A DNA stretch of 64,000 nt. Origin: Candidatus Aenigmatarchaeota archaeon (GTDB lineage: Archaea; Aenigmatarchaeota; Aenigmatarchaeia; JACPZZ01). A model generated the notes under the pieces. It was given only the letters and a program-made list of their open reading frames with translations, did no database searches and was not told the DNA's origin. The stretch spans positions 223,513 to 287,512 of the forward strand of contig JACPAF010000001.1 in NCBI GenBank assembly GCA_016180965.1. The letters run 5' to 3'. The position numbers and the translations under genes are program-made. This document shows, in pieces, positions 1 to 64,000 of this stretch (positions are counted from its first letter, which is position 1; every line of letters begins with the position of its first letter).

Positions 1-203
1 ACGTCATTTCAGAAGAAAAAAGAAGGAAATCGCATTCCAGCGTTGATGAGGTGGCGGAAATCGCAAAGAAGGCGGAAGTTAAAAAATTAATTCTGACGCA
101 TTTCTCAAGGCGTTACAGTTCGTTGAAAGATTTCGAGACGTCGGCAAAGAAAATATTTCCCGAAACTATAACTGCGAAGGATTTTATGAGGGTAAAGCTT
201 TAG
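1..203 (+). CDS. rnz: ribonuclease Z (tRNase Z), C-terminal fragment truncated by window start
   Basis: Frame 3 translation ...AEIAKKAEVKKLILTHFSRRYSSLKDFETSAKKIFPETITAKDFMRVKL* with stop TAG at 201-203. LTHFSRRY is the conserved C-terminal metallo-beta-lactamase/RNase Z motif. Confidence 0.55.
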   Translation, partial: VISEEKRRKSHSSVDEVAEIAKKAEVKKLILTHFSRRYSSLKDFETSAKKIFPETITAKDFMRVKL

Positions 204-253
204 AGGCTTTGCTCTCGTAAGCGTATTTAAGTTTTTGCCCTGTACATTATGGA

Positions 254-769
254 ATGCAACGAGTCGCGATGTTAGGAAGATTCCAGCCTGTACACACAGG
301 CCATGAAAATGCGATAAGGCGCGCTTACTCTTTGGGTGACGTGACCGTAGGGATTTATTCTGTATCTCAGTCTGTTTATAACCCATTCACGCCGGATGAA
401 GTAGATAAAATGTTGCATAACTCATTTCCTGATTTAAAAACTTTTGTGATCGAGCCGACGTGGAATCCATACCGTTTTGTAAACATGCTGGAAAAGGGAG
501 CTCAAACTACATCGATTTATACAAGGAGCAGGAGGGCCAAAGTCCTGATGGAGATGCTTGGTTTTTCTGTAATCTACGAGAAGAAGTCCGGACCCAATTC
601 ATCCTTGATAAGAAATTCGATTTATGACGGAAGCGACGGATGGAAAACGTGGGTTAATCCTTTAAATGTAGAGATTATCGAGTCTGCAGCCAGACGGCCT
701 TTAGCTGGGCCTAGAGTGTTTTCATTCGGGTTGATGGAGGATCTTTACAAACATGGAATAGGTTTTTGA
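254..769 (+). CDS. nadM: nicotinamide-nucleotide adenylyltransferase (archaeal NMNAT)
   Basis: 171 aa. N-terminal MLGRFQPVHTGHENAIRRA matches the GRFQPxHxGH cytidylyltransferase-fold signature of archaeal NMNAT, and the size fits. Confidence 0.7.
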   Translation: MQRVAMLGRFQPVHTGHENAIRRAYSLGDVTVGIYSVSQSVYNPFTPDEVDKMLHNSFPDLKTFVIEPTWNPYRFVNMLEKGAQTTSIYTRSRRAKVLMEMLGFSVIYEKKSGPNSSLIRNSIYDGSDGWKTWVNPLNVEIIESAARRPLAGPRVFSFGLMEDLYKHGIGF

Positions 770-770
770 T

Positions 771-1355
771 TCAGGAAATGTCCTTACCGTGAGCCGCCGG
801 ATTTATTTTTCTCCTTGCGTTTTTGAAATCTTTTTTTAATTCCTGTGATTGGAAAATATGATCCAAAAAGACTGCGATGCTGCTTACCTCGGAATGCGGC
901 TGCGTTGTAACGGAGATATTATAATCGGCTAATTGGTAAATTTCCGGCGGGACTTTTTCGCCTCCTGCGACTAACAGGATTTTTTTCTCTTTGCGCATTT
1001 CCTTCTCGGTGTCTTGTAATCGCAGCCCGTACATTGTTAGATGAGCGATTTTGTAACCTTCGGAAGAATATTTTTTAATAATGTCTCTCCAAGTCTGCGA
1101 AAAAGATATTTTAAAGTCGCCGCCCCATTCGGACGAAATTTTTTCTATGTTTTTTCTTAGTTTCTCGTCGGCGTCGCCCACGATAATTATTTCTTCCGCC
1201 CCGAACGCCCGTGAGGCGAGAGCGCAATGCGTCGTAATTCGTTGGTCGCGGAATATGCGATGGCCGATACGAAGCACGGAGATTTTCAATTGTTTACACC
1301 TTCTACTAGGTAAATTGACGTGTGCCATACAAAGCAGGCACACGTTAGTTATCAA
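771..1355 (-). CDS. tRNA (cytidine56-2'-O)-methyltransferase aTrm56 (SPOUT); true start probably the internal TTG near 1292
   Basis: Core VLRIGHRIFRDQRITTHCALASRAFGAEEIIIVGDAD matches the archaeal Trm56 consensus ([20 protein letters not shown]..RAFGA). The first ~20 codons lack similarity. A TTG preceded by GGTG would give MKISVLRIGHR. Confidence 0.65.
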   Translation of the reverse strand: MITNVCLLCMAHVNLPSRRCKQLKISVLRIGHRIFRDQRITTHCALASRAFGAEEIIIVGDADEKLRKNIEKISSEWGGDFKISFSQTWRDIIKKYSSEGYKIAHLTMYGLRLQDTEKEMRKEKKILLVAGGEKVPPEIYQLADYNISVTTQPHSEVSSIAVFLDHIFQSQELKKDFKNARRKINPAAHGKDIS

Positions 1356-1537
1356 TAGCCCCGGGCGGATTCGAAATCGGCAGTGCGAAATTATTACACT
1401 TCAGCACTTCCGCCGTTTACGGGTGGCTTCTGACTGAAACATATGCTATTTAGCATGCATATGTTTCGAGCTACACCCAAAGCCCGCCGTGCTTTGCCGT
1501 GATTACAAAATCACTTTGGCCGCTGCACTACGGGGCT

Positions 1538-2332
1538 ATGCCTTATACCATTTTTTCAGATAAGCATATAAGATTCGGCGCTCAAATAGGAGTAGGGTTT
1601 ATTCAGAATCAATATAAAAAAGAGTTTGTAAAATTTCTTCTAGACTCTGGCGCGTTACGCGTTGGGTCGTTCCGCCTGAAGAGTGGAAGAGAGTCGCCTT
1701 ATTTTATCAACACAGGCCTTTTTGACGACGGTTATATGATAACCAAGCTCGGCGAATTTTATGCTGCCGCGGCGATCGATGTTGTGGGAATCGATTTCGA
1801 CACAGTTTTTGGACCACCTTACAAAGGCATACCTCTCGCTGTTGCCACTTCGATGGCGCTGGCTGGAAGGAGAATAAACAGAGGTTGGTCATCTTACAGG
1901 AAAGAGGTTAAAGACCATGGAGAGGCCACAGAACATGAAAGGACTAAGTCGCAGCTCCAAAAGGAGTTGATTATCGGACATGAGATAACTGACGGTTCTA
2001 GGGTACTTTTGGTAGACGATGTCCTTACAACTGGAGGGACAAAGGAGGAGGCGCTGGATATTTTATACCGAGTGGCGGACAATGTCAAGGTCGTTGCGGG
2101 TTTGATAGCGGTTGACAGGCAAGAGCTTGATGAACAGGGAAAGGACGCGGTGGCAGAGTTCAAACAAAAGACGGGTGTTCAATTCTTTTCGATTGCCACC
2201 ACATCCGACATATTGGAATATTTGGGCGAATTCGGCGGAGTTACAGAGGAGCAAACGACCGCCTTTAGGAGCTACATATTTAGATGGGGAACTGAAGAAG
2301 CTAGGAGAAGATTGACAAGCCAGCTTTACTAA
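1538..2332 (+). CDS. pyrE: orotate phosphoribosyltransferase-like type I PRTase with insertion and C-terminal extension
   Basis: KEFVKFLLDSGALRVGSFRLKSGRESPYFIN (OPRT N-terminal hood) and VLLVDDVLTTGGTKEEAL (PRPP-binding loop). ATG at 1538 lies in frame inside the longer TTG ORF that starts at 1499. Confidence 0.6.
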   Translation: MPYTIFSDKHIRFGAQIGVGFIQNQYKKEFVKFLLDSGALRVGSFRLKSGRESPYFINTGLFDDGYMITKLGEFYAAAAIDVVGIDFDTVFGPPYKGIPLAVATSMALAGRRINRGWSSYRKEVKDHGEATEHERTKSQLQKELIIGHEITDGSRVLLVDDVLTTGGTKEEALDILYRVADNVKVVAGLIAVDRQELDEQGKDAVAEFKQKTGVQFFSIATTSDILEYLGEFGGVTEEQTTAFRSYIFRWGTEEARRRLTSQLY

Positions 2333-2700
2333 TTCTGTGACATTTGGTTAATGATTTAAGCTGTCCCGACCAATTTCAAAAAGGTGAAAGTCTTGGCAGA
2401 CCATAGCGGTGAATTGAAAACAGGTTACAATTTCTTCTTACTCGGACGTGCCAAGGCTTAACAGCGGTTCTACGAATGTCCATTTCCGCAAATTTTTGAG
2501 CCTGCGTTTGCTGATGAAGGTTTTATCGATCTGTCCTAATTTGGAGAGTATAACGATTTCAAAATACGCTTACGGAAGAGCCTCTTTCAATGCGTTGCAG
2601 GCTCCCGGAATACGATTTTTCATTTCGGGCAGAAAGGCCGGCAGGCCAATCGGCGAAGGTTTAATAAAGTGCGCAGCAAAAACAGTAATTGGATGATCAA

Positions 2701-4368
2701 ATGAGAATTTTACAATTGCACGCCGATTCGGTCGAATATGAGCCTGTAAAAAAGGAAATAAAAACCGCTGAAGAGGTAGAGTTGAAGAAATATTCTTTCA
2801 GCGATGTGATGGTTGTTTTGACCGCGGTCGAGAAAGGCGATTCGAAGGAGACTGCTGATTGGGCGATTGATGACGCGAAAAAATTCATGGAACGAATGAA
2901 GATAAGCAAACTTTTGATCTATCCGTATGCGCATATCAGCTCGAATTTAGCTTCGCCATTTGATGCTATGGATCTGATACTCGAAATGGAAAAACATGCC
3001 AAACAGCTGGACATTGATGTTAGCCACGCGCCGTTTGGGTGGAACAAGCGATTTGCGATCTCTGTTAAAGGCCACCCGATGGCGGAGATGTCCCGTTCAT
3101 ACACGGGAAAACCTGTTGCGAAAGAGGTTAAGGTTGAAGTTAAACCCGTGGCACAGGAGCAGCCGCTGGAAAAACTGCCGGATAATGACCACCGTGTTCT
3201 TGGACAAAAGTTAAATTTATTCAGCTTCCAGGCGGAAGCGCCGGGCATGACGTTCTACCATCCCGGAGGTATGACAGTGCGCAATGAACTAATAAAATTC
3301 TCGCGCGAGAAACAAGCTGCGGCAGGCTACATAGAAATAATGACGCCCATAATCATGAAACGCAGCGTTTGGGAGCAAAGCGGGCATTGGGACCATTACA
3401 AGAACAATATGTTTTTCACAGAGACCGAGGATGCCCAATACGCGATTAAGCCGATGAACTGTCCTGGTGCGATACTCTATTTTAAAAACTCGAAACGCAG
3501 CTATCGCGAGTTGCCGATGCGCGTTTCGGAGTTCGGGATGATACATCGGAATGAGTTAAGCGGAACCTTGGGCGGGCTGTTCCGCGTGCGCGAATTCACT
3601 CAGGACGATGCGCATTTGTTCGTGCGTCCGGACCAGTTAACCGAAGAGTTAACTAATGTCATCGGCCTGGTCGAGGAATTTTACACTCAATTCGGGTTTG
3701 ATTTTCGCGTCGAGCTTTCTACGAAACCTGAAAACTCGATAGGTTCCGACGACCTGTGGTCGAAGGCTGAAGCGGCTTTGGAGGCTGCGATAAAGGAACG
3801 AAAATTAAATTATAAAATAAATCCGGGCGACGGCGCTTTTTACGGGCCCAAAATCGATTTCCATATCAAGGATTCCTTGGGAAGGACGTGGCAATGCGGG
3901 ACCGTGCAGGTCGATTTCTTCATGCCTCAGCGTTTCTCGATTTCCTACGTCGATGCCGGCGGGAAAGAAACTGTTCCGATTATCATACACCGCGCGATAT
4001 ACGGAAGCGTAGAAAGATTTTTGGGAATTTTAACGGAACATTACAACGGCTCGTTCCCTTTGTGGTTGGCACCAATCCAGGTTAAGGTTTTGCCCATCAC
4101 CGACAGCAACGTCGAATATTCGAAAAAAGTCGTCGACGCGCTGCGTTCTGTCGGGGTTCGCACGGAAGGCGATTACGAAAACCATACGCTGGATTATAAA
4201 ATACGGAATGCTTCTATGCAAAAAATATTTTATACTATAATAATCGGCAACAAGGAGGAGGAAAAGAAAACCATCGCTTTGCGCGGCCGTGACGGCAAGA
4301 CGCAATACGATGTTAATCTGGAAGAGTTTGTAAAAGAAATCCAATTCGAAATTTCGCGCAGGTCGTAG
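2701..4368 (+). CDS. thrS: threonyl-tRNA synthetase (archaeal type with N-terminal editing domain)
   Basis: 555 aa. Class II aaRS motifs (FRVREFTQDDAHLF, GPKIDFHIKDSLGRTWQCGTVQVDFFMPQRF), C-terminal anticodon-binding domain, archaeal-type N-terminus MRILQLHADSVEYEP. ATG at 2701 is in frame with the TTG at 2689. Confidence 0.9.
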   Translation: MRILQLHADSVEYEPVKKEIKTAEEVELKKYSFSDVMVVLTAVEKGDSKETADWAIDDAKKFMERMKISKLLIYPYAHISSNLASPFDAMDLILEMEKHAKQLDIDVSHAPFGWNKRFAISVKGHPMAEMSRSYTGKPVAKEVKVEVKPVAQEQPLEKLPDNDHRVLGQKLNLFSFQAEAPGMTFYHPGGMTVRNELIKFSREKQAAAGYIEIMTPIIMKRSVWEQSGHWDHYKNNMFFTETEDAQYAIKPMNCPGAILYFKNSKRSYRELPMRVSEFGMIHRNELSGTLGGLFRVREFTQDDAHLFVRPDQLTEELTNVIGLVEEFYTQFGFDFRVELSTKPENSIGSDDLWSKAEAALEAAIKERKLNYKINPGDGAFYGPKIDFHIKDSLGRTWQCGTVQVDFFMPQRFSISYVDAGGKETVPIIIHRAIYGSVERFLGILTEHYNGSFPLWLAPIQVKVLPITDSNVEYSKKVVDALRSVGVRTEGDYENHTLDYKIRNASMQKIFYTIIIGNKEEEKKTIALRGRDGKTQYDVNLEEFVKEIQFEISRRS

Positions 4369-4388
4369 AATCATTTGCATCGTAAACT

Positions 4389-4409
4389 GACGCATACCAA
4401 GTATGCGTC
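4389..4409 (+). repeat. hairpin GACGCATAC-caa-GTATGCGTC followed by TAGCTAC, terminator-like, downstream of thrS; member of the dispersed hairpin family
   Basis: Perfect 9 bp inverted repeat 21 nt after the thrS stop. Followed by the CTAGCTAC motif shared with other copies. Confidence 0.5.
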
Positions 4410-4620
4410 TAGCTACTAAACACATGATTCAGTCGGCAAATGGATTTGCCTGATTCTGCAAAAAAATAACGTTTCAGGCGAAAAAAGTTTATATAACAGT
4501 TTCACCAATTACTATCAATTAGGGAGAATTTCTCCTTGTGTAAACGGCGCTTCGCCGCCGGTTCTTGGTTTGCACTTTGACGTGACGGGGCAACCTATCG
4601 CGTTTGAGCGGGCGCAAGTA

Positions 4621-4770
4621 ATAGAAAACCATGGGTTTTCTATTTGAGAAATCCTTGACGGATTTCTCAATATTGCACTTTTGGGCTGTCTAACAAGTTT
4701 AGAACAGCCTGTCTATGTGTGAGCTCACAGGAAACTTCGTTTCCTGTGCACGAAAACCTTGTGGTTTTCG
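4621..4770 (+). promoter_or_regulatory. cluster of five consecutive stem-loops in the ftsZ upstream/leader region
   Basis: GAAAACC-atg-GGTTTTC (4624-4640); TTGAGAAATCC-ttgac-GGATTTCTCAA (4644-4670); TGTGAGCTCACA (4718-4729); CACAGGAAAC-ttc-GTTTCCTGTG (4726-4748); CGAAAACC-ttgt-GGTTTTCG (4751-4770). Confidence 0.4.
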
Positions 4771-4814
4771 TTGTTTCAAAAAAGCTCAACCAAAAGAGAA
4801 TGGAGGGGAATTGT

Positions 4815-5931
4815 ATGTCAATATTGGAGTCGGTTTTGAGTCGTGGGGCAACAGGCCACGGAAATGCGGAATCCGGAGTTACTATGAAAAACTTCGATTA
4901 CGAAAAGATAACTGAGCAGGAATTTGGCTTTAGCATGAAACGCGCCAGGATCGTTGTCGTTGGATGCGGTGGAGGCGGAACAAACTCTATCAACCGATTG
5001 GCAGAAATGGGCGTTGAAGGCGCAACCACAGTTGCGTTGAACACAGATGCAAAGCATTTGGCGGTCATAAAATCTGACAAGAAGATTTTGATTGGAAAAG
5101 AACTAACGCGCGGTTTGGGAGCAGGCGGTTACCCAGAGATCGGAAAGAAAGCGGCAGAGGAAAGCCGCACACAATTGAAAGAGTCGCTCACCGGCGCAGA
5201 CTTAGTTTTCTTAACAGCAGGGATGGGCGGAGGGACAGGAACAGGTTCCGCGCCTGTGGTTTCAGAGATAGCGAAGGAGATGGGTGCGATCGTTATCGGA
5301 GTTGTAACGATGCCTTTCAAGATTGAAGGCGCACGTATCGTAAAAGCTGAGAACGGTCTCGGAAAATTACGCGAAGCTTGCGACACAGTCATTGTCATTG
5401 AAAACGACAAGCTGTTAGAATTTGCAGGCGACTTGCCAATACAACAGGCTTTCGCTGTTGCAGACGAATTGATTGCGGGAATGGTCAAAGGCATAACCGA
5501 GACAATAACATTGCCGTCGTTGGTCAATTTGGACTACGCTGACGTGAAGGCGATAATGCATTCCGGCGGCGTTGCGGCGATTGGACTTGGATTTTCAAAC
5601 AGCTCTGACCGTGCTCGCGATGCGGTTACAAAAGCATTGCCCGTTGTTAGAAGTTGATTACCAAGGCGCTTCAGGCGCGTTGATACACATAACAGGCGGG
5701 CCAGACCTCAAATTGTCCGAAGTTAACCAGATAGGCGCAATAGTTTCGTCGCATTTGGATCCTTCGGCACAGGTTATCTGGGGCGCGCGAGTACAACCGG
5801 ATTTCCATGGCAAGGTCCAGGTAATAACAATAATAACAGGTGTGAACAGCCCGTACATACTCGGCCAGGTGCACAGAGAGGCTTCCCCGGCCTTGGGAAT
5901 AAGCGAGCTTGGCATAGACAAGATTGCGTAA
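4815..5931 (+). CDS. ftsZ: cell division GTPase FtsZ with apparent +1 frameshift at the C3 run 5640-5642
   Basis: GGAGGGGAA Shine-Dalgarno before ATG 4815. Tubulin signature GGGTGTG and T7-loop region run in frame 0 up to 5657. The C-terminal PLLEVDYQGASGALIHITGG...VITIITG continues in frame +1 (track ORF 5572-5931). Removing one C restores ...AVTKALPLLEVDYQ.... Confidence 0.85.
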
Positions 5932-6023
5932 GCTTTTTAGAAAAAAGCTTAACCAAAAAAAGTGCGATGAGGCGAAAGCTGAGCACGTTACTTATTTTTT
6001 AATTTGTTAATACGATTAGTGTT

Positions 6024-6152
6024 ATGGAAATAAGATTTAAGCCTGTCCAAGAGTTTTTGTCCAACGGGCGGAACAGGGCTATTTTTATCTTCTGGCTGCT
6101 GATGTTTTTAGTCGGCGTTTTTCTGGCGCTTAAGGTGATGGGGAGGATTTAA
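6024..6152 (+). CDS. small hydrophobic protein (42 aa, one TM helix), not in the ORF track
   Basis: ATG 6024 ... TAA 6150-6152. MEIRFKPVQEFLSNGRNRAIFIFWLLMFLVGVFLALKVMGRI. Stop overlaps the ATG of the next gene (TAATG), and a GGAGG sits inside its 3' end. Confidence 0.3.
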   Translation: MEIRFKPVQEFLSNGRNRAIFIFWLLMFLVGVFLALKVMGRI

Positions 6153-6388
6153 TGTCGGACAAGATACCAAGGGAAGAGGTTGTTAAATGGTTGGAGAGAT
6201 TGGATAAGAAACTAAGTTCAATTGAACCAACGGGTGCAGCAGGAGAAAAGGCTTTACTCAATGCGGAAGCTTATCGCGACGATTCCAAACATTGGTTAAA
6301 GCAGGAAAATTTGTTTTTAGCGTTTGAGGCGTGCGTTTATTCGTGGGCTATCGTAGAGACCGCAGAGAACTTGGGCGCGTTAATTTGA
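6152..6388 (+). CDS. small conserved hypothetical protein (78 aa)
   Basis: Intact ORF translationally coupled to the upstream small ORF. No recognisable catalytic motif. Confidence 0.4.
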   Translation: MSDKIPREEVVKWLERLDKKLSSIEPTGAAGEKALLNAEAYRDDSKHWLKQENLFLAFEACVYSWAIVETAENLGALI

Positions 6389-6468
6389 TTCTGGCAGTAG
6401 TTTATAGGAACGCCACTTCAAAAAGGCTTAAATAGTTATATCTAATATATAATCTAACTAGTGATGTT

Positions 6469-6690
6469 ATGGGCGAGACTCAGTCGACGGTAAAGAAATG
6501 GGGATCTTCGCTAGGTGTTGTTATACCTATCGAGGTTGTGAAACAGAAAGGTTTGCGTGAAGGAGATACGGTGGTGCTGGAGATAAGCAAAAAGAACACG
6601 ATCCGAGAGATCTTCGGATCCTTGAAGCATAACAAGTTAGACTCCCAAAAAATCAAAGATAATCTTAGAAAGGAGTGGAGCAAATGGTAA
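6469..6690 (+). CDS. vapB: antitoxin VapB (AbrB/MazE/SpoVT swapped-hairpin domain)
   Basis: KKWGSSLGVVIPIEVVKQKGLREGDTVVLEI is a typical SpoVT/AbrB fold. Overlaps the downstream PIN gene. Confidence 0.65.
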   Translation: MGETQSTVKKWGSSLGVVIPIEVVKQKGLREGDTVVLEISKKNTIREIFGSLKHNKLDSQKIKDNLRKEWSKW

Positions 6691-7049
6691 GGTTTTTTCT
6701 GGATACGTTTGCCATGTTTGAAATAACTAATGGAAATCCAAGATATGAAAAATACCTTAATTATGATTTTTCTACGTCAATGCAAAACCTCTACGAACTT
6801 TACTATAATTTATTGAAAACCAACGGCGAGGATTTCGCAAGGAATTGTTTTAATCGTTTCAGGCATTTCGTTGTCCAGATAAATGATTTGCATATATTCA
6901 ATGCCTCCAAGTTTAGGCTTGACAATTCGAGGCTAAATTTATCTTATGTCGATGCATTAGGTTATGCCATCGCAAAGGAAGAAGAGATCAAATTCCTTAC
7001 GGGCGATAAAGCCTTCAGAAATATGGATAACGTGGAATTTGTGCGCTAG
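6684..7049 (+). CDS. vapC: PIN-domain toxin VapC
   Basis: MVRFFLDTFAM (first acidic residue), LSYVDALGYAIAKEEEIKFLTGDKAFRNM (third and fourth Asp). Start could also be ATG 6675. Overlaps the vapB stop. Confidence 0.65.
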   Translation: MVRFFLDTFAMFEITNGNPRYEKYLNYDFSTSMQNLYELYYNLLKTNGEDFARNCFNRFRHFVVQINDLHIFNASKFRLDNSRLNLSYVDALGYAIAKEEEIKFLTGDKAFRNMDNVEFVR

Positions 7050-7504
7050 TTCAGATTTTTTAGAACTATGGCCAACGAGAGCGAAGCCCCAAATATAAAA
7101 CCGAAGAACATGCCGGATGCCAGCCAGATGAAATTGTTTGTCGAAAGATAGACTAAAATAAATCCGAACAGGACCGCTGCTATGTACGTCGGAAGCTCGT
7201 GACCGATTTTTTTATTTAGCATTTTTAGTCTTTGTTTCTGCTTTGTTTTGACGCTGTAGAATTTGCGGTAGAAGTTCCAGTTCCTGGAGAATATATGATG
7301 CCAATAAGCGCCGAAGAAAAAACCTACGGATATGCCGAGAAGAAAACCGGAGTAGATGCGCTCACCGGCTTCCGGATATAACGAAATTGCTTTTATGAAG
7401 AACAATGCGGCTATTACGGCGGTTAAAGCGTTAGCTCCGGGAGTCATGGTCCAGATAAAATTTTCGTGGTGAAGGATTCTGTGGATTTTGCGTACCAGGT
7501 CCAT
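7046..7504 (-). CDS. hypothetical integral membrane protein
   Basis: 152 aa with four predicted TM helices. No recognisable motif. Confidence 0.4.
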   Translation of the reverse strand: MDLVRKIHRILHHENFIWTMTPGANALTAVIAALFFIKAISLYPEAGERIYSGFLLGISVGFFFGAYWHHIFSRNWNFYRKFYSVKTKQKQRLKMLNKKIGHELPTYIAAVLFGFILVYLSTNNFIWLASGMFFGFIFGASLSLAIVLKNLN

Positions 7505-7555
7505 AATAATAATGACCTAATACCCAATTTAAGGCTTATAGTTCAAGGGAGTTTT

Positions 7556-8308
7556 ATGTTAACAATTGCGGGGTTGGGCGTCTGGGACGAGAACGACATT
7601 TCGCTGAGGTGTTTGGATGCTATTCGGGAAACGAACATAGTTTACGTTGAGTTGTACACGAACCTTTGGAATGGCGATGTTAATAAACTGGAAAAGCTGG
7701 CCGGAAGAAAAATAACGACCCTTCCGAGAAAAGAAGTTGAGGAAGGTTTCGGGAAGATTTTAGACGAAGCCAGGAACGAGAGCGTTTGCCTATTGGTTCC
7801 CGGAGACCCGCTTGCAGCGACGACGCACATGGATTTGGTAATCCAGGCGAGGAAGATGAATGTCGCGACAAGGATAATCCACTCGTCATCAATTTTTACA
7901 GCCGCCGCGGAGAGCGGGTTGCAGTTATACAAGTTCGGCAAGACCGCAACTATCCCTTTATCGGAGAAAACAGGCGGCGTGCTTCCGCAATCTGTGTATG
8001 ACACCATTAAAGGAAACCTAGAGTTGGGTTTGCACACTTTGCTGCTTTTGGACATAGACGTTGAAAATGACAAGAATCTCGGAGTTATGGATGCGTTGCG
8101 CGTTTTGCAGAGGCTGGATAAAGCTAAAATATTGGCAGATAAAAAGTTGGTTGTTGTGTCCAAACTCGGGTCTGCGGAGCAGGTGATAAAATACGGGTTT
8201 GCGGAGGAACTGTTGAAAGCTGGTTTCGGGCTACCGGCAGTCTTGATAGTTCCCGGAAAATTGCATTTCGCCGAGCAAGAGTTTGTTGAGTTCTTTAGTT
8301 TTAAATAA
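7556..8308 (+). CDS. dph5: diphthine synthase (Dph5, tetrapyrrole-methylase family)
   Basis: MLTIAGLGVWDENDISLRCLDAIRETNIVYVELYTN, LLVPGDPLAATTHMDL. ATG 7556 is preceded by AGGGAG and lies in frame within the track ORF starting 7466. Confidence 0.8.
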   Translation: MLTIAGLGVWDENDISLRCLDAIRETNIVYVELYTNLWNGDVNKLEKLAGRKITTLPRKEVEEGFGKILDEARNESVCLLVPGDPLAATTHMDLVIQARKMNVATRIIHSSSIFTAAAESGLQLYKFGKTATIPLSEKTGGVLPQSVYDTIKGNLELGLHTLLLLDIDVENDKNLGVMDALRVLQRLDKAKILADKKLVVVSKLGSAEQVIKYGFAEELLKAGFGLPAVLIVPGKLHFAEQEFVEFFSFK

Positions 8309-8337
8309 CCATCCGGATAAAATATTCTAAGGTACCA

Positions 8338-9132
8338 ATGGTCCAACAGGATAAGCTCGGCGTCGCGGAGAATTCTATAACCAGAGGATTGACTTTTCTT
8401 AGGAAAGGGGTTTATGACGAGGTTAGTGGAAATTCCAGGAAAGCTGTTAGAAATCCAGCGGACGTTTTCGGAGCCGCAACAAACCAGTATGTAACTGCTT
8501 ATAAAGCGTTAAATGAAAGCAAACCGGATAAAGATGCGCTGCAGCCTGTAATAGACAGGTACGACAAGGCGATGGCGGATCTGGATCATCTGAAAACAGA
8601 ATTAATTGATTATGCCAAAGAGGCTGCAAACAAAATTGGCCAAAGATCCATACTTTATGTTTCGGGCGTGGAAAAGCTGGTTGTCCAAGAGGAACGTGGC
8701 AGAAAAATTTTAGGCGTCCCTTATGCGCGCAGGCCCAAGGCTGCAAAGGTAAAGGACGCGATAGATAATGCCAGAGGCCAGATAGGCAACATCGTGATAA
8801 CCACAGAGGTCAAAGAAAACGGCCATGAAGTCGGCAGCGGAAAATCTTATATTTTACACTTGCGCGGAGATCTGGCATCGATCAGAAACAATCTCAAACG
8901 GGCTGCGCTGCTCGGCGATCCCGAGGAGAAATACATTACAGGAGTCGAGGGTGATGTGGCACAGGATATGAAATCCATTGACGATTTGGACAAATACCAC
9001 AGGAACCTTTTGTCGGAGAGGTTTAAAGCTGAACAAAAGAAAGCCGAGGATAAAAGGCTGGCGAAACTTGAAAAAGAAAGGCAGCGCGACCTTCGCAAAA
9101 ACCTTAAAGAACTAAGAAAGAGGAAATGGTAA
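8338..9132 (+). CDS. paralog family protein 1 (unknown function; basic C-terminal tail)
   Basis: 264 aa. Shares the core YVSGVEKLVVQEERGRKILGVPYARRPKAA with the next gene. Lys/Arg-rich C-terminus. Confidence 0.6.
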   Translation: MVQQDKLGVAENSITRGLTFLRKGVYDEVSGNSRKAVRNPADVFGAATNQYVTAYKALNESKPDKDALQPVIDRYDKAMADLDHLKTELIDYAKEAANKIGQRSILYVSGVEKLVVQEERGRKILGVPYARRPKAAKVKDAIDNARGQIGNIVITTEVKENGHEVGSGKSYILHLRGDLASIRNNLKRAALLGDPEEKYITGVEGDVAQDMKSIDDLDKYHRNLLSERFKAEQKKAEDKRLAKLEKERQRDLRKNLKELRKRKW

Positions 9133-9824
9133 TTTTTATGAGTATTGAACTTGCAGAGGCGGACGCGAGGCGCGGTCTGGAATATATCAGGAAGGGTAAA
9201 AGCGGAAAATTGAAGGATCCTGAGTACGTTTTACAGAAGGCTGCAGAGGCTTATACGAAAGCTTCTAATGGTTTGGTTGAACCTGCGGCAGATGCGTCGA
9301 AAGATGAGAAAAAAACCTACACCAATGTTCGTTCACTGGTTGATATTTTACAAAGTGAGCTGGCTTCTTATGCAAAAGGGAAAGTTGGCGGGCTGACAAA
9401 AGAGGCTGGCGGATATGTTTCTGGAATAACAAAATTGGTTAAACAAGAGGAACGCGGTAAACGGATTTTAGGGGTTCCATACGCGAAAAGGCCGTCCGTT
9501 GCTTATGTTTCCGGAAAGATCGAGCAGGGTAAAACCTATGTAACCCAAGCTTTGGGAAAGGTTGGGGCAATGAGAAAAATTTTGGAAAATGAGGCGTTGT
9601 TGAAACCGGCCGAGAAAAACATGCTAAATGAAGCAAAGGGTGCGCTTGAGCAGGTCAATACCAAGCTTGGTGAATTGGAAACGCAGAACCAGAACGCGGG
9701 CAAGGCGGTTAAACCAAAAACCAAGAAGAAAGATGATGGCAAGGGCGGATTGCATTTACCACACGTAAAATTACCCAGTTTTAAGCGAAAACCCAAGGGT
9801 TGGCAGTCTCGCGGTGGGTTTTAA
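9126..9824 (+). CDS. paralog family protein 2 (unknown function; ends ...SRGGF)
   Basis: YVSGITKLVKQEERGKRILGVPYAKRPSVA core. Start overlaps the stop of protein 1 (ATGGTAA); alternative ATG at 9138. Confidence 0.6.
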   Translation: MVIFMSIELAEADARRGLEYIRKGKSGKLKDPEYVLQKAAEAYTKASNGLVEPAADASKDEKKTYTNVRSLVDILQSELASYAKGKVGGLTKEAGGYVSGITKLVKQEERGKRILGVPYAKRPSVAYVSGKIEQGKTYVTQALGKVGAMRKILENEALLKPAEKNMLNEAKGALEQVNTKLGELETQNQNAGKAVKPKTKKKDDGKGGLHLPHVKLPSFKRKPKGWQSRGGF

Positions 9825-9869
9825 ATACTTATCTGGTTTTAAAATTAGGATAGGAGAGGTTGATTGAAA

Positions 9870-10550
9870 ATGGCTGTAGATTATAGTAAGATTGTCGATA
9901 GTTTGAATAACGCGCTTGATAGGCTTGGTAGTTTAGGTTATGTTCCGGGCAAGGCGCCAAAAACGAAGATCGCAAGCGATCCTGTTAGGATGCTTCTTAG
10001 TGGCGTTGACGCATACACTTCTGCAAAAACAGATTTGGGCGCGCTTCCAGTGGTTGGAGTAGCAGGTGCGAAAAAAGCTGACGTTGACAGGTACAACGCT
10101 GCAGTTCAGGTTTTGGACACTGTCGGAGCGGGTTTAAGATCCGCATTCAAGGATTATGTACAGGCTGTGGGCCAAGGATTGGAAGGAAATGCAGCTTCGT
10201 TGAAAAGACAGGTTGAAAGCGAGCGCAAAGGTCCTATGAGGATTTTACCGAGATCGTCTTCATACCTTGTTAGCAACGGTTTAGACGATGCTAAGACAGC
10301 TGTCGGTTACGCGAAAGCTGAAGTTGCGGCTGTAAGAACAGCTTTTGAAGGTGCGCCTGACCTGTTGAAACCACAAGACAAAACTTACATTTCAGAGCTT
10401 GAAAAAAGATTGGGTAACATTGCGTCGTCTTTGACAAAAGAGGAAACAAGACACAACGACAAGGTCGACAGGGAAGCTGTGAAAGCGGACAGGAAAGCCT
10501 GGGAAAAGCTTTTGAAAGGAAAGCCAAAGGGCAGCCGCGGCGGTTTCTAA
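9870..10550 (+). CDS. paralog family protein 3 (unknown function; ends ...KGSRGGF)
   Basis: ESERKGPMRILPRSSSY core, ELEKRLGNIASSL, C-terminal KGKPKGSRGGF. TAGGAGAGG Shine-Dalgarno before ATG 9870. Confidence 0.6.
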   Translation: MAVDYSKIVDSLNNALDRLGSLGYVPGKAPKTKIASDPVRMLLSGVDAYTSAKTDLGALPVVGVAGAKKADVDRYNAAVQVLDTVGAGLRSAFKDYVQAVGQGLEGNAASLKRQVESERKGPMRILPRSSSYLVSNGLDDAKTAVGYAKAEVAAVRTAFEGAPDLLKPQDKTYISELEKRLGNIASSLTKEETRHNDKVDREAVKADRKAWEKLLKGKPKGSRGGF

Positions 10551-10581
10551 TTTTTTAATTAACCGGGCGCAATCGCCAACT

Positions 10582-10613
10582 GAAGCATACCGTATATTGT
10601 ATCGGTATGCTTC
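10582..10613 (+). repeat. hairpin GAAGCATACCG-tatattgtat-CGGTATGCTTC followed by TAGCTG and a T-rich tract; terminator-like
   Basis: Perfect 11 bp stem 32 nt after the stop of paralog 3. TTTTATTTTTATT follows at 10634-10646. Confidence 0.55.
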
Positions 10614-10714
10614 TAGCTGTTTGCGCCCAAGTTTTATTTTTATTCCAATTAGTTGTTTTTCTATAATTTTTTAGAAATGAAAATTAATTTAACTCTGAGA
10701 CGCCTTTGTTAATT

Positions 10715-11194
10715 ATGGTAAAAGAAAATTACGAGAGAAAATTACAGGCATTGAATGGTGCGGTTGATTCTGCAAAAAGAAGCGTTGACCAGGGCAGATA
10801 CGCAGCTGCTATAGGTTATGTTGACCAGGCAAGAGGCATGATGAAAGGCGGTAATTACAGGGGTCTTCTGACGGAAAAACACGCGATAGTAAACGGCGAG
10901 TTAAATCTAATAATGAGGCACGCACGCGACCAGGTCCGCGACCGCCTGGAGCAAGGCTATAAAACCGTTGACAATGAGCTGGCTAGAATTTCAAAGGGCG
11001 GTATGCCAACACCCAAGGCCAGAAGAACTTTGGCGGAAATGAGCGGATATGTTGACAGCCTCACAGGAACAGATATGCCCAAATCGATTTCCAAAGAATT
11101 TACGCCTGACAAAACGCGGGTGGACAAATTAAAAAAAGAGCTTGAGGCTTTGGCAACGTCGAAAGGCGGAAAAATAGACTGGGCGAAACCATGA
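10715..11194 (+). CDS. possible divergent member 4 of the paralog family (unknown function)
   Basis: 160 aa, helical and basic, similar architecture but only weak similarity to proteins 1-3. Confidence 0.4.
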   Translation: MVKENYERKLQALNGAVDSAKRSVDQGRYAAAIGYVDQARGMMKGGNYRGLLTEKHAIVNGELNLIMRHARDQVRDRLEQGYKTVDNELARISKGGMPTPKARRTLAEMSGYVDSLTGTDMPKSISKEFTPDKTRVDKLKKELEALATSKGGKIDWAKP

Positions 11195-11225
11195 ATCATA
11201 CATTTGTATGATTCGGCATCTTATT

Positions 11226-11975
11226 TTATTTTTCTATTTTTTCCATCAAAGCCTCCATTTTTTCAACGAACCGTGTCGCCTTTTCAACCATCTCGTCGAT
11301 TTTTTCCGGCGTGACGAGCTTCAGTTCACCGTGTTCCAGTTTTTTCCACGTCTTGATGACGTCTTCGTAATATTTTACGTATTCCGGCGACAATTTCCTT
11401 TTTCGTACGAAATGTATTCGCAACTGGTCAGGGACATTTTTTGGCGTCGGCGGCGACACGCCGATGCTTAACAGCGGAGCTTGCGCCGCGTCCACGACTG
11501 CGGACGACAATGCGTCCATTATTGAGATTGTGTGGATACGTTCTATGCGCAACAAACGCAAAGGCGATTGCTGTATCAAGGATTTCATAGCCTCTTTCGT
11601 TCCGGGCACGCGGCCTTCGAGCAATAATTTTTTCAGCGGTAAAAAGAATCCTGACGGGTCGTATATCGGAATGCCGTCGCGTATTTCCGTGAACGTGACC
11701 GGAGAACCGTGCCGGATGAGTTCCCAATAATCCGATAGTTTGTAAAATATCAAGTCAGTTTCGCCGCGCAGTTTTAGCAGCTTGGAGATTTTTTGCGCTT
11801 CCAGTTTTATTTCGTTGGTTGTGATTGAGTCAACTTGGTTGGTGTCGTCGAGAAGGAATATCAACGTGTCCTCTTTTCCCTCTTCGGAGGACGAAGTCAT
11901 CCAGATAGACTTTATTATGGTGGGATATTTTTTCGTTAATTTATCGATCAGTGATTTTGTTTTTTTCGTGTTCAT
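11226..11975 (-). CDS. nucleotidyltransferase-fold protein, catalytically degenerate paralog of the upstream gene
   Basis: Aligns along its length with 11972-13120 (IYDPSGFF..LLEGR..PLRLLR..HGELK). The hG[GS]...DhD motif is replaced by MTSSSEEGKEDTLIF. Start overlaps the upstream gene's stop (ATGA). Confidence 0.55.
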   Translation of the reverse strand: MNTKKTKSLIDKLTKKYPTIIKSIWMTSSSEEGKEDTLIFLLDDTNQVDSITTNEIKLEAQKISKLLKLRGETDLIFYKLSDYWELIRHGSPVTFTEIRDGIPIYDPSGFFLPLKKLLLEGRVPGTKEAMKSLIQQSPLRLLRIERIHTISIMDALSSAVVDAAQAPLLSIGVSPPTPKNVPDQLRIHFVRKRKLSPEYVKYYEDVIKTWKKLEHGELKLVTPEKIDEMVEKATRFVEKMEALMEKIEK

Positions 11976-13120
11976 TTTTTAGCCTCTTTCAACAACGATT
12001 CCAAATTCTTGGCATACAGGCGCGACGTGTAAACGTCTTTTTCGGTCACTTCGTTTAATTTGTCATTGTCGGATGCGTGCTTCATCAATTTTATTTTTTT
12101 CAGCAGTTCCAAATAGCCTTTCGACACCAGGCCCGTGTTAACCAACTCTTTTTCAACAAAATGCAGGATGTTTTTATCATTTACTCGTATTCCACGTTTT
12201 TTCAGTATGTTCCTGCAGGCTGTGAACGCCACATCATTGGATTCTTCGATCATTTCCTTTTTCTTTTCTTTTTCCAGCATGGAAAAAATCGTGTCCATCA
12301 TGTAGATGAAATCTTTTGCTTTCACAATCCAGGAATCGATTTCTTTCGCTGTTATTTTTGTCAATTCCCCATGGTCGATTTTTCTTGTCACTGCGTAAAA
12401 TTCATCCACCAAGTCGGCGTAAAATCCTGGAAGTATTTTTTTTGCGACGAAATTTTTTCGCAGCGCCGCGCCGACGTTTTTTGCGGACGGCGGCGCAATT
12501 CCATAGAACATCAATACCGCCTGCCCGGCTTCGACCATTGCGAAAAGCAAATCTGCGGTTATGTCTTCCAGGAATATTTTCCTGACGTCTTCCAGGCGCA
12601 GAGGCGCGCGCTGCATCAACATTTGCGACCTTTCAAATGTGCCGCCCATGCGACCTTCTTTTAATAATCTGCTTAACGGCTCTACATAACCTGATGGATC
12701 ATACACGGGCATCGCGTCGCGCATTGATGTGAATACCCACGGCTCGCCTGAGCGCAGCAAATCCCACCAATCTGTTAACCTGCGAACGGGCTGGAAATGT
12801 ATATTGATTTTTGTTTTTTCCTTTACAGCATCGTTTATTTCGGATATTTTTGCGCTCATTGCGGATAATTCAGCAGCGGATATATCCGTCGTGGCATCGT
12901 CGACCAAAGTCATTACGTCGATGTCCGATGTCGGTTTTGCTTCGCCGCGGGCGAATGAACCGTATAACCAGATAACCTTTATCTTATTTCCGTATATTGA
13001 AAGTATTTTAGAACAAGCCTCTTTGATGGCGTCGATAGCGGAATATGCCATAATCAATAATGAATGACGGGATTTTAATACCTGAGCAAGAAACCCGCGG
13101 GCATCGCCTGATTGAAGCAT
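11972..13120 (-). CDS. Pol-beta-superfamily minimal nucleotidyltransferase with conserved helical C-terminal domain
   Basis: VIWLYGSFARGEAKPTSDIDVMTLVDD is a canonical GS...DxD NTase motif. 382 aa. The N-terminal 23 codons overlap the hairpin at 13114-13136, so the true start may be ATG 13051. Confidence 0.6.
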   Translation of the reverse strand: MLQSGDARGFLAQVLKSRHSLLIMAYSAIDAIKEACSKILSIYGNKIKVIWLYGSFARGEAKPTSDIDVMTLVDDATTDISAAELSAMSAKISEINDAVKEKTKINIHFQPVRRLTDWWDLLRSGEPWVFTSMRDAMPVYDPSGYVEPLSRLLKEGRMGGTFERSQMLMQRAPLRLEDVRKIFLEDITADLLFAMVEAGQAVLMFYGIAPPSAKNVGAALRKNFVAKKILPGFYADLVDEFYAVTRKIDHGELTKITAKEIDSWIVKAKDFIYMMDTIFSMLEKEKKKEMIEESNDVAFTACRNILKKRGIRVNDKNILHFVEKELVNTGLVSKGYLELLKKIKLMKHASDNDKLNEVTEKDVYTSRLYAKNLESLLKEAKK

Positions 13121-13136
13121 ATCAAAGGTATGCTTC
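13114..13136 (+). repeat. hairpin GAAGCATA-tcaaagg-TATGCTTC followed by TAACTCC; family member
   Basis: 8 bp perfect stem. Overlaps the annotated 5' end of the minus-strand NTase ORF. Confidence 0.4.
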
Positions 13137-13140
13137 TAAC

Positions 13141-14523
13141 TCCTTACCGCCCGCCAGATGAATTGCACACAGTTACTATTATTCCATGTTAACTATATTT
13201 TTCTATAGGAACCTCACATAAAGGGTGTTTTAAGTGCACATTCGAAAAGTATTGATTCATGAAAGAATCGAAAAATAATATCAGAATGTACCGTTATAGA
13301 ATATACCCTTCTCAAGAACAACGTAAAAGGCTTGATTCTCAACTCGCATCATGTAAAGAATTATACAACCTGCTTCTTCAAAAATGTAAAGAAGATTACA
13401 AGGAAAAAAGCATTTCCGTAAACCGAAAAATGCTCTACAAACTTGCCAAACAATTCACAGACAATGATGAACGTTATTCAGACGTACATTCCCAGGTCCT
13501 CCAAAACGTAGCTGACAGACTAGTAAAATCTTACAAAAACTATTTTAGGCGTATTAAAGAAAAGAAATCCGGCAAGAAGATAAAAGTCGGCTTTCCTAGA
13601 TTCAAAAAATTCTATTCAAGCATAACCTATCCGCAGAGCGGGTTTAATCTAGCCGCGAATCGTCTTTTTGCTTCGAGGATAGGCAATATTCCCATCGTAA
13701 CCGAAAGATTGCCTCAAGGAAAGACAAAAACACTAACAATCAGAAGAAAACCGTCGGGCAAGTGGTTTGTTTTTTTCAGTTCGTTTGTTGATACTCCTGA
13801 GACCGAAAACACAGTTAAATACAACAAAATCGGCATAGACATGGGCATTGAAAACTTCGCAACTTTATCGGACGGCACAACAATAGAAAATCCGAGATTC
13901 CTAAGAAAATCGGAAGACACGCTAGCAAAATACCAGCGCAGAGTGTCCAGAAAAGCGAAAGGTTCTAACAGAATAAAAGCAAAAATAAAAGTTGCGAGAA
14001 TACACGAAAAAATAACCAACCAAAGAACAGATTTCCTTCACAAAACAAGTAAAATGCTGACGGAAAAATACAGCTTCATAGCTGTTGAAAAACTAAATGT
14101 CAGTAACATGGTAAAGAACCATAATCTAGCGAAAAGCATATCCGATGCTTCGTGGAACCAATTCACTCGGATGATTGGCTACAAGGCTTCAAGTGCTGGT
14201 TGCCAACTCGTTTTTGTGAATCCACGAAACACATCGCAAATATGCAGCGGATGCGGAAACACAGTAAAGAAAGAATTAAGCGACAGGTGGCACGAATGCG
14301 ATTTATGCGGTTTGTCGCTGCACAGAGACCACAATTCCGCATTGGAAATATTAGACAAAGCCACCGACGGACTGTCGGGAAGTAACGCCTTTGGAGACAG
14401 TGTAAGACCTTCTGTAAAGAAGGTCGTGGTCGATGAATCAGGAACTACACGTGTTGAGATAGACGCTGGAAACCCAGCACTTTAGTGCGGGGAGGATGTC
14501 ATTAATGTGCAAGCTTTTATCCG
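13141..14523 (+). mobile_element. IS200/IS605-family element carrying tnpB only (IS1341-like); ends not defined
   Basis: Single tnpB gene without tnpA, flanked by about 120 nt upstream and about 40 nt downstream of non-coding DNA. Boundaries were placed at the flanking genes. Confidence 0.4.
13259..14485 (+). CDS. tnpB: TnpB (IS605 OrfB, RuvC-like RNA-guided endonuclease)
   Basis: 408 aa. MYRYRIYPSQEQ N-terminus, RuvC-I GIDMGIENFATL, RuvC-II IAVEKLNVSNM, zinc finger CSGCG...CDLCG, RuvC-III RDHNSALEI. Confidence 0.9.
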   Translation: MKESKNNIRMYRYRIYPSQEQRKRLDSQLASCKELYNLLLQKCKEDYKEKSISVNRKMLYKLAKQFTDNDERYSDVHSQVLQNVADRLVKSYKNYFRRIKEKKSGKKIKVGFPRFKKFYSSITYPQSGFNLAANRLFASRIGNIPIVTERLPQGKTKTLTIRRKPSGKWFVFFSSFVDTPETENTVKYNKIGIDMGIENFATLSDGTTIENPRFLRKSEDTLAKYQRRVSRKAKGSNRIKAKIKVARIHEKITNQRTDFLHKTSKMLTEKYSFIAVEKLNVSNMVKNHNLAKSISDASWNQFTRMIGYKASSAGCQLVFVNPRNTSQICSGCGNTVKKELSDRWHECDLCGLSLHRDHNSALEILDKATDGLSGSNAFGDSVRPSVKKVVVDESGTTRVEIDAGNPAL

Positions 14524-14556
14524 TTGGAAGAGAAAAATATAATCAGTGTTTATGCT

Positions 14557-15168
14557 ATGGTAACTCCCAAAAGCGCTGCAGATAAATACGAACAGATAGA
14601 CCGACTGACGCGCACTGGAGTTTCTGTTCTAGGAAAACAGATGAGTCCGACAGCTGCGATAACATCTGCGGGAGATTCTTACACACAGGCCAATACACTT
14701 TTTGGCGGCCTCACAGCCCCGAAAAGAGGAAAAGACCAGGTTGCAGGATTGAAGGATGCTATTGTAGGTTATGCGCGAACAGCGATGCGTACACGGGTTG
14801 AAGATGTCTACAAAAAAATGGGCGATGCAAGTTATACGATTGACCGAAGAGGTTCCGAGTTACGAGGTTCCGGCATTTTAAGTTTCAAACCCGGCGCCGG
14901 CCCATTCAAAGCCTTAGCAATTGGGCGACCTTCGCCTGAAAAGGCATTGCGTTCAGTCGGCGATGCGCAAACATATGCAACTGAATCCAAAGGTTATGTT
15001 AAAGATGTTTTCAGCGCTTTCAACGCTACAGGTCTGACAGAAACCGGAGACAGGGAATTCAAAAAGGATCTCGAAAAAAGACTGGCCGATGCTGAAAAGA
15101 AGATCGGTGAAAAGAAGGCAGACCTTTGGGGAGCTGAAAGACGGAAATCGATTCGCAGGGGATATTGA
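14557..15168 (+). CDS. paralog family protein 5 (unknown function; ends ...IRRGY)
   Basis: RRGSELRGSGILSFKPG core and DLEKRLADAEKKI match paralog 3 (ESERKGPMRILPRSS, ELEKRLGNIASSL). The TTG at 14524 is in frame with ATG 14557. Confidence 0.55.
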   Translation: MVTPKSAADKYEQIDRLTRTGVSVLGKQMSPTAAITSAGDSYTQANTLFGGLTAPKRGKDQVAGLKDAIVGYARTAMRTRVEDVYKKMGDASYTIDRRGSELRGSGILSFKPGAGPFKALAIGRPSPEKALRSVGDAQTYATESKGYVKDVFSAFNATGLTETGDREFKKDLEKRLADAEKKIGEKKADLWGAERRKSIRRGY

Positions 15169-15189
15169 AGCGATTTCCAGTGTTTAAAT

Positions 15190-16107
15190 ATGCGGGATGA
15201 AATAATTAAAAAGGACGATTCGATGAACACACAAAACAAGAATAATCTGGTTTTCTTGGCGATATTTTCTGTGTTTATGCTGGTTCCCATGCTGGCTGCT
15301 GCCCAATCGAGCACAGGCGCGGTGAGCCAATCACTGATGAAGATGATCGGCGTGCCGGATTCAATTGCAACAGGCCCGCCGCAGACAATAATATTTTACG
15401 TGGTTTTGCCTGCGATTTTGATGTTCATAATAATGTATGGAATATTGGATGAGATCAAGCTTTTCTACAGGGGCGGGATCAATTTCGCGATCGCTGTTTT
15501 AGCAACGCTGATAACGATACCGTCGGGGTTGTTAGGCCAGGTTATCATAGGCATATACGGAGGCGGGCTGGCGACCCTTGCGATCATTACCGGTATTGCG
15601 ATTCTTCCTGCATTCATATCAACTTTCGGTTCCAGGATGGGGCTGCCTAATAATATTCTTGAGTTGCTGACAGCTGTTGTTTACGGTTTCGTAATGTACA
15701 TAGTTTTCGGTTTCCTTGTCGACGGGCCGGCCGGCGGAACGGGCGGAGTGTTAAAGAATTTCTCGTGGGTCAGATGGGTATTCGTAATAGGCGTTCCGAT
15801 ACTCGTTGCGTGGAGAGGCGCAATGAACAGGAATATTGGCCTTAGAATGGGATCGGAACTTGCGGTTGAAAGCGCGGAGATAAAAGCAGCGGAACAGGCG
15901 GTCACAAGATGCCAGAGGGCGTTGCGTGATTTGGCAATGGTGACCAATGCTACGGGTGCCGGACCCTCCACAGGCATAGACCCGGCCACTTACAGCAATG
16001 CCCTGAATAATGTGCAGATCATGTGCAGTTCCAAATATCCGATACCTTATTTGCAAACGCTTACACGCGCCCAAATAAACGCTTTGGCCACCAATCACAA
16101 GAGATAA
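15190..16107 (+). CDS. membrane protein family A member 1 (signal peptide ...LAAAQS, polytopic)
   Basis: 305 aa. N-terminal hydrophobic segment ending MLVPMLAAAQSSTG, then 5-6 TM helices. Confidence 0.5.
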   Translation: MRDEIIKKDDSMNTQNKNNLVFLAIFSVFMLVPMLAAAQSSTGAVSQSLMKMIGVPDSIATGPPQTIIFYVVLPAILMFIIMYGILDEIKLFYRGGINFAIAVLATLITIPSGLLGQVIIGIYGGGLATLAIITGIAILPAFISTFGSRMGLPNNILELLTAVVYGFVMYIVFGFLVDGPAGGTGGVLKNFSWVRWVFVIGVPILVAWRGAMNRNIGLRMGSELAVESAEIKAAEQAVTRCQRALRDLAMVTNATGAGPSTGIDPATYSNALNNVQIMCSSKYPIPYLQTLTRAQINALATNHKR

Positions 16108-16123
16108 TTCTTTTTTTAGTCCA

Positions 16124-16951
16124 TTGCAATATTGTTTTATGGGCAAATTTTTATTCGGGTTTATTCTGGCGCTGCTTGCGATATTTCCGTTTGCAGCTGC
16201 GCAATCCACATTGTCCGACGGAACGATCAAGTTCTGGACGACTTGGTTTTATGTGCCGGCGAAATACCTGGTTTCGTGGCAGTCCATAGTCATTTTTGCC
16301 GTCGTTCCTGTTTTGATTTCAATTTTTTTCGTGCATGAAATATGGAAGGATATAGGATTTTTCCATTCGGGCGCAGTCAATTTCTGGATACCTCTTCTTG
16401 TGGTCTATATGATGCTGCGAAACGGTTTTTGGGATTATGTCGAGTTGTTCGTGTCGAACGTGCAGATGATTCCGGCATTGGCTTTGTCGATGCTAGCCAT
16501 GCAGATTACGGGCAAGCTTAGGTCTAAAATAACTTCGTTTGGCTATTCCGGCCCGTTGGGCGGTGTATTGGCATACGCATTAGATGCGATAGGAATGGGC
16601 ATATTTTTCGGCGGATTGGGTTTTGTTGTCAGCAAGGGGCATTTAGGACCAATTGTTTACACCTTGTTTTTCGTTGGGGCTGGGGTGGGCATTTTACTAA
16701 TCTGGTGGGATTCGCATGGAAAGGCGAAGCAGGCCAAGCTGTCCAACTTGCTGGAACAATATGACGTTATAACCAAACAGATGGAACCGTTGGAGAAAAA
16801 ACTTGTCGAGCTGGAAAAGAAGAAACAAGCTGCAATCGCTGCTAAAAGGAATTTTGAAGCGTTGGACATAACTCAGGAAATGGTTGCAGTTAACAGGCAG
16901 ATAGAAGGTTTGCGTGCTGAGAGAGAGGCAATTTCCGCGGGCGCGGCATAA
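16124..16951 (+). CDS. membrane protein family A member 2 (signal peptide ...FAAAQS, polytopic, C-terminal coiled coil)
   Basis: AIFPFAAAQSTLSDG parallels member 1. C-terminal LEKKLVELEKKKQAAIAAKR coiled coil. Confidence 0.5.
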   Translation: MQYCFMGKFLFGFILALLAIFPFAAAQSTLSDGTIKFWTTWFYVPAKYLVSWQSIVIFAVVPVLISIFFVHEIWKDIGFFHSGAVNFWIPLLVVYMMLRNGFWDYVELFVSNVQMIPALALSMLAMQITGKLRSKITSFGYSGPLGGVLAYALDAIGMGIFFGGLGFVVSKGHLGPIVYTLFFVGAGVGILLIWWDSHGKAKQAKLSNLLEQYDVITKQMEPLEKKLVELEKKKQAAIAAKRNFEALDITQEMVAVNRQIEGLRAEREAISAGAA

Positions 16952-16987
16952 AAGCAAGATTTAAGATTTGGAGGAGTAACTAATACT

Positions 16988-17584
16988 ATGTTTTCGGCTG
17001 CGTTCCAGTCTCCGCCTTCCGGTTCTGTGGCATCGTCAATATTCAAAGTGCTTGATAACTTGCAAGCTCAACAACTGGTCGTGCCGTTCCTTCTAACTTT
17101 CGTGATAGCGTATGGCGTATTGGATACGATACACATATTCAGAAAAAACAGCATTAACGCGATAATTTCATTGGCAATATCATTTTTTGCGATATTCTAC
17201 GGGCCTTACGGGGCGATGGGTAAGTTTTTGACACAACTGTACGGCACTGGCGCAGTCGCTATTGTTGGTTTAGTCATGTTCATGATAATCCTCGGCGTGT
17301 TTAGTTTGGGCGGCAACCATATGCCCGGCGTAGGCATGTTCCAAAGGCTTTTCGGCATGTCCGGCGGGGTTGTGGGCGGTATCGTTATCGTAGTTGTTTT
17401 CATATTTTTGCTTGCTTCGGGCTGGTTCGAAAATGTCGGAATAAGATTGGATCCGGATACGACTGCGTTGATGATTATTATTCTGGTAATTATTGCGTTC
17501 ATTGCGATAGTTGCGCGACCGGACAGAACCAGGACATGGTGGCATCATATGTTCCCGCCCGGCGCGCAAGGCGGACAGTGGTAG
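16988..17584 (+). CDS. membrane protein family B member 1
   Basis: LVVPFLLTFVIAYGVLDTIHIF motif shared with the next three genes. Four TM helices. Confidence 0.5.
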   Translation: MFSAAFQSPPSGSVASSIFKVLDNLQAQQLVVPFLLTFVIAYGVLDTIHIFRKNSINAIISLAISFFAIFYGPYGAMGKFLTQLYGTGAVAIVGLVMFMIILGVFSLGGNHMPGVGMFQRLFGMSGGVVGGIVIVVVFIFLLASGWFENVGIRLDPDTTALMIIILVIIAFIAIVARPDRTRTWWHHMFPPGAQGGQW

Positions 17585-17659
17585 GAATTGCAAAACTTGC
17601 AAAGTTTGATCAAAAGTGAGTTTGTCAAGGAATAAAAGCTCGAAAGAAGAATTGATATA

Positions 17660-18151
17660 ATGGTTTCGGATATTTTTACGCCTTTGGTCGGAAATTTAAA
17701 CAACCTCGGTTTTTACAAATTCGTCCTTCCGTGGCTGTTTACGTTGGCCGTTGTATATGGTGTGCTTTTGAAAGTCAAAGTTTTTGGAACTGACCAGCAA
17801 AAATCGTTGACCGCTGTCATAGCTATTGTCGCGGCGTTTTTCGTTGTTAATTACACGCCCGCTGGGTTTGCGTTAGACGGTTTTTTCACTCAAGTCTTTG
17901 GTGTGGGCATTTTGATACTCACCGGCATTTTTGTCGTACTTCTGGTTATGGGTTTAGTCGGGTTAAAAGGCGAGGATATATTCAAGGCTGAGAACCTGAA
18001 AACTGGCGGCGGCATGGCTGTTGTATTATTAGTAGCATTCATAATTTTCCTGTTCTTTACGATCGGCGGAATACATATAGCTTCGGATCAGTTATCTCTG
18101 ATAGCCGTGATGATATTCATGATTGTCGCGCTGGTTTTCATAGCTAAATGA
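17660..18151 (+). CDS. membrane protein family B member 2
   Basis: LGFYKFVLPWLFTLAVVYGVLLKVKVF. Confidence 0.5.
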   Translation: MVSDIFTPLVGNLNNLGFYKFVLPWLFTLAVVYGVLLKVKVFGTDQQKSLTAVIAIVAAFFVVNYTPAGFALDGFFTQVFGVGILILTGIFVVLLVMGLVGLKGEDIFKAENLKTGGGMAVVLLVAFIIFLFFTIGGIHIASDQLSLIAVMIFMIVALVFIAK

Positions 18152-18215
18152 CCGTACGGGATGAAAAAAAAACAAAATCGATAATTTGTATAAATAAAAC
18201 TATGGAAGAATTTCA

Positions 18216-18761
18216 ATGGCAACTTTTGATTTCATCGCACTGCAAAACACGTTAAAAGCAATGGGCTTTTACGACTTTGTTTTGCCTTGGCTGTTAGCGT
18301 TTGCGATCGTGTTCGGCATTTTACAAACAGTTAAAATTTTTAAGAAAGGTGATGCGTCAAACACGTCCGTCGACGCTGTTGTTTCGCTAGTTGTTGCGTT
18401 CTACCTGACAATATTCACTCCTTATTCCGGATTCTTGTCGTCGTTCTTCAGTAAATTATTCGGAAGCTCAATAATAATGCTGTCGAGCGTTCTCGTACTG
18501 TTAATGTTCGTGGGAATATTCGGGTTTAACATAAAAGATCTTCTGTCAAAGAAGGACGGTGAGAAGACAGAGCTCACGCCGATTGGTATAGCAGGTTTAA
18601 TAGGCGCGTTTATCGTCGCAGCAATACTTTTCATCAATGCCACTTCGGGCGTGTTTTCTTTCGGCGGTTCGGACATTTTAAACGGCGATACGCTGACAGT
18701 TCTTTTGTTTTTAGGAATAATCGGCGCGGTTATATGGTTTGTTGTAAAGGGCGCGAAATAA
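18216..18761 (+). CDS. membrane protein family B member 3
   Basis: MATFDFIALQNTLKAMGFYDFVLPWLLAFAIVFGILQTVKIFKKG. About 75% identical to member 4. Confidence 0.55.
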   Translation: MATFDFIALQNTLKAMGFYDFVLPWLLAFAIVFGILQTVKIFKKGDASNTSVDAVVSLVVAFYLTIFTPYSGFLSSFFSKLFGSSIIMLSSVLVLLMFVGIFGFNIKDLLSKKDGEKTELTPIGIAGLIGAFIVAAILFINATSGVFSFGGSDILNGDTLTVLLFLGIIGAVIWFVVKGAK

Positions 18762-18794
18762 GGTTTTAAATACGTCGGAGAATAATCGTAGATA

Positions 18795-19388
18795 ATGGCG
18801 ACGTTTGATTTTATTGGTTTGCAAAACACCCTACGTTCGATGGGTTTCTACGATTTTGTTTTGCCGTGGCTGTTGGCTTTTTCAATTGTTTTCGGCATTT
18901 TGCAGACGGTCATGATATTCAAGAAAGGCGCGGACAACACAAAATCAAACACGTCTGTTGATGCTGTCATAGCGCTTGCCGTTGCTTTTTACCTGACAAT
19001 ATTCACGCCTTATTCCGGATTCTTGTCGTCTTTTTTCAGCAAACTATTCGGCAGTTCAATCATAGTTTTATCAGGAATTTTAATGCTGTTAATGTTCGTG
19101 GGCATATTCGGATTTAATTCCCAAGAATTGTTCGGTGGAACTAAATCTAAAGCGGCGATAACCATAGTCGCGTTGATACTTGCCGGTTTGTTTTTGATAA
19201 ATGCAAGCTCCGGCGTGTTCTCGTTCGGCAACGGCCAGTTAGTTAACGGCGAAACGCTGACGGTTATCGCGTTTTTCGGAATGATCGCTGCGATAATATG
19301 GTTTGTGGTAAATGACGGGAAAACAAAAGAGAAAGACGAGGATGACAAGACTACGAAAATAGACCCAAAAACGGGCAAGCCTATATAG
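18795..19388 (+). CDS. membrane protein family B member 4 (recent tandem duplicate of member 3)
   Basis: MATFDFIGLQNTLRSMGFYDFVLPWLLAFSIVFGILQTVMIFKKG. Confidence 0.55.
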   Translation: MATFDFIGLQNTLRSMGFYDFVLPWLLAFSIVFGILQTVMIFKKGADNTKSNTSVDAVIALAVAFYLTIFTPYSGFLSSFFSKLFGSSIIVLSGILMLLMFVGIFGFNSQELFGGTKSKAAITIVALILAGLFLINASSGVFSFGNGQLVNGETLTVIAFFGMIAAIIWFVVNDGKTKEKDEDDKTTKIDPKTGKPI

Positions 19389-19447
19389 CGAACCTCGAAA
19401 CTTAGATCCGATTCATCTTAAATAGTTTATGCTCCTTTGAATGAATT

Positions 19448-19912
19448 ATGGAGAGAGAGGGCATTTATTCGTTGCCGTTTACTATTGTTCACAACGAGGT
19501 TTCTAGAACAGCCAATAATTTTGGTTACAAGGGTATCAGTCATTCAGATATTTTCTATGATGCACAACATGGGCAATTTGTTTACATGGGCCGAGATGGT
19601 TACCATTCAGTTAGAGAACCAGTCTGGTCCAACGGCTCTGTCAGTGTGTCTAGAAATTTATCTGTGGTCGGAAAACGAATTCTTTTGACATGGCCGTGGG
19701 ATCATCTGCTTATTAGGATGTACGATGAAATTGCAGTTAATACCGCCACAAACGGAGACGGAGTCTTGGGGGCATCTTCGGTAAAAGCTGACTTTTCGAA
19801 AAATTATTCGGGAGAAGTCGCTGACCTATTCTTTACTTTGGACAGGCTAGAAAAGCAACTTTTTATCACAAGTAACGCAGGAATAACCAGATCATTGCCA
19901 CGCGGTCTGTAA
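19448..19912 (+). CDS. hypothetical protein
   Basis: 154 aa ORF with no recognisable motif. Confidence 0.35.
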   Translation: MEREGIYSLPFTIVHNEVSRTANNFGYKGISHSDIFYDAQHGQFVYMGRDGYHSVREPVWSNGSVSVSRNLSVVGKRILLTWPWDHLLIRMYDEIAVNTATNGDGVLGASSVKADFSKNYSGEVADLFFTLDRLEKQLFITSNAGITRSLPRGL

Positions 19913-19915
19913 TTT

Positions 19916-20596
19916 TTACTGCTTGTTTATTTTCTGCAAAGAATCGTTTACAGCGCGCACGGATTCTATCATTGACGGCAATGTTTCTTTGAACGCTTTT
20001 TCAATCGATCCTATCCGTGCGTCTATTTGGTCGAGGTTGTCATGATATTGGTCTAATTTACCTTCGATGCCGCCCGACGCAGACGTACCGGATTCTTTTA
20101 ACGTCCGTATTTGAAGATCGACATCATGCAACCTCTCGTTAACGGAATCGAATCGTTTTTCTATCGCGTCTATCCTGAATTCCAATTGTTTCCATTTCTC
20201 TTCTACGACAGCTTCGACGACTTCTTCGATCTCTGTCGTGGACGGCGATGAATTTAATGCCACTGGTATTTCGGCCATCTCGGGCGTTGAAGGCTCCCAT
20301 TCTGTCCCGGCTTGCATTTGCGGTTGTTGCTGTTCGACTGGAAATTCAAAATCGTTTTGCTGGGCCTGCGGCTGTTCGGGAACAGCGAATCCCATGGGCT
20401 GCATTTCCTGTTGCGGCTGAGTTTGCATTTGTTGTTGGGGCTGCTTTGGCTGCGAAACAGTTTCTTTAACAGCGGTCATGACAGCTGTCCGTTCGTTGTT
20501 CATTGATTGGGAGAAATCGGAATCCTGCGCTGCGGGGCGCGGCATGTTTACAGGCATTGATTGTTTCTCTTCAGACTTCTTCTTGAACAGCCACAT
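19916..20596 (-). CDS. Gln/Pro-rich low-complexity protein with C-terminal coiled coil
   Basis: N-terminal QPKQPQQQMQTQPQQEMQP repeats. C-terminal about 100 aa are heptad-like (LEFRIDAIEKRFDSVNERLHDVDLQIRTLKE). Confidence 0.45.
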   Translation of the reverse strand: MWLFKKKSEEKQSMPVNMPRPAAQDSDFSQSMNNERTAVMTAVKETVSQPKQPQQQMQTQPQQEMQPMGFAVPEQPQAQQNDFEFPVEQQQPQMQAGTEWEPSTPEMAEIPVALNSSPSTTEIEEVVEAVVEEKWKQLEFRIDAIEKRFDSVNERLHDVDLQIRTLKESGTSASGGIEGKLDQYHDNLDQIDARIGSIEKAFKETLPSMIESVRAVNDSLQKINKQ

Positions 20597-20662
20597 AATG
20601 ATTGCCTAATTAATTTTGATTAGCGCTTAATAAATGCTTTCGCAGGCCGACTAAGCTAATTA

Positions 20663-21253
20663 ATGCACGCTGACAGTTTATATTTTGTGGCCGATTTACT
20701 CAGTTATTTTTCAATTATTTTTTTCGATTGGCTTAACCTTTTTACCGCGCCTTTTGCCAAGGGCGATTCCGATGTCCTGTGGATAATTGTACCTATATAC
20801 CTAAGCTGGCTGTTGGCCGAATATTACCAGGAAAAAGCCGGCACAAGCATAGGAAATGCGATAAGCAACGGTTTCATCGGTTTGTGGGTAGGGATAGATT
20901 GGGCGCGCCGTTTGGCGGGCGAGTTCGCGTTAACTGCGGTTTTTGCAGGCAAGGCTTCCATAACCGTGTCCATGTTCATTTACGGCTCTCTGGTAATCTA
21001 TAACGGCATGAAAGGGAGGAAACTGGCGATGCTGATCGGGCGGGTTAAGGAAGTCAGTTATTTGATGATAGTTTTTTCGCCCATAGTTTACGGGTTAGTT
21101 CCGTTGACTTTTGACACAATCATAGGCATCGTGCTGTTTTTCCCCCTGGTTTACGGAATAACAGGAATTGCAGATAAGATATTGCCGTCGCCGCCAGAGG
21201 AAGCGAAGCCTGCTTTGAAAAATGAGACGCAGCCAAACACAGAGAAACAATGA
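20663..21253 (+). CDS. hypothetical polytopic membrane protein
   Basis: 196 aa, 5-6 TM helices. No GxGD or other protease signature found. Confidence 0.4.
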   Translation: MHADSLYFVADLLSYFSIIFFDWLNLFTAPFAKGDSDVLWIIVPIYLSWLLAEYYQEKAGTSIGNAISNGFIGLWVGIDWARRLAGEFALTAVFAGKASITVSMFIYGSLVIYNGMKGRKLAMLIGRVKEVSYLMIVFSPIVYGLVPLTFDTIIGIVLFFPLVYGITGIADKILPSPPEEAKPALKNETQPNTEKQ

Positions 21254-21277
21254 AAACGCGCAAAATTGAGTTTGATC

Positions 21278-21676
21278 CTAGGCCTGTTTTTTGAAATCTT
21301 CAAGCATTTTCCTGACTTCCGAGATTGTTACGAATTGTGATTTAATCGGGTTGATCAGGTCTATGAAACCCTGTATTTCGCGAAGCTCTGTTTTTGTCGA
21401 TGCGCGTTCCATTTGTTTTGATAATTTCCGGGTGTCGTCTTCGATCTTAGACACGCGGTTTGCCAGTTCGTCTATTTTTGCGTTCAATTTGTCAGTCGAC
21501 AGTTTTGCCTGTTTGAACTGCTCAACCACGCTTTGGTCTATGTTCGATAACGTCGATTCCGAACCGCTCATCTTTTGTTCTACCAATCGCAACCGTTTAG
21601 AGTTATCATTGAAACGGCGTATCAACTCCCCGATTACTGCTTGCACGTTGGCTGGTTTCTTGTCGAAGACGGCCAT
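21278..21676 (-). CDS. coiled-coil protein, divergently transcribed from the pilus ATPase
   Basis: 132 aa, heptad-rich (KLNAKIDELANRVSKIEDDTRKLSKQMERAS). Confidence 0.45.
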   Translation of the reverse strand: MAVFDKKPANVQAVIGELIRRFNDNSKRLRLVEQKMSGSESTLSNIDQSVVEQFKQAKLSTDKLNAKIDELANRVSKIEDDTRKLSKQMERASTKTELREIQGFIDLINPIKSQFVTISEVRKMLEDFKKQA

Positions 21677-21710
21677 ATAATAGAATTTAGTTTAAAGGAT
21701 AATATAATAT

Positions 21711-23984
21711 ATGGCCTTGCAGTTTGAGTACAGTCCGGAAGATAATTCTATAAGATTGAACACGCTGGGCACTTTATACGGGTCAAGTTTGGAGGATTTT
21801 GAGGCTATAATGGCAGCGGCGATAGACAAAATTGTCGAGGTCAAGAAAGTTTCGAGAATAATCCTGGCTGAGACGCGCGAATATGAATATGACTGGGAAC
21901 AAACACGCCTGTTGGTTGAGATCGCAAATGCTTTGGACGAAATAGTGCGCGGGCGACGTTTGTTGTCTGTTACCAACATATCCATACCAAATTGCGACCG
22001 GCACACCGCGGAAAGAAGCCATAACGTGCAGCGCATTGTCATTGATTTGATGCGGCGCGACCCTATTGGGGCGTATGCGGAAGTTTTGAGAGAGATACGC
22101 AAAGTGAAAATAGAAGCGCGGAAAAATCCGTACCACGTGCAATGCTACGCGCACTATGTCAATAATTCGCTTGCGCAAATACAGCGAATAATGGAATCCA
22201 CGACTTTGATCCAAATGATCAAAGATAACGTTGCCGGTTATCACATCGGGGACCGTACACTTTACAGAGAAATATTCCACCCTACAATACGGCCGAATTT
22301 CATGTTAACGCGTTTCATGTCCGCGACGCCGAAGGAAGGGCAGGCGGTCGACCGTTATAAAATAGGCGACATAGAAGTTGAAATTTACCGCATACCGTCG
22401 AAATCGGAATTAGTTTATCACGTGATTCCTCCGGAGTTTCAGTTAACGGAAGACAAGTACATGCTGTTGGACGCTGCGAGGCGTTACATGGCTGAACACA
22501 AACCGGTTGAGACTGAATTTTCAGATCCGGAACGCGCGCGCGAAATATTCTCCAACATCGGGCGCGACATGATACGAGACCTTTCGACGAACATGGGAAT
22601 TTTTTTGAGCCCGCTTGAGATAGAAAATATTACTAAAATACTGACGCGGTATACGGCCGGGTTTGGAGTGTTGGAAATATTATTAGCTGACGAAAAAATA
22701 CAGGACATTTACATAAATTCACCGATCGGGCAGAATCCGATTTACATAAACCACGCAGACTACAATGAGTGTTCGACTAACCTAATTCCTACGAAAGATG
22801 ATGCGGAGTCATGGGCAACGAGGTTCCGCATTGCGTCCGGGCGCCCGCTGGACGAAGCTAACCCGGTTTTGGACACGGACATAAATGTTCCGGGCGGGCG
22901 GGCAAGAGTAGCTGCGATCACGAAAACCTTGTCGCCCGAGGGTTTGGCATTTGCATTCCGAAGGCACAGGGATAAACCGTGGACGCTGCCGTTGTTCATT
23001 AAGGCAGGCGCGATAAGCCCGTTGTTCGCGGGTGTCATGAGTTTTTTAGTTGATGGATCAGCATCTATCCTGATCGCAGGCGGAAGAGGTTCTGGTAAAA
23101 CTTCATTATTAAACGCGATGATGCTTGAAATTTCGCCGAACAAGCGGATACTGACAGTCGAAGACACAATCGAATTGGCCGTGGATTACATGAGGAAACT
23201 CGGCTACAATATTGAAAGATTAAAATCGCGTTCCGTGATAACGCATATTGAAACAGAGATGGCTGCGGACGAGGCGTTGCGAACGGCGCTGCGCCTCGGA
23301 GATTCATCTCTGATAGTGGGCGAAGTCAGAAGTCTGGAAGCGAAAGCGCTCTATGAGGCAATGAGAATAGGCGCGTTGTCGAACGTTGTCGCAGGGACAA
23401 TTCACGGTGAGTCGCCTTATGGCGTTTATGACCGTGTTGTCAACGATCTTGGCGTGCCGTCGACGAGCTTCAAAGCCACGGATATAATCGTGATATCAAA
23501 AATGCTTCGTTCTGCGGATGGGTTACACAAATTTCGCCGTGTTACGGAATTAACAGAAGTCCGCAAACACTGGAAGACGGATCCGTATGACGAGAAAGGC
23601 TTTGTCAACCTCATGGAATATTCCGCGTCCGCGGACGAGTTAAAACCTACGGAAATATTATCTACGGGCGAGTCGGAAATAATCAACCGCATCGCCTCGC
23701 TAACAAGGGAGTGGGAAGGCCGTTGGGAGGATGTCTGGGAAAACATACAACTGAGAGCGAATATAAAAAAAGCGATGGTTGATTATTCGATAAAATTGAA
23801 TTTTCCGGAATTGATTGAGGCGCCTTGGGTCACGCAATCGAACGAACAGTTCCATATAATTTCTTCCAGGCTGAAAGAAGAAACGGGCTACATGGATCCC
23901 AAGGAGATATTTTCCAGGTGGGATAAGTGGTTTTCTTCGAAAATCAAGGAACGCGCCCCGCGAATGTCGGCACGGGTTTTGTGA
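21711..23984 (+). CDS. type IV pilus/secretion ATPase (FlaI/PilB/GspE/VirB11 superfamily) with about 300 aa N-terminal extension
   Basis: Walker A ILIAGGRGSGKTSLLNAMM, Asp box TVEDTIEL, Walker B/His box SLIVGEVRSLEAKALYEAMRIGA..VAGTIHG. 757 aa versus about 540 aa for FlaI. Confidence 0.85.
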   Translation: MALQFEYSPEDNSIRLNTLGTLYGSSLEDFEAIMAAAIDKIVEVKKVSRIILAETREYEYDWEQTRLLVEIANALDEIVRGRRLLSVTNISIPNCDRHTAERSHNVQRIVIDLMRRDPIGAYAEVLREIRKVKIEARKNPYHVQCYAHYVNNSLAQIQRIMESTTLIQMIKDNVAGYHIGDRTLYREIFHPTIRPNFMLTRFMSATPKEGQAVDRYKIGDIEVEIYRIPSKSELVYHVIPPEFQLTEDKYMLLDAARRYMAEHKPVETEFSDPERAREIFSNIGRDMIRDLSTNMGIFLSPLEIENITKILTRYTAGFGVLEILLADEKIQDIYINSPIGQNPIYINHADYNECSTNLIPTKDDAESWATRFRIASGRPLDEANPVLDTDINVPGGRARVAAITKTLSPEGLAFAFRRHRDKPWTLPLFIKAGAISPLFAGVMSFLVDGSASILIAGGRGSGKTSLLNAMMLEISPNKRILTVEDTIELAVDYMRKLGYNIERLKSRSVITHIETEMAADEALRTALRLGDSSLIVGEVRSLEAKALYEAMRIGALSNVVAGTIHGESPYGVYDRVVNDLGVPSTSFKATDIIVISKMLRSADGLHKFRRVTELTEVRKHWKTDPYDEKGFVNLMEYSASADELKPTEILSTGESEIINRIASLTREWEGRWEDVWENIQLRANIKKAMVDYSIKLNFPELIEAPWVTQSNEQFHIISSRLKEETGYMDPKEIFSRWDKWFSSKIKERAPRMSARVL

Positions 23985-23988
23985 TAAT

Positions 23989-26061
23989 ATGTCGGATGAA
24001 AGGAAAAAGATAGACGAGGAGGAACTTGCGCGCATCGCGCGCGATTACCAGACAAAAGTGTTCGATGAGGATAAACCCGAAAAAAACGAGCAGAACTTTT
24101 TGTCGCTTGACTACAAAACGTTCAAAACCGAGGAGAGGGGTTCTAAAAAATCCCTTGGCAATTATGAAAAGCTGTGCGCTATTTCGGAGAAAATATTAAA
24201 GGTCGAGCCTTCGAAGGGTTCTGAAGAACATCTGCGCAAGGAAATAGATTTTACTAACCTACAGTGCGCACCTTCGAGCGTAACGTCGGCAGCATTTTTG
24301 TCCACGATAATGCTGCTTGTCATTTCCCTTGTTTTTATTTTGCTGGGCGCAGTCCCGATATTTGTAGGATTGACGATGCTAATTTTTTCCATGATATCCG
24401 GAGTTTACGTCTACGGTTATCCGTCGAAACGCGCCAAAGATTTCCGCGTTAAGGCGTCGGAGGAAATAGTATTGTCGATAGTTTACATGGTCATATCGAT
24501 GCGTATCTCGCCCAATTTGGAAAATGCTGTGAAATTTGTAGCAACGAATTTAACCGGCCCGCTTGCCTTGGATTTCCGCAAATTGCTGTGGGACATTTAC
24601 ATGCGGAAAGAGGAAAGCATCGATAAGGCGCTGGGCACGTACATAGACGCGCGATGGAAAAACGAGAACGAGGAATTTTCTTCGGCTTTGACATTAATAC
24701 GCAATTCGATAGACCAGCCTGAGAAGAAACGTCTTGCAATGTTGGACGAGGCTGTTGATGTGATATTAAAAGGCACGAAAGAAAGGATGAGCCATTATGC
24801 ACAGAATCTGCGGATGCCTTTGCTGATAATACATGCGATGGGCATTTTGCTGCCGATAATGGGATTGGTGATGTTCCCGGTATTAGTTTTGTTTTTATCC
24901 AATATTGTGCAGCCGTACATGCTGTTTTTGGGTTATGACGTGTTTTTGTTTTTGGGATTGTACTGGTACACGTCAAGCGTATTGGCAACGAAACCGCCGA
25001 CGCTTTCTAAACCTGATGTTTCAAAACATCCGGACACGCCAAGAGAAGGATATTTCCGCGCTCACGTTTTCGGGAAAAAACTGGAGATAAAAACAATCAT
25101 ATTGCCGTCCATACTTTTCGCAGTTCTGTTTTTCATAGGCTATAATGGAATGGTTTCCGGAGCAAGTTCGTTTGAACGCGTGATTTATTCGACTGTAATA
25201 ATTGCGTCTATTTCGCTTTCGATATCTCTGTACGGTTTCCTTGAAAGTTTCCAGCGTACGAGCGTACGGCGCAAAGTCATTGGAGTTGAAGGCGAGTTTG
25301 CGGAGGCGATTTTCCATTTAGGCAACCAATTGTCTTCAGGCACGCCAATTGAAAATGCGATAGATAAAAACCAGGAGAAGATTCGAGATTTGAGCATCTC
25401 CGATTTTTTCGGGCGTATTGTGCAGAATATTAAAAGAATGGGCATGACATTCGAGCAGTCTATATTCGATAAAAATTACGGGGCCGTTTGGTACTACCCG
25501 TCGAGCTTAATAATTTCCGTGATGCGCGTTGTCGTTGAGGCGGTAAGGAAGGGCGTTTACAATGCGTCGCAATCGATGCTGTCCATTTCCCGCTATCTCA
25601 AGGACGTACATTCCATCGAAGAGGAGTTACGCGACATATTGGGCGAAAGCACGACGAGCATGAAATTTTTAAGCTCGATTCTTGCGCCGATGGTTGCCGG
25701 CGTTACGGTCACGATGGCGTTGATAATGCTCGATATAATCAAAGTTTTAGGAGACAAGCTCGCAGGATTAACGCAACAGGGCGTCGGGACTAGTTTGCCA
25801 TTGTTCTTGACAGTGGGTTTGGATAAAGGCGGCGTGACTGCGGAAATATTCCAGCTCGTGGTCGGCATATACATGATTGAAGTCGCGGGTTTGTTGTCGT
25901 ATTTCGTCAGCAAAATAGAGACGGGCGAAGATAAAATAAATCTTTACCACACATTATCTATCAATATGTTAATTTCATTGATAGTCTACGCGTTTTCGAT
26001 ACTTACCGTTTATTCCACTCTGGGTTCGCAGATACAAAACACAATACTAGGGGGCATTTGA
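23989..26061 (+). CDS. polytopic pilus platform protein (FlaJ/TadC/PilC-like, T2SS-F domains)
   Basis: 690 aa with at least nine TM helices, immediately downstream of the ATPase. Confidence 0.7.
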   Translation: MSDERKKIDEEELARIARDYQTKVFDEDKPEKNEQNFLSLDYKTFKTEERGSKKSLGNYEKLCAISEKILKVEPSKGSEEHLRKEIDFTNLQCAPSSVTSAAFLSTIMLLVISLVFILLGAVPIFVGLTMLIFSMISGVYVYGYPSKRAKDFRVKASEEIVLSIVYMVISMRISPNLENAVKFVATNLTGPLALDFRKLLWDIYMRKEESIDKALGTYIDARWKNENEEFSSALTLIRNSIDQPEKKRLAMLDEAVDVILKGTKERMSHYAQNLRMPLLIIHAMGILLPIMGLVMFPVLVLFLSNIVQPYMLFLGYDVFLFLGLYWYTSSVLATKPPTLSKPDVSKHPDTPREGYFRAHVFGKKLEIKTIILPSILFAVLFFIGYNGMVSGASSFERVIYSTVIIASISLSISLYGFLESFQRTSVRRKVIGVEGEFAEAIFHLGNQLSSGTPIENAIDKNQEKIRDLSISDFFGRIVQNIKRMGMTFEQSIFDKNYGAVWYYPSSLIISVMRVVVEAVRKGVYNASQSMLSISRYLKDVHSIEEELRDILGESTTSMKFLSSILAPMVAGVTVTMALIMLDIIKVLGDKLAGLTQQGVGTSLPLFLTVGLDKGGVTAEIFQLVVGIYMIEVAGLLSYFVSKIETGEDKINLYHTLSINMLISLIVYAFSILTVYSTLGSQIQNTILGGI

Positions 26062-26555
26062 TGAGCGCTTCCGATCAACCAAGGTTTTTGTTCTGGCTAG
26101 TCACTGCGTTCATAATGGCGCTCACGCTTTACGGCGTTGCGTCCTTGCTCTTGCCAAGATTGATAAGGTTTAACCAACTGCCCGAATCAGGCGAGTTGTA
26201 CGTGGACAGCGCCGACGCGCTTTCGACTAGGATTGCGTACAGCATGTGTAATTTGTGGCTCGCGCGCGACAGTTACAAAACCGGTTTTAGCAGCACGTCC
26301 CAGTACAAGTCCGTTTCCGCTTCGGTTGATAAAAACACAGTTGCATCGAAGTTATTCGATTCTGATTGCAAGGATTTCATTTTCAACAAACAATGGACAT
26401 ATACGGGCGACGAGATAGATGCGGATAAAAAAATCTATAACGTGGAAATATCTTTGGAACCGAATACCATAATGATTCCGGGGAGCGGTGAATCTCCATC
26501 AGTCATACTGAATAACGATAACAGAAAGATAATAGTAAATGTGAAAGAGAAATGA
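26061..26555 (+). CDS. membrane-anchored protein translationally coupled to the platform gene
   Basis: Start ATG overlaps the TGA of the platform gene (TGATG). N-terminal TM helix FLFWLVTAFIMALTLYGVASLLL. Confidence 0.45.
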   Translation: MSASDQPRFLFWLVTAFIMALTLYGVASLLLPRLIRFNQLPESGELYVDSADALSTRIAYSMCNLWLARDSYKTGFSSTSQYKSVSASVDKNTVASKLFDSDCKDFIFNKQWTYTGDEIDADKKIYNVEISLEPNTIMIPGSGESPSVILNNDNRKIIVNVKEK

Positions 26556-26564
26556 GATGATTTG

Positions 26565-26798
26565 ATGAATGTGTTAAAGGGCCAGATAGAATCCGAGGCT
26601 GCGAAAACGCTTTTCCTAGGCATACTGGCTTTGGTGGCGTTGGCGGTTATCGTGGCTGTAATATTTGCGTTTCAAGGCCTTTCGTCGGGAGCCAATTTAC
26701 CGAGCGTGTGCGATGTGGGCGGGGGGCTTGTGGATAAAACTGTGTGTTTGCCGGCGCGTGCAACGGCCTGGGTTTACAGCCATACCATCGGGCGATAA
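26565..26798 (+). CDS. small pilin-like protein (class III signal peptide)
   Basis: MNVLKGQIESEAAKTLFLGILALVALAVIVAVIFAF: KG-Q cleavage motif followed by a hydrophobic helix. Confidence 0.5.
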   Translation: MNVLKGQIESEAAKTLFLGILALVALAVIVAVIFAFQGLSSGANLPSVCDVGGGLVDKTVCLPARATAWVYSHTIGR

Positions 26799-26799
26799 A

Positions 26800-27036
26800 A
26801 TGAATAAATGTAAAAAAATTGGCGATGATATGTTAAACAAAAAAGGGATAACAAGCGCAATGCTGATCATTCTCGGATCCATAGCGGCAGGTTTGATAGT
26901 CCTTTTGGTAGTGATAGCTTCTTTGGATGAAAAAACAGGGCTGGTAGCATTGGCAATAGCGATAGGCAAGAGCATATGCGGTTTCATCGCAACAGTTATC
27001 ATAGGCGGTTTCGGATTGGCCATATGCAATATCTGA
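26800..27036 (+). CDS. small pilin-like protein
   Basis: MNKCKKIGDDMLNKKGITSAMLIILGSIAAGLIVLLVVIASL. Alternative ATG at 26830. Not in the track as a separate ORF. Confidence 0.45.
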   Translation: MNKCKKIGDDMLNKKGITSAMLIILGSIAAGLIVLLVVIASLDEKTGLVALAIAIGKSICGFIATVIIGGFGLAICNI

Positions 27037-27078
27037 ATGATATTTTATCTTAACGGACGAATAATCAAGAGGCATAAC

Positions 27079-28593
27079 ATGGTGAAAAAAAGAAAAGGAA
27101 TGGACGCAGCCGTGCTCAGTCTTGCGCTGGGCGTTGTAATACTTCTTGTTGTTTTAGGTGTTATTGTCGGGTTAAACACATCAGGTTCGTTCAAGGATTT
27201 TCTTGCCAAAGTTCCTTGGTTGAATAAAATTGTTCCGGTTGATGACACCAGTGATGGAGGCGGCGGCGGGCCAGGAGGAGGTTCTGTCGTAGCGCCGCCG
27301 GGCAAGCCATCGGGCGATGTGGTATATTTAGTCGCAGCCAGAAAAAGCACATCCACTGACCGCAGCCTTCGAGTTAAAATTTCCGACGGTGTTCCATCGG
27401 GCGAAAGCATTAAGTACAATTTCAAGAAAGGCGACACTTTGGAGTATGATGTTTATCTTCCTTTGAAGACTCCATGTACGGGCGGCATGGGTTTGGTTGT
27501 AACCGCAAATGGAAAAGACATAGACCTCGGCGACGACAATAAATGGGTAGATTCGACCGGGAAGGTTTCTGGTGGGTTGAAGAACTGCAATCCGGATCCG
27601 AAGAAGGTTGTTACGGAAAGCGATCTGACACCATACACCTATGACAAGAAACAATGGTATCATCGTGTTATTCCAATACCCGATGTATATGCCGGCGCAG
27701 CCACTCTGAAAGAAGTCAGATTATTGATGAACGGCGGCACGCCTTATGCTATGTACATTGCGGTTTATGACAATATCATTATAAAATCACCGGTCAACGG
27801 AAAAGATTATATCATATACAAGGACGGCGCTCCAAAATTCAGCGAAATAGATTGCGGTTCTGCGTTTGGTACAAAATGCAATTTCGATGAGGATAAAACG
27901 AAAGTTATAATCAGGAAACCAGCTAGCATCACATTGGAATACGACATCAAATCGGTTGCCGGCGAGATATTGAAGTTATCGGCGATAAGCGACGGCGGAG
28001 GATGCAGCTGGTTTGATAGCAGCGGATGCCAGTGGCTTTATTTGAAGGCGTTTGAATTGGGTTCTGCGTATACAGTCCAGCCGGGCGACATTGTTGAATA
28101 TGACGTTTATCTCGGAAAATGCGCCAAAGAGGTCGGCGGCATAGATTTGCGTGATAAGAGCGGTTCGATTAAGTGGAGTAATATGAAAGATTATTACTGG
28201 GACAACATGTATGACTGGGACAGCACGAAGATAATATCCGGCAGACCGGATGATTCGGGCATGGACCTAGGCACGAAAGCCGGCGAAATCGCATGCCTGA
28301 AATGGTACCACAGAAAACTTCCAGCTGCGCCGAATATGTGGGGTAAAGCCGTCGAAATTGTAGATTTGGCGATAGGATACGATGCGGGCGAGAATGAGCA
28401 AGTGAATGTTTATTATGACAACTTACAGATAACGGACGGCATCGGGCAGGTCAAGGCGTTTTATCCTGGCGGTGTGGATATAGTTCTCTACCAGTTTGAT
28501 GAGAAGAACGACAACGGCGGAATACGGGCGTACAAAAAAGACTCGGTTTCATTGACAAAGATAAACCCGGCAGACATTGATCACCCGACGTAA
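27079..28593 (+). CDS. large pilin-like surface protein (504 aa) with class III-type N-terminus
   Basis: MVKKRKGMDAAVLSLALGVVILLVVLGVIVGL, then a Gly-rich linker GGGGGPGGG and a Cys-containing beta-rich domain. AAGAGG Shine-Dalgarno before ATG 27079. Confidence 0.6.
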   Translation: MVKKRKGMDAAVLSLALGVVILLVVLGVIVGLNTSGSFKDFLAKVPWLNKIVPVDDTSDGGGGGPGGGSVVAPPGKPSGDVVYLVAARKSTSTDRSLRVKISDGVPSGESIKYNFKKGDTLEYDVYLPLKTPCTGGMGLVVTANGKDIDLGDDNKWVDSTGKVSGGLKNCNPDPKKVVTESDLTPYTYDKKQWYHRVIPIPDVYAGAATLKEVRLLMNGGTPYAMYIAVYDNIIIKSPVNGKDYIIYKDGAPKFSEIDCGSAFGTKCNFDEDKTKVIIRKPASITLEYDIKSVAGEILKLSAISDGGGCSWFDSSGCQWLYLKAFELGSAYTVQPGDIVEYDVYLGKCAKEVGGIDLRDKSGSIKWSNMKDYYWDNMYDWDSTKIISGRPDDSGMDLGTKAGEIACLKWYHRKLPAAPNMWGKAVEIVDLAIGYDAGENEQVNVYYDNLQITDGIGQVKAFYPGGVDIVLYQFDEKNDNGGIRAYKKDSVSLTKINPADIDHPT

Positions 28594-28624
28594 CGCGTAA
28601 TAATACCGTTTTACAAATACATTT

Positions 28625-28975
28625 ATGACCTTTTCCAAACGACGAAAAGAAAATAGAATGGGCATAGCCGAGTATAATTTCGCCTTGCTGATGGGGCTGG
28701 TAATTGCGCTGGTGATGCTGGCAGTTTATCTCGGCTGGATAAAGGGGAGCGGTGAAAACGTTGAGCGCGAAAGAAACCAAATGGTTGCGGCAGCAGGATG
28801 TTTGGCGGACAATTCATGCGCCAAACTGAGCAGCGACAAATTTTGCATAAACACTTATGAAGGAAAGAATGAGTGCGGCTGCTGGGCATGGATGGGAATT
28901 GACGGCAATGCGGGCTGCGGACCTGGCAAAAGATGCGTTTCGGAACGGGGGACGAATTATGGAAAATGTGTTTAA
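28625..28975 (+). CDS. small Cys-rich pilin-like protein
   Basis: RMGIAEYNFALLMGLVIALVMLAVYLGW, then a Cys-rich domain CINTYEGKNECGCWAWMGIDGNAGCGPGKRC. Confidence 0.45.
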   Translation: MTFSKRRKENRMGIAEYNFALLMGLVIALVMLAVYLGWIKGSGENVERERNQMVAAAGCLADNSCAKLSSDKFCINTYEGKNECGCWAWMGIDGNAGCGPGKRCVSERGTNYGKCV

Positions 28976-29153
28976 GGGACAAAGCAGCGACAACGTACTG
29001 ATGCTGGCTTTGGTTGTCGTGGGCTTGTTGATTATCCTCGGCGCCGGGATATTTATCGTGGCAGTCGTCGGCAAATCCGCGGGATTAAATTCCGTCCCGC
29101 TGATCGGAGACGCGTTGTGCGACCTGATGAAAGGGTTGCGGGTGGAGTGTTAA
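28959..29153 (+). CDS. small pilin-like protein (KGQ class III motif)
   Basis: MENVFKGQSSDNVLMLALVVVGLLIILGAGIFIVAVV. GGGGGA Shine-Dalgarno. In-frame internal start of track ORF 28857-29153. Overlaps the previous gene by 17 nt in another frame. Confidence 0.45.
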   Translation: MENVFKGQSSDNVLMLALVVVGLLIILGAGIFIVAVVGKSAGLNSVPLIGDALCDLMKGLRVEC

Positions 29154-29202
29154 CTATTAACATCTTTTATATTTTTCAAAATTCATATTTAACTTGTTTT
29201 GA

Positions 29203-29631
29203 ATGCCGGAACGTGAAATTAACCTTGCGCAATTTGTGATGATAGGCATTATACTCCTTGCTGTGATACTTGGAATAGTTTTCGTTTTCATTGTTCCAAA
29301 TATCAACAAAACAAAAGAGAGCGGGATGCTTGATTTTGCCTGCACGGCTTACCAGGGCGACATCGGATGCAATAACAAGGCGTGCGGTGCCGACTATACC
29401 GATGAGGGATGTGAAAAACTTTTGCGAGGCGTTTCCATGGACATCAAAAATGAAAAAATAATATTGTGGACGCAATGCGATGGCGCGGGCATAACTGAGG
29501 CCAAAAGCTGTCATTTAAGATGCTGCGGGATGGCGATAGCCGGGCGCGGCGACCCTTGCAACGATGAGACTGTCAAATGCGCGAGCGGGCTGAAATGCGA
29601 TTTGTCTACCAGATCTTGCATAGCAGCTTAG
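29203..29631 (+). CDS. Cys-rich pilin-like protein
   Basis: N-terminal hydrophobic helix LAQFVMIGIILLAVILGIVFVFIV, then 14 Cys (CTAYQGDIGCNNKACGADYTDEGC...CHLRCCG...C...C...C). Confidence 0.45.
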   Translation: MPEREINLAQFVMIGIILLAVILGIVFVFIVPNINKTKESGMLDFACTAYQGDIGCNNKACGADYTDEGCEKLLRGVSMDIKNEKIILWTQCDGAGITEAKSCHLRCCGMAIAGRGDPCNDETVKCASGLKCDLSTRSCIAA

Positions 29632-29654
29632 TTTATTTTACCGAAGATGAAATT

Positions 29655-29999
29655 ATGGTTGTGCGAAAAAAAGGAATGATGATTGTCGAGCTGATGGTCA
29701 TTGTGGTGTTAGCCGTAATAGTATTGGCGGTTTTAATCGGGATTATAATTTTGGGCGGGCAGCAGCCGACAAGCGATTTAGCGAAACAAACTTTAGTGCG
29801 TTCTTGTTGCCAATTAAACATGCCGTTATCCTGCAGCAACACGCAGAACGTGAATTGCATTGTTTCCAAGGAATTAGAAGCCGGTTTCGATTGCACGCCA
29901 ATCGACGGCAGCCCGTGCAAAAAAACTTTAGTGGAAATCGCCGGCAAAGTTGGCATATCTGACGTGTCTGGAGTCAAAACGTTCTGCGGGTGCGGATAA
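29655..29999 (+). CDS. type IV pilin-like protein with bacterial-style G/MMIVE motif and Cys-rich C-terminus
   Basis: MVVRKKG|MMIVELMVIVVLAVIVLAVLIG has Glu at +5 after Gly. C-terminus ...KTFCGCG. Confidence 0.55.
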   Translation: MVVRKKGMMIVELMVIVVLAVIVLAVLIGIIILGGQQPTSDLAKQTLVRSCCQLNMPLSCSNTQNVNCIVSKELEAGFDCTPIDGSPCKKTLVEIAGKVGISDVSGVKTFCGCG

Positions 30000-30034
30000 A
30001 ATCCAATTTAATAAGGATTTACGAATAATATTTG

Positions 30035-32749
30035 ATGTTGACAGAAATTAAACAAGTCAAATTTCATTCTGAATCGAGAAAAGGTTTTGGCGAAGATCAG
30101 GTTTTTCTCCTTGTTGGGATATTGATTTTGGTAATAACATCCTACATGATTTACATGCTGATAGGCGGACCGACGTGCGACGATTTGGCCAAACGAACTG
30201 CGAACAACATTAAAGTCGCGGTCGACTCTGTCGCGACAACGGGGACGTACACAAAAGATTCTCCGTATACTACGTATGCGATGCTGTGCCAGAACAAAGT
30301 TGGAGATCCTTTAACATTGAACCCATTCCAATATAGAGTGTTTTCTGCGCCCGAATACATGATCTACTGGGAGCATTTTCCAAACGCGCCGAACAACATT
30401 GTTGAAGGATTGTACAAATTCGATGAGAGTTATCCGTTCACTAAAAACACTGCGCAGATAATAGGGATAACATTGGCTACTTCATTTATCAGCGGTACAT
30501 TTTCGTCGTTGAAAGCTGCGAAAAACCTTGGGATTACAGATGAAGTTTTAGCTAAAACCGAAGGGACGAAGATGGGCGATGCGATCAGGCTGTTTGGAAA
30601 AACGAAAGACGCTGTAATGGCGCCTTTCACATACCCGGTGAGGGGTATTAAATATTTGCTGAGCTTGCCGGGCAAAGGCATGAAGGCCTTATACACAATT
30701 ACGGGCCTTAAGGGGATTGTTGACGACGGGGTCAAGTACATAACAAGCAAGACTGCACCCAAAATATTTGGGCACCAGGTCAGCCTCGGATTCCTGGCGT
30801 CGATGGCGGACAACGGCTTGATCGAGGCGTCGAACGTCGGGGAAGAACTGGCGGTAAATATTATCAAAGTCACCGACGACGCGACAGGCGAGGTTATTGA
30901 AAAGGCTGTTGTGCCAGTGGGCAGGAGGGCAGAACTGAAAACAGTTGTTGACGGGTTGATCGGGAGCGCAGACGATGCGGAAAAACAGGCCGGGCTGGCG
31001 CTGAAAAGATATTTCGCCTATACCGACGACGATTTTGCAAAATCCCTCGGAAGTTCGCAATCAAAGTTTGAGGATATAATACTGAAATCGGACGTTGATG
31101 ATAAAGGATTTTACGGGTTGGTCAGCGGGGCTTCAAAAGCTGCTGAAGAACAATTTGACGCGAATGCGAAAATCATGGCATCAAGGTATGGTTTATACTC
31201 GTCGCGGCCGATAACCTCGTTTTTTGAACAGAGCGGGATAACGAAGTTTTCAAACAAAATCACCGCAACGGACGTTTTCAGGAGGATGGATTTTTTTGTA
31301 ACAGACGACGCTGGTAAAGCTGTGTTGAAACCGGAAATGCTCGAGAAGATACAGAGCAGTTTCAAGGAATTGAAAATACAAACGCAGCTTACCGACCCGG
31401 ATAAAATTACTGACGCGACGGGGCGCTTTTTCACGAGCAGCGAATCCATAGTTGCGGGCGCGGAAACGGATACGGCCATGCTGTCGTACGCGGAAACTTT
31501 TTTGAAGAACGCAAAGGACGGGCCGGCCACCGGAATAAAATTGGACGCGTTGGAACATTTCTTCAAAGGGACAGCATCGGACGATGAGATAGCCAGCATA
31601 TCCAGCAAATTTTCTACCGGATATTTGCAGGAAATGAAAGATGCTGGAGTAAGCCAGGAAATCATAGATTCCGCTTCCAAAAAACTTTCCACCGCTAATT
31701 ACGGCAGGAGGCTGTTGAGGGACTATTCTTCGGAATTGAAGCTTGCCCAGGGCGTTACTGTTGATACCAATGAAGTTTACGAGATTGCAAAGCTTTCCGC
31801 GGCATGGAAGCGCGAACCGGAGCAGTTAGCTTTGATGGCGGATGAAAAGTATACTTTCATACCTTATGCAATTTATGAAAAAATTGGAGGATGGAGCCCG
31901 AAAGCCACAAGCAAATTCATAAAAGTCAATATCGAATCGTACGGTTTGAATGAGATGGAAAACAATTTGAAATACCTTTATCTTAAATCTCCGAATGCCG
32001 GATGCGAATCAAACACGGTCTGTTTAAACCAGAAGGGGGTTGAACAAAAAAAATCCGACGTTTCCGAGGATCAGGTGAAGGATTATGAGACGATGTATGC
32101 TGTCTCGAAAAATGTCATGGTGCGCTTGGATCGAGGTGGTTTTACGTCCCCTATAGGAGCGGGAATAGGCGCTTTCTCTTTTGACAAGGAACCGCGGTTT
32201 CATTTGGTGTCGCCATGCCTTGCGAAATTAAGCGTTTACGAGGACGCTGACAATCCTACTGACGGCGAGACCGGAAGACCGCTGGTGAAAGTCAATGTTG
32301 ATCCGTGCCCTGTTACAGGCCATTCAAACTATTGTTATTTCCCAACAAGCAAATTCAACGAAATGGCCGCAGGTTTTTACGGTTCGTTAGCATGTTCCAT
32401 TGTCGCTGACATAGGGAAAGCCGCCCTGTTCGGTTTTGTTTTACAGCCAGCGTGTTCTGGAATACAAATTAAAACCGAATACGATACTACTTGGCCTTTC
32501 TCGCCTTTCCAGCCTTTGAAAAGCGCGGATATGAACGTATTGAATTGCGAAATACAAAAAAATCCGAAGGATGCGGCGAAATTAATGGTGACGGCGTGCT
32601 GCGGACTTGCGAAATGCGACGGCAGTTATGTATGCTCTGGAAATAATTACGCGGACAAGAACCAGGCAATTTGCGGAAAGGACAAGTGCACAATGGGAGA
32701 TTTGTCCAAAATGTCCGGGCTGGATTACAAATCCGCGTGCGGATGCTGA
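30035..32749 (+). CDS. giant pilin-like surface protein (904 aa) with class III-type N-terminus and Cys-rich C-terminal domain
   Basis: MLTEIKQVKFHSESRKGFGEDQVFLLVGILILVITSYMIYML. The last about 250 aa hold 20 Cys and end ...KSACGC. Confidence 0.6.
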   Translation: MLTEIKQVKFHSESRKGFGEDQVFLLVGILILVITSYMIYMLIGGPTCDDLAKRTANNIKVAVDSVATTGTYTKDSPYTTYAMLCQNKVGDPLTLNPFQYRVFSAPEYMIYWEHFPNAPNNIVEGLYKFDESYPFTKNTAQIIGITLATSFISGTFSSLKAAKNLGITDEVLAKTEGTKMGDAIRLFGKTKDAVMAPFTYPVRGIKYLLSLPGKGMKALYTITGLKGIVDDGVKYITSKTAPKIFGHQVSLGFLASMADNGLIEASNVGEELAVNIIKVTDDATGEVIEKAVVPVGRRAELKTVVDGLIGSADDAEKQAGLALKRYFAYTDDDFAKSLGSSQSKFEDIILKSDVDDKGFYGLVSGASKAAEEQFDANAKIMASRYGLYSSRPITSFFEQSGITKFSNKITATDVFRRMDFFVTDDAGKAVLKPEMLEKIQSSFKELKIQTQLTDPDKITDATGRFFTSSESIVAGAETDTAMLSYAETFLKNAKDGPATGIKLDALEHFFKGTASDDEIASISSKFSTGYLQEMKDAGVSQEIIDSASKKLSTANYGRRLLRDYSSELKLAQGVTVDTNEVYEIAKLSAAWKREPEQLALMADEKYTFIPYAIYEKIGGWSPKATSKFIKVNIESYGLNEMENNLKYLYLKSPNAGCESNTVCLNQKGVEQKKSDVSEDQVKDYETMYAVSKNVMVRLDRGGFTSPIGAGIGAFSFDKEPRFHLVSPCLAKLSVYEDADNPTDGETGRPLVKVNVDPCPVTGHSNYCYFPTSKFNEMAAGFYGSLACSIVADIGKAALFGFVLQPACSGIQIKTEYDTTWPFSPFQPLKSADMNVLNCEIQKNPKDAAKLMVTACCGLAKCDGSYVCSGNNYADKNQAICGKDKCTMGDLSKMSGLDYKSACGC

Positions 32750-33225
32750 ATAAAATGAAAGGAATCATAATAGTAAGGGATTTCATCATTTTTCTTTCAG
32801 AGCTTGGAATATTACTGTTAAGCATACTTTTCATAACAACAGCGGGCGCAGCCATGGGCGAGTTTGTTTTTAATTTTGATTCGCGGCTTGCTTCAGAGAC
32901 TTTATTCGGGTTCCATACGGCTGCCGACATGGCTCCGAGCTATGAGGCGAGTTTTATAATGGCTTCAAACCCGTACACAATGAAAATATCCAAAGACGGA
33001 AATGATAATTTTATTTTCATAAACTCCACCAGGGAACTCTTTAACTTAGCCCACACGGCGCAGGTAAAAATATTGCCACCCAGAAAACTTTTCCTTGTAA
33101 ACTCCGGACCGAATGAAATAATATTGATAGAAAAAAAAATGGACGAAAAACACAACTGGCTGATTGGTGTGAAGAAAACCGACGGTAAAACCGTGACTTT
33201 GGTGAACGAGCAAGAGGTGAAATGA
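32743..33225 (+). CDS. pilin-like protein
   Basis: MLNKMKGIIIVRDFIIFLSELGILLLSILFITTAGAAMG. Start overlaps the stop of the 904 aa gene. Confidence 0.45.
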   Translation: MLNKMKGIIIVRDFIIFLSELGILLLSILFITTAGAAMGEFVFNFDSRLASETLFGFHTAADMAPSYEASFIMASNPYTMKISKDGNDNFIFINSTRELFNLAHTAQVKILPPRKLFLVNSGPNEIILIEKKMDEKHNWLIGVKKTDGKTVTLVNEQEVK

Positions 33226-33665
33226 TGTCTACGTTCATGGCTGAAAATTTACTTAAAATCGTTGCGCTGGTTGTCAGCATATTGGGCATACTAGCCACAT
33301 TAGTCCAATTCCAATCGTTCAGTTTGGAGATACACGGCAAGCAGGTTGACAGGGAGTATTTAATTTTTTCACAATACATGGCTGGTGCGCCTTTCCTTAC
33401 GTACGATAAACCGGATTACAGGAAAGGGGTTTTAGACGCCGACAAATTGAACGCATTGGACAACGGCTCCTTCGCGCAAAAATTCAGCTTCGCCGACCTG
33501 ACAAAATATCTTATCATCATAGCAACGGATTCTAGTACGTGGATTTTCGGGGACGATTCAATACTGAAAGAAAAAAACAGGGTGTGGGCGCATCCGGTTG
33601 CGGTAAAGATGTCAGATACCATAATACCTGGTACGATGAAAGTTTATGTGCCGAAGGCTGGTTGA
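33222..33665 (+). CDS. pilin-like/membrane-anchored protein
   Basis: MMSTFMAENLLKIVALVVSILGILATLVQF. AAGAGGTGA Shine-Dalgarno. Start overlaps the previous stop. Confidence 0.4.
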   Translation: MMSTFMAENLLKIVALVVSILGILATLVQFQSFSLEIHGKQVDREYLIFSQYMAGAPFLTYDKPDYRKGVLDADKLNALDNGSFAQKFSFADLTKYLIIIATDSSTWIFGDDSILKEKNRVWAHPVAVKMSDTIIPGTMKVYVPKAG

Positions 33666-33666
33666 A

Positions 33667-34242
33667 ATGAATAACCTTTTTAGAAAAAAGCTTAACCAAA
33701 AAATGAAAGGAGACGTGTGGTACGTTTCGACTTTCTTTTTTCTCGTTTCGCTCTTTTCCGTAACAATGATAATGCTGTTTTCAATGAGCATCGCGCGTCT
33801 GATTGTCGGAAATTTGATAGATTACACGGTCCACGTGAGCTTTTTGGATTTTTCCCTGAACACGGAAAACGCTTTGTTGTCGGGGATGGAAATTAAAATG
33901 GACCCGAACGACACTTCGATGAAGACCATATTATCAAATGCCGCGTTCCAATGGAGCGGGGATCCTGGTTGGGATAAAAATGTTTTTGCGGGCGGAAAAA
34001 TGTACGATGCGGCCCAGCGTTCAAAGGACATCTTTGATAAATTGGTGCAGGGGCCGTACATTTTTGAATTGCGAAAGCAATTCGATGCGTCCGACGCGAG
34101 AAGGATAATATTTGCCGAGCGTAATGCGGAGTCGATTAAAAGCGATCCGGAAGTTGCTGAGATGGAATTTTATTTGCCGTATCCGGCGTGCGGCGGTTGC
34201 AGTAAAATTGCAGTTTACAGACTGTATTCAACGGTGAAATAA
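33667..34242 (+). CDS. pilin-like protein
   Basis: MNNLFRKKLNQKMKGDVWYVSTFFFLVSLFSVTMIMLFSM: basic residues, KG, then a hydrophobic helix. Confidence 0.45.
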   Translation: MNNLFRKKLNQKMKGDVWYVSTFFFLVSLFSVTMIMLFSMSIARLIVGNLIDYTVHVSFLDFSLNTENALLSGMEIKMDPNDTSMKTILSNAAFQWSGDPGWDKNVFAGGKMYDAAQRSKDIFDKLVQGPYIFELRKQFDASDARRIIFAERNAESIKSDPEVAEMEFYLPYPACGGCSKIAVYRLYSTVK

Positions 34243-35562
34243 ATGAGGGGAAGCATTTACACGTTCATGGGAAGCATCGTGATGGTTATGATAGGCGTAG
34301 GGATAATCTGGTGGTTTAGGTCTGTTGTTCCTTCGGAAGCTTTCATAGTTTCTGAAAGGCACAGGGAAAGTTTTTCCGCGTTGAATTATCTGGAGCTGTC
34401 AAGAAAATCCATGGAAGAAGCAATTATGATTTATGCGCAGACCGGCGCGACGAAAGCCGGCTCAGCGGGCGGGCTGGATGCTACAGCCCAGCAGAAGGAT
34501 AAAATTGCGATATGGAAAAATGCGCCCGACGCGACGACGATAAAGGACACGCTGCAAAGATACATAGTGGACGAGATTGCGATTTTGCAGCAACATGAGA
34601 TCAAAGGCAAATTCCTGGCAATTGATTACGGAAGTTTGAACATTCAGATCAATCCTGACAGCGATGACTTTTCTAAATCTGAAAAGTTTTATGTGAAAGG
34701 CGAGAAGGAAATAAAAGTTTCCAAGAACCTGCAGACGCAGGCCATAAAAATCTCAACAAGCTTGAAGGGCTACATAGACGACGAGATTAAATTAAAATAT
34801 TTCGCGCTATACGACGCGGCGAAAAAGTTTTTCGAGGGCGGAGAGCCCGTTAACAGGATAAACAGCGCATTTAACGGCGTTAACACGGTTGGGAGCAAAA
34901 CGAATAGTGCCTGTCCGTCTGCCAGCGTTGGATGCGTAAGCAAGGCATGCCCTGTTTTCACGACAACATTCCCGACGCCGCCGGAGGTTTTGAACGAGAA
35001 AACAGACTTTTCCAAACTGCTTGTCAAAGCGGGCGGTATAACAGGAGCAATCGCAGGCGCACCATTTTCGTTATTCAATGCCAAGTTTGAAAACTATGCA
35101 TCAGCGTTCTTGGCTGGCTACGGGTCATCAGACATAACACAACCAACAGGCAGTTGCGGCTTTTCATGCACTTACCTGGAACCGAACCCTTGCAAAACAA
35201 CAGTGCCTGATTGCGCGCCTGCGGCAGACTCGGACAGCCCACCAGTTTGCACCCCAAAATGCGTACCCGGTTTTGATACTATAACTTTATCGTGTTCGGC
35301 AGAGACTAAAACAACAACTATAGCTTTCACATTCCTCGCCGACGCGTATGAAAAATATTCTTCCGAAGACCCGTCAGGGATTGTTCCGTCGACGAGTATC
35401 CATGACGTCGCTGTTGTCTCAAAACCATTACCTTACGATACGCTCAAGTTTAATTTCATGACCCACAGCTGTACGACGATAGATAAAAACGCGGTTGTTA
35501 CGGAGCTAAAGGATAATATTGAATCATGCCAATTGCCTCCGAGCGTTACGAATCATGTTTAG
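34243..35562 (+). CDS. large pilin-like protein (439 aa), Cys-rich
   Basis: MRGSIYTFMGSIVMVMIGVGIIWWF (RG-S motif). The C-terminal half holds 16 Cys. Confidence 0.5.
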   Translation: MRGSIYTFMGSIVMVMIGVGIIWWFRSVVPSEAFIVSERHRESFSALNYLELSRKSMEEAIMIYAQTGATKAGSAGGLDATAQQKDKIAIWKNAPDATTIKDTLQRYIVDEIAILQQHEIKGKFLAIDYGSLNIQINPDSDDFSKSEKFYVKGEKEIKVSKNLQTQAIKISTSLKGYIDDEIKLKYFALYDAAKKFFEGGEPVNRINSAFNGVNTVGSKTNSACPSASVGCVSKACPVFTTTFPTPPEVLNEKTDFSKLLVKAGGITGAIAGAPFSLFNAKFENYASAFLAGYGSSDITQPTGSCGFSCTYLEPNPCKTTVPDCAPAADSDSPPVCTPKCVPGFDTITLSCSAETKTTTIAFTFLADAYEKYSSEDPSGIVPSTSIHDVAVVSKPLPYDTLKFNFMTHSCTTIDKNAVVTELKDNIESCQLPPSVTNHV

Positions 35563-35615
35563 AGTGAAACCAATGTATTTAAGCCAATTCGAGGAAATAG
35601 ATAATAAGGTCAAAA

Positions 35616-35915
35616 ATGAAGCGCAAGGGTATCTCTTTACCAATAGACATGCTCGTTATCTTGGCGATAGCTGTCATTATTCTAATTGCTGTTGTGGCTG
35701 TTTTCATGGGCGTATGGAGTCCTTTTGCGACGAACCAACAGGCAAGGGCGAATTTCAACAAAGAATGCCAGGTTTTAGTTAATACGGGCTGTACGCAAAC
35801 TCCTTCGCTGGCGTTATGCAAAGCGGCTAATGGGATTGTTTTGAACAAAGAAACTTGCGATAGTGATCCAGACAGACTTGCGGTCAAGAAAGGATGCGGC
35901 TGCCCGGGATTGTGA
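35616..35915 (+). CDS. type IV pilin (candidate major pilin), C-terminal GCGCPG
   Basis: MKRKGISLPIDMLVILAIAVIILIAVVAVFMGVW...KKGCGCPGL. Tandem paralog of the next gene. Confidence 0.65.
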   Translation: MKRKGISLPIDMLVILAIAVIILIAVVAVFMGVWSPFATNQQARANFNKECQVLVNTGCTQTPSLALCKAANGIVLNKETCDSDPDRLAVKKGCGCPGL

Positions 35916-35919
35916 TCTT

Positions 35920-36315
35920 ATGGTTAAAAGAAAAGGTATTTCGCTCCCAATTGATATGTTAGTTGTTTTGGCAATCGCTGTCATAATTTTAATCGCGATC
36001 GTTGCCGTTTTCATGGGTGTCTGGAATCCATTTTCGACGAACCAGCAATCACGGGCGAATTTCAACAAGGCTTGCCAGATATTAGTCAACACCGGCTGCG
36101 CAGGAGATCCGTCAGTGGATTTGTGCAAAGCTGCGAATGGAATTGTTTTGAATAAGGACACTTGCGATAGTGATCCGGATAAACTTGCGGTTAAAGTCGG
36201 GTGCGGCTGTCCGGGCGTTTCCGGAACAACGGCAACTGCTCCGCCGGCTGGTGACAGTGGTTCTCCAGGCGCACCGGGTCCGGGAGATGTGGGTGACAGC
36301 GGGCCTTCTAGATAA
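35920..36315 (+). CDS. type IV pilin paralog with Gly/Ser/Pro-rich C-terminal tail
   Basis: MVKRKGISLPIDMLVVLAIAVIILIAIVAVFMGVW...VGCGCPGVSGTTATAPPAGDSGSPGAPGPG. Confidence 0.65.
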   Translation: MVKRKGISLPIDMLVVLAIAVIILIAIVAVFMGVWNPFSTNQQSRANFNKACQILVNTGCAGDPSVDLCKAANGIVLNKDTCDSDPDKLAVKVGCGCPGVSGTTATAPPAGDSGSPGAPGPGDVGDSGPSR

Positions 36316-36370
36316 TGGATTTTAAATGTTTAGAATGTTGAATTAGGTTGTTGATTAAGGGTAATTGAAA

Positions 36371-37561
36371 ATGAAAACTCCTACAGTTAAAACAAGTTTA
36401 TTCGTTCTAAGTTCAATTTTTGTGATGTTTTTATTTTCTTTTCTTGCTTATTCCGGCGCGGGTGTTGGCAGTTCCATGGTTGCGGATGTAAGTTTTACAG
36501 CAGATGAAACTTCGCAACAAAAACAGGCCGCAGATTCATTCAACGCACTACAAAAATACAAGCCCGACCAGCAGGTTTTGATAAAAGTTAGAGGTTCTGT
36601 GGTCGGCTCGGGCAGCATATGGTATATGGGCGTCGGTTTGGTAAAAACAGGCGATGATAAATTTGTTTACAAATATTGGGTATCACCAAGCGGTGGCGCA
36701 GTTGATACTTCTTCGGCCGTTACGCCAGAAGCTTTGGCTAAATGCCCGGGCGATGGAAAAGATTGTACGATGACCATAAAATTACCCGGCACGGCTTCAC
36801 AATATGCCGGGATGGAAGTAATACCATTTTTAAGCGGTTTCCTAGACGGGAAACAAACATCGAATGCGCAATTTGGAAGCTATTATGTAATACGTGTCCA
36901 GGGCGCGGTTGTTGATCTTGGAAAACTCGGGATAACGGTTCCAAATGAAAAACCTACGGTTACAGTTAAAGCAGAGAGAAATGCGATATACACAGATGAA
37001 AAGGTGAAGATTATGGTCGAGGCGAAAGCGTCTGACGGGGATATCAGGTCCATATCCGTGGATGTGCCCACTCAGGCCAATTCGAAGCAAATTTACGATT
37101 GCAACAATAAAGAAAGAAGTTTGTGCAAACATGATTTTTTAGTTCCTCTAAAATCTGTGGGTGATTTAACTGTGATGGCAAAGGCTGTTGATTTGAGAGA
37201 TTCTGAATCCGACTCAAACGGTGTTACAATATCGGTCCAGAACAGGGTCAGCGTAGTGGAAGGATTTAACACTTTTGTGGTTGGAGGAAGCAGTTCTGAC
37301 GGAGCCTTGTTCAGGTCTTGGTTATCCATGAAACAGGACGAAAATAAGAGGACGTTCGGCACAACAGACGTTTATTTGTGGGAGATTCCCGGTGCCACAC
37401 AATGTGGCTGGGAGCAAAGCACGTTTGCAGCTCTCGGGTCCAATTTTGTCTGGAAAAGAATAGATATGCTATACAAGTTAAATTCAGATGATAAGGCGCT
37501 TGCGGTTTATTGCGTGAAAAGTAAATATGTTTATTCAGGTTCTGGCGACGAGGATTATTAA
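36371..37561 (+). CDS. secreted protein with Sec-type signal peptide, beta-rich (Ig-like) domains
   Basis: MKTPTVKTSLFVLSSIFVMFLFSFLAYSGAG, then a Thr/Ser/Val-rich beta-strand pattern. 396 aa. Confidence 0.5.
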   Translation: MKTPTVKTSLFVLSSIFVMFLFSFLAYSGAGVGSSMVADVSFTADETSQQKQAADSFNALQKYKPDQQVLIKVRGSVVGSGSIWYMGVGLVKTGDDKFVYKYWVSPSGGAVDTSSAVTPEALAKCPGDGKDCTMTIKLPGTASQYAGMEVIPFLSGFLDGKQTSNAQFGSYYVIRVQGAVVDLGKLGITVPNEKPTVTVKAERNAIYTDEKVKIMVEAKASDGDIRSISVDVPTQANSKQIYDCNNKERSLCKHDFLVPLKSVGDLTVMAKAVDLRDSESDSNGVTISVQNRVSVVEGFNTFVVGGSSSDGALFRSWLSMKQDENKRTFGTTDVYLWEIPGATQCGWEQSTFAALGSNFVWKRIDMLYKLNSDDKALAVYCVKSKYVYSGSGDEDY

Positions 37562-37634
37562 GACAATTTATAGGAATAATTTTCCGCAAGGAGTTTTTAT
37601 TCTTGGAATTAACTATTGTCCGTTTGTTAAATAT

Positions 37635-38807
37635 TCAGAGAATTAATTTCATCATATTCTGATATTTTTTTGTTTTTAGCGCGGATTTCTCGTCGTATTT
37701 TTTCGTATCCGAAGATTTTATCCCGTCGCCGCAAATTACGAACGGGACTGGTTCTATGGAGTGCTCATAACCTTTTGACAGCGAATTGGAATAATGGTCG
37801 CTTGTTACTGCTACGATAACATTGTTCAGGTCTATGTTGTCTAATAATTTTCTAACAACCATTTTATCGAAACGCTCGATAAATGCGGTTTTCTCGTCGC
37901 GTTTTTTGTCGTGCGACAGGGTGTCGAAAGCGTTAACGTGCAATAGGACGAAATCGTATTTGTTCAGCGCCTCAAGCGTTGCGTCGGTTTTGCTGTTTAA
38001 ATCCGTGTCTTCGAGACTTGTAGCGTCGGGTGGCCTGATGAAGTCCATGCTTAGGAATTTGGCTATTCCGGTTAACGTGCTGTGCGCCCCGATCACGCAA
38101 GCCTTTTTGTTGTAGCGCTGTTCGAAGCTTTGGGTTTTCGTCGGATGGCCGACGTTCCTTATCAGAATTGTGTTGGCGGGAATTTTCCTTTTCTTGTTTA
38201 TCAGGTGTTCATCGAGGATTTTTGTAGCCTTCCTTAAAAATTTGTTCAAAGCGCTCGCGGTTATTTTTCCTTTCGGAGTTTTTGGTGTTATCTGGCTCAC
38301 AGCTACGTTTGTTTTTTTCGGGTCGTTGCCTGTGATGTTCCAGGATAATGGTTTTCCTTCTAAATGATGCATGACGATAATTAATCTGTGTCCGAGAGCG
38401 CGTGTTGCGTTGAACCTGATATTGTCGATTTCTATGTTGTCTATGGATTTAACCAATTCTTTTAAACCAGTTTCGTCTCTTCCAGCGCGGCGATCTACTA
38501 ACATCCCTTCACGGTTTAAAGTTGCGAAATTTGCGCGGAAGCACACATCGCCTTTGAGAATTTCCATGTCTGTGCTTAACGCCTCGATGTAGCCGCGGCC
38601 AGGATAGGATTCGTCATAACAGCCGAGAATTTTTAAAACGCCTTCATCCGTGTCTGCGGTTTTTTTATATTTCAGGTCCAATTGTCCTACGAAACCGTTT
38701 TGTGCAAGAAAATCCAAGCCTGGGTGATAAGCTGTGTATAATGGCGTGTTGCCTTCGCTGTCCGGAGAGTCGGGCATGCCGTCGCAGATTATGAGCAGGG
38801 TTTTCAT
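37635..38807 (-). CDS. apgM: 2,3-bisphosphoglycerate-independent phosphoglycerate mutase, archaeal type
   Basis: MKTLLIICDGMPD N-terminus, about 390 aa, overall aPGM similarity. Confidence 0.75.
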   Translation of the reverse strand: MKTLLIICDGMPDSPDSEGNTPLYTAYHPGLDFLAQNGFVGQLDLKYKKTADTDEGVLKILGCYDESYPGRGYIEALSTDMEILKGDVCFRANFATLNREGMLVDRRAGRDETGLKELVKSIDNIEIDNIRFNATRALGHRLIIVMHHLEGKPLSWNITGNDPKKTNVAVSQITPKTPKGKITASALNKFLRKATKILDEHLINKKRKIPANTILIRNVGHPTKTQSFEQRYNKKACVIGAHSTLTGIAKFLSMDFIRPPDATSLEDTDLNSKTDATLEALNKYDFVLLHVNAFDTLSHDKKRDEKTAFIERFDKMVVRKLLDNIDLNNVIVAVTSDHYSNSLSKGYEHSIEPVPFVICGDGIKSSDTKKYDEKSALKTKKYQNMMKLIL

Positions 38808-38899
38808 ATGACCTTTTAATAAAAGGTCAATCAAAAAGATAAGCGTATTAAAGCCTGGGGTTGAATACTAGCTTGATGCTAATCAATCTCAGTTTAACG

Positions 38900-39631
38900 A
38901 TGAAAAGCGGGCAAACCCCGGAATTTGTCTGGAGTGAGAAAGACGGGAATTTTTCCAGGCTGGTCGGCGGAAAGCTTTGCGAGATATGGCATGACGGCGA
39001 ATTGCATTTCACAAAGGGCTTCGAAGATTATGTTATGGAACTTTTGAGGAAAGACGATGATTTGGAAAAAATATATGAAAAAATAAACACAGACGAAGTT
39101 ATGAATAATGCAATAAAGAAGTATCGCGGTTTGCGCATAACGAAAAGCGACCCTTGGGAAACCACAGTTTCCTTCATTTGTTCTGTGAATAACAATATCA
39201 AACGAATACGGAAAAATGTGCAATCCTTGATGGTAAACGGAAATGTAATGACTCCGCAGGAAATATCGGACGCGGACATAAACCATGCACGCCTTGGATT
39301 CCGCGAGAAATTTTTAAAGAAAACTTCCGAAGCGATAATGGGCGGGCATTCGATTGAAGAAATTAAAAATATGAATTACGACACGGCTTTGGCACATCTC
39401 ACAAAACTTCACGGCATAGGCGATAAGGTAGCGAATTGCGTCTTGTTGTTCGGATACGGATTTTTGGAATCGTTTCCGATCGATACGTGGATACGCAAGA
39501 TAATGGTAAAAAATTATTTTGAAGGCAAGAAAACAAACGATAAAAAAATACGGGAATTTGCGCAGGCGCGCTGGGGAAAATATGCGGGTTATGCCAACCA
39601 ATATTTATTCTGTTATGCACGGGGACTTTGA
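38900..39631 (+). CDS. ogg: 8-oxoguanine DNA glycosylase/AP lyase (HhH-GPD, Ogg-type)
   Basis: LTKLHGIGDKVANCVLLFGYG...FPIDTWIRKIM (helix-hairpin-helix plus catalytic Lys/Asp). ATG 38900 is in frame with the TTG at 38861. Confidence 0.65.
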   Translation: MKSGQTPEFVWSEKDGNFSRLVGGKLCEIWHDGELHFTKGFEDYVMELLRKDDDLEKIYEKINTDEVMNNAIKKYRGLRITKSDPWETTVSFICSVNNNIKRIRKNVQSLMVNGNVMTPQEISDADINHARLGFREKFLKKTSEAIMGGHSIEEIKNMNYDTALAHLTKLHGIGDKVANCVLLFGYGFLESFPIDTWIRKIMVKNYFEGKKTNDKKIREFAQARWGKYAGYANQYLFCYARGL

Positions 39632-40071
39632 TGATATACCGTGAGAAACCCAAAGGATTTTCTTCTTCATCCCATTTTGTAGTTGGTTGCATTATTTGGG
39701 TTGATAAAAAAATGCTTCTGTTAAAAAGGGGTTCTGAGAAAACTTATCCAAATAAATGGGGCTTGCCCGGAGGAAAAGTTAACAAAGGAGAATCAACCGC
39801 AGACGCGGTGATACGCGAGGTGAAAGAAGAAACCGGAATTTCCTTATCGGCTGGCGAATTAAAATCAAATAGAATTTATTATGTAGTTCAAGACTATTTA
39901 AATTTTGTTTATGTTTTGTATATCAGCAAACTCGACGGCGTAAGTGAAATTAAATTGAACCCAAGGGAACACACAAATTATCATTGGTGCACGATAGAAG
40001 ATGTGTTTAAAATAAATTTGATGCCTGACACAGCGGATTGTATTAAGGATGTTATTTCGTTTCTTGATTAG
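39631..40071 (+). CDS. Nudix hydrolase
   Basis: Nudix box GLPGGKVNKGESTADAVIREVKEETGI. Confidence 0.75.
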   Translation: MIYREKPKGFSSSSHFVVGCIIWVDKKMLLLKRGSEKTYPNKWGLPGGKVNKGESTADAVIREVKEETGISLSAGELKSNRIYYVVQDYLNFVYVLYISKLDGVSEIKLNPREHTNYHWCTIEDVFKINLMPDTADCIKDVISFLD

Positions 40072-40096
40072 CGGTTAGAATCACATCGAGGAAACT

Positions 40097-40170
40097 GAAA
40101 CATACGCTAGACAGTTAGAAGCATACCGATACAGTATACGGTATGCTTCAGTCTACGATGCGTATGTTTC
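40097..40170 (+). repeat. nested double hairpin: outer GAAACATACGC/GCGTATGTTTC, inner GAAGCATACCG-atacagtata-CGGTATGCTTC; followed by TAGCAACCC
   Basis: Perfect 11 bp inner and outer stems. Lies between convergent genes (Nudix + strand, SIS-like - strand). Confidence 0.55.
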
Positions 40171-40223
40171 TAGCAACCCGTGCTTCAGTTTATGGCGGTA
40201 TGATTCCAGTTGCAATGTCGACC

Positions 40224-40254
40224 GAAGCATATGCATACGAATAGCATATGCTTC
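40224..40254 (+). repeat. hairpin GAAGCATATGC-atacgaata-GCATATGCTTC
   Basis: Perfect 11 bp stem, 54 nt after the nested hairpin. Confidence 0.55.
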
Positions 40255-40263
40255 TCGTTACGA

Positions 40264-41112
40264 CTACCACACCTTGTTGAATTTCCAGCCGAGCTTTTGC
40301 GCATTTGATGTGTAATTTTTCATTATGTTTTCCATATCCGACGAGGTTTGGTTTTTCCCTATAATGTAATATGCGCACATTATCAGTCCTAGGTATGAGT
40401 CCATTTTTATTTTGTAAACGTTTTTGGTTCCGGTGTCGCAGTTCATGCAAAAATCCAAGCGGTCGTCGTTTGCGTGGAGAAGCATTCCGTGTTGTGCGGT
40501 TGATAGACCTTCACCGGCCGAGCCTAAACCAGCCAACGATTCGCCCACCTTCCTTGCAGACATTATCGCGGGCAGTTCGTATTTGTCCTCTGAAATGAAA
40601 AAAATGAATTTATATTTTCTGAGATCCGGCAGTTCCAAGTTTTTTATGTTTTCTTTTATATCGCCGACGTTTTCTTTCATTATCGCGTATATCATGGATG
40701 CGTATGTGCTCACGTTGTATGTCGGCGGTTCGTTGAACGAAGGAAAAATAAATATGTTTTCTTTTGGGAGGAATTCGCCGGCGGGAGGGTTGGGGTTGCA
40801 AGTCATTAAGTTGAAATTGAAACCGTTTTGTTTCAAGAACGAGGCCATGTTTATACCATCTTTGCCTCCGGAAGCGTTGATTATGCTTATTGAGGCGAAG
40901 TCCGAGGCGTGCCTGGATGATAAATATTCCTTGTAATTCGCCACGCTAACTGCGTTTCCGCCGAATTTCTTGGCAAATATGCCGGCCACGTTAGATGCGT
41001 TTCCGCTTCCAAGAAACAGGTTTTTGTTATCACGTTTCAACGGCAATGACGGGTAAGGCCAAGCTTCCAAGTTGTCAAGAGTTTTCATAACATACTGGTC
41101 GAGCGTTTCCAT
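40264..41112 (-). CDS. hypothetical protein, possibly SIS-domain sugar-phosphate binding
   Basis: NLFLGSGNASNVAGIFAKKF resembles the SIS-domain phosphate-binding loop. Weak. Confidence 0.3.
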   Translation of the reverse strand: METLDQYVMKTLDNLEAWPYPSLPLKRDNKNLFLGSGNASNVAGIFAKKFGGNAVSVANYKEYLSSRHASDFASISIINASGGKDGINMASFLKQNGFNFNLMTCNPNPPAGEFLPKENIFIFPSFNEPPTYNVSTYASMIYAIMKENVGDIKENIKNLELPDLRKYKFIFFISEDKYELPAIMSARKVGESLAGLGSAGEGLSTAQHGMLLHANDDRLDFCMNCDTGTKNVYKIKMDSYLGLIMCAYYIIGKNQTSSDMENIMKNYTSNAQKLGWKFNKVW

Positions 41113-41155
41113 GGTTGAGTATTACGTTGCCGAAGTTTAAATATCCTACTTTATC

Positions 41156-42715
41156 CTACCTTTCCAGAACAAAGAATTTCTTGTGGTTTTCGCCGTCCGG
41201 CACCTTTTCTATGAACATGCGGTCTTTCATTTTCGCGTAGACTCCTACAGGGTTCAGGCTTTCAGCGAGCCTAATAGCGTTGTGAAGCTTTCTGTCATCC
41301 TCGGCGTAAACTTCCATGATCACTTCCCCGTTTTTTACAGTATCGCCTATTTTTTTCCTGAACAAAACGCCCGCGCCCCTGTCTTTCGGAGTGCCTGCTT
41401 CACGCGAAATTTTTACAATATCGTGGTTGGCTATCCACCATATTGTTCCGCTGGTCTTGCTTTTTATTTCTGCTACATGCGATCCTACCTCTATGTCGCT
41501 TGGTTTTATTTTTGAATCGCCTCCCTGTTCGCCTATGATTTGTCTCAATTTGCGTTCTGCGGAACCGGATTTCAGAAGTTTGTAGGCAAGATCCTTGCCG
41601 TTTTTTTCGCCGGCCATTTCCAGCAGGACGCCTGCCACGCTCACGGCTTTTTCCACGAGGTCCGGAGACGATGAAATGTTGGATATTGTGCTGAGAGCTT
41701 CGCGTGCCTCCAGCGCAGGCCCGACACCGTAGCCGATGGGCTGTTCACCGAATGTCAGCACACAGTTGACGATTATGCCCATATTTTTTCCGAGTTCGAT
41801 GAAATTTTTTGCCAGCGATTGGGCTTCGCCTATGGTTTTTAATTTTGACCCTCGGCCTGTTGGCATATCGATTACTACATGGGTTGAACCGGCGGCCTTT
41901 TTCTTTGACATGACCGACGGCAACAGCAAAGGATCTATTGACAATGGGTATTCAACCTGTATGAACATGTCATCTGCCGGCGCCAAATCAACTGCGCCGC
42001 CCCACGCCAGGCATCCGTTTGTTTTTTCTACGGTGCGTAATATTTCGTCTACGCTTAACGTGACGGGGCATAAACATTCCACGCGGTCTGCGGTCCCGGC
42101 AGGCGATGTGATTGCACGGGAACTGGTTTTTGGTATTTTGTAACCGGCTGCGGCTATGATTGGTACGACTAACATAGTTGTTTTATCTCCTGGTACGCCT
42201 CCGAGGCTGTGCTTGTCTAAAATCATTTTTCCTTTTATCCCGAGTGTTTTTCCGGTTTCTGCCATTGATGCCGATAATGCAACAGTCTCGTCCATGGAAA
42301 GCCCGTTGAAATGCAACGATGATACGAACGCGGTCAATTCGATGTCCGATAATTTTCTATCTACGGTGTCTTTTACTATTGTGAACATTTCCTGTTTGTT
42401 GAGGCGTGCGCCGTTCATTTTTTTCGTTATAAACTCAAGCGAACGCGGGGCTTCTGCCGGGGACACGTTGGCAGGGTCGCCCGTTTTTATTGAAAGCGCC
42501 TCTTCGACTTCTTTATAGAGCCCGATGGAGCCTTTACCGACCCAGGTTTTTGATATATCTACGACACATATTGCTTCGCGGTTATTGAAAGAAACCTTTA
42601 CGCGGTCGGTCGAATGTATCCCCATTTCCGCGGCATCGAGATAATTTAACATTACTACAAGGACGCTTCCGGATTCTATACCAGTCAATTTCGATTTTAG
42701 CTGCATGCCAATCAC
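41156..42715 (-). CDS. deoA: AMP phosphorylase / thymidine-phosphorylase-family protein
   Basis: 519 aa. GYKIPKTSSRAITSPAGTADRVE phosphorylase signature. N-terminal extension typical of archaeal AMPpase. Confidence 0.75.
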   Translation of the reverse strand: MIGMQLKSKLTGIESGSVLVVMLNYLDAAEMGIHSTDRVKVSFNNREAICVVDISKTWVGKGSIGLYKEVEEALSIKTGDPANVSPAEAPRSLEFITKKMNGARLNKQEMFTIVKDTVDRKLSDIELTAFVSSLHFNGLSMDETVALSASMAETGKTLGIKGKMILDKHSLGGVPGDKTTMLVVPIIAAAGYKIPKTSSRAITSPAGTADRVECLCPVTLSVDEILRTVEKTNGCLAWGGAVDLAPADDMFIQVEYPLSIDPLLLPSVMSKKKAAGSTHVVIDMPTGRGSKLKTIGEAQSLAKNFIELGKNMGIIVNCVLTFGEQPIGYGVGPALEAREALSTISNISSSPDLVEKAVSVAGVLLEMAGEKNGKDLAYKLLKSGSAERKLRQIIGEQGGDSKIKPSDIEVGSHVAEIKSKTSGTIWWIANHDIVKISREAGTPKDRGAGVLFRKKIGDTVKNGEVIMEVYAEDDRKLHNAIRLAESLNPVGVYAKMKDRMFIEKVPDGENHKKFFVLER

Positions 42716-43599
42716 TTTTCAAGGAATCTGTAAACGCTTTGCGGCGGTATTATGCCCAATTCGGTTATTATTCCGTTTATTCTATCCGCCGAGATAACAT
42801 CGAATGCGGGATTTCTTACCTTTACGCCTTTGATTTTTTTTGTTAGGATTTCCTTGGCGGGACGCTCTTCGATAGGTTCTAAAAAACCTTTCGCAGTCTC
42901 CGGGTCTATCTTATGGGTCGCGGCCGCAACGTAGAAAGGTTTTTTTTGCTCTTCCGCAATCAATGCTATTGTTGAAGAGCCGATTTTGTTGACTACGTCC
43001 CCGGTCGATGTTATCGCGTCTGCCCCCACAATTACCAGTTCGCATTTTTTAATGAAAGTCCTGGCAGCGGAATCTACGATCAGAGTCACGGGTATGTGCA
43101 TTTCCGCAACTTGACCCGCAGTTAACAATCCTTGGTTTAACGGGCGCGTTTCCGTGCATATTACTTTGAATTTCTTGCCGTCCATTTTTGCGCGCCGGAA
43201 TATTTCCATAACTGTGTTGGAATGGCAATGCGTGAACACGGTCGCGTTGTTCGGTATGCGCCTTGCCCCTATCTCCCCGATCTTTGTTATCGTGTTTTCG
43301 ATGTTTTCGGAGAAATTTTTAATTTCGTCAGACAACATTTTTTTGATTTGCTGTACATCTGCAGCTTTGTAAATCCTTCTAAGGACAAAACTTATTGAAT
43401 TTCTTAAAGCCGGTTCTGTGGGCCTTGCCGACGCGACTGTCCTGGATTTTGCTTTTAATTTATTTATAAAACTTTTTTTATCCCCGGATTTTATCTCCGA
43501 TGCATAAAGGTTAATCGCATTTAGCCCGGCGATTGCAACGTTTTTTGCACCCTGTATTTCGAGAGATTTTATTTTTTTTACGAGTGTTTCGGCGTCCAT
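42712..43599 (-). CDS. ribose-1,5-bisphosphate isomerase (eIF-2B alpha/beta/delta family)
   Basis: 295 aa e2b2-family protein (VIVGADAITSTGDVVNKIGSSTIAL), overlapping deoA by 4 nt. This is the classic archaeal AMP-salvage gene pair. Confidence 0.6.
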   Translation of the reverse strand: MDAETLVKKIKSLEIQGAKNVAIAGLNAINLYASEIKSGDKKSFINKLKAKSRTVASARPTEPALRNSISFVLRRIYKAADVQQIKKMLSDEIKNFSENIENTITKIGEIGARRIPNNATVFTHCHSNTVMEIFRRAKMDGKKFKVICTETRPLNQGLLTAGQVAEMHIPVTLIVDSAARTFIKKCELVIVGADAITSTGDVVNKIGSSTIALIAEEQKKPFYVAAATHKIDPETAKGFLEPIEERPAKEILTKKIKGVKVRNPAFDVISADRINGIITELGIIPPQSVYRFLEK

Positions 43600-43633
43600 A
43601 GTATTAATTGGGCGGGTTCACATAAAGCTATTC

Positions 43634-44254
43634 ATGGACGCGGCCAAAAATGCCAAAGACAAGCTCATAGAAGAGCTTCGGTCGGAGGGATATATAAAAA
43701 GCGGACGCGTTTTGGAGGCCTTCAAAAAAATAGACCGCGCGCATTTTGTTTTGGATGTGCATAAGAAGGCTGCTTATTCAGACTATCCGTTACCGATACC
43801 GGGCAATGCAACTATTTCCGCCCCGCATATGCATGCCATACAACTTGGGCTAATTCGCCTAAAAGAAAACGATGACGTTCTTGAAGTCGGGTTCGGCTCG
43901 GGAATATTGCTGGCTTATATCAGCCAAATGACAGCAGGCAGGATAGTGGGCACGGAGATAAACAAAGAAACGTTCGATTTTGGAAAAAAGAATTTGGAAC
44001 GCGCCGGTTTTGAAAATATAACATTGTTGAACGAAGATGCCATCCGATCTTCCGTAGGCAAGTTTGATAAAATAGTGGTTAGCGCGGCCGCGAAATCGAT
44101 ACCAAAAAAATTGATTGACATGTTGAAAGACGGAGGCCTAATGATAATTCCTGTGGGAGAGTATTTACAGAGGCTTTTTGTGCTGGAAAAGAAAAACGGA
44201 AAAATTACAAGACGGGACGCCGGCGGAGTGGCGTTTGTGCCTTTGACCAGCTAG
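43634..44254 (+). CDS. pcm: protein-L-isoaspartate O-methyltransferase
   Basis: VLEVGFGSGILLAYISQM SAM-binding motif. 206 aa. Confidence 0.8.
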   Translation: MDAAKNAKDKLIEELRSEGYIKSGRVLEAFKKIDRAHFVLDVHKKAAYSDYPLPIPGNATISAPHMHAIQLGLIRLKENDDVLEVGFGSGILLAYISQMTAGRIVGTEINKETFDFGKKNLERAGFENITLLNEDAIRSSVGKFDKIVVSAAAKSIPKKLIDMLKDGGLMIIPVGEYLQRLFVLEKKNGKITRRDAGGVAFVPLTS

Positions 44255-44276
44255 AATCATAGCTGCTTGAAACATT

Positions 44277-45195
44277 CTAGTTACCCGTTAGCCACGAACT
44301 TAACGTTTTGCGATTTCCCGGGGATTTTTTCTTAATGTTTTCAAGAACTTTTTCCACGCGCTCCTCGGAGAATGAATGCTCGGCGATCATCATGTTTTTT
44401 ATCCCTTCTTCGTTTGGTTTTGACCACCTTATCTCGTAGTTGTCTTCTACTGGTGGTTTGAGGAAAAAATCCAAGACCATTTGGGGGTCGTACGGGCTGA
44501 AATCTATTTCCATGAATATTTCGTCCGCACTTTTTGTGCGGACCAGTTGCAGCGCTTTTTTCGGCCCTATTCCTTTGATACCGCCGGGATTGAAATCTGT
44601 GCCGACCAGAATACCCAGCACGATTAATTTTTCCTGGGTCAGGCCGAGAGAGTTTAAATTTTTCCCCAATTCTATCATCTCCGGCTTCACTTCAATATAA
44701 GTTTCCTTGTTCGGCAGCTTTTTTCTTCCCGTTATTGTTAAATTCCGTACGAGTCTTGGAGACCCGAATAGGAGGGAATCGTAATCCTGCGACCCGGTCG
44801 CGAATGCGTCTCCGCGCTTTGTCATGTGTGCGGCCTGCGCTTCGGCTTCGCTCGGCGCCTGCATTATTGGAATTCCCATCAATTCAAGCAATTTTTTGGA
44901 TTCGGATACCATGTCCTTTGTCAATCTTGACGTTTTTGAATGCCGGCGGCTTGCCATCGAAAACGAAGATTGGCATTAGCCCGGCTTCGACAAATTTGGA
45001 AGTGCGGTAAAACAATCCGGACAGGTGCGAGGTTACGCGCCCGGCAGAATCCATTAAGGGGGTCCCATCGGGCTGCCTTATACTTGATAAAAACTGATAC
45101 AGTGTGTTGTAAGCGTCAATCGCTATCGTCTTGTTAACCAGGTTATCCAGTTCTATTTGTGTACGTTCCATTATGTTCGATATTTGTACGCCCAT
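44277..45195 (-). CDS. fen1: flap endonuclease FEN-1, disrupted: internal loss of the helical-cap segment and a frameshift at a 5-nt A/T run
   Basis: N-terminal [36 protein letters not shown]...[12 protein letters not shown] runs in one frame (track ORF 44884-45273). ...[32 protein letters not shown]...[11 protein letters not shown] continues in another (44277-44957). Only about 6 aa separate FDGKPP from LTKDMV, versus about 45 in M. jannaschii FEN-1. Confidence 0.8.
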
Positions 45196-45281
45196 TGAAC
45201 CACCTTGATTTTGTATTATGCCAAACCGGTTTATAAGCCCCATCACGTGCGGGATATTAAAAAGCCAGCACAAGTTATATT

Positions 45282-46088
45282 ATGGCGATACCGGCGGCAA
45301 AAAAGAAATTCGACGACACGGTACGCGCGCCGTCGCTAAACTCCATACTCATTTTCAGCGTAATTGCCATAACATTCTTTTCCACTTTCCTTGTCTCAAA
45401 ATTGGACAACACAAGGGTTGACGATGCCCTTTATTGGACGCTGTGTTCGATAACAAGCGCCAACTGTTTTGTCAGCCAGCAATTTTATTACCTTCCGGTC
45501 GTCAGGATATTTTCAGTTATAAATGGGATTGCGTTTATAGTTATTATATCGTTTTTGTCTGCCAATATTGTGGACAGGCTTGGACGAGTGGACCTGAGGG
45601 GAAACAGTTTGAGAAAAAAACTTGAAGATTTGAAAGACCATTTTATTATCTGCGGTTATGGGAGGGTGGGCGAAAAGATATCCAGCGTTATGAGATCGCA
45701 CGGCATTTCTTTTGTAATAGTCGATAAGGATCCTGAAACTATCAAGGAATTGAACGAGTTAGGAGGATTGACGGTCGAAGGCAACGCACTCGATCCGCGC
45801 GTCCTGGAGCGGGCGGGCATAAAACGTGCTCGCGGCCTGATAGCGGTTTTGAACACGGATTCCGATAATATTTCTCTGGTATTGACGGCCAACGATATTA
45901 ATCCTAACATACTCATCGGCGCGCGCGCCGATTCTGAGGCTGCGATTAGAAGATTGCATCGCGCAGGCGCGGAAATTGTTGTTTTGCCCGAGATAGTTGG
46001 CGGTTTGCAGTTGGCCAAGGAGGTTCTTGAACTGGAGGAAGTTGAAGAACATGACCTGGTTAGCAGGAAAAAATTCAAGCAGGAATGA
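45282..46088 (+). CDS. 2-TM pore-like domain fused to an RCK/TrkA-N NAD-binding domain (MthK-like channel architecture, degenerate selectivity filter)
   Basis: HFIICGYGRVGEKIS Rossmann motif. N-terminal two TM helices with ALYWTLCSITSANCF where potassium channels have TVGYGD. Confidence 0.55.
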   Translation: MAIPAAKKKFDDTVRAPSLNSILIFSVIAITFFSTFLVSKLDNTRVDDALYWTLCSITSANCFVSQQFYYLPVVRIFSVINGIAFIVIISFLSANIVDRLGRVDLRGNSLRKKLEDLKDHFIICGYGRVGEKISSVMRSHGISFVIVDKDPETIKELNELGGLTVEGNALDPRVLERAGIKRARGLIAVLNTDSDNISLVLTANDINPNILIGARADSEAAIRRLHRAGAEIVVLPEIVGGLQLAKEVLELEEVEEHDLVSRKKFKQE

Positions 46089-46116
46089 ACCGATTTTTGT
46101 TTCTGTGTGATTAGCC

Positions 46117-46287
46117 ATGGAAAAAATTTCATTGTGCCAAAGTTGTTCGGGCGTTGCGAAATTAAAAAACTGCAATAGTTGTTACGCCACGGTCTGCGAT
46201 AATTGCGCGTACACTCTTGGATGTAAATTATGCATGGGCGGGCGACGCATGCGAACATCGGATAAAAATTCGTTGGGTTTTTCCTAG
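46117..46287 (+). CDS. small Cys-rich (10 Cys) zinc-finger-like ORF, 56 aa, not in the ORF track
   Basis: MEKISLCQSCSGVAKLKNCNSCYATVCDNCAYTLGCKLCMGGRRMRTSDKNSLGFS with five CxxC pairs. Confidence 0.3.
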   Translation: MEKISLCQSCSGVAKLKNCNSCYATVCDNCAYTLGCKLCMGGRRMRTSDKNSLGFS

Positions 46288-46291
46288 ACAA

Positions 46292-46338
46292 CGAAAATCC
46301 AACCGATTTTCGTGGGTAGAAAACCTCGGTTTTCTACC
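46292..46338 (+). terminator. two adjacent hairpins between convergent genes: CGAAAATC-caacc-GATTTTCG and GGTAGAAAACC-tc-GGTTTTCTACC
   Basis: Perfect 8 bp and 11 bp stems. The second overlaps the EF-1beta stop codon. Confidence 0.45.
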
Positions 46339-46591
46339 ATAAAGTCCTGTTGACTTCGGTTATTTCGGCTTCTGCGACGCCAACTATGTTTTTTACGGAT
46401 TTTTCAAGCTCTTCCGTCCCGCCTTCCGCATCCGGAACTACGAAGTAGGATATTAAAACGTTCAATCCGAATGCCATAGGTTCGGTAACAACCTTCTTGG
46501 AGCCGAGTTTTAACAACGCAGACTTGATCTTTTCCAGATCCGTTTCAACGCCTTCGGGCATTACACGAAAAGTTACCATTACATTTCCCAT
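46334..46591 (-). CDS. translation elongation factor aEF-1 beta
   Basis: 85 aa. MVTFRVMPEGVETDLEKIKSAL...VVPDAEGGTEELE matches aEF-1beta. Confidence 0.8.
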   Translation of the reverse strand: MGNVMVTFRVMPEGVETDLEKIKSALLKLGSKKVVTEPMAFGLNVLISYFVVPDAEGGTEELEKSVKNIVGVAEAEITEVNRTLW

Positions 46592-46643
46592 TTGATCACC
46601 GTCTGAATCATGCCGTATGCAGCATCGGCACGATTCTAGTTAC

Positions 46644-46838
46644 TCACGGCCCCTCAAAGCCGCATTTTTTGCATTTGTAATTGTTGCTCAGGTTTTTGCA
46701 TTTTTCGCATCGCCTGATTAAATCTCCGTTGCAATTGGGGCAAAGAAATTCGACGAATGAGCCTGTATAAATCGCAGCAGACCCGCAGGCAGTGCATAAT
46801 TTTTTATCGTTGACCTCCGCTATTGTTTGCTGTTCCAT
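46644..46838 (-). CDS. Zn-ribbon protein (four CxxC pairs), conserved neighbour of aEF-1beta
   Basis: CTACGS...CPNCNG...CEKCKN...CKKCG. 64 aa. Confidence 0.6.
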   Translation of the reverse strand: MEQQTIAEVNDKKLCTACGSAAIYTGSFVEFLCPNCNGDLIRRCEKCKNLSNNYKCKKCGFEGP

Positions 46839-46907
46839 AGTATCGTATTACTTATTCGAGGCGATGTATTTAAACCTTCTTTCAAACAAGTTTCTTAGAA
46901 CGAGAAT

Positions 46908-46981
46908 GCCCCTGTGGTCCAGCTTGGATAAGACAAGAGGTTGCGGACCTCTAAACCTGGGTTCAAATCCCGGCGGGGGCA
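46908..46981 (+). tRNA. tRNA-Arg (anticodon GCG), no encoded CCA
   Basis: Acceptor stem GCCCCTG/CGGGGGC (one G-U pair), anticodon stem AGAGG/CCTCT with loop TTGCGGA (GCG at 46943-46945), T-arm CTGGG-TTCAAAT-CCCGG, discriminator A. Confidence 0.85.
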
Positions 46982-47030
46982 ATTTATTAGTAAATGCAGG
47001 CGTATTATTATTTGAGCTGGATTTGTTAAA

Positions 47031-47366
47031 ATGATTGAAATTATTGCGAGTGCGTTTTTTGGCCTGCTTATTGCGTCGTTAGGTGCATGGAAAGACACTC
47101 TTTGGGAGCCTTTTATACTGAGAAAATTTTTCAGAAGCCCGATAATTACGACGTTCTGGGGATGGGTAATTTCAAATATTTCCTTTTTCCAGGGTTCCCA
47201 TTGGCTGTTGATGGCCATGGCAGCGGTCACGATGGAGCGTCTTACGGTTGAAACGTGGAAGGCTTTGTTCCGCAAGATGCCTGGAAAATTCAAGAGGAAA
47301 AAAATTAGGGACACTTTGTGGCTTCCTGAAAGAATTAACCAGATAAAAAAATCCTTCTCCAGATAA
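47031..47366 (+). CDS. hypothetical small membrane protein
   Basis: 111 aa, two TM helices, basic C-terminus. Confidence 0.35.
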   Translation: MIEIIASAFFGLLIASLGAWKDTLWEPFILRKFFRSPIITTFWGWVISNISFFQGSHWLLMAMAAVTMERLTVETWKALFRKMPGKFKRKKIRDTLWLPERINQIKKSFSR

Positions 47367-47387
47367 TTTTTATATTTTTTGTCCCGG

Positions 47388-47870
47388 TTATTTGAAAATA
47401 TTCAGCACCCACGACAGGCCGTAGAAACCGGCTATCGATATTGTTGTCATTTTGATGAAATTACCTATCAATGTTGCCACGTAAAATTTTTTCAAGTCGT
47501 ATTTGGACAACCCGCATATGATCCCTACGAGATCAAAAATGAAAGGTAAGGATGCAAATAATATTATCATAAAGAACGGGTTGTGTTTCCTGAGCACGGA
47601 GTTGATGCGGTTTGCGAGTTTTTTGTCCTTCTTTTTTATGATGTAATGGCCGCCATAGCCGGCTAGGTAACCTGTTAATTCCCCCAAAGAACTGCCCAAG
47701 GCAGCAAATAAACCTACCAGCAGGGGGTTCAATATAGAGCCGTATAGGAAGACAATAACTGCGCCGGGCAACGGCAATACTATGGTTGACGAACTTATCA
47801 GCGTCGCTGCAAATATTCCCAGATATCCCCATTGGCCCGCCAAAATATTGGACAACGAAGAGAAATCCAT
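47388..47870 (-). CDS. DedA/VTT-domain membrane protein
   Basis: GYLGIFAATLISSSTIVLPLPGAVIVFLYGS is typical of the DedA/SNARE-associated family. Confidence 0.65.
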   Translation of the reverse strand: MDFSSLSNILAGQWGYLGIFAATLISSSTIVLPLPGAVIVFLYGSILNPLLVGLFAALGSSLGELTGYLAGYGGHYIIKKKDKKLANRINSVLRKHNPFFMIILFASLPFIFDLVGIICGLSKYDLKKFYVATLIGNFIKMTTISIAGFYGLSWVLNIFK

Positions 47871-47902
47871 AATATATATTTCGATTAGTTTTTATTAATC
47901 GT

Positions 47903-48415
47903 ATGATCGATGTTATCGGGGCTTTCTGGTTGATATTGCCGGCCTATTTTGCAAACGCCAGCGCGACCCTGGCTAAAGGAAAGTTAAGGATGGATTTCTC
48001 CAAGAATTTTTTCGACGGGCAGCCTTTGTTCGGTGCGGGTAAAACTTTTGAAGGTTTTTTATTCGGTATTTCTGTGGGAACATTAATAGGACTGTTCCAG
48101 CAATTTTTACAGCAGGCGTACGGGCTTGGCTTTTCTTTTTCCGCGGGCTTCTTTTCTTCGGCGTTGATGTCTTTCGGGGCGCTTTCTGGAGATTTAGCGG
48201 GAAGCTTTATCAAGCGCCGTATGAAATTAAAACGCGGCGAGCCCGTTCTTCTGTTGGACCAGCTGGATTTTGTGTTCGGAGCCGTATTTTTCACATCATT
48301 GTTTTACACCCTCGGTTTGGACACGGTTATGCTGATAATAATAATGACACCGTTAATACACCTAACCGCCAATGTTCTCGGGTATAGGATGAAATTAAAA
48401 AGGGAGCCTTGGTAA
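47903..48415 (+). CDS. carS: CDP-archaeol synthase
   Basis: 170 aa polytopic protein, ILPAYFANASATLAKGK...GAGKTFEGFLFG, matches the CarS (DUF46) family. Confidence 0.65.
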   Translation: MIDVIGAFWLILPAYFANASATLAKGKLRMDFSKNFFDGQPLFGAGKTFEGFLFGISVGTLIGLFQQFLQQAYGLGFSFSAGFFSSALMSFGALSGDLAGSFIKRRMKLKRGEPVLLLDQLDFVFGAVFFTSLFYTLGLDTVMLIIIMTPLIHLTANVLGYRMKLKREPW

Positions 48416-48416
48416 T

Positions 48417-49037
48417 TTGTTAAAAGCAAAATATCGCACATCATTTTCTTCCGCGGAGAAATTTACGGGCGTTTTGTTTTCCAAAATTCCTATTACCCCG
48501 AACCAATGGACACTCCTTTCCCTGATTTTTGGAGGGGCGGGTTTTTTGCTGGCATCCATCTACGGAAATTTAATTGCATCATTAGTTTTGTTTTTCCTCG
48601 CTTTCTTCTTTGATTACGTGGACGGTGCAGTTGCAAGATATTCCAAATTGGAAACAAAGAAAGGGGCTTACATAGATGGAATTTCCGACAGGTTTGTGGA
48701 AGCTTTCATAATTTTTGGCCTAATGTTTTATAAAATACCGAACGTGCTGGTAGATGCAAATATATTGCTCGCTGTGCTGCTTTTTTTCAGCACAATGACG
48801 TCTTATGCCAGGTCTTACGCCGGCCATAAAGGGTTAATTACCAATGAAAAGGAATTGATGCGTATGGGTGGTTTGCTCGAACGGTTTGAGAGGGTTTTCA
48901 TACTGCTTTCATCGGTTTCAATTTCTTTCATATACGGAGCTGAAATAATATCTTATTCAATAATTTTATTGGTCTTGTTGTCTGCGATAACTGTCGCACA
49001 AAGGATTTTTTATGTTTTGAGGAGACCGGGCAGATGA
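48417..49037 (+). CDS. CDP-alcohol phosphatidyltransferase (archaetidylserine/archaetidylinositol-phosphate synthase-like)
   Basis: DYVDGAVARYSKLETKKGAYIDGISDRFVE = D-x2-DG-x2-AR...G-x3-D-x3-D signature. Confidence 0.75.
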   Translation: MLKAKYRTSFSSAEKFTGVLFSKIPITPNQWTLLSLIFGGAGFLLASIYGNLIASLVLFFLAFFFDYVDGAVARYSKLETKKGAYIDGISDRFVEAFIIFGLMFYKIPNVLVDANILLAVLLFFSTMTSYARSYAGHKGLITNEKELMRMGGLLERFERVFILLSSVSISFIYGAEIISYSIILLVLLSAITVAQRIFYVLRRPGR

Positions 49038-49372
49038 AACAAGTTATTCTGATACGAACGGACATTGGAATGTCTGCGGGGAAGAAAATTGCACAAGCCT
49101 GCCACGCGTCGGTTGGTGCGGTATTGAATGCCGACGATAAAATTGTTGCTCATTGGAATGAGACCGGGGCGAAGAAAATAGCGTTGAAGGTGGCCGGTGA
49201 GAATGCGATAAAGGATTTGCATTCAGCTGCGAAAAAAATGCGGTTACCGTGTTTTTTAGTGGCCGATGCGGGATTGACGGAATTGGAGCCCGGAACTATA
49301 ACAGCTTTGGCCATAGGCCCTGCGGACGACAATAAAATAGACAAGATTACGGGGAACATAAAACTTTTGTAG
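49034..49372 (+). CDS. pth: peptidyl-tRNA hydrolase, archaeal Pth2
   Basis: MKQVILIRTDIGMSAGKKIAQACHASVGA. 112 aa. Confidence 0.8.
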   Translation: MKQVILIRTDIGMSAGKKIAQACHASVGAVLNADDKIVAHWNETGAKKIALKVAGENAIKDLHSAAKKMRLPCFLVADAGLTELEPGTITALAIGPADDNKIDKITGNIKLL

Positions 49373-49380
49373 GTTTTTTA

Positions 49381-49791
49381 ATGAAAAGGACAACACTGGC
49401 AGTTGATGCGATAATAGAATCCGAAGGAAAAATAGTTTTGGTGAGGCGCGGTTCGCAACCATTTAAGGGTTTTTGGGCCATACCCGGCGGGCACGTGGAT
49501 TACATGGAAACAGTTGAGCATGCTGCAGTGCGAGAGGCGAAGGAAGAGACCGGGCTGGACATAAGATTAAAGTGGTTGGTGGGGGTTTATTCTGACCCTA
49601 AGAGGAATCCAGACGATGAGCATAGGGTGGCGGTTGCATTTTCCGCGGAAATTGCCGGCGGCAAATTAATGGGCGGCGACGACGCTGCAGAGGCAAAACT
49701 TTTTCCCATTGGACAATTGTCTAAAATAGAGCTGGCGTTTGACCACAATAAAATCCTGAAGGATTATTTTAAGCAGGGGCCTGTTAAGTGA
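49381..49791 (+). CDS. Nudix hydrolase
   Basis: GGHVDYMETVEHAAVREAKEETGL Nudix box. Confidence 0.75.
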   Translation: MKRTTLAVDAIIESEGKIVLVRRGSQPFKGFWAIPGGHVDYMETVEHAAVREAKEETGLDIRLKWLVGVYSDPKRNPDDEHRVAVAFSAEIAGGKLMGGDDAAEAKLFPIGQLSKIELAFDHNKILKDYFKQGPVK

Positions 49792-51215
49792 AAATAGAAA
49801 AATACGGAGCAATTGTTCCGACAGCAATGTTTTTTTATCTTTTGATCTCCGGCTACAATATAGTAAATCCACTGCCGTTGACATACGATCCGGCTTTGCA
49901 CGGGGAGATATCGGCTTACATACTTCCAAAAAATTTCATACCAGCCAATTGGCAACCTTTGTCTGATGTGGCATACACATATCCTCCGTTATTCCATTGG
50001 CTGGCTTTTCTGATTTCCTTGACAGGCGTCGAGGCTTATAGGGTTGTCATCTCAATGGGATTATTCCTGTACGCTTTGTTTCCCGTTACATTTTATCTCT
50101 ATGGTCTTTCTTTTGGAAAAAAGGAGGCAATCTGGTTTTCTTTTTTCGGGGCCGTGCAAGCCAGTTTGATAGAAGTCTTTGCCGCCGGCGAATACCCGCA
50201 ATTATTGTCGATGAATTTGTTGTTGATTGTTTTGTTTTTCCTGAATAAAAGGAGTTATGGGAATGCCGCGATTTTTTCCGGTCTGGTTTTATTGTCTCAC
50301 ACTTTTTCTACTGTTTACATGGCGGCGCTGCTGATGGTCCACTATTTAATTCATATGAAGAGAATAAAGATGCAAGATGTCATGAAGTTCGTTTTTGCAG
50401 CATTTTTGGTCTCCTTTGTATGGGTTACAAAATATTTGGAAATAGCAAACAGTGCGCTGAAAGGAAGCTGGGAAAATACTATTTGGTATTACCAAAGCGG
50501 GTTCGTGGGCCTGGATAAAATAAGCAGCATGTTTTTCAGCGTTATGCCCGGATCGCGGATGGGATTTGTTCTTCTTTTGCTATCTTTGGCAGGTTCGTTT
50601 TATTTGTATAGGCGTAAAAATTATTTCCCCTTAGCAATTTTTTTGTTTACGATTGCATTCACAATTTTCCATATTCCTGGCACACAATACAAATTTCCCG
50701 ATATGCTTGCTATCGCGGCGCCGCCCTTGGCCGCTATAGGACTAATAAGATTGTTGGAAAAAAGAAGCATTGGTAAGTTGGCCGTTTTGTCGGTCCTGTT
50801 GTTGATAGTTTTGGTAAATCCATATATGAACGCCAACAACCTTCGAAATTGTTGCGTCTCGACGGATATACCAAATGTTGACCAAGCCAACCTGGCAAAA
50901 TGGCTTCGTGTTTACGACAGCTCTAACAGTGTGTTGCTGGCAGACGGCAATTATGAGGTATGGTTTTCCCTGATAGCAAACAAATACCCGATGAACCCGA
51001 GGGTTTCTGAACTTGAAGTTTTTACCGATAATTATCGTTTGCGTTTATCGGACCGGTTAGATGTTTTGGAAGGGATTAAACAGGGAATGTTAGCCGAGAC
51101 TATTCTGGATAAGTGGGGTGTCGTCTATCTGGTTACCGGAGAGAGGTTAAATTCGACCCATCTGGAGCTGGTTAGGGAGGAAAACAGCACCAAGTTATAT
51201 AAGTATTATGCCTGA
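49788..51215 (+). CDS. polytopic membrane protein, putative GT-C-fold glycosyltransferase
   Basis: 475 aa, about 12 TM helices and a C-terminal soluble domain. Assigned by architecture only. Confidence 0.35.
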   Translation: MKIEKYGAIVPTAMFFYLLISGYNIVNPLPLTYDPALHGEISAYILPKNFIPANWQPLSDVAYTYPPLFHWLAFLISLTGVEAYRVVISMGLFLYALFPVTFYLYGLSFGKKEAIWFSFFGAVQASLIEVFAAGEYPQLLSMNLLLIVLFFLNKRSYGNAAIFSGLVLLSHTFSTVYMAALLMVHYLIHMKRIKMQDVMKFVFAAFLVSFVWVTKYLEIANSALKGSWENTIWYYQSGFVGLDKISSMFFSVMPGSRMGFVLLLLSLAGSFYLYRRKNYFPLAIFLFTIAFTIFHIPGTQYKFPDMLAIAAPPLAAIGLIRLLEKRSIGKLAVLSVLLLIVLVNPYMNANNLRNCCVSTDIPNVDQANLAKWLRVYDSSNSVLLADGNYEVWFSLIANKYPMNPRVSELEVFTDNYRLRLSDRLDVLEGIKQGMLAETILDKWGVVYLVTGERLNSTHLELVREENSTKLYKYYA

Positions 51216-51235
51216 TTAATGTTCAAGGCGATGTT

Positions 51236-51670
51236 ATGGAAGACCGCAAGAAGGAACTTGAACAGAAATATTTTTTGTACCAATTTTTGAAAGAACAGCT
51301 TGATAATATGAGCAAGCAGGCCGACGGGATGCAATCTGCGATTGTGGAAACACAGGCCGCGGTCAATGCGTTGGACGAGATCACAACAGGCCCCACGCAT
51401 GAAGCATTGATACCGCTTGGCGCAGGGACGTTTGTCCAGGGAAAGATAGAGGATGTTAACAAAGTTATGATTGCTATAGGAACCGAGATAGTTGTCAAAG
51501 AAGATAAGGATAAAGCACAAAAGTTACTTGAGCAGCGCGTTAAGGACATGGAAATCACATACACAAAATTGCTGAAGGACATGGGAAGCATAACCGCACA
51601 GATACAATCCATATTACCGGAAATTGAGAACCTTGCCGGCGAAATGAATTATTCCGACAGCAGGAAGTAA
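51236..51670 (+). CDS. pfdA: prefoldin alpha subunit
   Basis: Coiled coil, beta-hairpin (ALIPLGAGTFVQGKI), coiled coil. 144 aa. Confidence 0.75.
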   Translation: MEDRKKELEQKYFLYQFLKEQLDNMSKQADGMQSAIVETQAAVNALDEITTGPTHEALIPLGAGTFVQGKIEDVNKVMIAIGTEIVVKEDKDKAQKLLEQRVKDMEITYTKLLKDMGSITAQIQSILPEIENLAGEMNYSDSRK

Positions 51671-51692
51671 TTCTTGGCGGTTTGGTGCTAAA

Positions 51693-52883
51693 ATGTTTGG
51701 ATTTCTGAAAAAAAAGATTAAGGAATCGATAGACAATATAACTAAAGCTGTTTCTAAAAAACCCGACGAGGCCGAAAAAATAAAGGATGAATTCAGACCT
51801 GAGTACCAGGAGTTAAAAAACGATGATTTATCCGTCCCTGTTGGGGATGAAATTAACCGAGACGTTCCTAAGGAAACTTCGTCTGCGGTTGAGATTGAGA
51901 AAGCTATTCCTTTAGAAAAACCCGTTCCACAAGAAGAAATCATTGGAATTGATTCAAAACCGGCCGAAATAAAATCCGACGAAAGACCGAAGAAAGCCGG
52001 GTTCCTTGAAAATATAACTAAGAAATTCACAAAAAAAGTGACCGAGGTCAAGATACGCGAGGAGGATGTCTCTACAATCATTGACGATTTAAAAATGGGT
52101 CTGATGGAAAACGATGTCGCGCTTGATGTTGCGGAGAAAATTTGCGAAGATGTTGAAAAAAGCTTGGTCGGTAAAAGCGTAAAACGCTCCAAAGTTGGGG
52201 ATATAGCAAAAGATTCGTTGAGGAAAAGCGTTTCGGATATACTTTCCCAGAAAAAAATAAACCTGCGCGAATTTGTAACTGCTAATGATAAACCTGGTTT
52301 GCTTCTGTTTGTCGGATTTAACGGCGCCGGCAAGACTACCACATTGGCCAGGATAGGGAATTACCTGAAAGCAGGCGGAGTTAGCTGTGTTTTCGCGGCC
52401 GGCGACTCTTTCCGGGCGGCGAGCATAGAGCAATTGCAGGTGCACGGCGACAGGCTTGGTATCAAAGTTATTAAGCACAACTACGGCGCCGATTCAGCAG
52501 CGGTTATTTATGACTCAATGAAGTACGCAACAACGCATAACATTGATGTCGTTTTGGCCGACACAGCAGGCAGGACCCATGTCAATGCTAATTTAATTGA
52601 CGAATTGAAGAAAGTGTGCCGGGTGAATAATCCGTCCATGAAAATTCTTGTTTTGGACAGCTTAACAGGCAACGATATAGTCGAGCAGGCGCAGAAATTC
52701 GACGAGGCGGTAGGAATTGATGCGGTTGTTTTTACCAAGGTCGACGTTTATGAGAAGGGCGGTGCAATACTGTCTGCGACGCATACGATTAAAAAACCCA
52801 TTTTGTTCCTTGGCATCGGACAGGGTTACGAAGACATAGAGGAATTTAATGCAGACTCGATAGTTAACAGGCTGTTTAGCTAG
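51693..52883 (+). CDS. ftsY: signal recognition particle receptor FtsY
   Basis: NG domain LLLFVGFNGAGKTTTLARIG, DTAGR, TKVD motifs. Confidence 0.9.
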   Translation: MFGFLKKKIKESIDNITKAVSKKPDEAEKIKDEFRPEYQELKNDDLSVPVGDEINRDVPKETSSAVEIEKAIPLEKPVPQEEIIGIDSKPAEIKSDERPKKAGFLENITKKFTKKVTEVKIREEDVSTIIDDLKMGLMENDVALDVAEKICEDVEKSLVGKSVKRSKVGDIAKDSLRKSVSDILSQKKINLREFVTANDKPGLLLFVGFNGAGKTTTLARIGNYLKAGGVSCVFAAGDSFRAASIEQLQVHGDRLGIKVIKHNYGADSAAVIYDSMKYATTHNIDVVLADTAGRTHVNANLIDELKKVCRVNNPSMKILVLDSLTGNDIVEQAQKFDEAVGIDAVVFTKVDVYEKGGAILSATHTIKKPILFLGIGQGYEDIEEFNADSIVNRLFS

Positions 52884-53616
52884 CTTTTCTTAAATCGTTT
52901 AATACTTCAAAATTTATACCAGTTCTTTCGAGCATTTCGGGTACGCGCCCTAAGAAAGGATAATCCTTATTGTCTCTATTGAGATGGTCATGGCCTACGA
53001 TCATAACAGCTTTGTTGCGTGGCAGGTTGCGTTTGATGCGTTGTATCCATCTCTCTTCTCTTTTCTTTTGTAGGTCTTTGAAATCCTGCGAATTTGTAAA
53101 ATCCACGTTATATTTCGTAGCGTATGTGCTAAGCCATTCGTATACTCCGGAATCTTCATCAAGATAAACCGTTCTCGCACCTCCGGATTCCGCAACGTGA
53201 ATTACAGAGCCCGCAATCCCTTTGTACGATCTTCTTTCACCTTCCATATACAAGATTTCAGGTTTTATCGAGCCGACCAGAGTCTGTTCCTCTTCCATTA
53301 TTGATCTTGCATAGTTGATATCGTGGAGGCTTTTCTCTTTTATTGCAGTTACTATGGGCAATGCGTCTATAGCCGATACGAGTTGCTCCCATAATTCAGA
53401 AGTGCCCGAATCCCCGTAAAGCGTTTTGTAATAGGCGGATTTTCTAAAAAACCTTTTTGTAACCTCGTCATAATTTCTTATCCCGTCTTTCACGGAGGGC
53501 GTTTTAAATTTTCTGAAAGTCAGCAAATTGCGTTCGACTGTTTCAATGGCCAAATTTACAATAATTGAAGGGTGACTTTCCGGTACACCGTAAATTATCG
53601 GTTTGTCCATTTTCAA
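52876..53616 (-). CDS. hypothetical protein, TraB/GumN-like (tandem paralog 1)
   Basis: IIYGVPESHP..TVYLDED..VMIVGHDHLNRD..GINFEVL resembles the TraB family C-terminal VVGAGHL motif. Low certainty. Confidence 0.4.
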   Translation of the reverse strand: MKMDKPIIYGVPESHPSIIVNLAIETVERNLLTFRKFKTPSVKDGIRNYDEVTKRFFRKSAYYKTLYGDSGTSELWEQLVSAIDALPIVTAIKEKSLHDINYARSIMEEEQTLVGSIKPEILYMEGERRSYKGIAGSVIHVAESGGARTVYLDEDSGVYEWLSTYATKYNVDFTNSQDFKDLQKKREERWIQRIKRNLPRNKAVMIVGHDHLNRDNKDYPFLGRVPEMLERTGINFEVLNDLRKAS

Positions 53617-53620
53617 AACC

Positions 53621-54361
53621 TCATACGCTATACAGCTTTGGCGCAGCCCCGGTTCCTGAAACGGTCAGGTCTGCGTACATCAAAAAATTTATGCCTTTGT
53701 CTTTTAATAGGTTTGGAAAATTGCCTATGAAAACCCTTGACGGCTCTTGCACGACGCTTTCTTCGGACGGCCTGATTAAATGGTTTCTGCCTGCGATTAA
53801 CAAAGAAGTTCCGTGCGGTTTGTTTTTACCGACTCTTTTAGTCCAGTGCGCTTCACGGCCTTTTTGAACGTAAGACAAATCCGCTTTAAACCGATTTTCC
53901 TGCCATTTTTCATAAGGCGCGAAGCCTTCATCAAGATACACAACATCAGCACCCGCGTGTTTTGCAACGAGACCGATTACCGACGACGGATATTTTGAAC
54001 AGCCTTCTATGTACAATTTTTTTGGTCTAATGCCATAAACCATTTTTCGTTCTTCCAACGACGTTCTTTCGGCTTGGCTAATCCTGTCTAAAGCCCATTT
54101 AGCCAAGTTTTGATCTTTCGAAACGTTTACAACCATATCTTTCCAGAAATCCCAATATCTTTCTTCTACTCTAATATCACGCGCCATCTCGGAAAGAAAT
54201 TCTGTGTCAATGAGCCCATCAGCGGCTTCGCCTTCAAATTGTATTCCAAGGGTATTTAGTGTGCTATCTAAAACAGCAGCCGGGTGCGATTCTGCGACAC
54301 CGTGGACTATTAGACTGGTTCTAAACAGATCAGGAAATAAACCTAACATATAAACCTTCAC
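53621..54361 (-). CDS. hypothetical protein, TraB/GumN-like (tandem paralog 2)
   Basis: LIVHGVAESHP..VVYLDEG..LLIAGRNHLIR..GINFLMY. Same length (246 aa) as paralog 1. Confidence 0.4.
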   Translation of the reverse strand: MKVYMLGLFPDLFRTSLIVHGVAESHPAAVLDSTLNTLGIQFEGEAADGLIDTEFLSEMARDIRVEERYWDFWKDMVVNVSKDQNLAKWALDRISQAERTSLEERKMVYGIRPKKLYIEGCSKYPSSVIGLVAKHAGADVVYLDEGFAPYEKWQENRFKADLSYVQKGREAHWTKRVGKNKPHGTSLLIAGRNHLIRPSEESVVQEPSRVFIGNFPNLLKDKGINFLMYADLTVSGTGAAPKLYSV

Positions 54362-54459
54362 TAAGGAGTAGTAACAATAAATACCAATAAAAATCGACTA
54401 TTGACGTATTATATCTTTTGAGAGCCTGTTTATTATTGTCAAATATAATAGTGTAACTT

Positions 54460-55782
54460 ATGGTTTTGGACAAGCTCGGAGAGTCGTTATCAAACGCCCT
54501 AAGAAAAATAGCGGGCAGGGGTTTTGTAGACAAGGCTGTCGTAGATGAATTTATCCGAGATTTGCAGCGCGCTTTGCTGCAGGCTGACGTGGATGTGAAA
54601 TTGGTATCTACGCTTTCAAATAAAATACGCGACAAAGTTTTGAACGAGAAGCCTGCGTCTGGGATTACGGTTAAAGAGCACATGATAAAAACCGTTTATG
54701 ACGAGCTGGTAATTTTTTTGGGCCGCGAAACCGGGTCTGTGGAGTTAAAAAAACAAAAAATACTTTTAGTAGGATTGTACGGGTCCGGTAAAACGACGAG
54801 TTCTGCGAAGCTTGCTAAATTTTTCGTCCGCAAGGGTTTGAAGCCTGCTTTGGTGGGCTGCGACACGTTCCGGCCTGCGGCACAAGAACAGATAATACAA
54901 CTCGGAAGCCAGATTGGCGTGCCTGTTTATGCGCAAGGCAGCGACCCTTCCAAAACCGCCGAGGAAGCGATAAAAAAATTTCCGGAAAGGGATGTAATAA
55001 TCTTCGATTCCGCTGGTCGCAATGCGTTGGATGTTGAATTGGCCGATGAATTGAAAAGATTAAAAGATTCTGTGAAACCGGATGAAATTTTTTTGGTGAT
55101 ACCGGCCGAAATGGGGCAGGCTGCGGGCAAGCAATCTGAGGAGTTTGCAAAGCTTGTGGGCATAACAGGCGTTATAGTTACGAAAATGGACGGCACTGCC
55201 AAAGGAGGCGCCGCACTCAGCTCCTGTGCGATTGTAAATGCGCCGATAAAATTTATCGGTGTCGGGGAGAAAGTTGACGAGTTCGAAAATTACGACCCGA
55301 AACGTTTTGTTTCGCGTTTGATAGGTTACGGCGATTTGCAAAGCCTCGTGGAAAAGGCGGAGGAAATCAAGTCGCCTGAACTTATGAAATCCGCCGAAAA
55401 TATGATGAGCGGTAAATATTCTTTACAGGATTTTTACGAGCAGATCGAATCAATAAAGAAAATGGGGCCTTTGAAGCAGGTGATGCAGATGATACCTGGG
55501 CTCAAGTTGCCGGATGGCATGTTGGATGTACAGGAAAAGCAGATGGCAAAATGGAAAATTGCGATGGAATCAATGACAAAAAAGGAAAAGTCGGATCCGT
55601 CGATTATCGATAATAGCAGGATAAAAAGAATAGCGTCGGGAAGCGGTTTGAAAGACGACGATGTGAAAGAACTGATAAAACATTATGACCGCACGAAAAA
55701 AATGATGAAGATGATGGGCGGGAAAAATTTGAAGCGCGGGGGCTTTGCCCAATTAGCGAAACAGTTTGGAATGAAGATGTGA
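54460..55782 (+). CDS. srp54: signal recognition particle protein SRP54
   Basis: ILLVGLYGSGKTTSSAKLA, DTFRPAA, DSAGR, TKMDGTAKGG, plus a Met-rich M domain. Confidence 0.95.
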   Translation: MVLDKLGESLSNALRKIAGRGFVDKAVVDEFIRDLQRALLQADVDVKLVSTLSNKIRDKVLNEKPASGITVKEHMIKTVYDELVIFLGRETGSVELKKQKILLVGLYGSGKTTSSAKLAKFFVRKGLKPALVGCDTFRPAAQEQIIQLGSQIGVPVYAQGSDPSKTAEEAIKKFPERDVIIFDSAGRNALDVELADELKRLKDSVKPDEIFLVIPAEMGQAAGKQSEEFAKLVGITGVIVTKMDGTAKGGAALSSCAIVNAPIKFIGVGEKVDEFENYDPKRFVSRLIGYGDLQSLVEKAEEIKSPELMKSAENMMSGKYSLQDFYEQIESIKKMGPLKQVMQMIPGLKLPDGMLDVQEKQMAKWKIAMESMTKKEKSDPSIIDNSRIKRIASGSGLKDDDVKELIKHYDRTKKMMKMMGGKNLKRGGFAQLAKQFGMKM

Positions 55783-56264
55783 AACAAATGAGGATAGGAA
55801 TTTTCGGCGATGCGCATATTCCGGACCGCGCATTTGAAATTCCTGATTTAATTAAAAAGGAACTTTACGCATGCGATATGATATTGTGCACCGGAGATCT
55901 GACGGGCGAAGAGGTTGTTGAATTCGTCAAAAATTCGGGCAAACCCCATAAAATGGTGCGCGGCAACATGGATCATCTCGATTTGCCGAAACTGGAAAGC
56001 ATTGATATAGAAGGGAAAAAGATAGTTATTATCCACAGCGATGAAGTCAAACCGCGCGGAGACAGGGATAAGTTGTTTGCGATTGCGGAACGTTATAATG
56101 CAGACATATTGTTGTACGGCCATACGCACGAGCAGGACGTTTGGGAGTTAAATGGAAAAATATTCGTCAATCCGGGTTCCGCTACTGGGTTGGGGCCGGA
56201 CGGCAATCCGCATTGCGCAATAATTGAGATGGGTAAAAATTCATTGAGCGTGAAAAAAACATGA
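55779..56264 (+). CDS. metallophosphoesterase (MJ0936/YfcE-type phosphodiesterase)
   Basis: MRIGIFGDAHIPDRA...GDL...GNMD...GHTHEQ motif series. Confidence 0.65.
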   Translation: MKQMRIGIFGDAHIPDRAFEIPDLIKKELYACDMILCTGDLTGEEVVEFVKNSGKPHKMVRGNMDHLDLPKLESIDIEGKKIVIIHSDEVKPRGDRDKLFAIAERYNADILLYGHTHEQDVWELNGKIFVNPGSATGLGPDGNPHCAIIEMGKNSLSVKKT

Positions 56265-57541
56265 GCATGCAAATTTTGGAAAAAGCAAAGATGATAATGA
56301 AGAACGGTTATGTGTGCGACCATTGTTTGGGCAGGACTTTTGCCCAGCTGACTAAAGGCACGACAAACTCGATCAGAGGCAAAGCTATCCGCGATATTTT
56401 TGCGTTTTCCGCGGAGTCAGGCGAGAAAATTGAAATTGATGAGATTAACATCGACAATTATGATTTCAGGAATGTGAAGCGCAAAATAAAAAAACAGAAA
56501 CCTACCTGTAAAATCTGTGGGAATTTTTTCGATGGTTTGGGATCAATTTCCAAGAAGGCCATTGACAAATTATCTAAATTTGAATACGACAACTTTGTGG
56601 TCGGAACGAAAGTTTCCGGGGATATAGCAGGACGCGAAGAGAATTTATGGGAGGAGGTTGGCGCCGAGCATTGTGAGCCCATCAAAGCGGAAATAAACAG
56701 GGAGCTGGGGAAATTACTTGAAAAAAAGACGGGCAGGAAAGCGGATTTTGAAAACCCCGATATTGTAATTTTGCTGGATATGGATAAAAACGACATAGAA
56801 ATAAAGCCGTCGCAGGTCTGGGTTTACGGCTTATACCAGAAACTTGCGCGTGGCATACCGCAGACGAAGTGGCCTTGCCGCAATTGCGGCGGAAGAGGCT
56901 GTGAAAAATGCGATGGCAAGGGCAAAATGTATCCGACATCGGTAGAGGAAATTATAGCGAAGCCTTTGATCAAAGCTGCGAAGGCTTCGGCGAGCAGCAT
57001 GCACGGAGCAGGCCGTGAGGATATTGACGCGCGTTGTTTGGGATGGAGGCCGTTTGTGATGGAGCTGCAGCATCCGATGAAAAGGAAATTACAATTGAAG
57101 AAACTTGAGAAAGAGGTTAACAGAGATCGCAGGGTTAAAGTTAAATTGGTAAAATTTTGCAGCAAGGAAACGGCCAGAAAAATAAAGGCGGCCAAGCTGA
57201 CGAAAACGTACAAGATTATAGTGGCTTTTGAGAAACCGATAAATAAGGATGATATCAAAAAAATACTGGGTATAAAAAATCTGGTTAAACAGCGCACTCC
57301 AGTGCGGGTGGCGCACCGCCGAGCCGATCTTGTCAGGGAGAGGCGCATTCTGGGCTTAAAAGGAAGGATTATTTCCAAGAAGGAGGCTGAGTTTTTTGTA
57401 AAAACCGAGGCGGGCATGTATGTTAAAGAGCTAGTTTCCGGCGATGACGGGCGAACGGAACCGTCATTCACGGGAATAACGAACAACAAGGCCAAGGTGA
57501 AAGCTTTGGACGTTGTTGAGATAGGAAAAATCAAGGTTTAA
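56261..57541 (+). CDS. pus10: tRNA pseudouridine synthase Pus10
   Basis: N-terminal Zn-binding CDHCLGR...CKICG and CRNCGGRGCEKCDGKG, THUMP region, catalytic GREDIDARCLGWRPF and VAHRRAD. Confidence 0.8.
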   Translation: MSMQILEKAKMIMKNGYVCDHCLGRTFAQLTKGTTNSIRGKAIRDIFAFSAESGEKIEIDEINIDNYDFRNVKRKIKKQKPTCKICGNFFDGLGSISKKAIDKLSKFEYDNFVVGTKVSGDIAGREENLWEEVGAEHCEPIKAEINRELGKLLEKKTGRKADFENPDIVILLDMDKNDIEIKPSQVWVYGLYQKLARGIPQTKWPCRNCGGRGCEKCDGKGKMYPTSVEEIIAKPLIKAAKASASSMHGAGREDIDARCLGWRPFVMELQHPMKRKLQLKKLEKEVNRDRRVKVKLVKFCSKETARKIKAAKLTKTYKIIVAFEKPINKDDIKKILGIKNLVKQRTPVRVAHRRADLVRERRILGLKGRIISKKEAEFFVKTEAGMYVKELVSGDDGRTEPSFTGITNNKAKVKALDVVEIGKIKV

Positions 57542-57575
57542 TATGTTTGCGGGTTAATTAAACAAGGCGAAACCT

Positions 57576-57860
57576 ATGGTAACGAGATCTCATGGTGTAA
57601 GGTGGGGAACAAGAAAGAAGTTGAAAAAGCACGATAAAACACCCATAACCAAATATTTGCAGTCTTTTGTTGAAGGCGATGTGGTCGTGATATTGCCCGA
57701 TTCCGCGTCTCCGCAAGGCATGCCTTTTCCCAGGTTCAAGGGAATGGCCGGCAAGATCGCGGGAAAGAGGGGAAAAGCCTATATTGTCAGCGTAATGGAC
57801 GGCAACAAGATGAAAACCCTGGCTGTCAAACCTGAACATATACGGAGGCTGGGAAAATGA
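57576..57860 (+). CDS. rpl21e: ribosomal protein L21e
   Basis: MVTRSHGVRWGTRKKLKKH...GKRGKAYIVSV. Confidence 0.85.
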   Translation: MVTRSHGVRWGTRKKLKKHDKTPITKYLQSFVEGDVVVILPDSASPQGMPFPRFKGMAGKIAGKRGKAYIVSVMDGNKMKTLAVKPEHIRRLGK

Positions 57861-58177
57861 AAGTAGTGCAGGAGAAATTCGTTTCCTACCCGAAGGCTAA
57901 AAAAATCCTGGAAGAAAGGGAGAAAGAAGGAGCATTGAGTTACGAACAGAAATCCAGCCTTGAACACCTGCGCAAATTCTCCAAACTTGAAGACGATGGA
58001 AAGATAGCCGAAGAGTTGCATTCCATAGAAAAACTGCGCGAAGACCTTGTTGTTAAAATAATAAATAATTTGCCTAAGGCGGCTGAAGATGTAAAAGTCC
58101 TGTTTCAAAAAGATGTCATAGACCTTTCCGACGAGGACATAGCCAAGATCATAGAAATAACGAAAAAGTACGCCTGA
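57857..58177 (+). CDS. rpoF: RNA polymerase subunit Rpo4/F
   Basis: Acidic helical protein of 106 aa overlapping L21e. Conserved L21e-RpoF gene order. Confidence 0.6.
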   Translation: MKVVQEKFVSYPKAKKILEEREKEGALSYEQKSSLEHLRKFSKLEDDGKIAEELHSIEKLREDLVVKIINNLPKAAEDVKVLFQKDVIDLSDEDIAKIIEITKKYA

Positions 58178-58189
58178 TTCTTTTTTGAA

Positions 58190-58200
58190 TAATATTTAAG
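58190..58200 (+). promoter_or_regulatory. putative archaeal TATA box for pilin gene 1 (leaderless transcript)
   Basis: AATATTTAAG centred about 27 nt upstream of ATG 58223. Confidence 0.3.
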
Positions 58201-58222
58201 AGGCAAAAACGAAAAGTATCTC

Positions 58223-58678
58223 ATGGCTCAGCCTTTTAACAAAGGAGTTTCACCTCTAGTCGCATCAGTACTTCTCATATCATTTACCATGGCAATAGCT
58301 GCGATATTGGCGACTTGGGCCACACAATACATGACACAACAAACTACTACGCTAACCACGAAAGGCAACGAGGCTAATTGTGTTTATGCCAGGATGAACC
58401 TGGACACGTACAGTTACGATAAAACGGGCAACCAGCTGATAATGATAGTAAATAACGACGGCAGGGTCGGGCTGCAAAATTTCACGCTATTCCTTTACAA
58501 CGGAAGCGGCATAAGCCGTATCTCATTAGAGACGGATACGAGCGTTACGAACAGGCAAAACACAACGCTACCGCCCGGCGAACCAAGATCGTTTATAGTC
58601 AACGGGGTTGCGAACGTAACGAGGTTTAGGGTGGTTTCCAACTGTCCGGAATATTCATTCGTAGATAAAACGGTTTAA
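58223..58678 (+). CDS. archaeal type IV pilin (Pilin_N-type class III signal peptide), paralog 1
   Basis: MAQPFNKGVSPLVASVLLISFTMAIAAILATWATQY. Many N-x-S/T sequons. Confidence 0.7.
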   Translation: MAQPFNKGVSPLVASVLLISFTMAIAAILATWATQYMTQQTTTLTTKGNEANCVYARMNLDTYSYDKTGNQLIMIVNNDGRVGLQNFTLFLYNGSGISRISLETDTSVTNRQNTTLPPGEPRSFIVNGVANVTRFRVVSNCPEYSFVDKTV

Positions 58679-58717
58679 AAATGTTTATAAGTATCTGGCC
58701 GACAATTAATAATTAAG

Positions 58718-59179
58718 TTGAAGGGATTGAATTTGAACAGAAAGGGTTTGTCTCCATTAATAGCGTCCGTACTTCTGGTTGCGTTCACCATGGCAGTCGG
58801 GGCCATCATAATAAACTGGATCACAGGTTTTACACAGCAGCAGACTACGGGTTATTCTGTTCTTACGATTGACAATTCCGAAGTTAATGTTGTGGGCAGT
58901 GTGATTAACGTAACTGTTACGTATGCCGGCGGGACTGAGATATTGAATATTACAGGATTCAGCGTGCGCGATGCGAATGGGGTTACGTATACGAATGCGA
59001 CAATACTGACAAACCTTGCTGCCAATGAAACGAGGAACTGGGCTGTTGGAACTCAGAACAAATTTGTTAATTATATATTGACTGGTACCGTACCTGCAGG
59101 TGTGGCTTGGAGCGAGTTGCGCGTGACAGGATTATGCCAAAGCCAATATGCGGTTACCGGCGTAACGAGACCGTCTTAA
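58718..59179 (+). CDS. archaeal type IV pilin, paralog 2 (TTG start)
   Basis: (M)KGLNLNRKGLSPLIASVLLVAFTMAVGAIIINWITGF. TATA-like TTTATAAG at 58684-58691. Confidence 0.65.
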   Translation: MKGLNLNRKGLSPLIASVLLVAFTMAVGAIIINWITGFTQQQTTGYSVLTIDNSEVNVVGSVINVTVTYAGGTEILNITGFSVRDANGVTYTNATILTNLAANETRNWAVGTQNKFVNYILTGTVPAGVAWSELRVTGLCQSQYAVTGVTRPS

Positions 59180-59188
59180 ACACTAAAA

Positions 59189-59701
59189 ATGATATTTATG
59201 GGCTCAGATTTTAAAGATATTTTGAACAGAAAACAGAAAGGTTTGTCACCTCTGATAGCTTCGGTGCTTCTGATAGGGTTTACAATGGCCGTTGCTGCCA
59301 TATTGGTCGTTTGGATTACAGGCTTCACGCAACAACAAACTACAACAGTAGGGCAACGCGCTGATTTGCAGACTAAATGCAGCTATTCAAGTTTCACGGT
59401 ACCAAGAAATGATGTTGCAGTTGTTGCTAACACATTGAACGTTACTGTGATATACTCAGCCGGTTCGGAAGTGTTGAACATAACTGGGTTTGAAGTGCGC
59501 GATACAAACGGTATATCATACGTGAACATAACTATCGTAAACGGCAGTGCGGTACAAAACCTCGCTGTGGGCTCTGTGACCAAATTTAGTAATTACATAC
59601 TCAGTGGTTCGCTGCCAGGCGGAGTTTCATGGAGCAGGGTCCGCGTTACTGCATTATGCCAGAACCAGTACACGGTTGTCGGCTCAATTTCATCTGCATA
59701 A
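59189..59701 (+). CDS. archaeal type IV pilin, paralog 3
   Basis: MIFMGSDFKDILNRKQKGLSPLIASVLLIGFTMAVAAILVVWITGF. C-terminal SWSRVRVTALCQNQY shared with paralogs 2 and 4. Confidence 0.7.
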   Translation: MIFMGSDFKDILNRKQKGLSPLIASVLLIGFTMAVAAILVVWITGFTQQQTTTVGQRADLQTKCSYSSFTVPRNDVAVVANTLNVTVIYSAGSEVLNITGFEVRDTNGISYVNITIVNGSAVQNLAVGSVTKFSNYILSGSLPGGVSWSRVRVTALCQNQYTVVGSISSA

Positions 59702-59749
59702 ATTTTCCAACCCTATTTATTTAACAGCCGAAGAACAAATTACATTGTT

Positions 59750-60183
59750 ATGAAACATTTGAAAGGCCTTTCTCCATTAATAGCGTCCGTACTTCTGGTT
59801 GCGTTCACCATGGCAGTCGGGGCCATCATAATAAACTGGATCACAGGTTTTACACAGCAGCAGACTACGCGCTTTACGTCTCACGCACAGACGTTTCCGT
59901 AATTGGGAATACGGTTAATCTGACTGTCACATATACCGCGGGCACGGAAATCCTCAATATAACTGGGATAGAAGTGCGTGACGCGAACGGCATTTCCTAT
60001 GTCAACGTCACCATACCAAACACAGATAATGCCACTAGAAATATCGGTTTGGGATCGGTGAATAAATTAACGAATTACATACTCAGCGGTACGTTGCCGG
60101 GTGGAGTTTCATGGAACCGCGTTCGTGTGACTGCGTTGTGCCAGAACCAAGTGGCGATTTTGGGCCTTACGCAGCCGTCTTAA
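59750..60183 (+). pseudogene. disrupted type IV pilin paralog 4: N-terminus (50 codons) and C-terminal part lie in different frames, with the shift at the end of a 99 nt perfect repeat
   Basis: 59771-59869 is identical to 58751-58849 of paralog 2. Frame A ends TTRFTSHAQTFP* at 59902. Frame A+2 continues ALYVSRTDVSVIGNTVNLTVTYTAGTEILNITGIEVRDANG...VTALCQNQ to 60183. Confidence 0.6.
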
Positions 60184-60230
60184 ACAAATTTATTGCCAAT
60201 CGGATAAAATAATTGATAAGGAATGATAAA

Positions 60231-60695
60231 ATGGAAAGAAAAGGTGTGTCTCCGCTCATTGCAACAGTCCTTTTGATCGCGTTTACAATGGCAGTCGCAA
60301 TAATATTGAGCAACTGGGTTTTGGATTATTCGCGCACACAGACGCAAATACTCAACGAAAAGGGTTCCAAACAAGTTGGATGCTCATCGGCGTGGCTGGC
60401 GTTCCAGGGCCCGGTTTACAATTCGACGCAAAAAAGATTTTCAGTTGAAATAATCAACCAAGGAAATGTCCCGCTCGGAGATTTCAAGATGATAGTCATT
60501 TATAACAACGGCACAAGTTCGGAATACCAGATAGCGCCGGTCAATCTCAGTTTATCACCGGGCACGCCCGCAGCTATCAGCAACACAAGCGTTGACAGCG
60601 TGGCGATAACGAGGGTTAGGATACCTCACAACTGCAGCGGCTCCAACTCCGCCTCGACTGCGACTATGGAGTCCGCGGACATAAAAGTTGCGTGA
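60231..60695 (+). CDS. archaeal type IV pilin, paralog 5
   Basis: MERKGVSPLIATVLLIAFTMAVAIILSNWVLDY. Confidence 0.7.
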   Translation: MERKGVSPLIATVLLIAFTMAVAIILSNWVLDYSRTQTQILNEKGSKQVGCSSAWLAFQGPVYNSTQKRFSVEIINQGNVPLGDFKMIVIYNNGTSSEYQIAPVNLSLSPGTPAAISNTSVDSVAITRVRIPHNCSGSNSASTATMESADIKVA

Positions 60696-60743
60696 TCCGG
60701 TGTAATTTTTAAATTGCTGCGATGTTATTTTTTAGCTGGTTAT

Positions 60744-62021
60744 ATGGAAACTGAATACGATGTTATAGTCGTCGGCGGCGGGCCTGCCGGCTCTTCTTGT
60801 GCGGCGCTTCTTGGGCGCGACGGCATAAAAACTTTGCTAGTCGACAAAGCTTCATTCCCGCGCGACAAGACATGCGGTGACGAAATAAGCGATAAATGCG
60901 CCGATATACTAAGGGACATCGGGGTGGAGGAAGAAGTAAAAAAATTGCAGCATTCCATGATTTACGGCCTAGTTTCGTCTTCGCCGTCGGGCATACAAAT
61001 TGAAACTTCCGAAAGTTCGGGGTTCCACCAGTATGTTTGCAAGCGGGAGATATTTGATAATGTAATTTTTGAACAGGCGAAAAAAAAATCCGAGGCCATG
61101 GAGAATTTCACAGTCACGGATTTGATCATGGACGGTTTTAAAGTTGCGGGCGTCAAAGGCGTAAAAAAGAACGGAAATGAAATCGAGTTGCGCGCAAAAA
61201 TCGTGGTCGGAGCAGACGGCGCGACTTCAATTGTTGCGCGCAAGCTTGGGCTGAACAATTTTGATACTAAAAAATCACATGTTGCAATACGCGCATATTA
61301 TGAAAATGTCGACATGAACCCAGGGCGTATGGAGATACATTTTCTTGACGAATGCATGCCGGGATATTTCTGGATATTTCCTGTGGGGAATAACATGTGC
61401 AATGTCGGATTGGGTATGTTGGCGTCGGAGATACAGGAACGGAGATTAAACCTTAAAATACTCCTTGACTTGGCAATAAAAAATTCCAGGATTTCCTACA
61501 AATTCAAAAACGCAAAACAAATTTCGGAAATAAAAGGCTGGAACCTGCCGACGGGCGCACAAAAAAGGAAACGCGCAGGCGACGGATTTATTTTAATCGG
61601 GGATGCAGCTTCTTTGATAGACCCGCTTACAGGCGGAGGAGTCGGCAACGGAGTAGTTAGCGCGAAAATCGCCGCAGACACAATAAAAAAATCATTGGCA
61701 TCAAATGATTTTTCTTACAATATTCTTTCGGAGTATGAAAAAAATTTAGATAAAAAAATGGAGGGAGAGTTCAAGGAACGGTACAGGATAATGAAACTGA
61801 TGAGCGACATAAATGTTGTGAATTCCGTTTTCGAGGCGTTTGACGGGAAAAATTACCTGGTGGAACAGGTGTTTAAAAATTTTGTGCATACGGGAGGAAC
61901 GAAAAAGCCGGGCATACCGCTGAAGTTTTATTTTGCCGTCCTTCTTAAGCTTGTTTCCAAATTTTTGGGACTAAATAAAAATCACACGACAATTGCGCCG
62001 GCTGCCACCCAAGCCCCGTAG
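60744..62021 (+). CDS. geranylgeranyl reductase (FAD-dependent digeranylgeranylglycerophospholipid reductase family)
   Basis: METEYDVIVVGGGPAGSSCAALLGRDGIKTLLVDKASFPRDKTCGDEIS, VVGADGATSIVAR, GDAASLIDPLTGGG. Confidence 0.8.
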   Translation: METEYDVIVVGGGPAGSSCAALLGRDGIKTLLVDKASFPRDKTCGDEISDKCADILRDIGVEEEVKKLQHSMIYGLVSSSPSGIQIETSESSGFHQYVCKREIFDNVIFEQAKKKSEAMENFTVTDLIMDGFKVAGVKGVKKNGNEIELRAKIVVGADGATSIVARKLGLNNFDTKKSHVAIRAYYENVDMNPGRMEIHFLDECMPGYFWIFPVGNNMCNVGLGMLASEIQERRLNLKILLDLAIKNSRISYKFKNAKQISEIKGWNLPTGAQKRKRAGDGFILIGDAASLIDPLTGGGVGNGVVSAKIAADTIKKSLASNDFSYNILSEYEKNLDKKMEGEFKERYRIMKLMSDINVVNSVFEAFDGKNYLVEQVFKNFVHTGGTKKPGIPLKFYFAVLLKLVSKFLGLNKNHTTIAPAATQAP

Positions 62022-62851
62022 CCTATTGAAACTAGAGCGACTGAGTGTTTGAACCCGCCGAAGAATGAGCCTTCCGCCATTTTACCTATTGCCAGACCTG
62101 AGAACCCGCCCTGGATAATTATCATTGCGGTGAACATCAGATCGTAAAGGTTTTTGTTCACGTCGCCCGATAATCCTCCCTCGAGCCCGCCACCTAAACC
62201 CGAAAGGGACGGTAACAAAAATTTCTGCAGTCCGATTAGTACGGCAAGAAAAACGAAAAATATAGTGTAACCTGTTATCATCTGTCCGTAAATATGCGAG
62301 GCGCGTTCGGATTTTATCCTGTTGACTTCGAGTATTGCGCCTGAAATGGCCTGCAGGACTTCTACAATATTGCCGCCGGAACGGTGGGTTTCTATAATTG
62401 TCGCGACAGTTCGCTTTATTAGAGGGGTTCCGACAGATTCCGAGAATGAGCGCAACACGTCGTCGAAAGGCACGCCCCAGTCCATTTGGGCAGACATTTG
62501 CCTCACATAGGAGTTTAGCTTATCATAATCGTGTTTTGATGCGGCTTTCATCGCTATGGGCAGTGTCATGCCTGCGCGCACTCCGTCCACGACATCGGTG
62601 ATGTAAAGCGGAAATTCGGTTTCTATAGCGCGCGCCCTGGAGTATTCCGAATAACTTATAGCCAGGGACGGGCCCAATGCGAGTAAAACAGCCAGGGATC
62701 CAAGCAGCTGGAAAATCACAGCGTCTTTTGCGAAATAAATCAGGTTTATCGCTGTGACTATCGTGGCGACTACCAGGGAACCTCCGATTATTGCCGTTTT
62801 CTTTTTGTTCCTTAATATCCAGTTTACAATGCCTTTTTTCTTCAATGCCAT
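61982..62851 (-). CDS. pilus/archaellum platform protein, second T2SS-F domain (TadC-like half)
   Basis: 289 aa polytopic protein. ATG is preceded by GGAGGTG and lies 2 nt after the upstream gene's TAA. Confidence 0.6.
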   Translation of the reverse strand: MALKKKGIVNWILRNKKKTAIIGGSLVVATIVTAINLIYFAKDAVIFQLLGSLAVLLALGPSLAISYSEYSRARAIETEFPLYITDVVDGVRAGMTLPIAMKAASKHDYDKLNSYVRQMSAQMDWGVPFDDVLRSFSESVGTPLIKRTVATIIETHRSGGNIVEVLQAISGAILEVNRIKSERASHIYGQMITGYTIFFVFLAVLIGLQKFLLPSLSGLGGGLEGGLSGDVNKNLYDLMFTAMIIIQGGFSGLAIGKMAEGSFFGGFKHSVALVSIGYGAWVAAGAIVV

Positions 62852-62853
62852 TT

Positions 62854-63729
62854 TTACACCTCCGGCTGGGTCATGTGGACGAATGCCAGGAACGCTATGT
62901 TTACCAGCGGAAGGGCCACGAAAATTCCCAGAACCATTATGCTTTCTATTGACGTGCCGCCCAATGCACCGCCTATCATGTTCATTACTGTCAATATCGA
63001 AACCAGGAATAACGGGGCTGCGATTAAAAGGGCGGTATAGAAGTCTGCGTAAGTAGCTAGAAGTTCCATGTATTTTTCCCTTCTTATGCGATAATCGAAT
63101 AAGGAGTCTTTCGCCTGGTCATTCAGGAATTTTTTCAAATCCCCTCCGGTTTCTATACCGGATCTTATGCCTTCCAAAAGCTGTTTGAAATTTTTTGAAG
63201 GAGTCCTTTCGGAAACTTGCTGCATTGAACTGGTTATGCTTAGGCCGAATGTGTCAACATTCCGGACAATTTTTTTTGCCTCGGTTGAAATTTCACCGTA
63301 CTCCTTGAATGTTGCCAGTAAGTTGAACATTACGTAAGTCGGCACGCCGGATGCGGCTATGGCGGCCATGTGGTTTAATGCGAAGGGAAGGTTTGCGTCT
63401 ATCGACCGTTTCCTTGATACCGATTTTTGGTACGGATAAAAAACCATGGCGAGGAAAGTCGACATTGTGAACAATGGGGGCAAGAGAACCGCGAACATTA
63501 CGACGTTTGAAATTTCCATTTTCAGTTCAATTGTCAAAATCCACAGAAGGACCAGTGAAAACAAACCCGCGCCCACGCCGACGGCCGCGGATATCGAGAC
63601 CCATGTTTTCAGCAGATAACGCATTCCCGACCGCTCCAGCCCGACTTTTACGGGCTGCAGTTCTTTTTCATATTTTTCAGGTATCCAGCCGAAAATTGAA
63701 GTGGCCAATGAAACCATGTTGCGAGCCAT
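62854..63729 (-). CDS. pilus/archaellum platform protein, first T2SS-F domain (TadB-like half)
   Basis: 291 aa polytopic protein with a cytoplasmic helical domain between TM segments. Confidence 0.6.
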   Translation of the reverse strand: MARNMVSLATSIFGWIPEKYEKELQPVKVGLERSGMRYLLKTWVSISAAVGVGAGLFSLVLLWILTIELKMEISNVVMFAVLLPPLFTMSTFLAMVFYPYQKSVSRKRSIDANLPFALNHMAAIAASGVPTYVMFNLLATFKEYGEISTEAKKIVRNVDTFGLSITSSMQQVSERTPSKNFKQLLEGIRSGIETGGDLKKFLNDQAKDSLFDYRIRREKYMELLATYADFYTALLIAAPLFLVSILTVMNMIGGALGGTSIESIMVLGIFVALPLVNIAFLAFVHMTQPEV

Positions 63730-63796
63730 TGAGATCTGTATATTATAGTAGCTGTGACCGCTTAAAATCGCTTTTGCCGGACCGCTTGCGAAAAAA

Positions 63797-64000
63797 TTAC
63801 CTCATAACCGCTTCTTCCTGCGGGTATGTTACCAGGCCTTTGTCGGTGATTTCGTACGGGTGTATCTTTTTAGAATGGTTTGTGGCGCGCATTTTCCATA
63901 TAGTTATTGCGCGTGTGAAAGTGGTCTCGGTTTTGAAATAATAAAGCACTACAACGCTGTCGCTGATAAATTCTTCGACCCCGAAGCGTGAGATGCCGGT
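63797..64000 (-). CDS. KaiC/RecA-superfamily ATPase, C-terminal fragment (FlaH-like?), truncated by window end
   Basis: ...VVVLYYFKTETTFTRAITIWKMRATNHSKKIHPYEITDKGLVTYPQEEAVMR* matches the KaiC/FlaH C-terminal pattern (LR..K.RG..H....Y.I...GI). Confidence 0.45.
   Translation of the reverse strand, partial: TGISRFGVEEFISDSVVVLYYFKTETTFTRAITIWKMRATNHSKKIHPYEITDKGLVTYPQEEAVMR

Follow-up and report, generated by a model that had tools for sequence, protein, structure and literature searches.

The pilin-like proteins encoded in one operon of a Candidatus Aenigmarchaeota (DPANN) genome share a Cys-Gly-Cys (CGC) motif, and its presence at the locus is both conserved and non-random. The stretch of DNA analysed, a window of 64,000 nt, contains the type IV pilus-like operon at bases 21711-37561, with about 14 prepilin-like genes besides those for an ATPase and a membrane platform protein, in an order that synteny comparison found to be identical in six related Aenigmatarchaeota genomes. 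Taking the whole explanation as one judgement, we consider it probable that the operon specifies a lineage-specific type IV pilus-like system of this archaeon, and that the CGC ending of its subunits, as read from sequence comparison, would supply two structural disulfides closing a tiny helical head domain and would not be a sorting or anchoring signal. The genes of the cluster, all on the plus strand, are listed below; a slash marks the end of a basic leader.

21711-23984, plus strand: type IV pilus-type secretion ATPase, 757 aa, a relative of TadA/FlaI that is extended at its N-terminus by a long stretch (Pfam T2SSE, E=6e-19)
23989-26061, plus strand: polytopic membrane platform protein, 690 aa, with weak T2SSF/TadC similarity (Pfam T2SSF, E=1.9e-4, under the cut-off)
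26058-27036, plus strand: three small membrane or prepilin-like proteins (26058-26555, 26562-26798 and 26830-27036), 2 Cys each, with N-terminal hydrophobic helices; the third begins MLNKKG/ITSAML
27079-28593, plus strand: prepilin-like protein, 504 aa, beginning MVKKRKG/MDAAVLS, 8 Cys (sequence)
28625-28975, plus strand: prepilin-like protein, 116 aa, 8 Cys, with an internal K-N-E-CGC (CGC at nt 28874-28882) and then a 3-Cys tail module (orthologues)
29203-29631, plus strand: pilin-like protein, 142 aa, 12 Cys (orthologues)
29655-29999, plus strand: prepilin-like protein, 114 aa, 8 Cys, with a C-terminal K-T-F-CGC-G (CGC at nt 29985-29993) (homologues)
30035-32749, plus strand: large prepilin-like protein (also o30032), 904 aa, 18 Cys, candidate adhesin or tip protein (orthologues, AF2)
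32755-33665, plus strand: two pilin-like proteins (32755-33225 and 33222-33665) without Cys (sequence, synteny)
33667-34242, plus strand: prepilin-like protein, 191 aa, with KMKG/DVWY and one CxxC pair near the C-terminus (sequence)
34243-35562, plus strand: pilin-like protein, 439 aa, beginning MRG/SIYTF, 12 Cys in its C-terminal half (sequence)
35616-35915, plus strand: candidate major pilin, 99 aa, 6 Cys (35 homologues, AF2, profile)
35920-36315, plus strand: paralogue in tandem with the candidate major pilin, 131 aa, 83% identical to it
36365-37561, plus strand: secreted protein, 398 aa, Sec-type signal-like N-terminus, 6 Cys, last gene of the cluster (sequence); whether it is part of the pilus system is uncertain, and in L008 a similar gene comes after the pilin

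Identification of the region as a pilus locus rests on the T2SSE ATPase, the T2SSF-like platform protein and the N-termini in which [KR]G precedes a hydrophobic stretch. The first two head the same-strand gene cluster; the ATPase matches the NCBIfam TadA-family and FlaI models at E~1e-41, under the cut-offs of those models, and is 88-93% identical in L001, L003, L004 and L005, while the platform protein keeps its position and 75-87% identity in L001-L005, and the three small proteins that follow have orthologues at every syntenic locus. At the N-terminus of the prepilin-like proteins a short basic leader closes with [KR]-[GA] and leads into a hydrophobic helix of ~20-30 aa: MKRKG followed by ISLPIDMLVILAIAVIILIAVVAVFMG in the 99-aa protein, MVVRKKG followed by MMIVELMVIVVLAV in the 114-aa protein, and SRKG followed by FGEDQVFLLVGILIL in the N-terminal region of the 904-aa protein. 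We propose that the subunits are synthesised as prepilins that bear class-III-type signals, that is, [KR]-G and then a hydrophobic helix. The 99-aa protein matches Pilin_N (PF07790) at E=0.009 and 17.3 bits, below the 25.2 cut-off, and none of the NCBIfam models, TIGR02537 included, whereas a canonical pilin at 58223 in the same window passes the family HMM threshold; a Pfam scan of the window ORFs found no prepilin peptidase (Peptidase_A24) gene in the 64 kb. The subthreshold Pilin_N match and the lack of a peptidase gene in the window count against the model. Distant relatives of the 99-aa protein, which we infer to be a candidate for the major pilin, are encoded by stand-alone genes adjoining archaeal housekeeping genes, and stand-alone placement is described in general terms as typical of major pilins (PMC4858521).

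The CGC motifs that the first-pass annotation had quoted from five proteins are all where it placed them. The 99-aa protein ends in KKGCGCPGL, with its six cysteines laid out as C51-x7-C59, C68, C82 and C94-G-C96 (CGC at nt 35895-35903); its paralogue carries KVGCGCPGV, with CGC at aa 95-97 (nt 36202-36210), and then a 34-aa Gly/Ser/Pro-rich tail; the 114-aa and 904-aa proteins end in KTFCGCG and KSACGC (CGC of the latter at nt 32738-32746); and in the 116-aa protein KNECGCW is internal, with CGC at aa 84-86. The remark that these ectodomains are unusually rich in cysteine also holds: there are 12 Cys in each of the 142-aa and 439-aa proteins, 8 in each of the 116-aa and 114-aa proteins, 6 in the 99-aa protein and in its paralogue, and 18 in the 904-aa protein, 16 of them within its last 248 aa, compared with 1-2 in each canonical pilin of the same window. 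The 55 other ORFs of the window average 0.65% Cys and contain no CGC tripeptide at all. For a test against chance, every ectodomain was put through 20,000 shuffles, the two tandem paralogues being treated as one family. Four families contain CGC, compared with an expected 0.47 (P=4.5e-4); in 3 families it falls among the last 8 residues, compared with an expected 0.03 (P<5e-5); and it is extended to [KR]-x-x-C-G-C in 4/4 CGC families (P<5e-5); the motifs thus exceed chance even given the Cys-rich composition (shuffle P<=5e-4).

Conservation in orthologues was the point on which the earlier observation had been made to depend, and the motif stands, as do the other cysteine positions. CGC stays invariant in orthologues with as little as 35% identity, and its Gly codon varies synonymously among GGA, GGC, GGG and GGT. 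Among 35 homologues of the 99-aa protein C51, C59, C68, C94 and C96 are invariant and G95 nearly so; the 116-aa protein keeps CGC invariant and 8 Cys in 7/7 orthologues; and all 18 Cys of the 904-aa protein are invariant in 13 orthologues at identities down to 36%, and one orthologue has CSC in place of CGC. The 114-aa protein has a CC close to where its helix ends, and 11 homologues all keep the CGC but differ by one pair of cysteines (6 or 8). In the 142-aa protein an 8-Cys core ends in R-C-C-G, so that the terminal doublet takes the form CC, and a 4-Cys module that is gained or lost as a unit comes after this core; orthologues of the protein have either 12 Cys (4 genomes) or 8 (3 genomes, ending in RCCGK). 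The 439-aa protein has orthologues with 12, 12, 12 and 18 Cys, conserved at most positions, and the CxxC pair of the 191-aa protein is kept in 5/6 genomes, L004 having a different pair instead.

The cysteine count is even in 15/15 operon proteins, in 40/40 homologues (6, 8, 10 or 12 Cys) and in 137/146 distant cluster representatives, and it shifts between orthologues in pairs (6 to 8, 8 to 12 and 12 to 18, in either direction, plus one relocated pair). Even parity and pairwise gain and loss point to disulfides, and with one correlated double loss described below they strongly indicate the disulfide role that the first-pass annotation had offered as one of several. Its other suggestion, metal binding, is disfavoured by the same data, since a metal site needs neither even numbers nor paired changes and yet both hold throughout. 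In such a reading the cysteines would hold Zn, Fe, Cu or an Fe-S cluster in a metal-stabilised or redox-conductive filament. Doublets of the CxC and CC kind occur widely in metallothionein-type sites and four invariant cysteines could in principle form a tetrahedral site, but the homologues of the 99-aa protein have no conserved His or Asp partner, the middle cysteine pair moves in position, and the double-loss variant retains two of the four cysteines, useless for a Cys4 site and exactly enough for one disulfide. We regard a metal site as very unlikely.

A search of 1.84 billion representatives with a profile of the 99-aa pilin found 541 clusters, and these define a minimal core made up of C-x7-C and, at the end, a CxC that has Gly in 74% and is sometimes replaced by CC. 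The four framework cysteines are near-invariant across the family, while the middle pair shifts position and is missing from 16 representatives that carry only C-x7-C plus CxC, which suggests that its two cysteines are an addition to the core and bond each other. One natural variant, P0077, is identical to P0070 over the first 58 aa, and has jointly lost the second cysteine of C-x7-C and the second cysteine of CGC. This double loss suggests cross-pairing between the two motifs. On this variant and on the logic of presence and absence we base the following scheme. The framework would consist of a cysteine (or CC) where the long N-terminal helix ends, another seven residues on, and the terminal doublet. 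This doublet, C-G-C or sometimes C-x-C, CC or CxxC, would close the last of the amphipathic helices, which gives the pattern hydrophobic-[KR]-x-x-C-G-C; and each cysteine of CGC would bond one cysteine of C-x7-C, C51 with C94 and C59 with C96 in the 99-aa protein, with C68 paired to C82 as the variable middle pair. Such a double staple would tie the C-terminus back to the helix. Because the head domain is too small for an adequate hydrophobic core, disulfides are its likely stabiliser, although both their formation and their exact pairing are deduced from sequence comparison.

The same correlated loss bears on two other arrangements of the bonds. If the CGC cysteines bonded each other in a strained 11-membered-ring disulfide, with C-x7-C as a separate local bridge, the motif could act as a redox-active shuttle or isomerase-like switch. 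Parity fits this equally well, CGC giving two cysteines either way, and Gly is the preferred middle residue (84/114 representatives); CGC peptides mimic protein disulfide isomerase, and the C-terminal CGC tail of yeast Erv2p reportedly shuttles disulfides. However, the loss of one cysteine from each pair in P0077 would then leave two orphan thiols, unless the motifs are adjacent anyway, and a tuned redox ring is hard to square with free substitution by CC, by CxxC and by CxC that carries any of ten other residues in the middle; in small disulfide-rich proteins, moreover, the cysteines of CxC and CC doublets mostly bond different partners. We therefore hold this arrangement to be improbable. 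Bonds between neighbouring subunits, with doublet and C-x7-C covalently cross-linking the filament, are to us an unlikely arrangement as well. Both motifs sit at the helix-head junction, the subunit contact region in type IV filaments, covalent stabilisation would fit an exposed attachment fibre, and the loss in P0077 shows adjacency whether within or between subunits. Yet probable minor subunits share the framework, as does the C-terminal domain of the 904-aa protein, and these cannot all occupy equivalent lattice positions; moreover, the AF2 monomer is compact at moderate confidence, and pilin pools must stay monomeric in the membrane before assembly.

The check for a nearby thiol-disulfide oxidoreductase that had been suggested earlier came back negative: no thiol oxidase or oxidoreductase gene (thioredoxin-like, VKOR) lies in the 64-kb window, which counts against the disulfide model and, as the lack of a dedicated oxidoreductase nearby, in favour of a redox-active CGC. 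The operon carries a load of about 90 cysteines, and such organisms often live in low-oxygen groundwater, where oxidising that many is a point we count against the model.

What follows the doublet is highly variable, with tails of 0 to about 60 aa. The chain ends within 5 residues in 67/114 representatives and runs further in 47/114, exceeding 20 aa in 31/114 (~27%); the added sequence consists of 0-5 residues, of Ser/Thr/Pro/Gly linkers or of Cys-rich modules, without a hydrophobic helix. Long tails in ~27% of representatives indicate that the motif marks the end of a domain and is not a C-terminal signal. We suppose that CGC is the structural end of the head, and that anything beyond it would hang off the filament surface, be it nothing, a Ser/Thr/Pro/Gly linker or extra 4-Cys knots, depending on the protein. 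The first-pass annotation had suggested that CGC(PG) is a sorting or anchoring signal; a lipidation signal, by an archaeosortase-type route or by double prenylation of the Rab-like -CXC/-CC kind, belongs to the same class of explanation. The many chains that end within 5 residues would suit it, and endings such as -CGC, -CGCP, -CC and -CCGK superficially resemble Rab C-termini. Against it stand the long tails, some with further folded modules, the internal motif of the 116-aa protein, the lack of a following hydrophobic anchor or basic tail, and the N-terminal membrane and assembly signal that these proteins already have, and in a Pfam scan of the ORFs neither the operon nor the 64-kb window yielded a gene for a sortase, archaeosortase or prenyltransferase. 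This explanation has in our view next to no probability. Two specific candidates were rejected: archaeosortase/exosortase signals (PGF-CTERM and relatives), as there is neither a C-terminal transmembrane helix with a basic tail nor a cognate gene in the window, and Rab-type double prenylation, as the doublet is not within ~3 residues of the C-terminus in all members.

The carriers of the motif had been described as otherwise unrelated, and this has to be revised. Besides the two 83% identical paralogues, the ectodomain of the 114-aa protein matches members P0109, P0093 and P0084 of an intermediate CC-first subgroup (E=2e-5 to 4e-4), through which it and the C-terminal domain of the 904-aa protein are transitively linked to the family of the 99-aa pilin; ectodomain-only profile comparisons between the families of the window give weak matches. 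The framework shared by several operon proteins is best read, from these links, as common descent of one small head domain in diverged paralogues. Structure prediction is consistent with such a domain. The AF2 model of the 99-aa pilin (pLDDT 77) consists of helices only (residues 9-56, 65-71 and 84-94), the last ending at C94, and a Foldseek search of the PDB returned nothing at E<=0.001. In the AF2 model of the 904-aa protein, where pLDDT exceeds 60 only at residues ~841-904 and ~250-600, the CGC-terminated end is a confident helical, Cys-rich mini-domain. The small-subunit head is predicted to be all-helical and ~55-70 aa long.

How does this system compare with pilins already known? Like the Pilin_N/TIGR02537 pilins, of which the UpsA-like proteins at 58223-60695 in this window are examples, the operon proteins have a basic leader ending in [KR]-G and a hydrophobic helix of ~25 aa, and the genes of both kinds are linked to those for a T2SSE-type ATPase and a T2SSF-like platform protein. 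They differ in the N-terminus, KG/ISLPI(D/N)xLV here and KG/xSPLIA in canonical archaeal type IV pilins, in scoring below the family thresholds, and in the head, which is ~60 aa, predicted all-helical and bears 4-8 Cys here, compared with roughly 120 aa, many N-x-S/T sequons and 1-2 Cys in the canonical pilins of the window. Bacterial type IVa pilins have in their D-region a disulfide that fastens the C-terminal head segment onto the pilin body, the same engineering solution as the staple proposed here, where the bonds are predicted. The bacterial version uses one disulfide between two Cys 12-30 residues apart in an alpha-beta roll, whereas here a vicinal C-x-C doublet would meet C-x7-C at the helix end of a helical head, with no similarity of sequence or fold; identity with a type IVa D-region pilin was rejected on the helices-only model and its lack of a PDB match. 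The '8-Cys motif' of plant nsLTP and 2S-albumin proteins also builds small all-helical domains in which CC and CXC cysteines bond different helices, but the order and spacing of the cysteines differ, and the likeness to these mini-pilins is analogy only, not homology.

Cys-rich archaeal pilus components, which the first-pass annotation had called unusual, are not without precedent. In Thermoproteales subclade 4E almost all components of the pilus locus have multiple conserved cysteines and stabilising disulfides are expected (Makarova et al., 2016, PMC4858521); those hosts are hyperthermophilic Crenarchaeota, whereas here we deal with a DPANN archaeon from groundwater and sediments, and the paper, whose census is without DPANN genomes (the word 'DPANN' occurs 0 times in its text), describes neither a C-terminal CxC motif nor a C-x7-C framework for the 4E loci. 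Divergent DPANN pilus loci, in which FlaI/TadC-type components occur together with numerous 'dark matter' proteins that bear signal peptides and are predicted to be pilins of diverse kinds (Makarova et al., 2019, PMC6393860), resemble the operon described here, and that paper has cysteines and disulfides 0 times each. Lastly, disulfide-dependent folding has been proposed for the pilins of CPR bacteria, the genomes of which encode an MdbA-like oxidoreductase and VKOR (Meheust et al., 2019, PMC6744442). CPR bacteria and the present host are alike in being ultra-small, probably host-attached and invested in type IV pili; they differ in that the present system is archaeal and has neither enzyme within 64 kb. 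Set beside these systems, the family is a large, unannotated set of Aenigmarchaeota pilus subunits and most likely belongs with the disulfide-stabilised pilins.

The Cys-Gly-Cys endings quoted in the first-pass annotation, and the internal motif of one further pilin-like protein, are all present exactly as quoted. The candidate major pilin o35616 (99 aa; o-numbers denote ORFs by their start in the window) ends in ...KKGCGCPGL, its tandem paralogue o35920 (131 aa) has ...KVGCGCPGV followed by a 34-aa Gly/Ser/Pro tail, o29655 (114 aa) ends in ...KTFCGCG, and the large prepilin-like protein of 904 aa (30035-32749, plus strand) in ...KSACGC; in o28625 (116 aa) the motif is internal (...KNECGCW...). 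The Cys-rich ectodomains reported along with these endings are likewise borne out by the counts.

Cysteine counts of the pilin-like proteins
o29203: 12
o34243: 12
904-aa protein: 18, of which 16 in the last 248 aa
o28625 and o29655: 8 each
o35616 and o35920: 6 each

The remaining ORFs of the window (n = 55) contain 0.65% Cys and no CGC tripeptide. When every ectodomain was permuted 20,000 times with its Cys-rich composition retained, 0.47 families with CGC were expected against four observed (P = 4.5e-4), and CGC inside the last eight residues was observed in three against 0.03 expected (P < 5e-5). The four CGC families have an extended motif in common, [KR]-x-x-C-G-C.

Across related genomes, the motif and the cysteine positions are kept in orthologues of o35616, o29655, o28625 and the 904-aa protein. 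Among 35 homologues of o35616 (47-100% identity), there is no change at C51, C59, C68, C94 and C96 and hardly any at G95, and a fourth core Cys is found close to position 82. The terminal K-x-F-C-G-C is invariant in 11 homologues of o29655, the internal CGC in seven orthologues of o28625, and, for the 904-aa protein, all 18 cysteines in 13 orthologues with identity down to 36%. An orthologue of the 904-aa protein has CSC instead of CGC. The Gly codon of CGC differs between genomes (GGA, GGC, GGG or GGT); it is therefore the peptide sequence that is under selection, and not the DNA sequence. A 703-aa partial homologue of the 904-aa protein (P0043, 76% identical, on a 2.1-kb contig) carries the label 'Candidatus Uhrbacteria bacterium', most likely because the public record was misbinned.

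These proteins are encoded in one same-strand gene cluster (21711-37561), which contains the following.

21711-23984: T2SSE-type ATPase (Pfam E = 6e-19), closest to TadA/FlaI
same cluster: membrane protein of 690 aa that matches T2SSF weakly
same cluster: about 14 proteins with an N-terminal [KR]-G followed by a hydrophobic-helix signal

The same genes in conserved order are found in six other Aenigmatarchaeota genomes, in which the ATPase and the platform protein are 75-93% identical and the pilin-like proteins merely 23-89%, the pattern expected for exposed subunits. The neighbouring genes for AMP phosphorylase, ApgM, CDP-archaeol synthase and Pus10 are archaeal, and a Candidatus Aenigmarchaeota MAG contains a hypothetical protein with the same sequence as the 99-aa protein. 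Other features of the window are as follows.

8338-10550: three tandem Cys-free paralogues (~30% identity) without Pfam matches; the proteins at 9126-9824 and 9864-10550 end in ...SRGGF
13259-14485: gene for TnpB, an IS200/IS605-type RNA-guided endonuclease (NCBIfam E = 1.6e-89)
15190-19388: six paralogous membrane proteins without Pfam matches (ORFs 18216 and 18795 68% identical, the rest about 30%), the array ending ~2.3 kb upstream of the pilus ATPase
44277-45273, minus strand: XPG_I (FEN1-like) ORF of merely 226 aa, its upstream end overlapped by a 129-aa ORF; possible causes are a split or a frameshift in the flap endonuclease gene, or a faulty assembly
58223-63729: second, canonical archaeal pilus locus, its four Pilin_N/UpsA-like pilins (KG|[VL]SPLIA..., with many N-x-S/T sequons and 1-2 Cys each) accompanied by two T2SSF genes on the minus strand

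Between the canonical locus and the operon of CGC pilins, this genome thus encodes two kinds of pilin that differ greatly.

The CGC pilins belong to a large family for which neither Pfam nor NCBIfam has a model. Searched against 1.84 billion cluster representatives, the profile of the o35616 alignment matched 541 proteins at E <= 1e-3 (clusters at 50% identity), 68 of them at E <= 1e-10. Motifs were tallied on 146 of the top 150 matches. A CxC doublet follows the helix in 114 of these representatives, with Gly in the middle in 84, Pro next in 38 and K/R at -3 in 63, and CC replaces it in a further 21. Near-universal cysteines are found at profile positions 52 (180/181 sequences) and 60 (173/181), a C-x7-C pair by the end of the long N-terminal helix, and in the terminal doublet; 16 representatives have just these four, and the middle pair is therefore an optional addition. 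Past the doublet, 67 representatives have at most five residues, 16 have 6-20 and 31 have over 20, the long tails being Ser/Thr/Pro/Gly linkers, often with further Cys-rich modules. One 4-Cys C-terminal module, approximately G-x2-C-x5-C-x-[ST]-G-x-C-x6-15-C and without a Pfam match, recurs on various pilin-like proteins, past a Ser/Thr/Pro linker where one exists: at 29545-29628 in the window, in the tails of the homologues P0010, P0011, P0012, P0017, P0021 and P0023, and at the C-terminus of L009:1326-2804, a related locus. Organism names were available for three proteins among 30 representatives, all Aenigmarchaeota, from groundwater and other samples, and a metagenome scan with the family alignment gave three loci. 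Distant members at L012:2839-3174, L014:695-1030 and L010:418-978 are stand-alone genes among archaeal housekeeping genes, none in a pilus operon; those of L012 and L014 neighbour Alba and a class Ib tRNA synthetase, and in L010 the pilin is separated from a thermosome gene by two small ORFs and a third that is weakly archaellin-like.

The pilins sharing the motif had been described as otherwise unrelated, a description that the comparisons do not support. The tandem paralogues o35616 and o35920 are 83% identical. Direct profile signals between the window families are weak: ectodomain-only hhalign was not significant save for o29655 against the C-terminus of the 904-aa protein (P = 4e-4, probability 35%), and an ectodomain-only HMM of the large family did not detect o29655, o28625 or o29203. 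BLAST matches between o35616 and o29655 orthologues, being mostly driven by the transmembrane helix, were rejected as evidence of homology. The connection comes through a 'CC-first' subgroup of the family (e.g. P0109, P0093 and P0084), which the o35616 profile matches over its full length: the o29655 ectodomain matches this subgroup at E = 2e-5 to 4e-4, and the 904-aa C-terminus matches P0088 at E = 1e-3. Because these intermediates match, we infer that the shared framework descends from a single ancestral head domain, most of the sequence similarity having since been lost.

The first-pass annotation left the role of the motif between disulfide bonding, metal binding and a sorting or anchoring signal. 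The cysteines behave as pairs. Cys number is even in all 15 operon proteins, in 40 of 40 homologues (6, 8, 10 or 12 Cys) and in 137 of the 146 family representatives, several of the odd ones being fragments or having a leader Cys. Among orthologues the number shifts by pairs: 6 or 8 in the o29655 family, 12 or 18 in that of o34243, and 8 or 12 in that of o29203, through presence or absence of the C-terminal 4-Cys module as a unit. In o33646, a pilin-like protein at 33667-34242 (plus strand), a CxxC pair near the C-terminus (ACGGC) is conserved, and the orthologue in L004, a syntenic Aenigmatarchaeota locus, is without it and has a different Cys pair elsewhere. Two family representatives, identical over their first 58 residues, give a hint to the pairing. 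P0070 has ...ACAAWARLGC... and ...ACGC..., and P0077 has ...ACAAWARLGY... and ends in ...ACGYK, so that C-x7-C and CGC each have Tyr in place of their second Cys and four cysteines are left. This joint loss, one case only, is what would be expected if the two missing cysteines were partners, and suggests that they were; the first cysteines left behind would then pair with each other. At minimum, P0077 shows C-x7-C and CGC to be spatial neighbours. The parity, the pair rules and P0077 speak against metal binding, in which the cysteines would act as ligands, and make it improbable. The role of the motif is thus probably structural disulfide bonding, as judged from these sequence patterns.

The AlphaFold2 model of o35616 (35 sequences, pLDDT 77) contains helices only (9-56, 65-71 and 84-94), the last ending at C94, and a fold search found no solved structure resembling it. 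For the 904-aa protein (13 sequences) the mean pLDDT of 53 was too poor for a fold search; its last ~60 residues, terminated by CGC, form a fairly confident helical mini-domain, of which the secondary structure alone was used. We propose that the operon would build a type IV pilus-like filament, with o35616 and o35920 probably the major subunits, because they are the smallest, best conserved and tandemly duplicated and their distant relatives stand alone, and with the larger proteins, that of 904 aa among them, in a probable minor or tip position. Once the signal has been cleaved at KG|, the filament core would be formed by the hydrophobic helix, and a ~60-aa helical head would be held together by disulfides, with CGC at the end of the last helix stapled twice to C-x7-C at the end of the first and the middle Cys pair forming a third bridge. 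CGC would then mark a domain boundary, beyond which linkers and Cys knots would decorate the filament surface. To this specific cross-staple topology we would give an even chance or slightly better; alternatively, a disulfide may form within CGC itself, or bridges may form between subunits.

If CGC were instead a sorting or anchoring signal, as had been suggested, a hydrophobic anchor might be expected past it; there is none, the tails vary, and o28625 has the motif in an internal position. When the ~60 window ORFs were scanned with Pfam and NCBIfam, no sortase, archaeosortase, prenyltransferase or peptidase was found; thioredoxin-fold proteins, DsbA/B and VKOR gave no match among the same ORFs, which were also searched with a CxxC regular expression. 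Neither the cognate sortase nor the thiol-disulfide oxidoreductase that had been anticipated nearby was thus found in the window. Within the operon the sole CxxC match was o33646, which we rejected as a catalyst, since it is a pilin-like protein whose CxxC pair is dispensable in L004. In Erv2p the same CGC tripeptide acts as a disulfide shuttle, and it is also a mimic of protein disulfide isomerase. The four-cysteine cluster of C-x7-C and C-G-C might, beyond stapling the head, serve as a disulfide lock that is redox-active or joins subunits, which we consider improbable. If true, the CGC tail could let a genome-reduced DPANN cell without nearby Dsb or VKOR self-catalyse oxidative folding of its pilins, or else subunits could be zipped covalently during filament assembly.

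DPANN archaea, very small and for the most part not in culture, are believed to live on other cells, and their surface filaments, prime candidates for this attachment, are almost entirely unannotated. The family signature, KG|xxLPIxxLV ... C-x7-C ... [KR]-x-x-C-G-C, is simple to recognise and could be used to annotate Aenigmarchaeota major pilins and to design expression constructs. The modular tails past CGC, with their linkers and 4-Cys knots, suggest a route for diversifying the exposed filament surface. A question is also raised as to how a minimal-genome organism, often in low-oxygen groundwater, oxidises dozens of extracellular cysteines with no oxidoreductase near the operon.

In the literature, of which our coverage is incomplete, we came across no account of archaeal pilins that form a CxC-terminated family. 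For Thermoproteales, pilus components have been noted to contain conserved cysteines (PMC4858521), the high divergence of DPANN pilins has been noted with cysteines unmentioned (PMC6393860), and in CPR bacteria pilin folding has been tied to MdbA-like and VKOR genes (PMC6744442). Bacterial type IVa pilins offer a functional parallel in their C-terminal disulfide, from which the CGC pilins of Aenigmarchaeota differ in arrangement and fold. The CGC pilins are accordingly an unannotated family, useful for annotation, and not a new kind of system.

Follow-up and report, generated by a model that had tools for sequence, protein, structure and literature searches.

Archaeal flap endonuclease-1 (FEN-1), represented by the family model TIGR03674 and by the Pyrococcus furiosus enzyme (1b43), combines XPG_N and XPG_I regions, metal-binding acidic residues, an H3TH motif, and a PCNA-binding LxSW(L/F) tail. 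It is expected to be encoded in a single uninterrupted reading frame and to possess a helical arch, formed by helices alpha4 and alpha5, that carries a conserved Lys and a conserved Arg. In human FEN1, the reaction is approximately 2000-fold slower with K93A, approximately 7000-fold slower with R100A, and 3000- to 15000-fold slower when a single cap residue is replaced by proline (PMC3837164). The Rad2/XPG nucleases that lack a full cap, GEN1 among them, have the same nuclease core fold; their cap over the active site is reduced or absent. Specifically, GEN1 lacks only helix alpha5, keeps alpha4 with its basic residues, and has a chromodomain (PMC5039027). Frameshifted pseudogenes and assembly lesions in MAGs provide a further comparison: there, a conserved gene is present as two overlapping ORFs and has no protein record. 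The fen1 gene described here belongs in this last company. What we see is either a gene that is broken or a lesion of the assembly, rather than a novel enzyme without an arch.

The window, by which we mean the entire 64,000-nt stretch of Aenigmarchaeota MAG DNA that was analyzed, carries fen1 on the minus strand at 45195..44277. The first-pass annotation of this DNA had placed the N-terminal and C-terminal parts of the gene in different frames, and this is indeed the arrangement. The N-terminal ORF starts at ATG 45195 and stops at 44884, the C-terminal ORF spans 44957..44277, and the two overlap at 44884-44957 with an offset of +1. Thus, fen1 occupies two ORFs. A run of five Ts, five As on the coding strand, lies at 44933-44937. 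The closest homologue is P0001, an Aenigmarchaeota orthologue encoded at locus L001, with 90% identity over aligned columns. The locus has the following features:

45200..45204, minus strand: Shine-Dalgarno-like GGTGG 5' of the fen1 start codon, in the upstream sequence AAGGTGGTTCA before the ATG
44929..45195, minus strand: 5' part of fen1 in the original frame, codons 1-89 (MGVQ...), with the XPG_N domain; it matches XPG_N and is collinear with P0001 and L001 through Asn-Val
44928..44933, minus strand: deletion junction, at which 107 nt of the relatives are absent, from a 107-column gap in the DNA alignment and a comparison of codons
44884..44928, minus strand: out-of-frame tail of the 5' part, 14 residues and a stop, which is downstream coding sequence misread (three-frame translation)
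44277..44933, minus strand: 3' part of fen1 in the +1 frame, from TSRLTKDMV... to the stop, with XPG_I (domain match), the H3TH motif, and the C-terminal LxSWL
44934..44957, minus strand: fortuitous 5' extension of the downstream ORF (MASRRHSK), which is the FDGKPPAFK codons out of frame, its ATG coming from GAT GGC

Both nuclease regions are recognizable in Pfam searches, with XPG_N scoring 69.5 bits (cut-off 22) and XPG_I scoring 92.2 bits (cut-off 24.9). It had been suggested at first pass that removal of one A/T yields an in-frame protein. Translation confirms this: dropping one A from the A5 run gives a 305-aa ORF, and this is the frame-joined sequence used throughout. Against TIGR03674 (cut-off 351.95), this sequence reaches 413.8 bits, in two separate stretches. 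Similarly, it matches 1b43 (E = 1.2e-110) in two stretches, query residues 1-94 aligning to chain residues 1-94 and query residues 83-302 to chain residues 119-338, a mutual offset of 36 residues. Analogous to archaeal FEN-1, window fen1 has XPG_N and XPG_I, the acidic residues, the H3TH motif, and the tail. Unlike archaeal FEN-1, it has no equivalents of 1b43 positions 88-123, the helical arch, and it contains a +1 frameshift. All seven metal-binding acidic residues tested (D27, D80, E116, E118, D137, D139, and D200, the equivalents of human D34, D86, E158, E160, D179, D181, and D233) are kept. Their columns are invariant in a 14-sequence alignment, and in a 65-sequence alignment six are invariant and D139 is nearly so. 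The conserved Lys, K87 (equivalent to human K93), is kept as well, the H3TH motif is conserved, and the putative PCNA-binding tail reads TLSSWL, with L298, S300, and W301 in invariant columns. The conserved Arg equivalent to human R100, a column with at least 90% conservation across the 65 aligned sequences, falls in the window gap. Over 222 aa, the 3' part aligns in one frame with the L001 product, at 88.7% amino-acid identity. The 14-residue out-of-frame tail has no counterpart among the homologues aligned.

Relatives encode the complete enzyme. Among 5.8 billion proteins, the best 120 homologues are 338-358 aa in length, and 120 of 120 are full length. When the window is compared with 13 close homologues, 36 residues (NVTLEKREQIKSEAEKRLERSIEKGDLEEARKAAQA in P0001) are absent between AFK and TSRLTK; the first-pass annotation, which had already called the arch absent, put the loss at a similar 37-45 aa. 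The window shares with the P0001 and P0002 loci the gene order TrkA-like, fen1, PCMT, and IF-2B family, and L001 DNA is 84-86% identical to the window on both sides of fen1. No split or two-frame fen1 orthologue exists among the close relatives examined. Because these relatives have a full-length, arch-bearing fen1, the arch loss is, as judged by alignment, not lineage-wide; whether it might be had been asked at first pass, and both the best 120 homologues and the closest relatives answer in the negative.

Comparison of these loci also yielded observations on neighboring genes. The TrkA_N gene beside fen1 encodes 268 aa in the window, 267 aa in the related locus L002, and 298 aa in L001 (9069-9965). 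Its tblastn alignment (95% identity) passes the window stop codon (46086-46088) and continues to 46175, a stop-codon difference between close relatives. A CDP-alcohol phosphatidyltransferase is 139 aa as called in L001 (6200-6619); in L002 it has 206 aa, all of which find a match in the window. The L001 gene may be truncated or broken in that assembly. Finally, SRP54 of L002/L003 (1-722) is a 1048-aa protein with intein-splicing and LAGLIDADG domains, and SRP54 has no intein in the window (54460-55782, 440 aa) or in L001 (440 aa).

A single event accounts for the differences between window fen1 and its relatives. Specifically, when the window is aligned at the DNA level with L001 and L002, a single gap block appears. 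It spans exactly 107 nt, one base short of 36 codons (3n-1), and corresponds to L001 10316-10422. The codons of L001 are GCA TTC AAG AAC GTC ACG CTG ... GCC ACT TCA AGA TTG ACA, and those of the window are GCA TTC AAA AAC GTC AAG ATT GAC A. Past the A5 run, the window keeps the upstream frame AAC GTC (Asn-Val), as does its nearest relative (AFK-NV-TLEK). The window tracks the upstream flank of L001 through AAC GTC A and the downstream flank from TCA AGA TTG on. The junction sequence is AAAAACGTCAAGATTG, with the join written as AAAAACGTCA|AGATTG. With the N-terminal frame intact past the A5 run and a single 107-nt gap, the breakpoint must fall at 44928-44933, and not at the T5 run where the two frames had been thought to meet. 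The frame changes because the deletion length is 3n-1 and not because of a homopolymer indel; the previously proposed homopolymer error at A5/T5 thus gives way to one 107-nt deletion that explains both the arch loss and the frameshift. On present alignments, a single lesion underlies both the arch loss and the shift in frame. The junction overlaps both L001 flanks by TCA (44930-44928), or by ACGTCA if the ancestral Thr codon was ACG, so microhomology is certain only for TCA and its longer extent depends on the ancestor. In this respect, fen1 is unlike the frameshifted genes of other MAGs: its lesion is a 107-nt deletion with microhomology, not a one-base homopolymer indel.

Our best explanation is that an ordinary archaeal FEN-1 gene has undergone one 107-nt loss between short direct repeats (TCA, up to ACGTCA). 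Short direct repeats at the ends are the signature of replication slippage or of microhomology-mediated end joining. The deletion cuts out the helical arch in its entirety, that is, alpha4, alpha5, and with them the counterpart of human R100, and it also puts the downstream two thirds of fen1 in the +1 frame. As assembled, the normal start directs synthesis of 89 native residues followed by a 14-residue nonsense tail. The XPG_I part has no start signal of its own, and the allele is therefore null. We are highly confident that one deletion generated a null fen1 allele that is not lineage-wide.

Apart from the deletion, the gene is in good order. Measured against L001, fen1 dN/dS is 0.079, and that of 13 neighboring genes is 0.03-0.18. 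Polarized with L002 as the outgroup, 12 amino-acid changes are derived in the window lineage and 10 in that of L001. Thus, neither dN/dS nor the branch counts detect relaxed selection or a substitution excess in fen1. The rest of the gene shows no decay, which implies that the lesion is recent or is not biological. Elsewhere in the window, each of the 22 further genes that L001/L002 also possess is intact and occupies one frame.

Public annotation tells a consistent story. Four neighboring proteins are exact matches to GenBank MBI2085168-171, from a 'Candidatus Aenigmarchaeota archaeon' MAG, and the genes flanking fen1 have the consecutive accessions MBI2085169 and MBI2085170. Because these accessions are consecutive, fen1 has no GenBank protein record; the annotators either regarded it as a pseudogene or made no call. 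Between 8.3 and 41 kb, the increments of the GenBank locus tags match those of the accessions. An exact look-up of five possible fen1 fragment proteins found none on record, and no fen1 protein from the same MAG is present among the named homologue matches, all of which carry accessions of other series. A tblastn search of the window revealed no second FEN or XPG paralogue. What the window contains is a damaged copy of a familiar gene, one that public annotation has already left without a protein.

Window fen1 is not alone. Screening for same-strand overlapping ORFs revealed that ftsZ (window 4884-5931, plus strand), 39 kb from fen1, is frameshifted too, with its junction at 5639/5640. The ORF containing the Tubulin/FtsZ GTPase domain ends at 5657, and FtsZ_C lies in the +1 frame from 5572. 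The relatives L004 and L005 read TTGCAAAACCCG (TTG CAA AAC CCG) where the window reads TTGCCCG, a 5-nt deletion. The ftsZ protein is 98% identical to P0127. It too appears to lack a GenBank protein, as the ORF count fills MBI2085117 to MBI2085122 without ftsZ. Thus, with ftsZ as a second case, the window resembles other MAGs in which conserved genes are presented as two overlapping ORFs.

Other genes of the window can be mentioned here. A MazE-like antitoxin and PIN-domain toxin pair adjoins ftsZ (window 6469-7049, plus strand), and L004 has several such toxin–antitoxin pairs around ftsZ (6572-7251, 11636-12305, 12793-13373, and 14322-14962). A mobile element, an IS200/IS605-family TnpB gene (GenBank MBI2085133), is located at window 13259-14485 on the plus strand. 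Window 35703-35912 and 36010-36306, also on the plus strand, both match small adjacent L002 proteins (88 and 122 aa) with 71-84% identity, and are tandem paralogues of an uncharacterized small protein.

The first-pass annotation listed a pseudogene among the possible outcomes. That fen1 is broken stands; pseudogene and assembly lesion both fit the evidence. We judge the chance that the 107-nt deletion is biologically real to be marginally better than even. The sampled population would then carry the deletion in its DNA through a recent mutation, and assembly would not have created it. The organism may tolerate loss of Fen1, with other 5' nucleases or RNase HII as backup, as in Thermococcus kodakarensis. 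We count in favor of a real deletion that Fen1 is individually dispensable in T. kodakarensis (PMC13136892).

A substantial possibility, if one that falls short of an even chance, is that the organism has intact fen1 and ftsZ, and that the 107-nt and 5-nt losses arose from assembly, curation, consensus calling, a minority variant, or chimeric reads. Two of approximately 80 window genes are broken, both by deletions, and both are strongly conserved core genes without relaxed selection; two fresh null housekeeping alleles with no other decay are also what consensus errors would be expected to produce. However, the 22 intact syntenic genes and the agreeing accession increments show the remaining window to be clean. 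Few-base microhomology at deletion ends is, moreover, typical of genuine mutation, and no exact repeat longer than 8 nt brackets the arch segment in relatives, which leaves collapse of a de Bruijn graph unexplained. Repeat collapse was considered as a cause and rejected, as relatives have only imperfect repeats around the arch, of 23 nt and 18 nt and 78% identical; the 23-nt repeat accounts for the overlapping BLAST segments. The earlier note proposed that full-length fen1 in close relatives, together with reads heterogeneous for an indel, would point to an assembly artefact. The half of this proposal that concerns relatives holds, as they do have full-length fen1.

Evidence from other assemblies also bears on an artefactual origin. 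Short N-terminal FEN-1 fragments with varied ends in the arch are frequent on long contigs of other archaeal assemblies, a further likeness between fen1 and the frameshifted genes of MAGs. Their frequency suggests that this A-rich region is error-prone in assemblies. Moreover, in SRR12113431 (Logan assembly) the same population is represented by contigs of just 0.9-2 kb, which fits low coverage or strain heterogeneity. In scans of stored genome and metagenome contigs, the exact junction and species-specific 29-36-mers had 0 matches, and no independent assembly of the same population covering fen1 was found. A homology search with the 103-aa N-terminal fragment for fragments from the same population (Logan, SRR12113431) returned a best identity of 68%, and the neighboring PCMT protein was not located on any stored contig.

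The fragments merit description in their own right. They include P0270, P0276, P0282, P0287, P0292, P0317, P0335, and P0380, are 105-148 aa long, and sit on contigs of 14 to 783 kb. They possess nonsense tails, and their ends vary within the arch-coding region. Frameshifts seem to recur in the A-rich arch region, whether in assemblies or in nature.

Could a functional enzyme be made from this locus? Taken together, the ways in which an arch-less or split protein might work have a slim chance of being correct, and a functional cap-less FEN-1 is unlikely. One hypothesis, which we hold to be very improbable, is that an in-frame 108-nt arch deletion combined with a one-base A5 error or with +1 slippage yields a cap-less FEN-1 (...AFKTSRLTK...). 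The 305-aa ORF restored by one A less, with all of its metal-binding acidic residues and K87 kept, lends this hypothesis some appeal. Furthermore, AlphaFold2 confidently predicts a FEN-1 core for the joined sequence (mean pLDDT 89.9, pTM 0.87); the model has a lower-confidence loop at the joint (residues 81-90, pLDDT 65) and only a loop at residues 80-92. However, two events are needed where one suffices. The AACGTCA that follows the A5 run is the upstream flank of the relative in its original frame, which would be a coincidence under the cap-less hypothesis but is expected under a 107-nt deletion. The arch is, moreover, present in every one of the best 120 homologues, and the Arg equivalent to human R100 is deleted. 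Slippage in transcription or translation usually needs a longer run than A5, and the motif does not match a known +1 shift site. Two forms of recoding were rejected. A -1 frameshift at C AAA AAC would enter the wrong frame, and this heptamer does not fit the X XXY YYZ pattern. A programmed +1 frameshift fails because the shift site and the two-frame layout are not conserved, all orthologues examined being single-frame and full length.

More doubtful still is a two-piece FEN-1, in which a 103-aa N domain and an I domain of 211-226 aa would be separate polypeptides that assemble. Split genes are known from Nanoarchaeum and other DPANN archaea, and XPG has a long insert between its XPG_N and XPG_I regions. 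In window fen1, the break falls between the XPG_N and XPG_I regions, and ATG 44957 opens the downstream ORF while overlapping the end of the upstream ORF. That ATG, however, arises from out-of-frame reading of GAT GGC, which encodes the conserved Asp-Gly; its equivalent is present also in L001 (GAT GGA), and L002 has GAC GGG. No Shine-Dalgarno or TATA signal lies upstream of ATG 44957 or ATG 44912, unlike at genuine window starts, where GGTGA (GGTG-type) or TATA-like signals are present. Further arguments weigh against two pieces: a split gene occurs in no relative, in other lineages the truncated fragments differ in where they stop and have nonsense tails, two pieces would not restore the arch, and GenBank called no protein.

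Finally, the view of fen1 as a cap-less, GEN1-like nuclease, also raised at first pass, is not supported: the halves are out of frame, the Arg and both arch helices are lost, and sequence and modelled fold are nearest archaeal FEN-1. Unlike GEN1, window fen1 lacks both arch helices and the conserved Arg, and Pfam identifies no extra domain. Its sequence matches GEN1 with E = 1e-17 and FEN-1 with E = 1e-110, and the best fold matches of the AlphaFold2 model are archaeal FEN-1, with XPG/Rad2 ranking far below them. The resemblance to GEN1 is superficial.

We caution that no claim of a cap-less nuclease should rest on window fen1, as the lineage has a normal FEN-1. The boldest reading, which we consider scarcely probable, joins a real deletion to a working arch-less FEN-1, made through +1 decoding at the junction or from two associating pieces; its milder version is a genuine, recently fixed null. 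If the bold version were true, nature would offer a 5' nuclease that works with neither an arch through which to thread the flap nor the R100-equivalent arginine. If the milder version were true, an episymbiotic DPANN archaeon could live without Fen1. Should the fen1 and ftsZ deletions prove to be fixed alleles, they would provide modest evidence that Fen1 is dispensable in this episymbiont lineage, as it is in T. kodakarensis.

Follow-up and report, generated by a model that had tools for sequence, protein, structure and literature searches.

The locus studied here raises the question whether the fourth gene of a tandem pilin cluster in an archaeal genome is really broken, or whether its interruption arose during assembly. 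The reading frame of this gene is lost exactly at the end of a perfect repeat that it has in common with the second gene of the cluster. This coincidence had been attributed either to recombination between the pilin paralogues, in the manner of antigenic or phase variation, or to a chimeric mis-assembly of tandem near-repeats.

The deposited locus

In the window, i.e. the whole 64-kb stretch of DNA that was analysed, positions 59771-59869 are identical to positions 58751-58849 over exactly 99 nt, and not one further base matches on either side. With a repeat finder, the block was called with a length of 108 nt and 96% identity, the 9 nt to its left being partly similar. The block is the sole long exact repeat within the window, and an exact repeat of 99 nt in 64 kb is no product of chance. 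Both the identity and the change of frame directly behind it had been described in the initial annotation, and both were confirmed by the comparison of the window with itself: the reading frame opened by the ATG of pilin 4 ends at 59902, while the pilin body continues in another frame to 60183.

The window is a faithful copy of the deposited metagenome-assembled genome (MAG) of a Candidatus Aenigmarchaeota archaeon (locus tags HYT71_016xx), as determined by exact protein look-ups. The GenBank record of the MAG includes the proteins MBI2085190-MBI2085194. Of the pilin 4 body, a beta-rich domain with a C-terminal Cys, the NCBI annotation comprises the last 69 aa only (HYT71_01630, 59974-60183). 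This fragment and the preceding HYT71_01625 are both annotated as 'hypothetical proteins'.

The two fragments lie within a cluster of five tandem genes on the plus strand (58223-60695), each of which starts with a class III signal peptide motif of the form K/R-G-L/V-S-P-L-I/V-A (Table 1). Since genes for SRP54, Pus10, ribosomal protein L21e and Rpb4 are located upstream, the host is an archaeon. Downstream of the pilins, a geranylgeranyl reductase gene is followed by two convergent T2SSF genes. For comparison, two relatives with a syntenic locus and 77-87% DNA identity were used (L005, GCA_964476825.1; L006, GCA_053529755.1). In both of them the T2SSF genes are followed by genes for a PF06745 (KaiC-like) and a PF00437 (T2SSE) ATPase; the window ends before the corresponding positions.

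Two minor observations were made for the neighbouring genes. The geranylgeranyl reductase gene (plus strand) and the first T2SSF gene (minus strand) overlap at their 3' ends by 40 nt (61982-62021), and this overlap is also called in L005 and L006. SRP54 is encoded in the window as a plain 440-aa protein (54460-55782); in L006 (15484-16873) it contains an intein (PF14890 Intein_splicing, PF14528 LAGLIDADG), with a product of at least 1048 aa.

Table 1. Coordinates of the pilin genes, the repeat copies, the putative contig joints and the adjoining platform genes in the window
Feature	Position	Strand	Remarks
Pilin paralogue 1	58223..58678	+	151 aa, intact; 151-aa orthologues in L005 and L006
Pilin paralogue 2 as deposited	58727..59179	+	HYT71_01615, 150 aa, without 36 nt between 58849 and 58850
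Copy 1 of the 99-nt repeat	58751..58849	+	pilin 2 N-terminus, SPLIAS...QQQTT
Putative contig joint 1	58849..58850	+	36 nt absent from deposit
Pilin paralogue 3	59189..59701	+	170 aa ORF, NCBI 167 aa, intact; family and structure-model reference
Pilin paralogue 4 as deposited	59750..59902	+	ATG ORF, 50 aa, MKHLKGLSPLIASVLLVAFTMAVGAIIINWITGFTQQQTTRFTSHAQTFP followed by stop, HYT71_01625; stop at 59902 probably false
Pilin paralogue 4, N-terminal part	59750..59869	+	carries the start codon, the class III signal peptide and the hydrophobic helix
Copy 2 of the 99-nt repeat	59771..59869	+	conversion tract, pilin 2 to pilin 4
Putative contig joint 2	59869..59870	+	46 nt absent, GTAGTTGCGCAACGAGGGGACCAGCAGACAAAATGCGCGTATTCCA
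Pilin paralogue 4, body	59870..60183	+	frame with codons starting at 59869; ALYVSRTDVSVIGNTVNLTV...LTQPS followed by stop
Pilin paralogue 5	60231..60695	+	154 aa, intact
T2SSF-family PilC/TadC-like platform protein	61982..62851	-	PF00482, E = 3.8e-16
Second T2SSF-family platform protein	62854..63729	-	PF00482, E = 8e-15

The missing bases and the restored pilin locus

The locus was compared with contigs from Logan, where each SRA run is assembled separately at k=31. The contig L001 originates from SRR12113384, L002 and L003 from SRR12113431, and L004 from SRR12113433, which represents a strain 98.7% identical to the window. At the junction within pilin 2, L001 showed a 100% match to the window from 58850 to 59869 (1020 nt) and L002 from 58850 to 59800. 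Upstream of 58850 both contigs read ...CAGCAGACTACG GTAATTGGCCAGCGCGGAGAGAACCAGATAAAATGC GGTTATTCT..., i.e. they contain 36 extra nt. The same 36 nt are present in L004, which spans paralogue 1 and the entire repeat and extends into paralogue 2. At the junction within pilin 4, L003 matched the window at 100% from 59870 to 60881 (1012 nt), while its upstream part reads ...ACTACG GTAGTTGCGCAACGAGGGGACCAGCAGACAAAATGCGCGTATTCCA CGCTTTACG... and thereby comprises 46 extra nt. In the deposit, CAGACTACG is joined directly to CGCTTTACG in pilin 4 and directly to GGTTATTCT in pilin 2.

The independent contigs also define the length of the repeat. The end of L001 within pilin 4 reads ...ACTACGGTA and not ...ACTACGCGC, and in L001, L003 and L004 the repeat is extended by GTA from 99 to 102 nt. 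L001 and L003 begin with one and the same 30-mer, which ends in GTA and matches the terminal 30 nt of the 102-nt block; L002 breaks off after exactly 30 nt of the block. Based on these break points of L001, L002 and L003 at k=31, the 102-nt block is therefore common to both genes.

In pilin 4, the 46 nt missing at 59869/59870 are the sole cause of the frame shift (+1). With these bases restored, the gene comprises one open frame of 159 aa (...QQQTTVVAQRGDQQTKCAYSTLYVSRTDV...). The 36-nt segment missing from pilin 2, GTAATTGGCCAGCGCGGAGAGAACCAGATAAAATGC, codes for VIGQRGENQIKC and includes a conserved Cys. Its restoration is in frame and results in 160 aa, and the true pilin 2 is, as far as can be read from the restored gene, a protein of this length starting from a TTG at 58733. 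Since the 36-nt loss is in frame and the gene still reads through, this second gap had been overlooked in the initial annotation.

The look-ups of gene products gave a corresponding picture. The exact product of the 170-aa pilin 3 ORF was found on L001 and L002, that of pilin 1 on L004, and that of pilin 5 in NCBI and on L003. The shortened products, i.e. pilin 2 with 150 aa and the pilin 4 fragments with 50 and 69 aa, were found on the contig of the MAG and on no other. Since gene products cut by a contig edge are not indexed in Logan, the lack of deletion-type products there is weak evidence. An exact 45-nt pattern from the pilin 4 body gave no match in the genome contigs and metagenome contigs searched, in which this strain is not represented.

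Both syntenic relatives contain five intact pilins each, with lengths of 151, 160, 161, 159 and 154 aa. The lengths of the restored pilin 2 (160 aa) and the restored pilin 4 (159 aa) are identical to those of their orthologues. Paralogue 2 in L005 and L006 contains VVGQRGENQ(I/L)KC, and paralogue 4 contains VVAQRGDQQTKCAYSTLYVSRTDV. Compared to pilin 4 of L005, the restored 46-nt segment showed three differences, all of which are synonymous as read from the alignment. On the protein level, the restored pilin 4 is 92% and 89% identical to the homologues P0012 and P0013, both of which comprise 159 aa. Used as a query, it retrieved 39 homologues of 129-167 aa, and the named ones among them are proteins of Aenigmarchaeota MAGs. 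In the alignment of these 39 members R57, Q61, C64 and C157 are conserved to at least 90%. The 12-residue segment xVGxRGxxQxxC is missing in one of the 39 only, namely P0039, which is the deposited pilin 2 (HYT71_01615) itself.

The assignment to the type IV pilins was examined with N-terminal family models and a structure model. For TIGR02537 (cutoff 20 bits), pilin 1 (26.4 bits), the restored pilin 2 (24.7), pilin 3 (27.0) and pilin 5 (27.9) lie above the cutoff, and the restored pilin 4 (19.7) lies slightly under it. For PF07790 (Pilin_N, cutoff 25.2 bits), pilin 1 is the only one passing with 25.4 bits, the other pilins reaching 17-23 bits. An AlphaFold2 model of pilin 3, calculated with the 39 homologues, showed a pLDDT of 78.3 and comprises a helix of residues 21-65 followed by eight strands that form a beta sandwich. 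Since the model helix extends over residues 21-65, the missing segment corresponds to the C-terminal end of the pilin helix and includes the first cysteine of the conserved pair. Cys64 and Cys157 may form a disulfide. A Foldseek search of the pilin 3 model against the PDB returned no significant match, only generic beta sandwiches with E of at least 0.02. The family profile weakly matches the PDB chain 8rey_M, a 'flagellin-like protein' (E = 5e-6), and also several archaellins.

Altogether, the N-terminal family models, the predicted helix and beta domain and the adjoining pilus genes agree with archaeal type IV pilins. The restored locus is, by its predicted products, an ordinary type IV pilus locus of a DPANN archaeon with pilins of 151, 160, about 167-170, 159 and 154 aa. 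Each restored pilin comprises a KG/LSPLIA... signal peptide, a long hydrophobic helix, a beta-sandwich domain and a Cys both at the helix end and near the C-terminus. Compared to archaeal type IV pilins of the UpsA/Aap type from Sulfolobales, the class III signal peptide (KG/LSP) and the predicted sequence of helix and beta sandwich are alike, as is the tandem arrangement beside PilC/TadC-like genes, with ATPase genes in the syntenic relatives. Several N-x-S/T sequons are present in the window pilins, as in archaeal type IV pilins. In contrast to those, the homologues (39) came only from Aenigmarchaeota MAGs, and the family contains a conserved Cys pair. It also reaches only about 17-31 bits against UpsA, the equivalog cutoff of which is 130.

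Origin of the identical block and of the breaks

Within the block, pilin 4 of the window is 100% identical to pilin 2 of the window, 88% identical to pilin 2 of L005 and 78% identical to pilin 4 of L005. Downstream of the block, it shows 84% identity to pilin 4 of L005 and about 60% to pilin 2. Paralogues are thus closer than orthologues inside the tract, and the flanks follow orthology, as is characteristic of gene conversion. On the basis of this pattern, the N-terminal identity is genuine: in this lineage, pilin 4 recently received the sequence from pilin 2 by non-reciprocal transfer. Of the recombination proposed earlier, the gene conversion holds for the identity block, both by the independent assemblies and by the ortholog identities, while its interpretation as phase or antigenic variation does not. 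Since the tract covers the conserved region of signal peptide and helix, the conversion alters few residues. The locus resembles the concerted evolution of tandem paralogues at pilin and flagellin N-termini, where a tract is identical within a genome and the flanks stay on the orthologue tree. For the pilin N-termini, the identities point to recurrent concerted evolution of an ordinary kind.

Homogenised tracts of smaller extent were also seen in the relatives at this place. Paralogues 2 and 3 of L005 (L005 6354-7343) have about 38 identical nt in common, and paralogues 2 and 4 of L006 (L006 10853-12473) are 88% identical in the block.

The positions of the gaps relative to the repeat differ on their two sides. 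Allowing for microhomology at the junctions, which amounts to 3 nt (ACG) at pilin 4 and 1 nt (G) at pilin 2, the left end of the gap can be placed 99-100 nt into the repeat for pilin 2 and, for pilin 4, at 96-99 nt. The single value common to both copies is 99, the true repeat comprising 102 nt as read from the sequence. No homology exists between the right ends: in pilin 2 the missing stretch extends up to and including the Cys codon, in pilin 4 it extends 10 nt further.

With a probability of about 0.88, the frame disruption of pilin 4 is an artefact of the assembly and scaffolding of the deposited MAG and not a property of the organism. The real genome would contain pilins 2 and 4 with a 102-nt identical N-terminal block from genuine conversion. 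A short-read de Bruijn assembler would be unable to resolve this repeat and would yield two contigs that both end on its first 99 nt. During the joining of contigs, too much would be removed from the start of the next contig, namely 36 nt in pilin 2, where the frame is kept, and 46 nt in pilin 4. If the overlap was overestimated by these amounts, exactly the observed losses would result.

If a repeat is left unresolved in a de Bruijn graph with a k of 99 or 100, contigs ending on the same 99-mer are to be expected. The default k list of MEGAHIT includes 99, and the default maximum k of IDBA-UD is 100. For contigs with a negative distance, as estimated from insert sizes, the IDBA scaffolder leaves out the corresponding number of bases of the following contig when joining them. 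The exact mechanism in the assembler was presumably of this kind, and the two deposited junctions would be spanned by no reads. We take the HYT71 MAG to originate from the study of He et al. 2021 (BioProject PRJNA640378). The pipeline described in PMC7906910 consists of MEGAHIT 1.2.9 with default settings followed by the scaffolding function of IDBA-UD, and the tables of that paper contain candidate Aenigmarchaeota MAGs of 44% GC at about 10-80x coverage. The runs SRR12113384, SRR12113431 and SRR12113433 were not found in its supplement.

The deposited junctions are absent from the independent assemblies, the break lies at a repeat of about k length, and both copies are affected. In this respect the locus is like other mis-joins of short-read assemblies at repeats, where the break occurs at a repeat of about k bases, both copies are hit and tens of bases are lost. 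It is unlike the usual chimera or collapsed repeat, since the gene order is correct, no N gap is present and the loss of 36 and 46 nt is silent. The earlier suggestion of a chimeric mis-assembly is accordingly retained as far as a mis-assembly accounts for the frame break; instead of a chimera, sequence was lost at a joint bounded by the repeat.

As an alternative to the artefact, the population from which the MAG was obtained could truly carry both deletions as alleles, with pilin 4 as a recent pseudogene and pilin 2 carrying an in-frame deletion of 12 aa. They might then be by-products of the recombination that homogenises the N-termini, e.g. of tracts resolved by microhomology, which would be in line with the 3-nt ACG and the 1-nt G at the junctions and with the clear recombination of the paralogues. 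The source sample of the MAG may, moreover, differ from the three SRA runs and could contain a variant population. However, a single natural event is impossible for both gaps, because their right ends are non-homologous and the donor of a conversion stays unaltered. Two independent deletions would therefore be needed, with right ends that differ by 10 nt in the alignment, both of which nevertheless start at the same base of the repeat copies, 3 nt before the identity truly ends. The 99 nt after which they start are also a k value of an assembler, assemblies in which the genes are intact match the flanks at 100%, and a Cys conserved in at least 90% of the family lies in the deleted segment. Real alleles are accordingly considered unlikely. 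It is very unlikely that the short forms are real minority or sample-specific alleles that arise because recombination of the block repeatedly deletes at the edge of the homology tract, turning pilin 4 off and remodelling pilin 2. If true, an archaeon, and a DPANN episymbiont at that, would vary its pili in a crude way by recombination.

Tandem near-repeats are prone to chimeric mis-assembly, and the orthologues of pilin 4 in L005 and L006 differ in their N-terminal DNA, being 78% identical. The 99-nt identity could on these grounds be artefactual itself, with the N-terminus of pilin 2 pasted onto pilin 4 and a different true N-terminus of pilin 4. This is, however, extremely improbable in view of the k=31 Logan assemblies, which join the unique sequence upstream of pilin 4 to the block, with L001 traversing the whole of it. 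The stop of L002 at 30 nt into the block is expected at a true merge point, L003 connects the end of the 102-nt block (its last 30 nt) with the body of pilin 4, and a sequence of 78% identity would offer no common 30-mer for a jump. Since the k=31 assemblies support a shared block of 102 nt at both loci, a chimeric origin of the identity was rejected. In bacteria, pilins are a classic case of phase and antigenic variation, and the body frame of pilin 4 is open from 59752 through 60183, as would suit an expression by programmed ribosomal frameshifting, a phase-variable on/off switch or an antigenic variation like that of pilE/pilS. Against these possibilities, which are close to negligible in probability, the junction ACTACGCGCTTTACG (CAGCAGACTACG joined to CGCTTTACGTCT) contains no slippery heptamer, homopolymer or short tandem repeat, the shifted product would lack 15 conserved residues with the Cys among them, and L003 and the relatives contain a plain in-frame gene. 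The silent pilin cassettes that the initial annotation had proposed to look for did not turn up: no promoterless or N-terminally truncated pilin cassette was found in the 64 kb, where the class III signal peptide motif is present five times only, in each case in a full-length gene of the tandem cluster. Compared to pilE/pilS of Neisseria, the locus is alike only in the non-reciprocal exchange of sequence between pilin genes; it has no single expression locus with silent truncated cassettes, and what is exchanged is the conserved N-terminus, not a variable surface region. No support for phase or antigenic variation was obtained, and programmed frameshifting, slipped-strand phase variation and silent-cassette antigenic variation were rejected, because the required features are absent and an intact in-frame gene exists.

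Consequences for the deposit and other repeats in the window

Read as an assembly artefact, the locus has a small biological weight, since it would comprise an ordinary cluster of five pilin genes with a normal concerted evolution of the N-termini. For the deposited MAG, it would mean two silent losses at contig joints that are bounded by a repeat and not marked by an N gap. HYT71_01625 and HYT71_01630 would represent a false pseudogene, and HYT71_01615 a false deletion of 12 residues that removes a conserved cysteine. Such joints could mislead pseudogene counts, pilin repertoires and claims of 'phase variation' that are derived from scaffolded short-read MAGs. An exact repeat with the length of an assembler k followed by a frame break may serve as a cheap warning sign of a contig joint.

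Besides the 99-nt block, palindromes and diverged repeats were observed in the window. Intergenic palindromes with a perfect stem, GAAGCATA...TATGCTTC, are located at 10582-10613, 40118-40149 and 40224-40254, i.e. in three copies, where chance would give none. A second palindrome, GAAACATACGC...GCGTATGTTTC (40096-40171), encloses the copy at 40.1 kb. The intergenic palindromes gave no Rfam match at the gathering score and could be terminators or a small repeat element. Two pairs of diverged tandem direct repeats, 35625-35908/35932-36215 and 18357-18529/18945-19117, with identities of 76% and 80%, are probably tandem paralogous genes.
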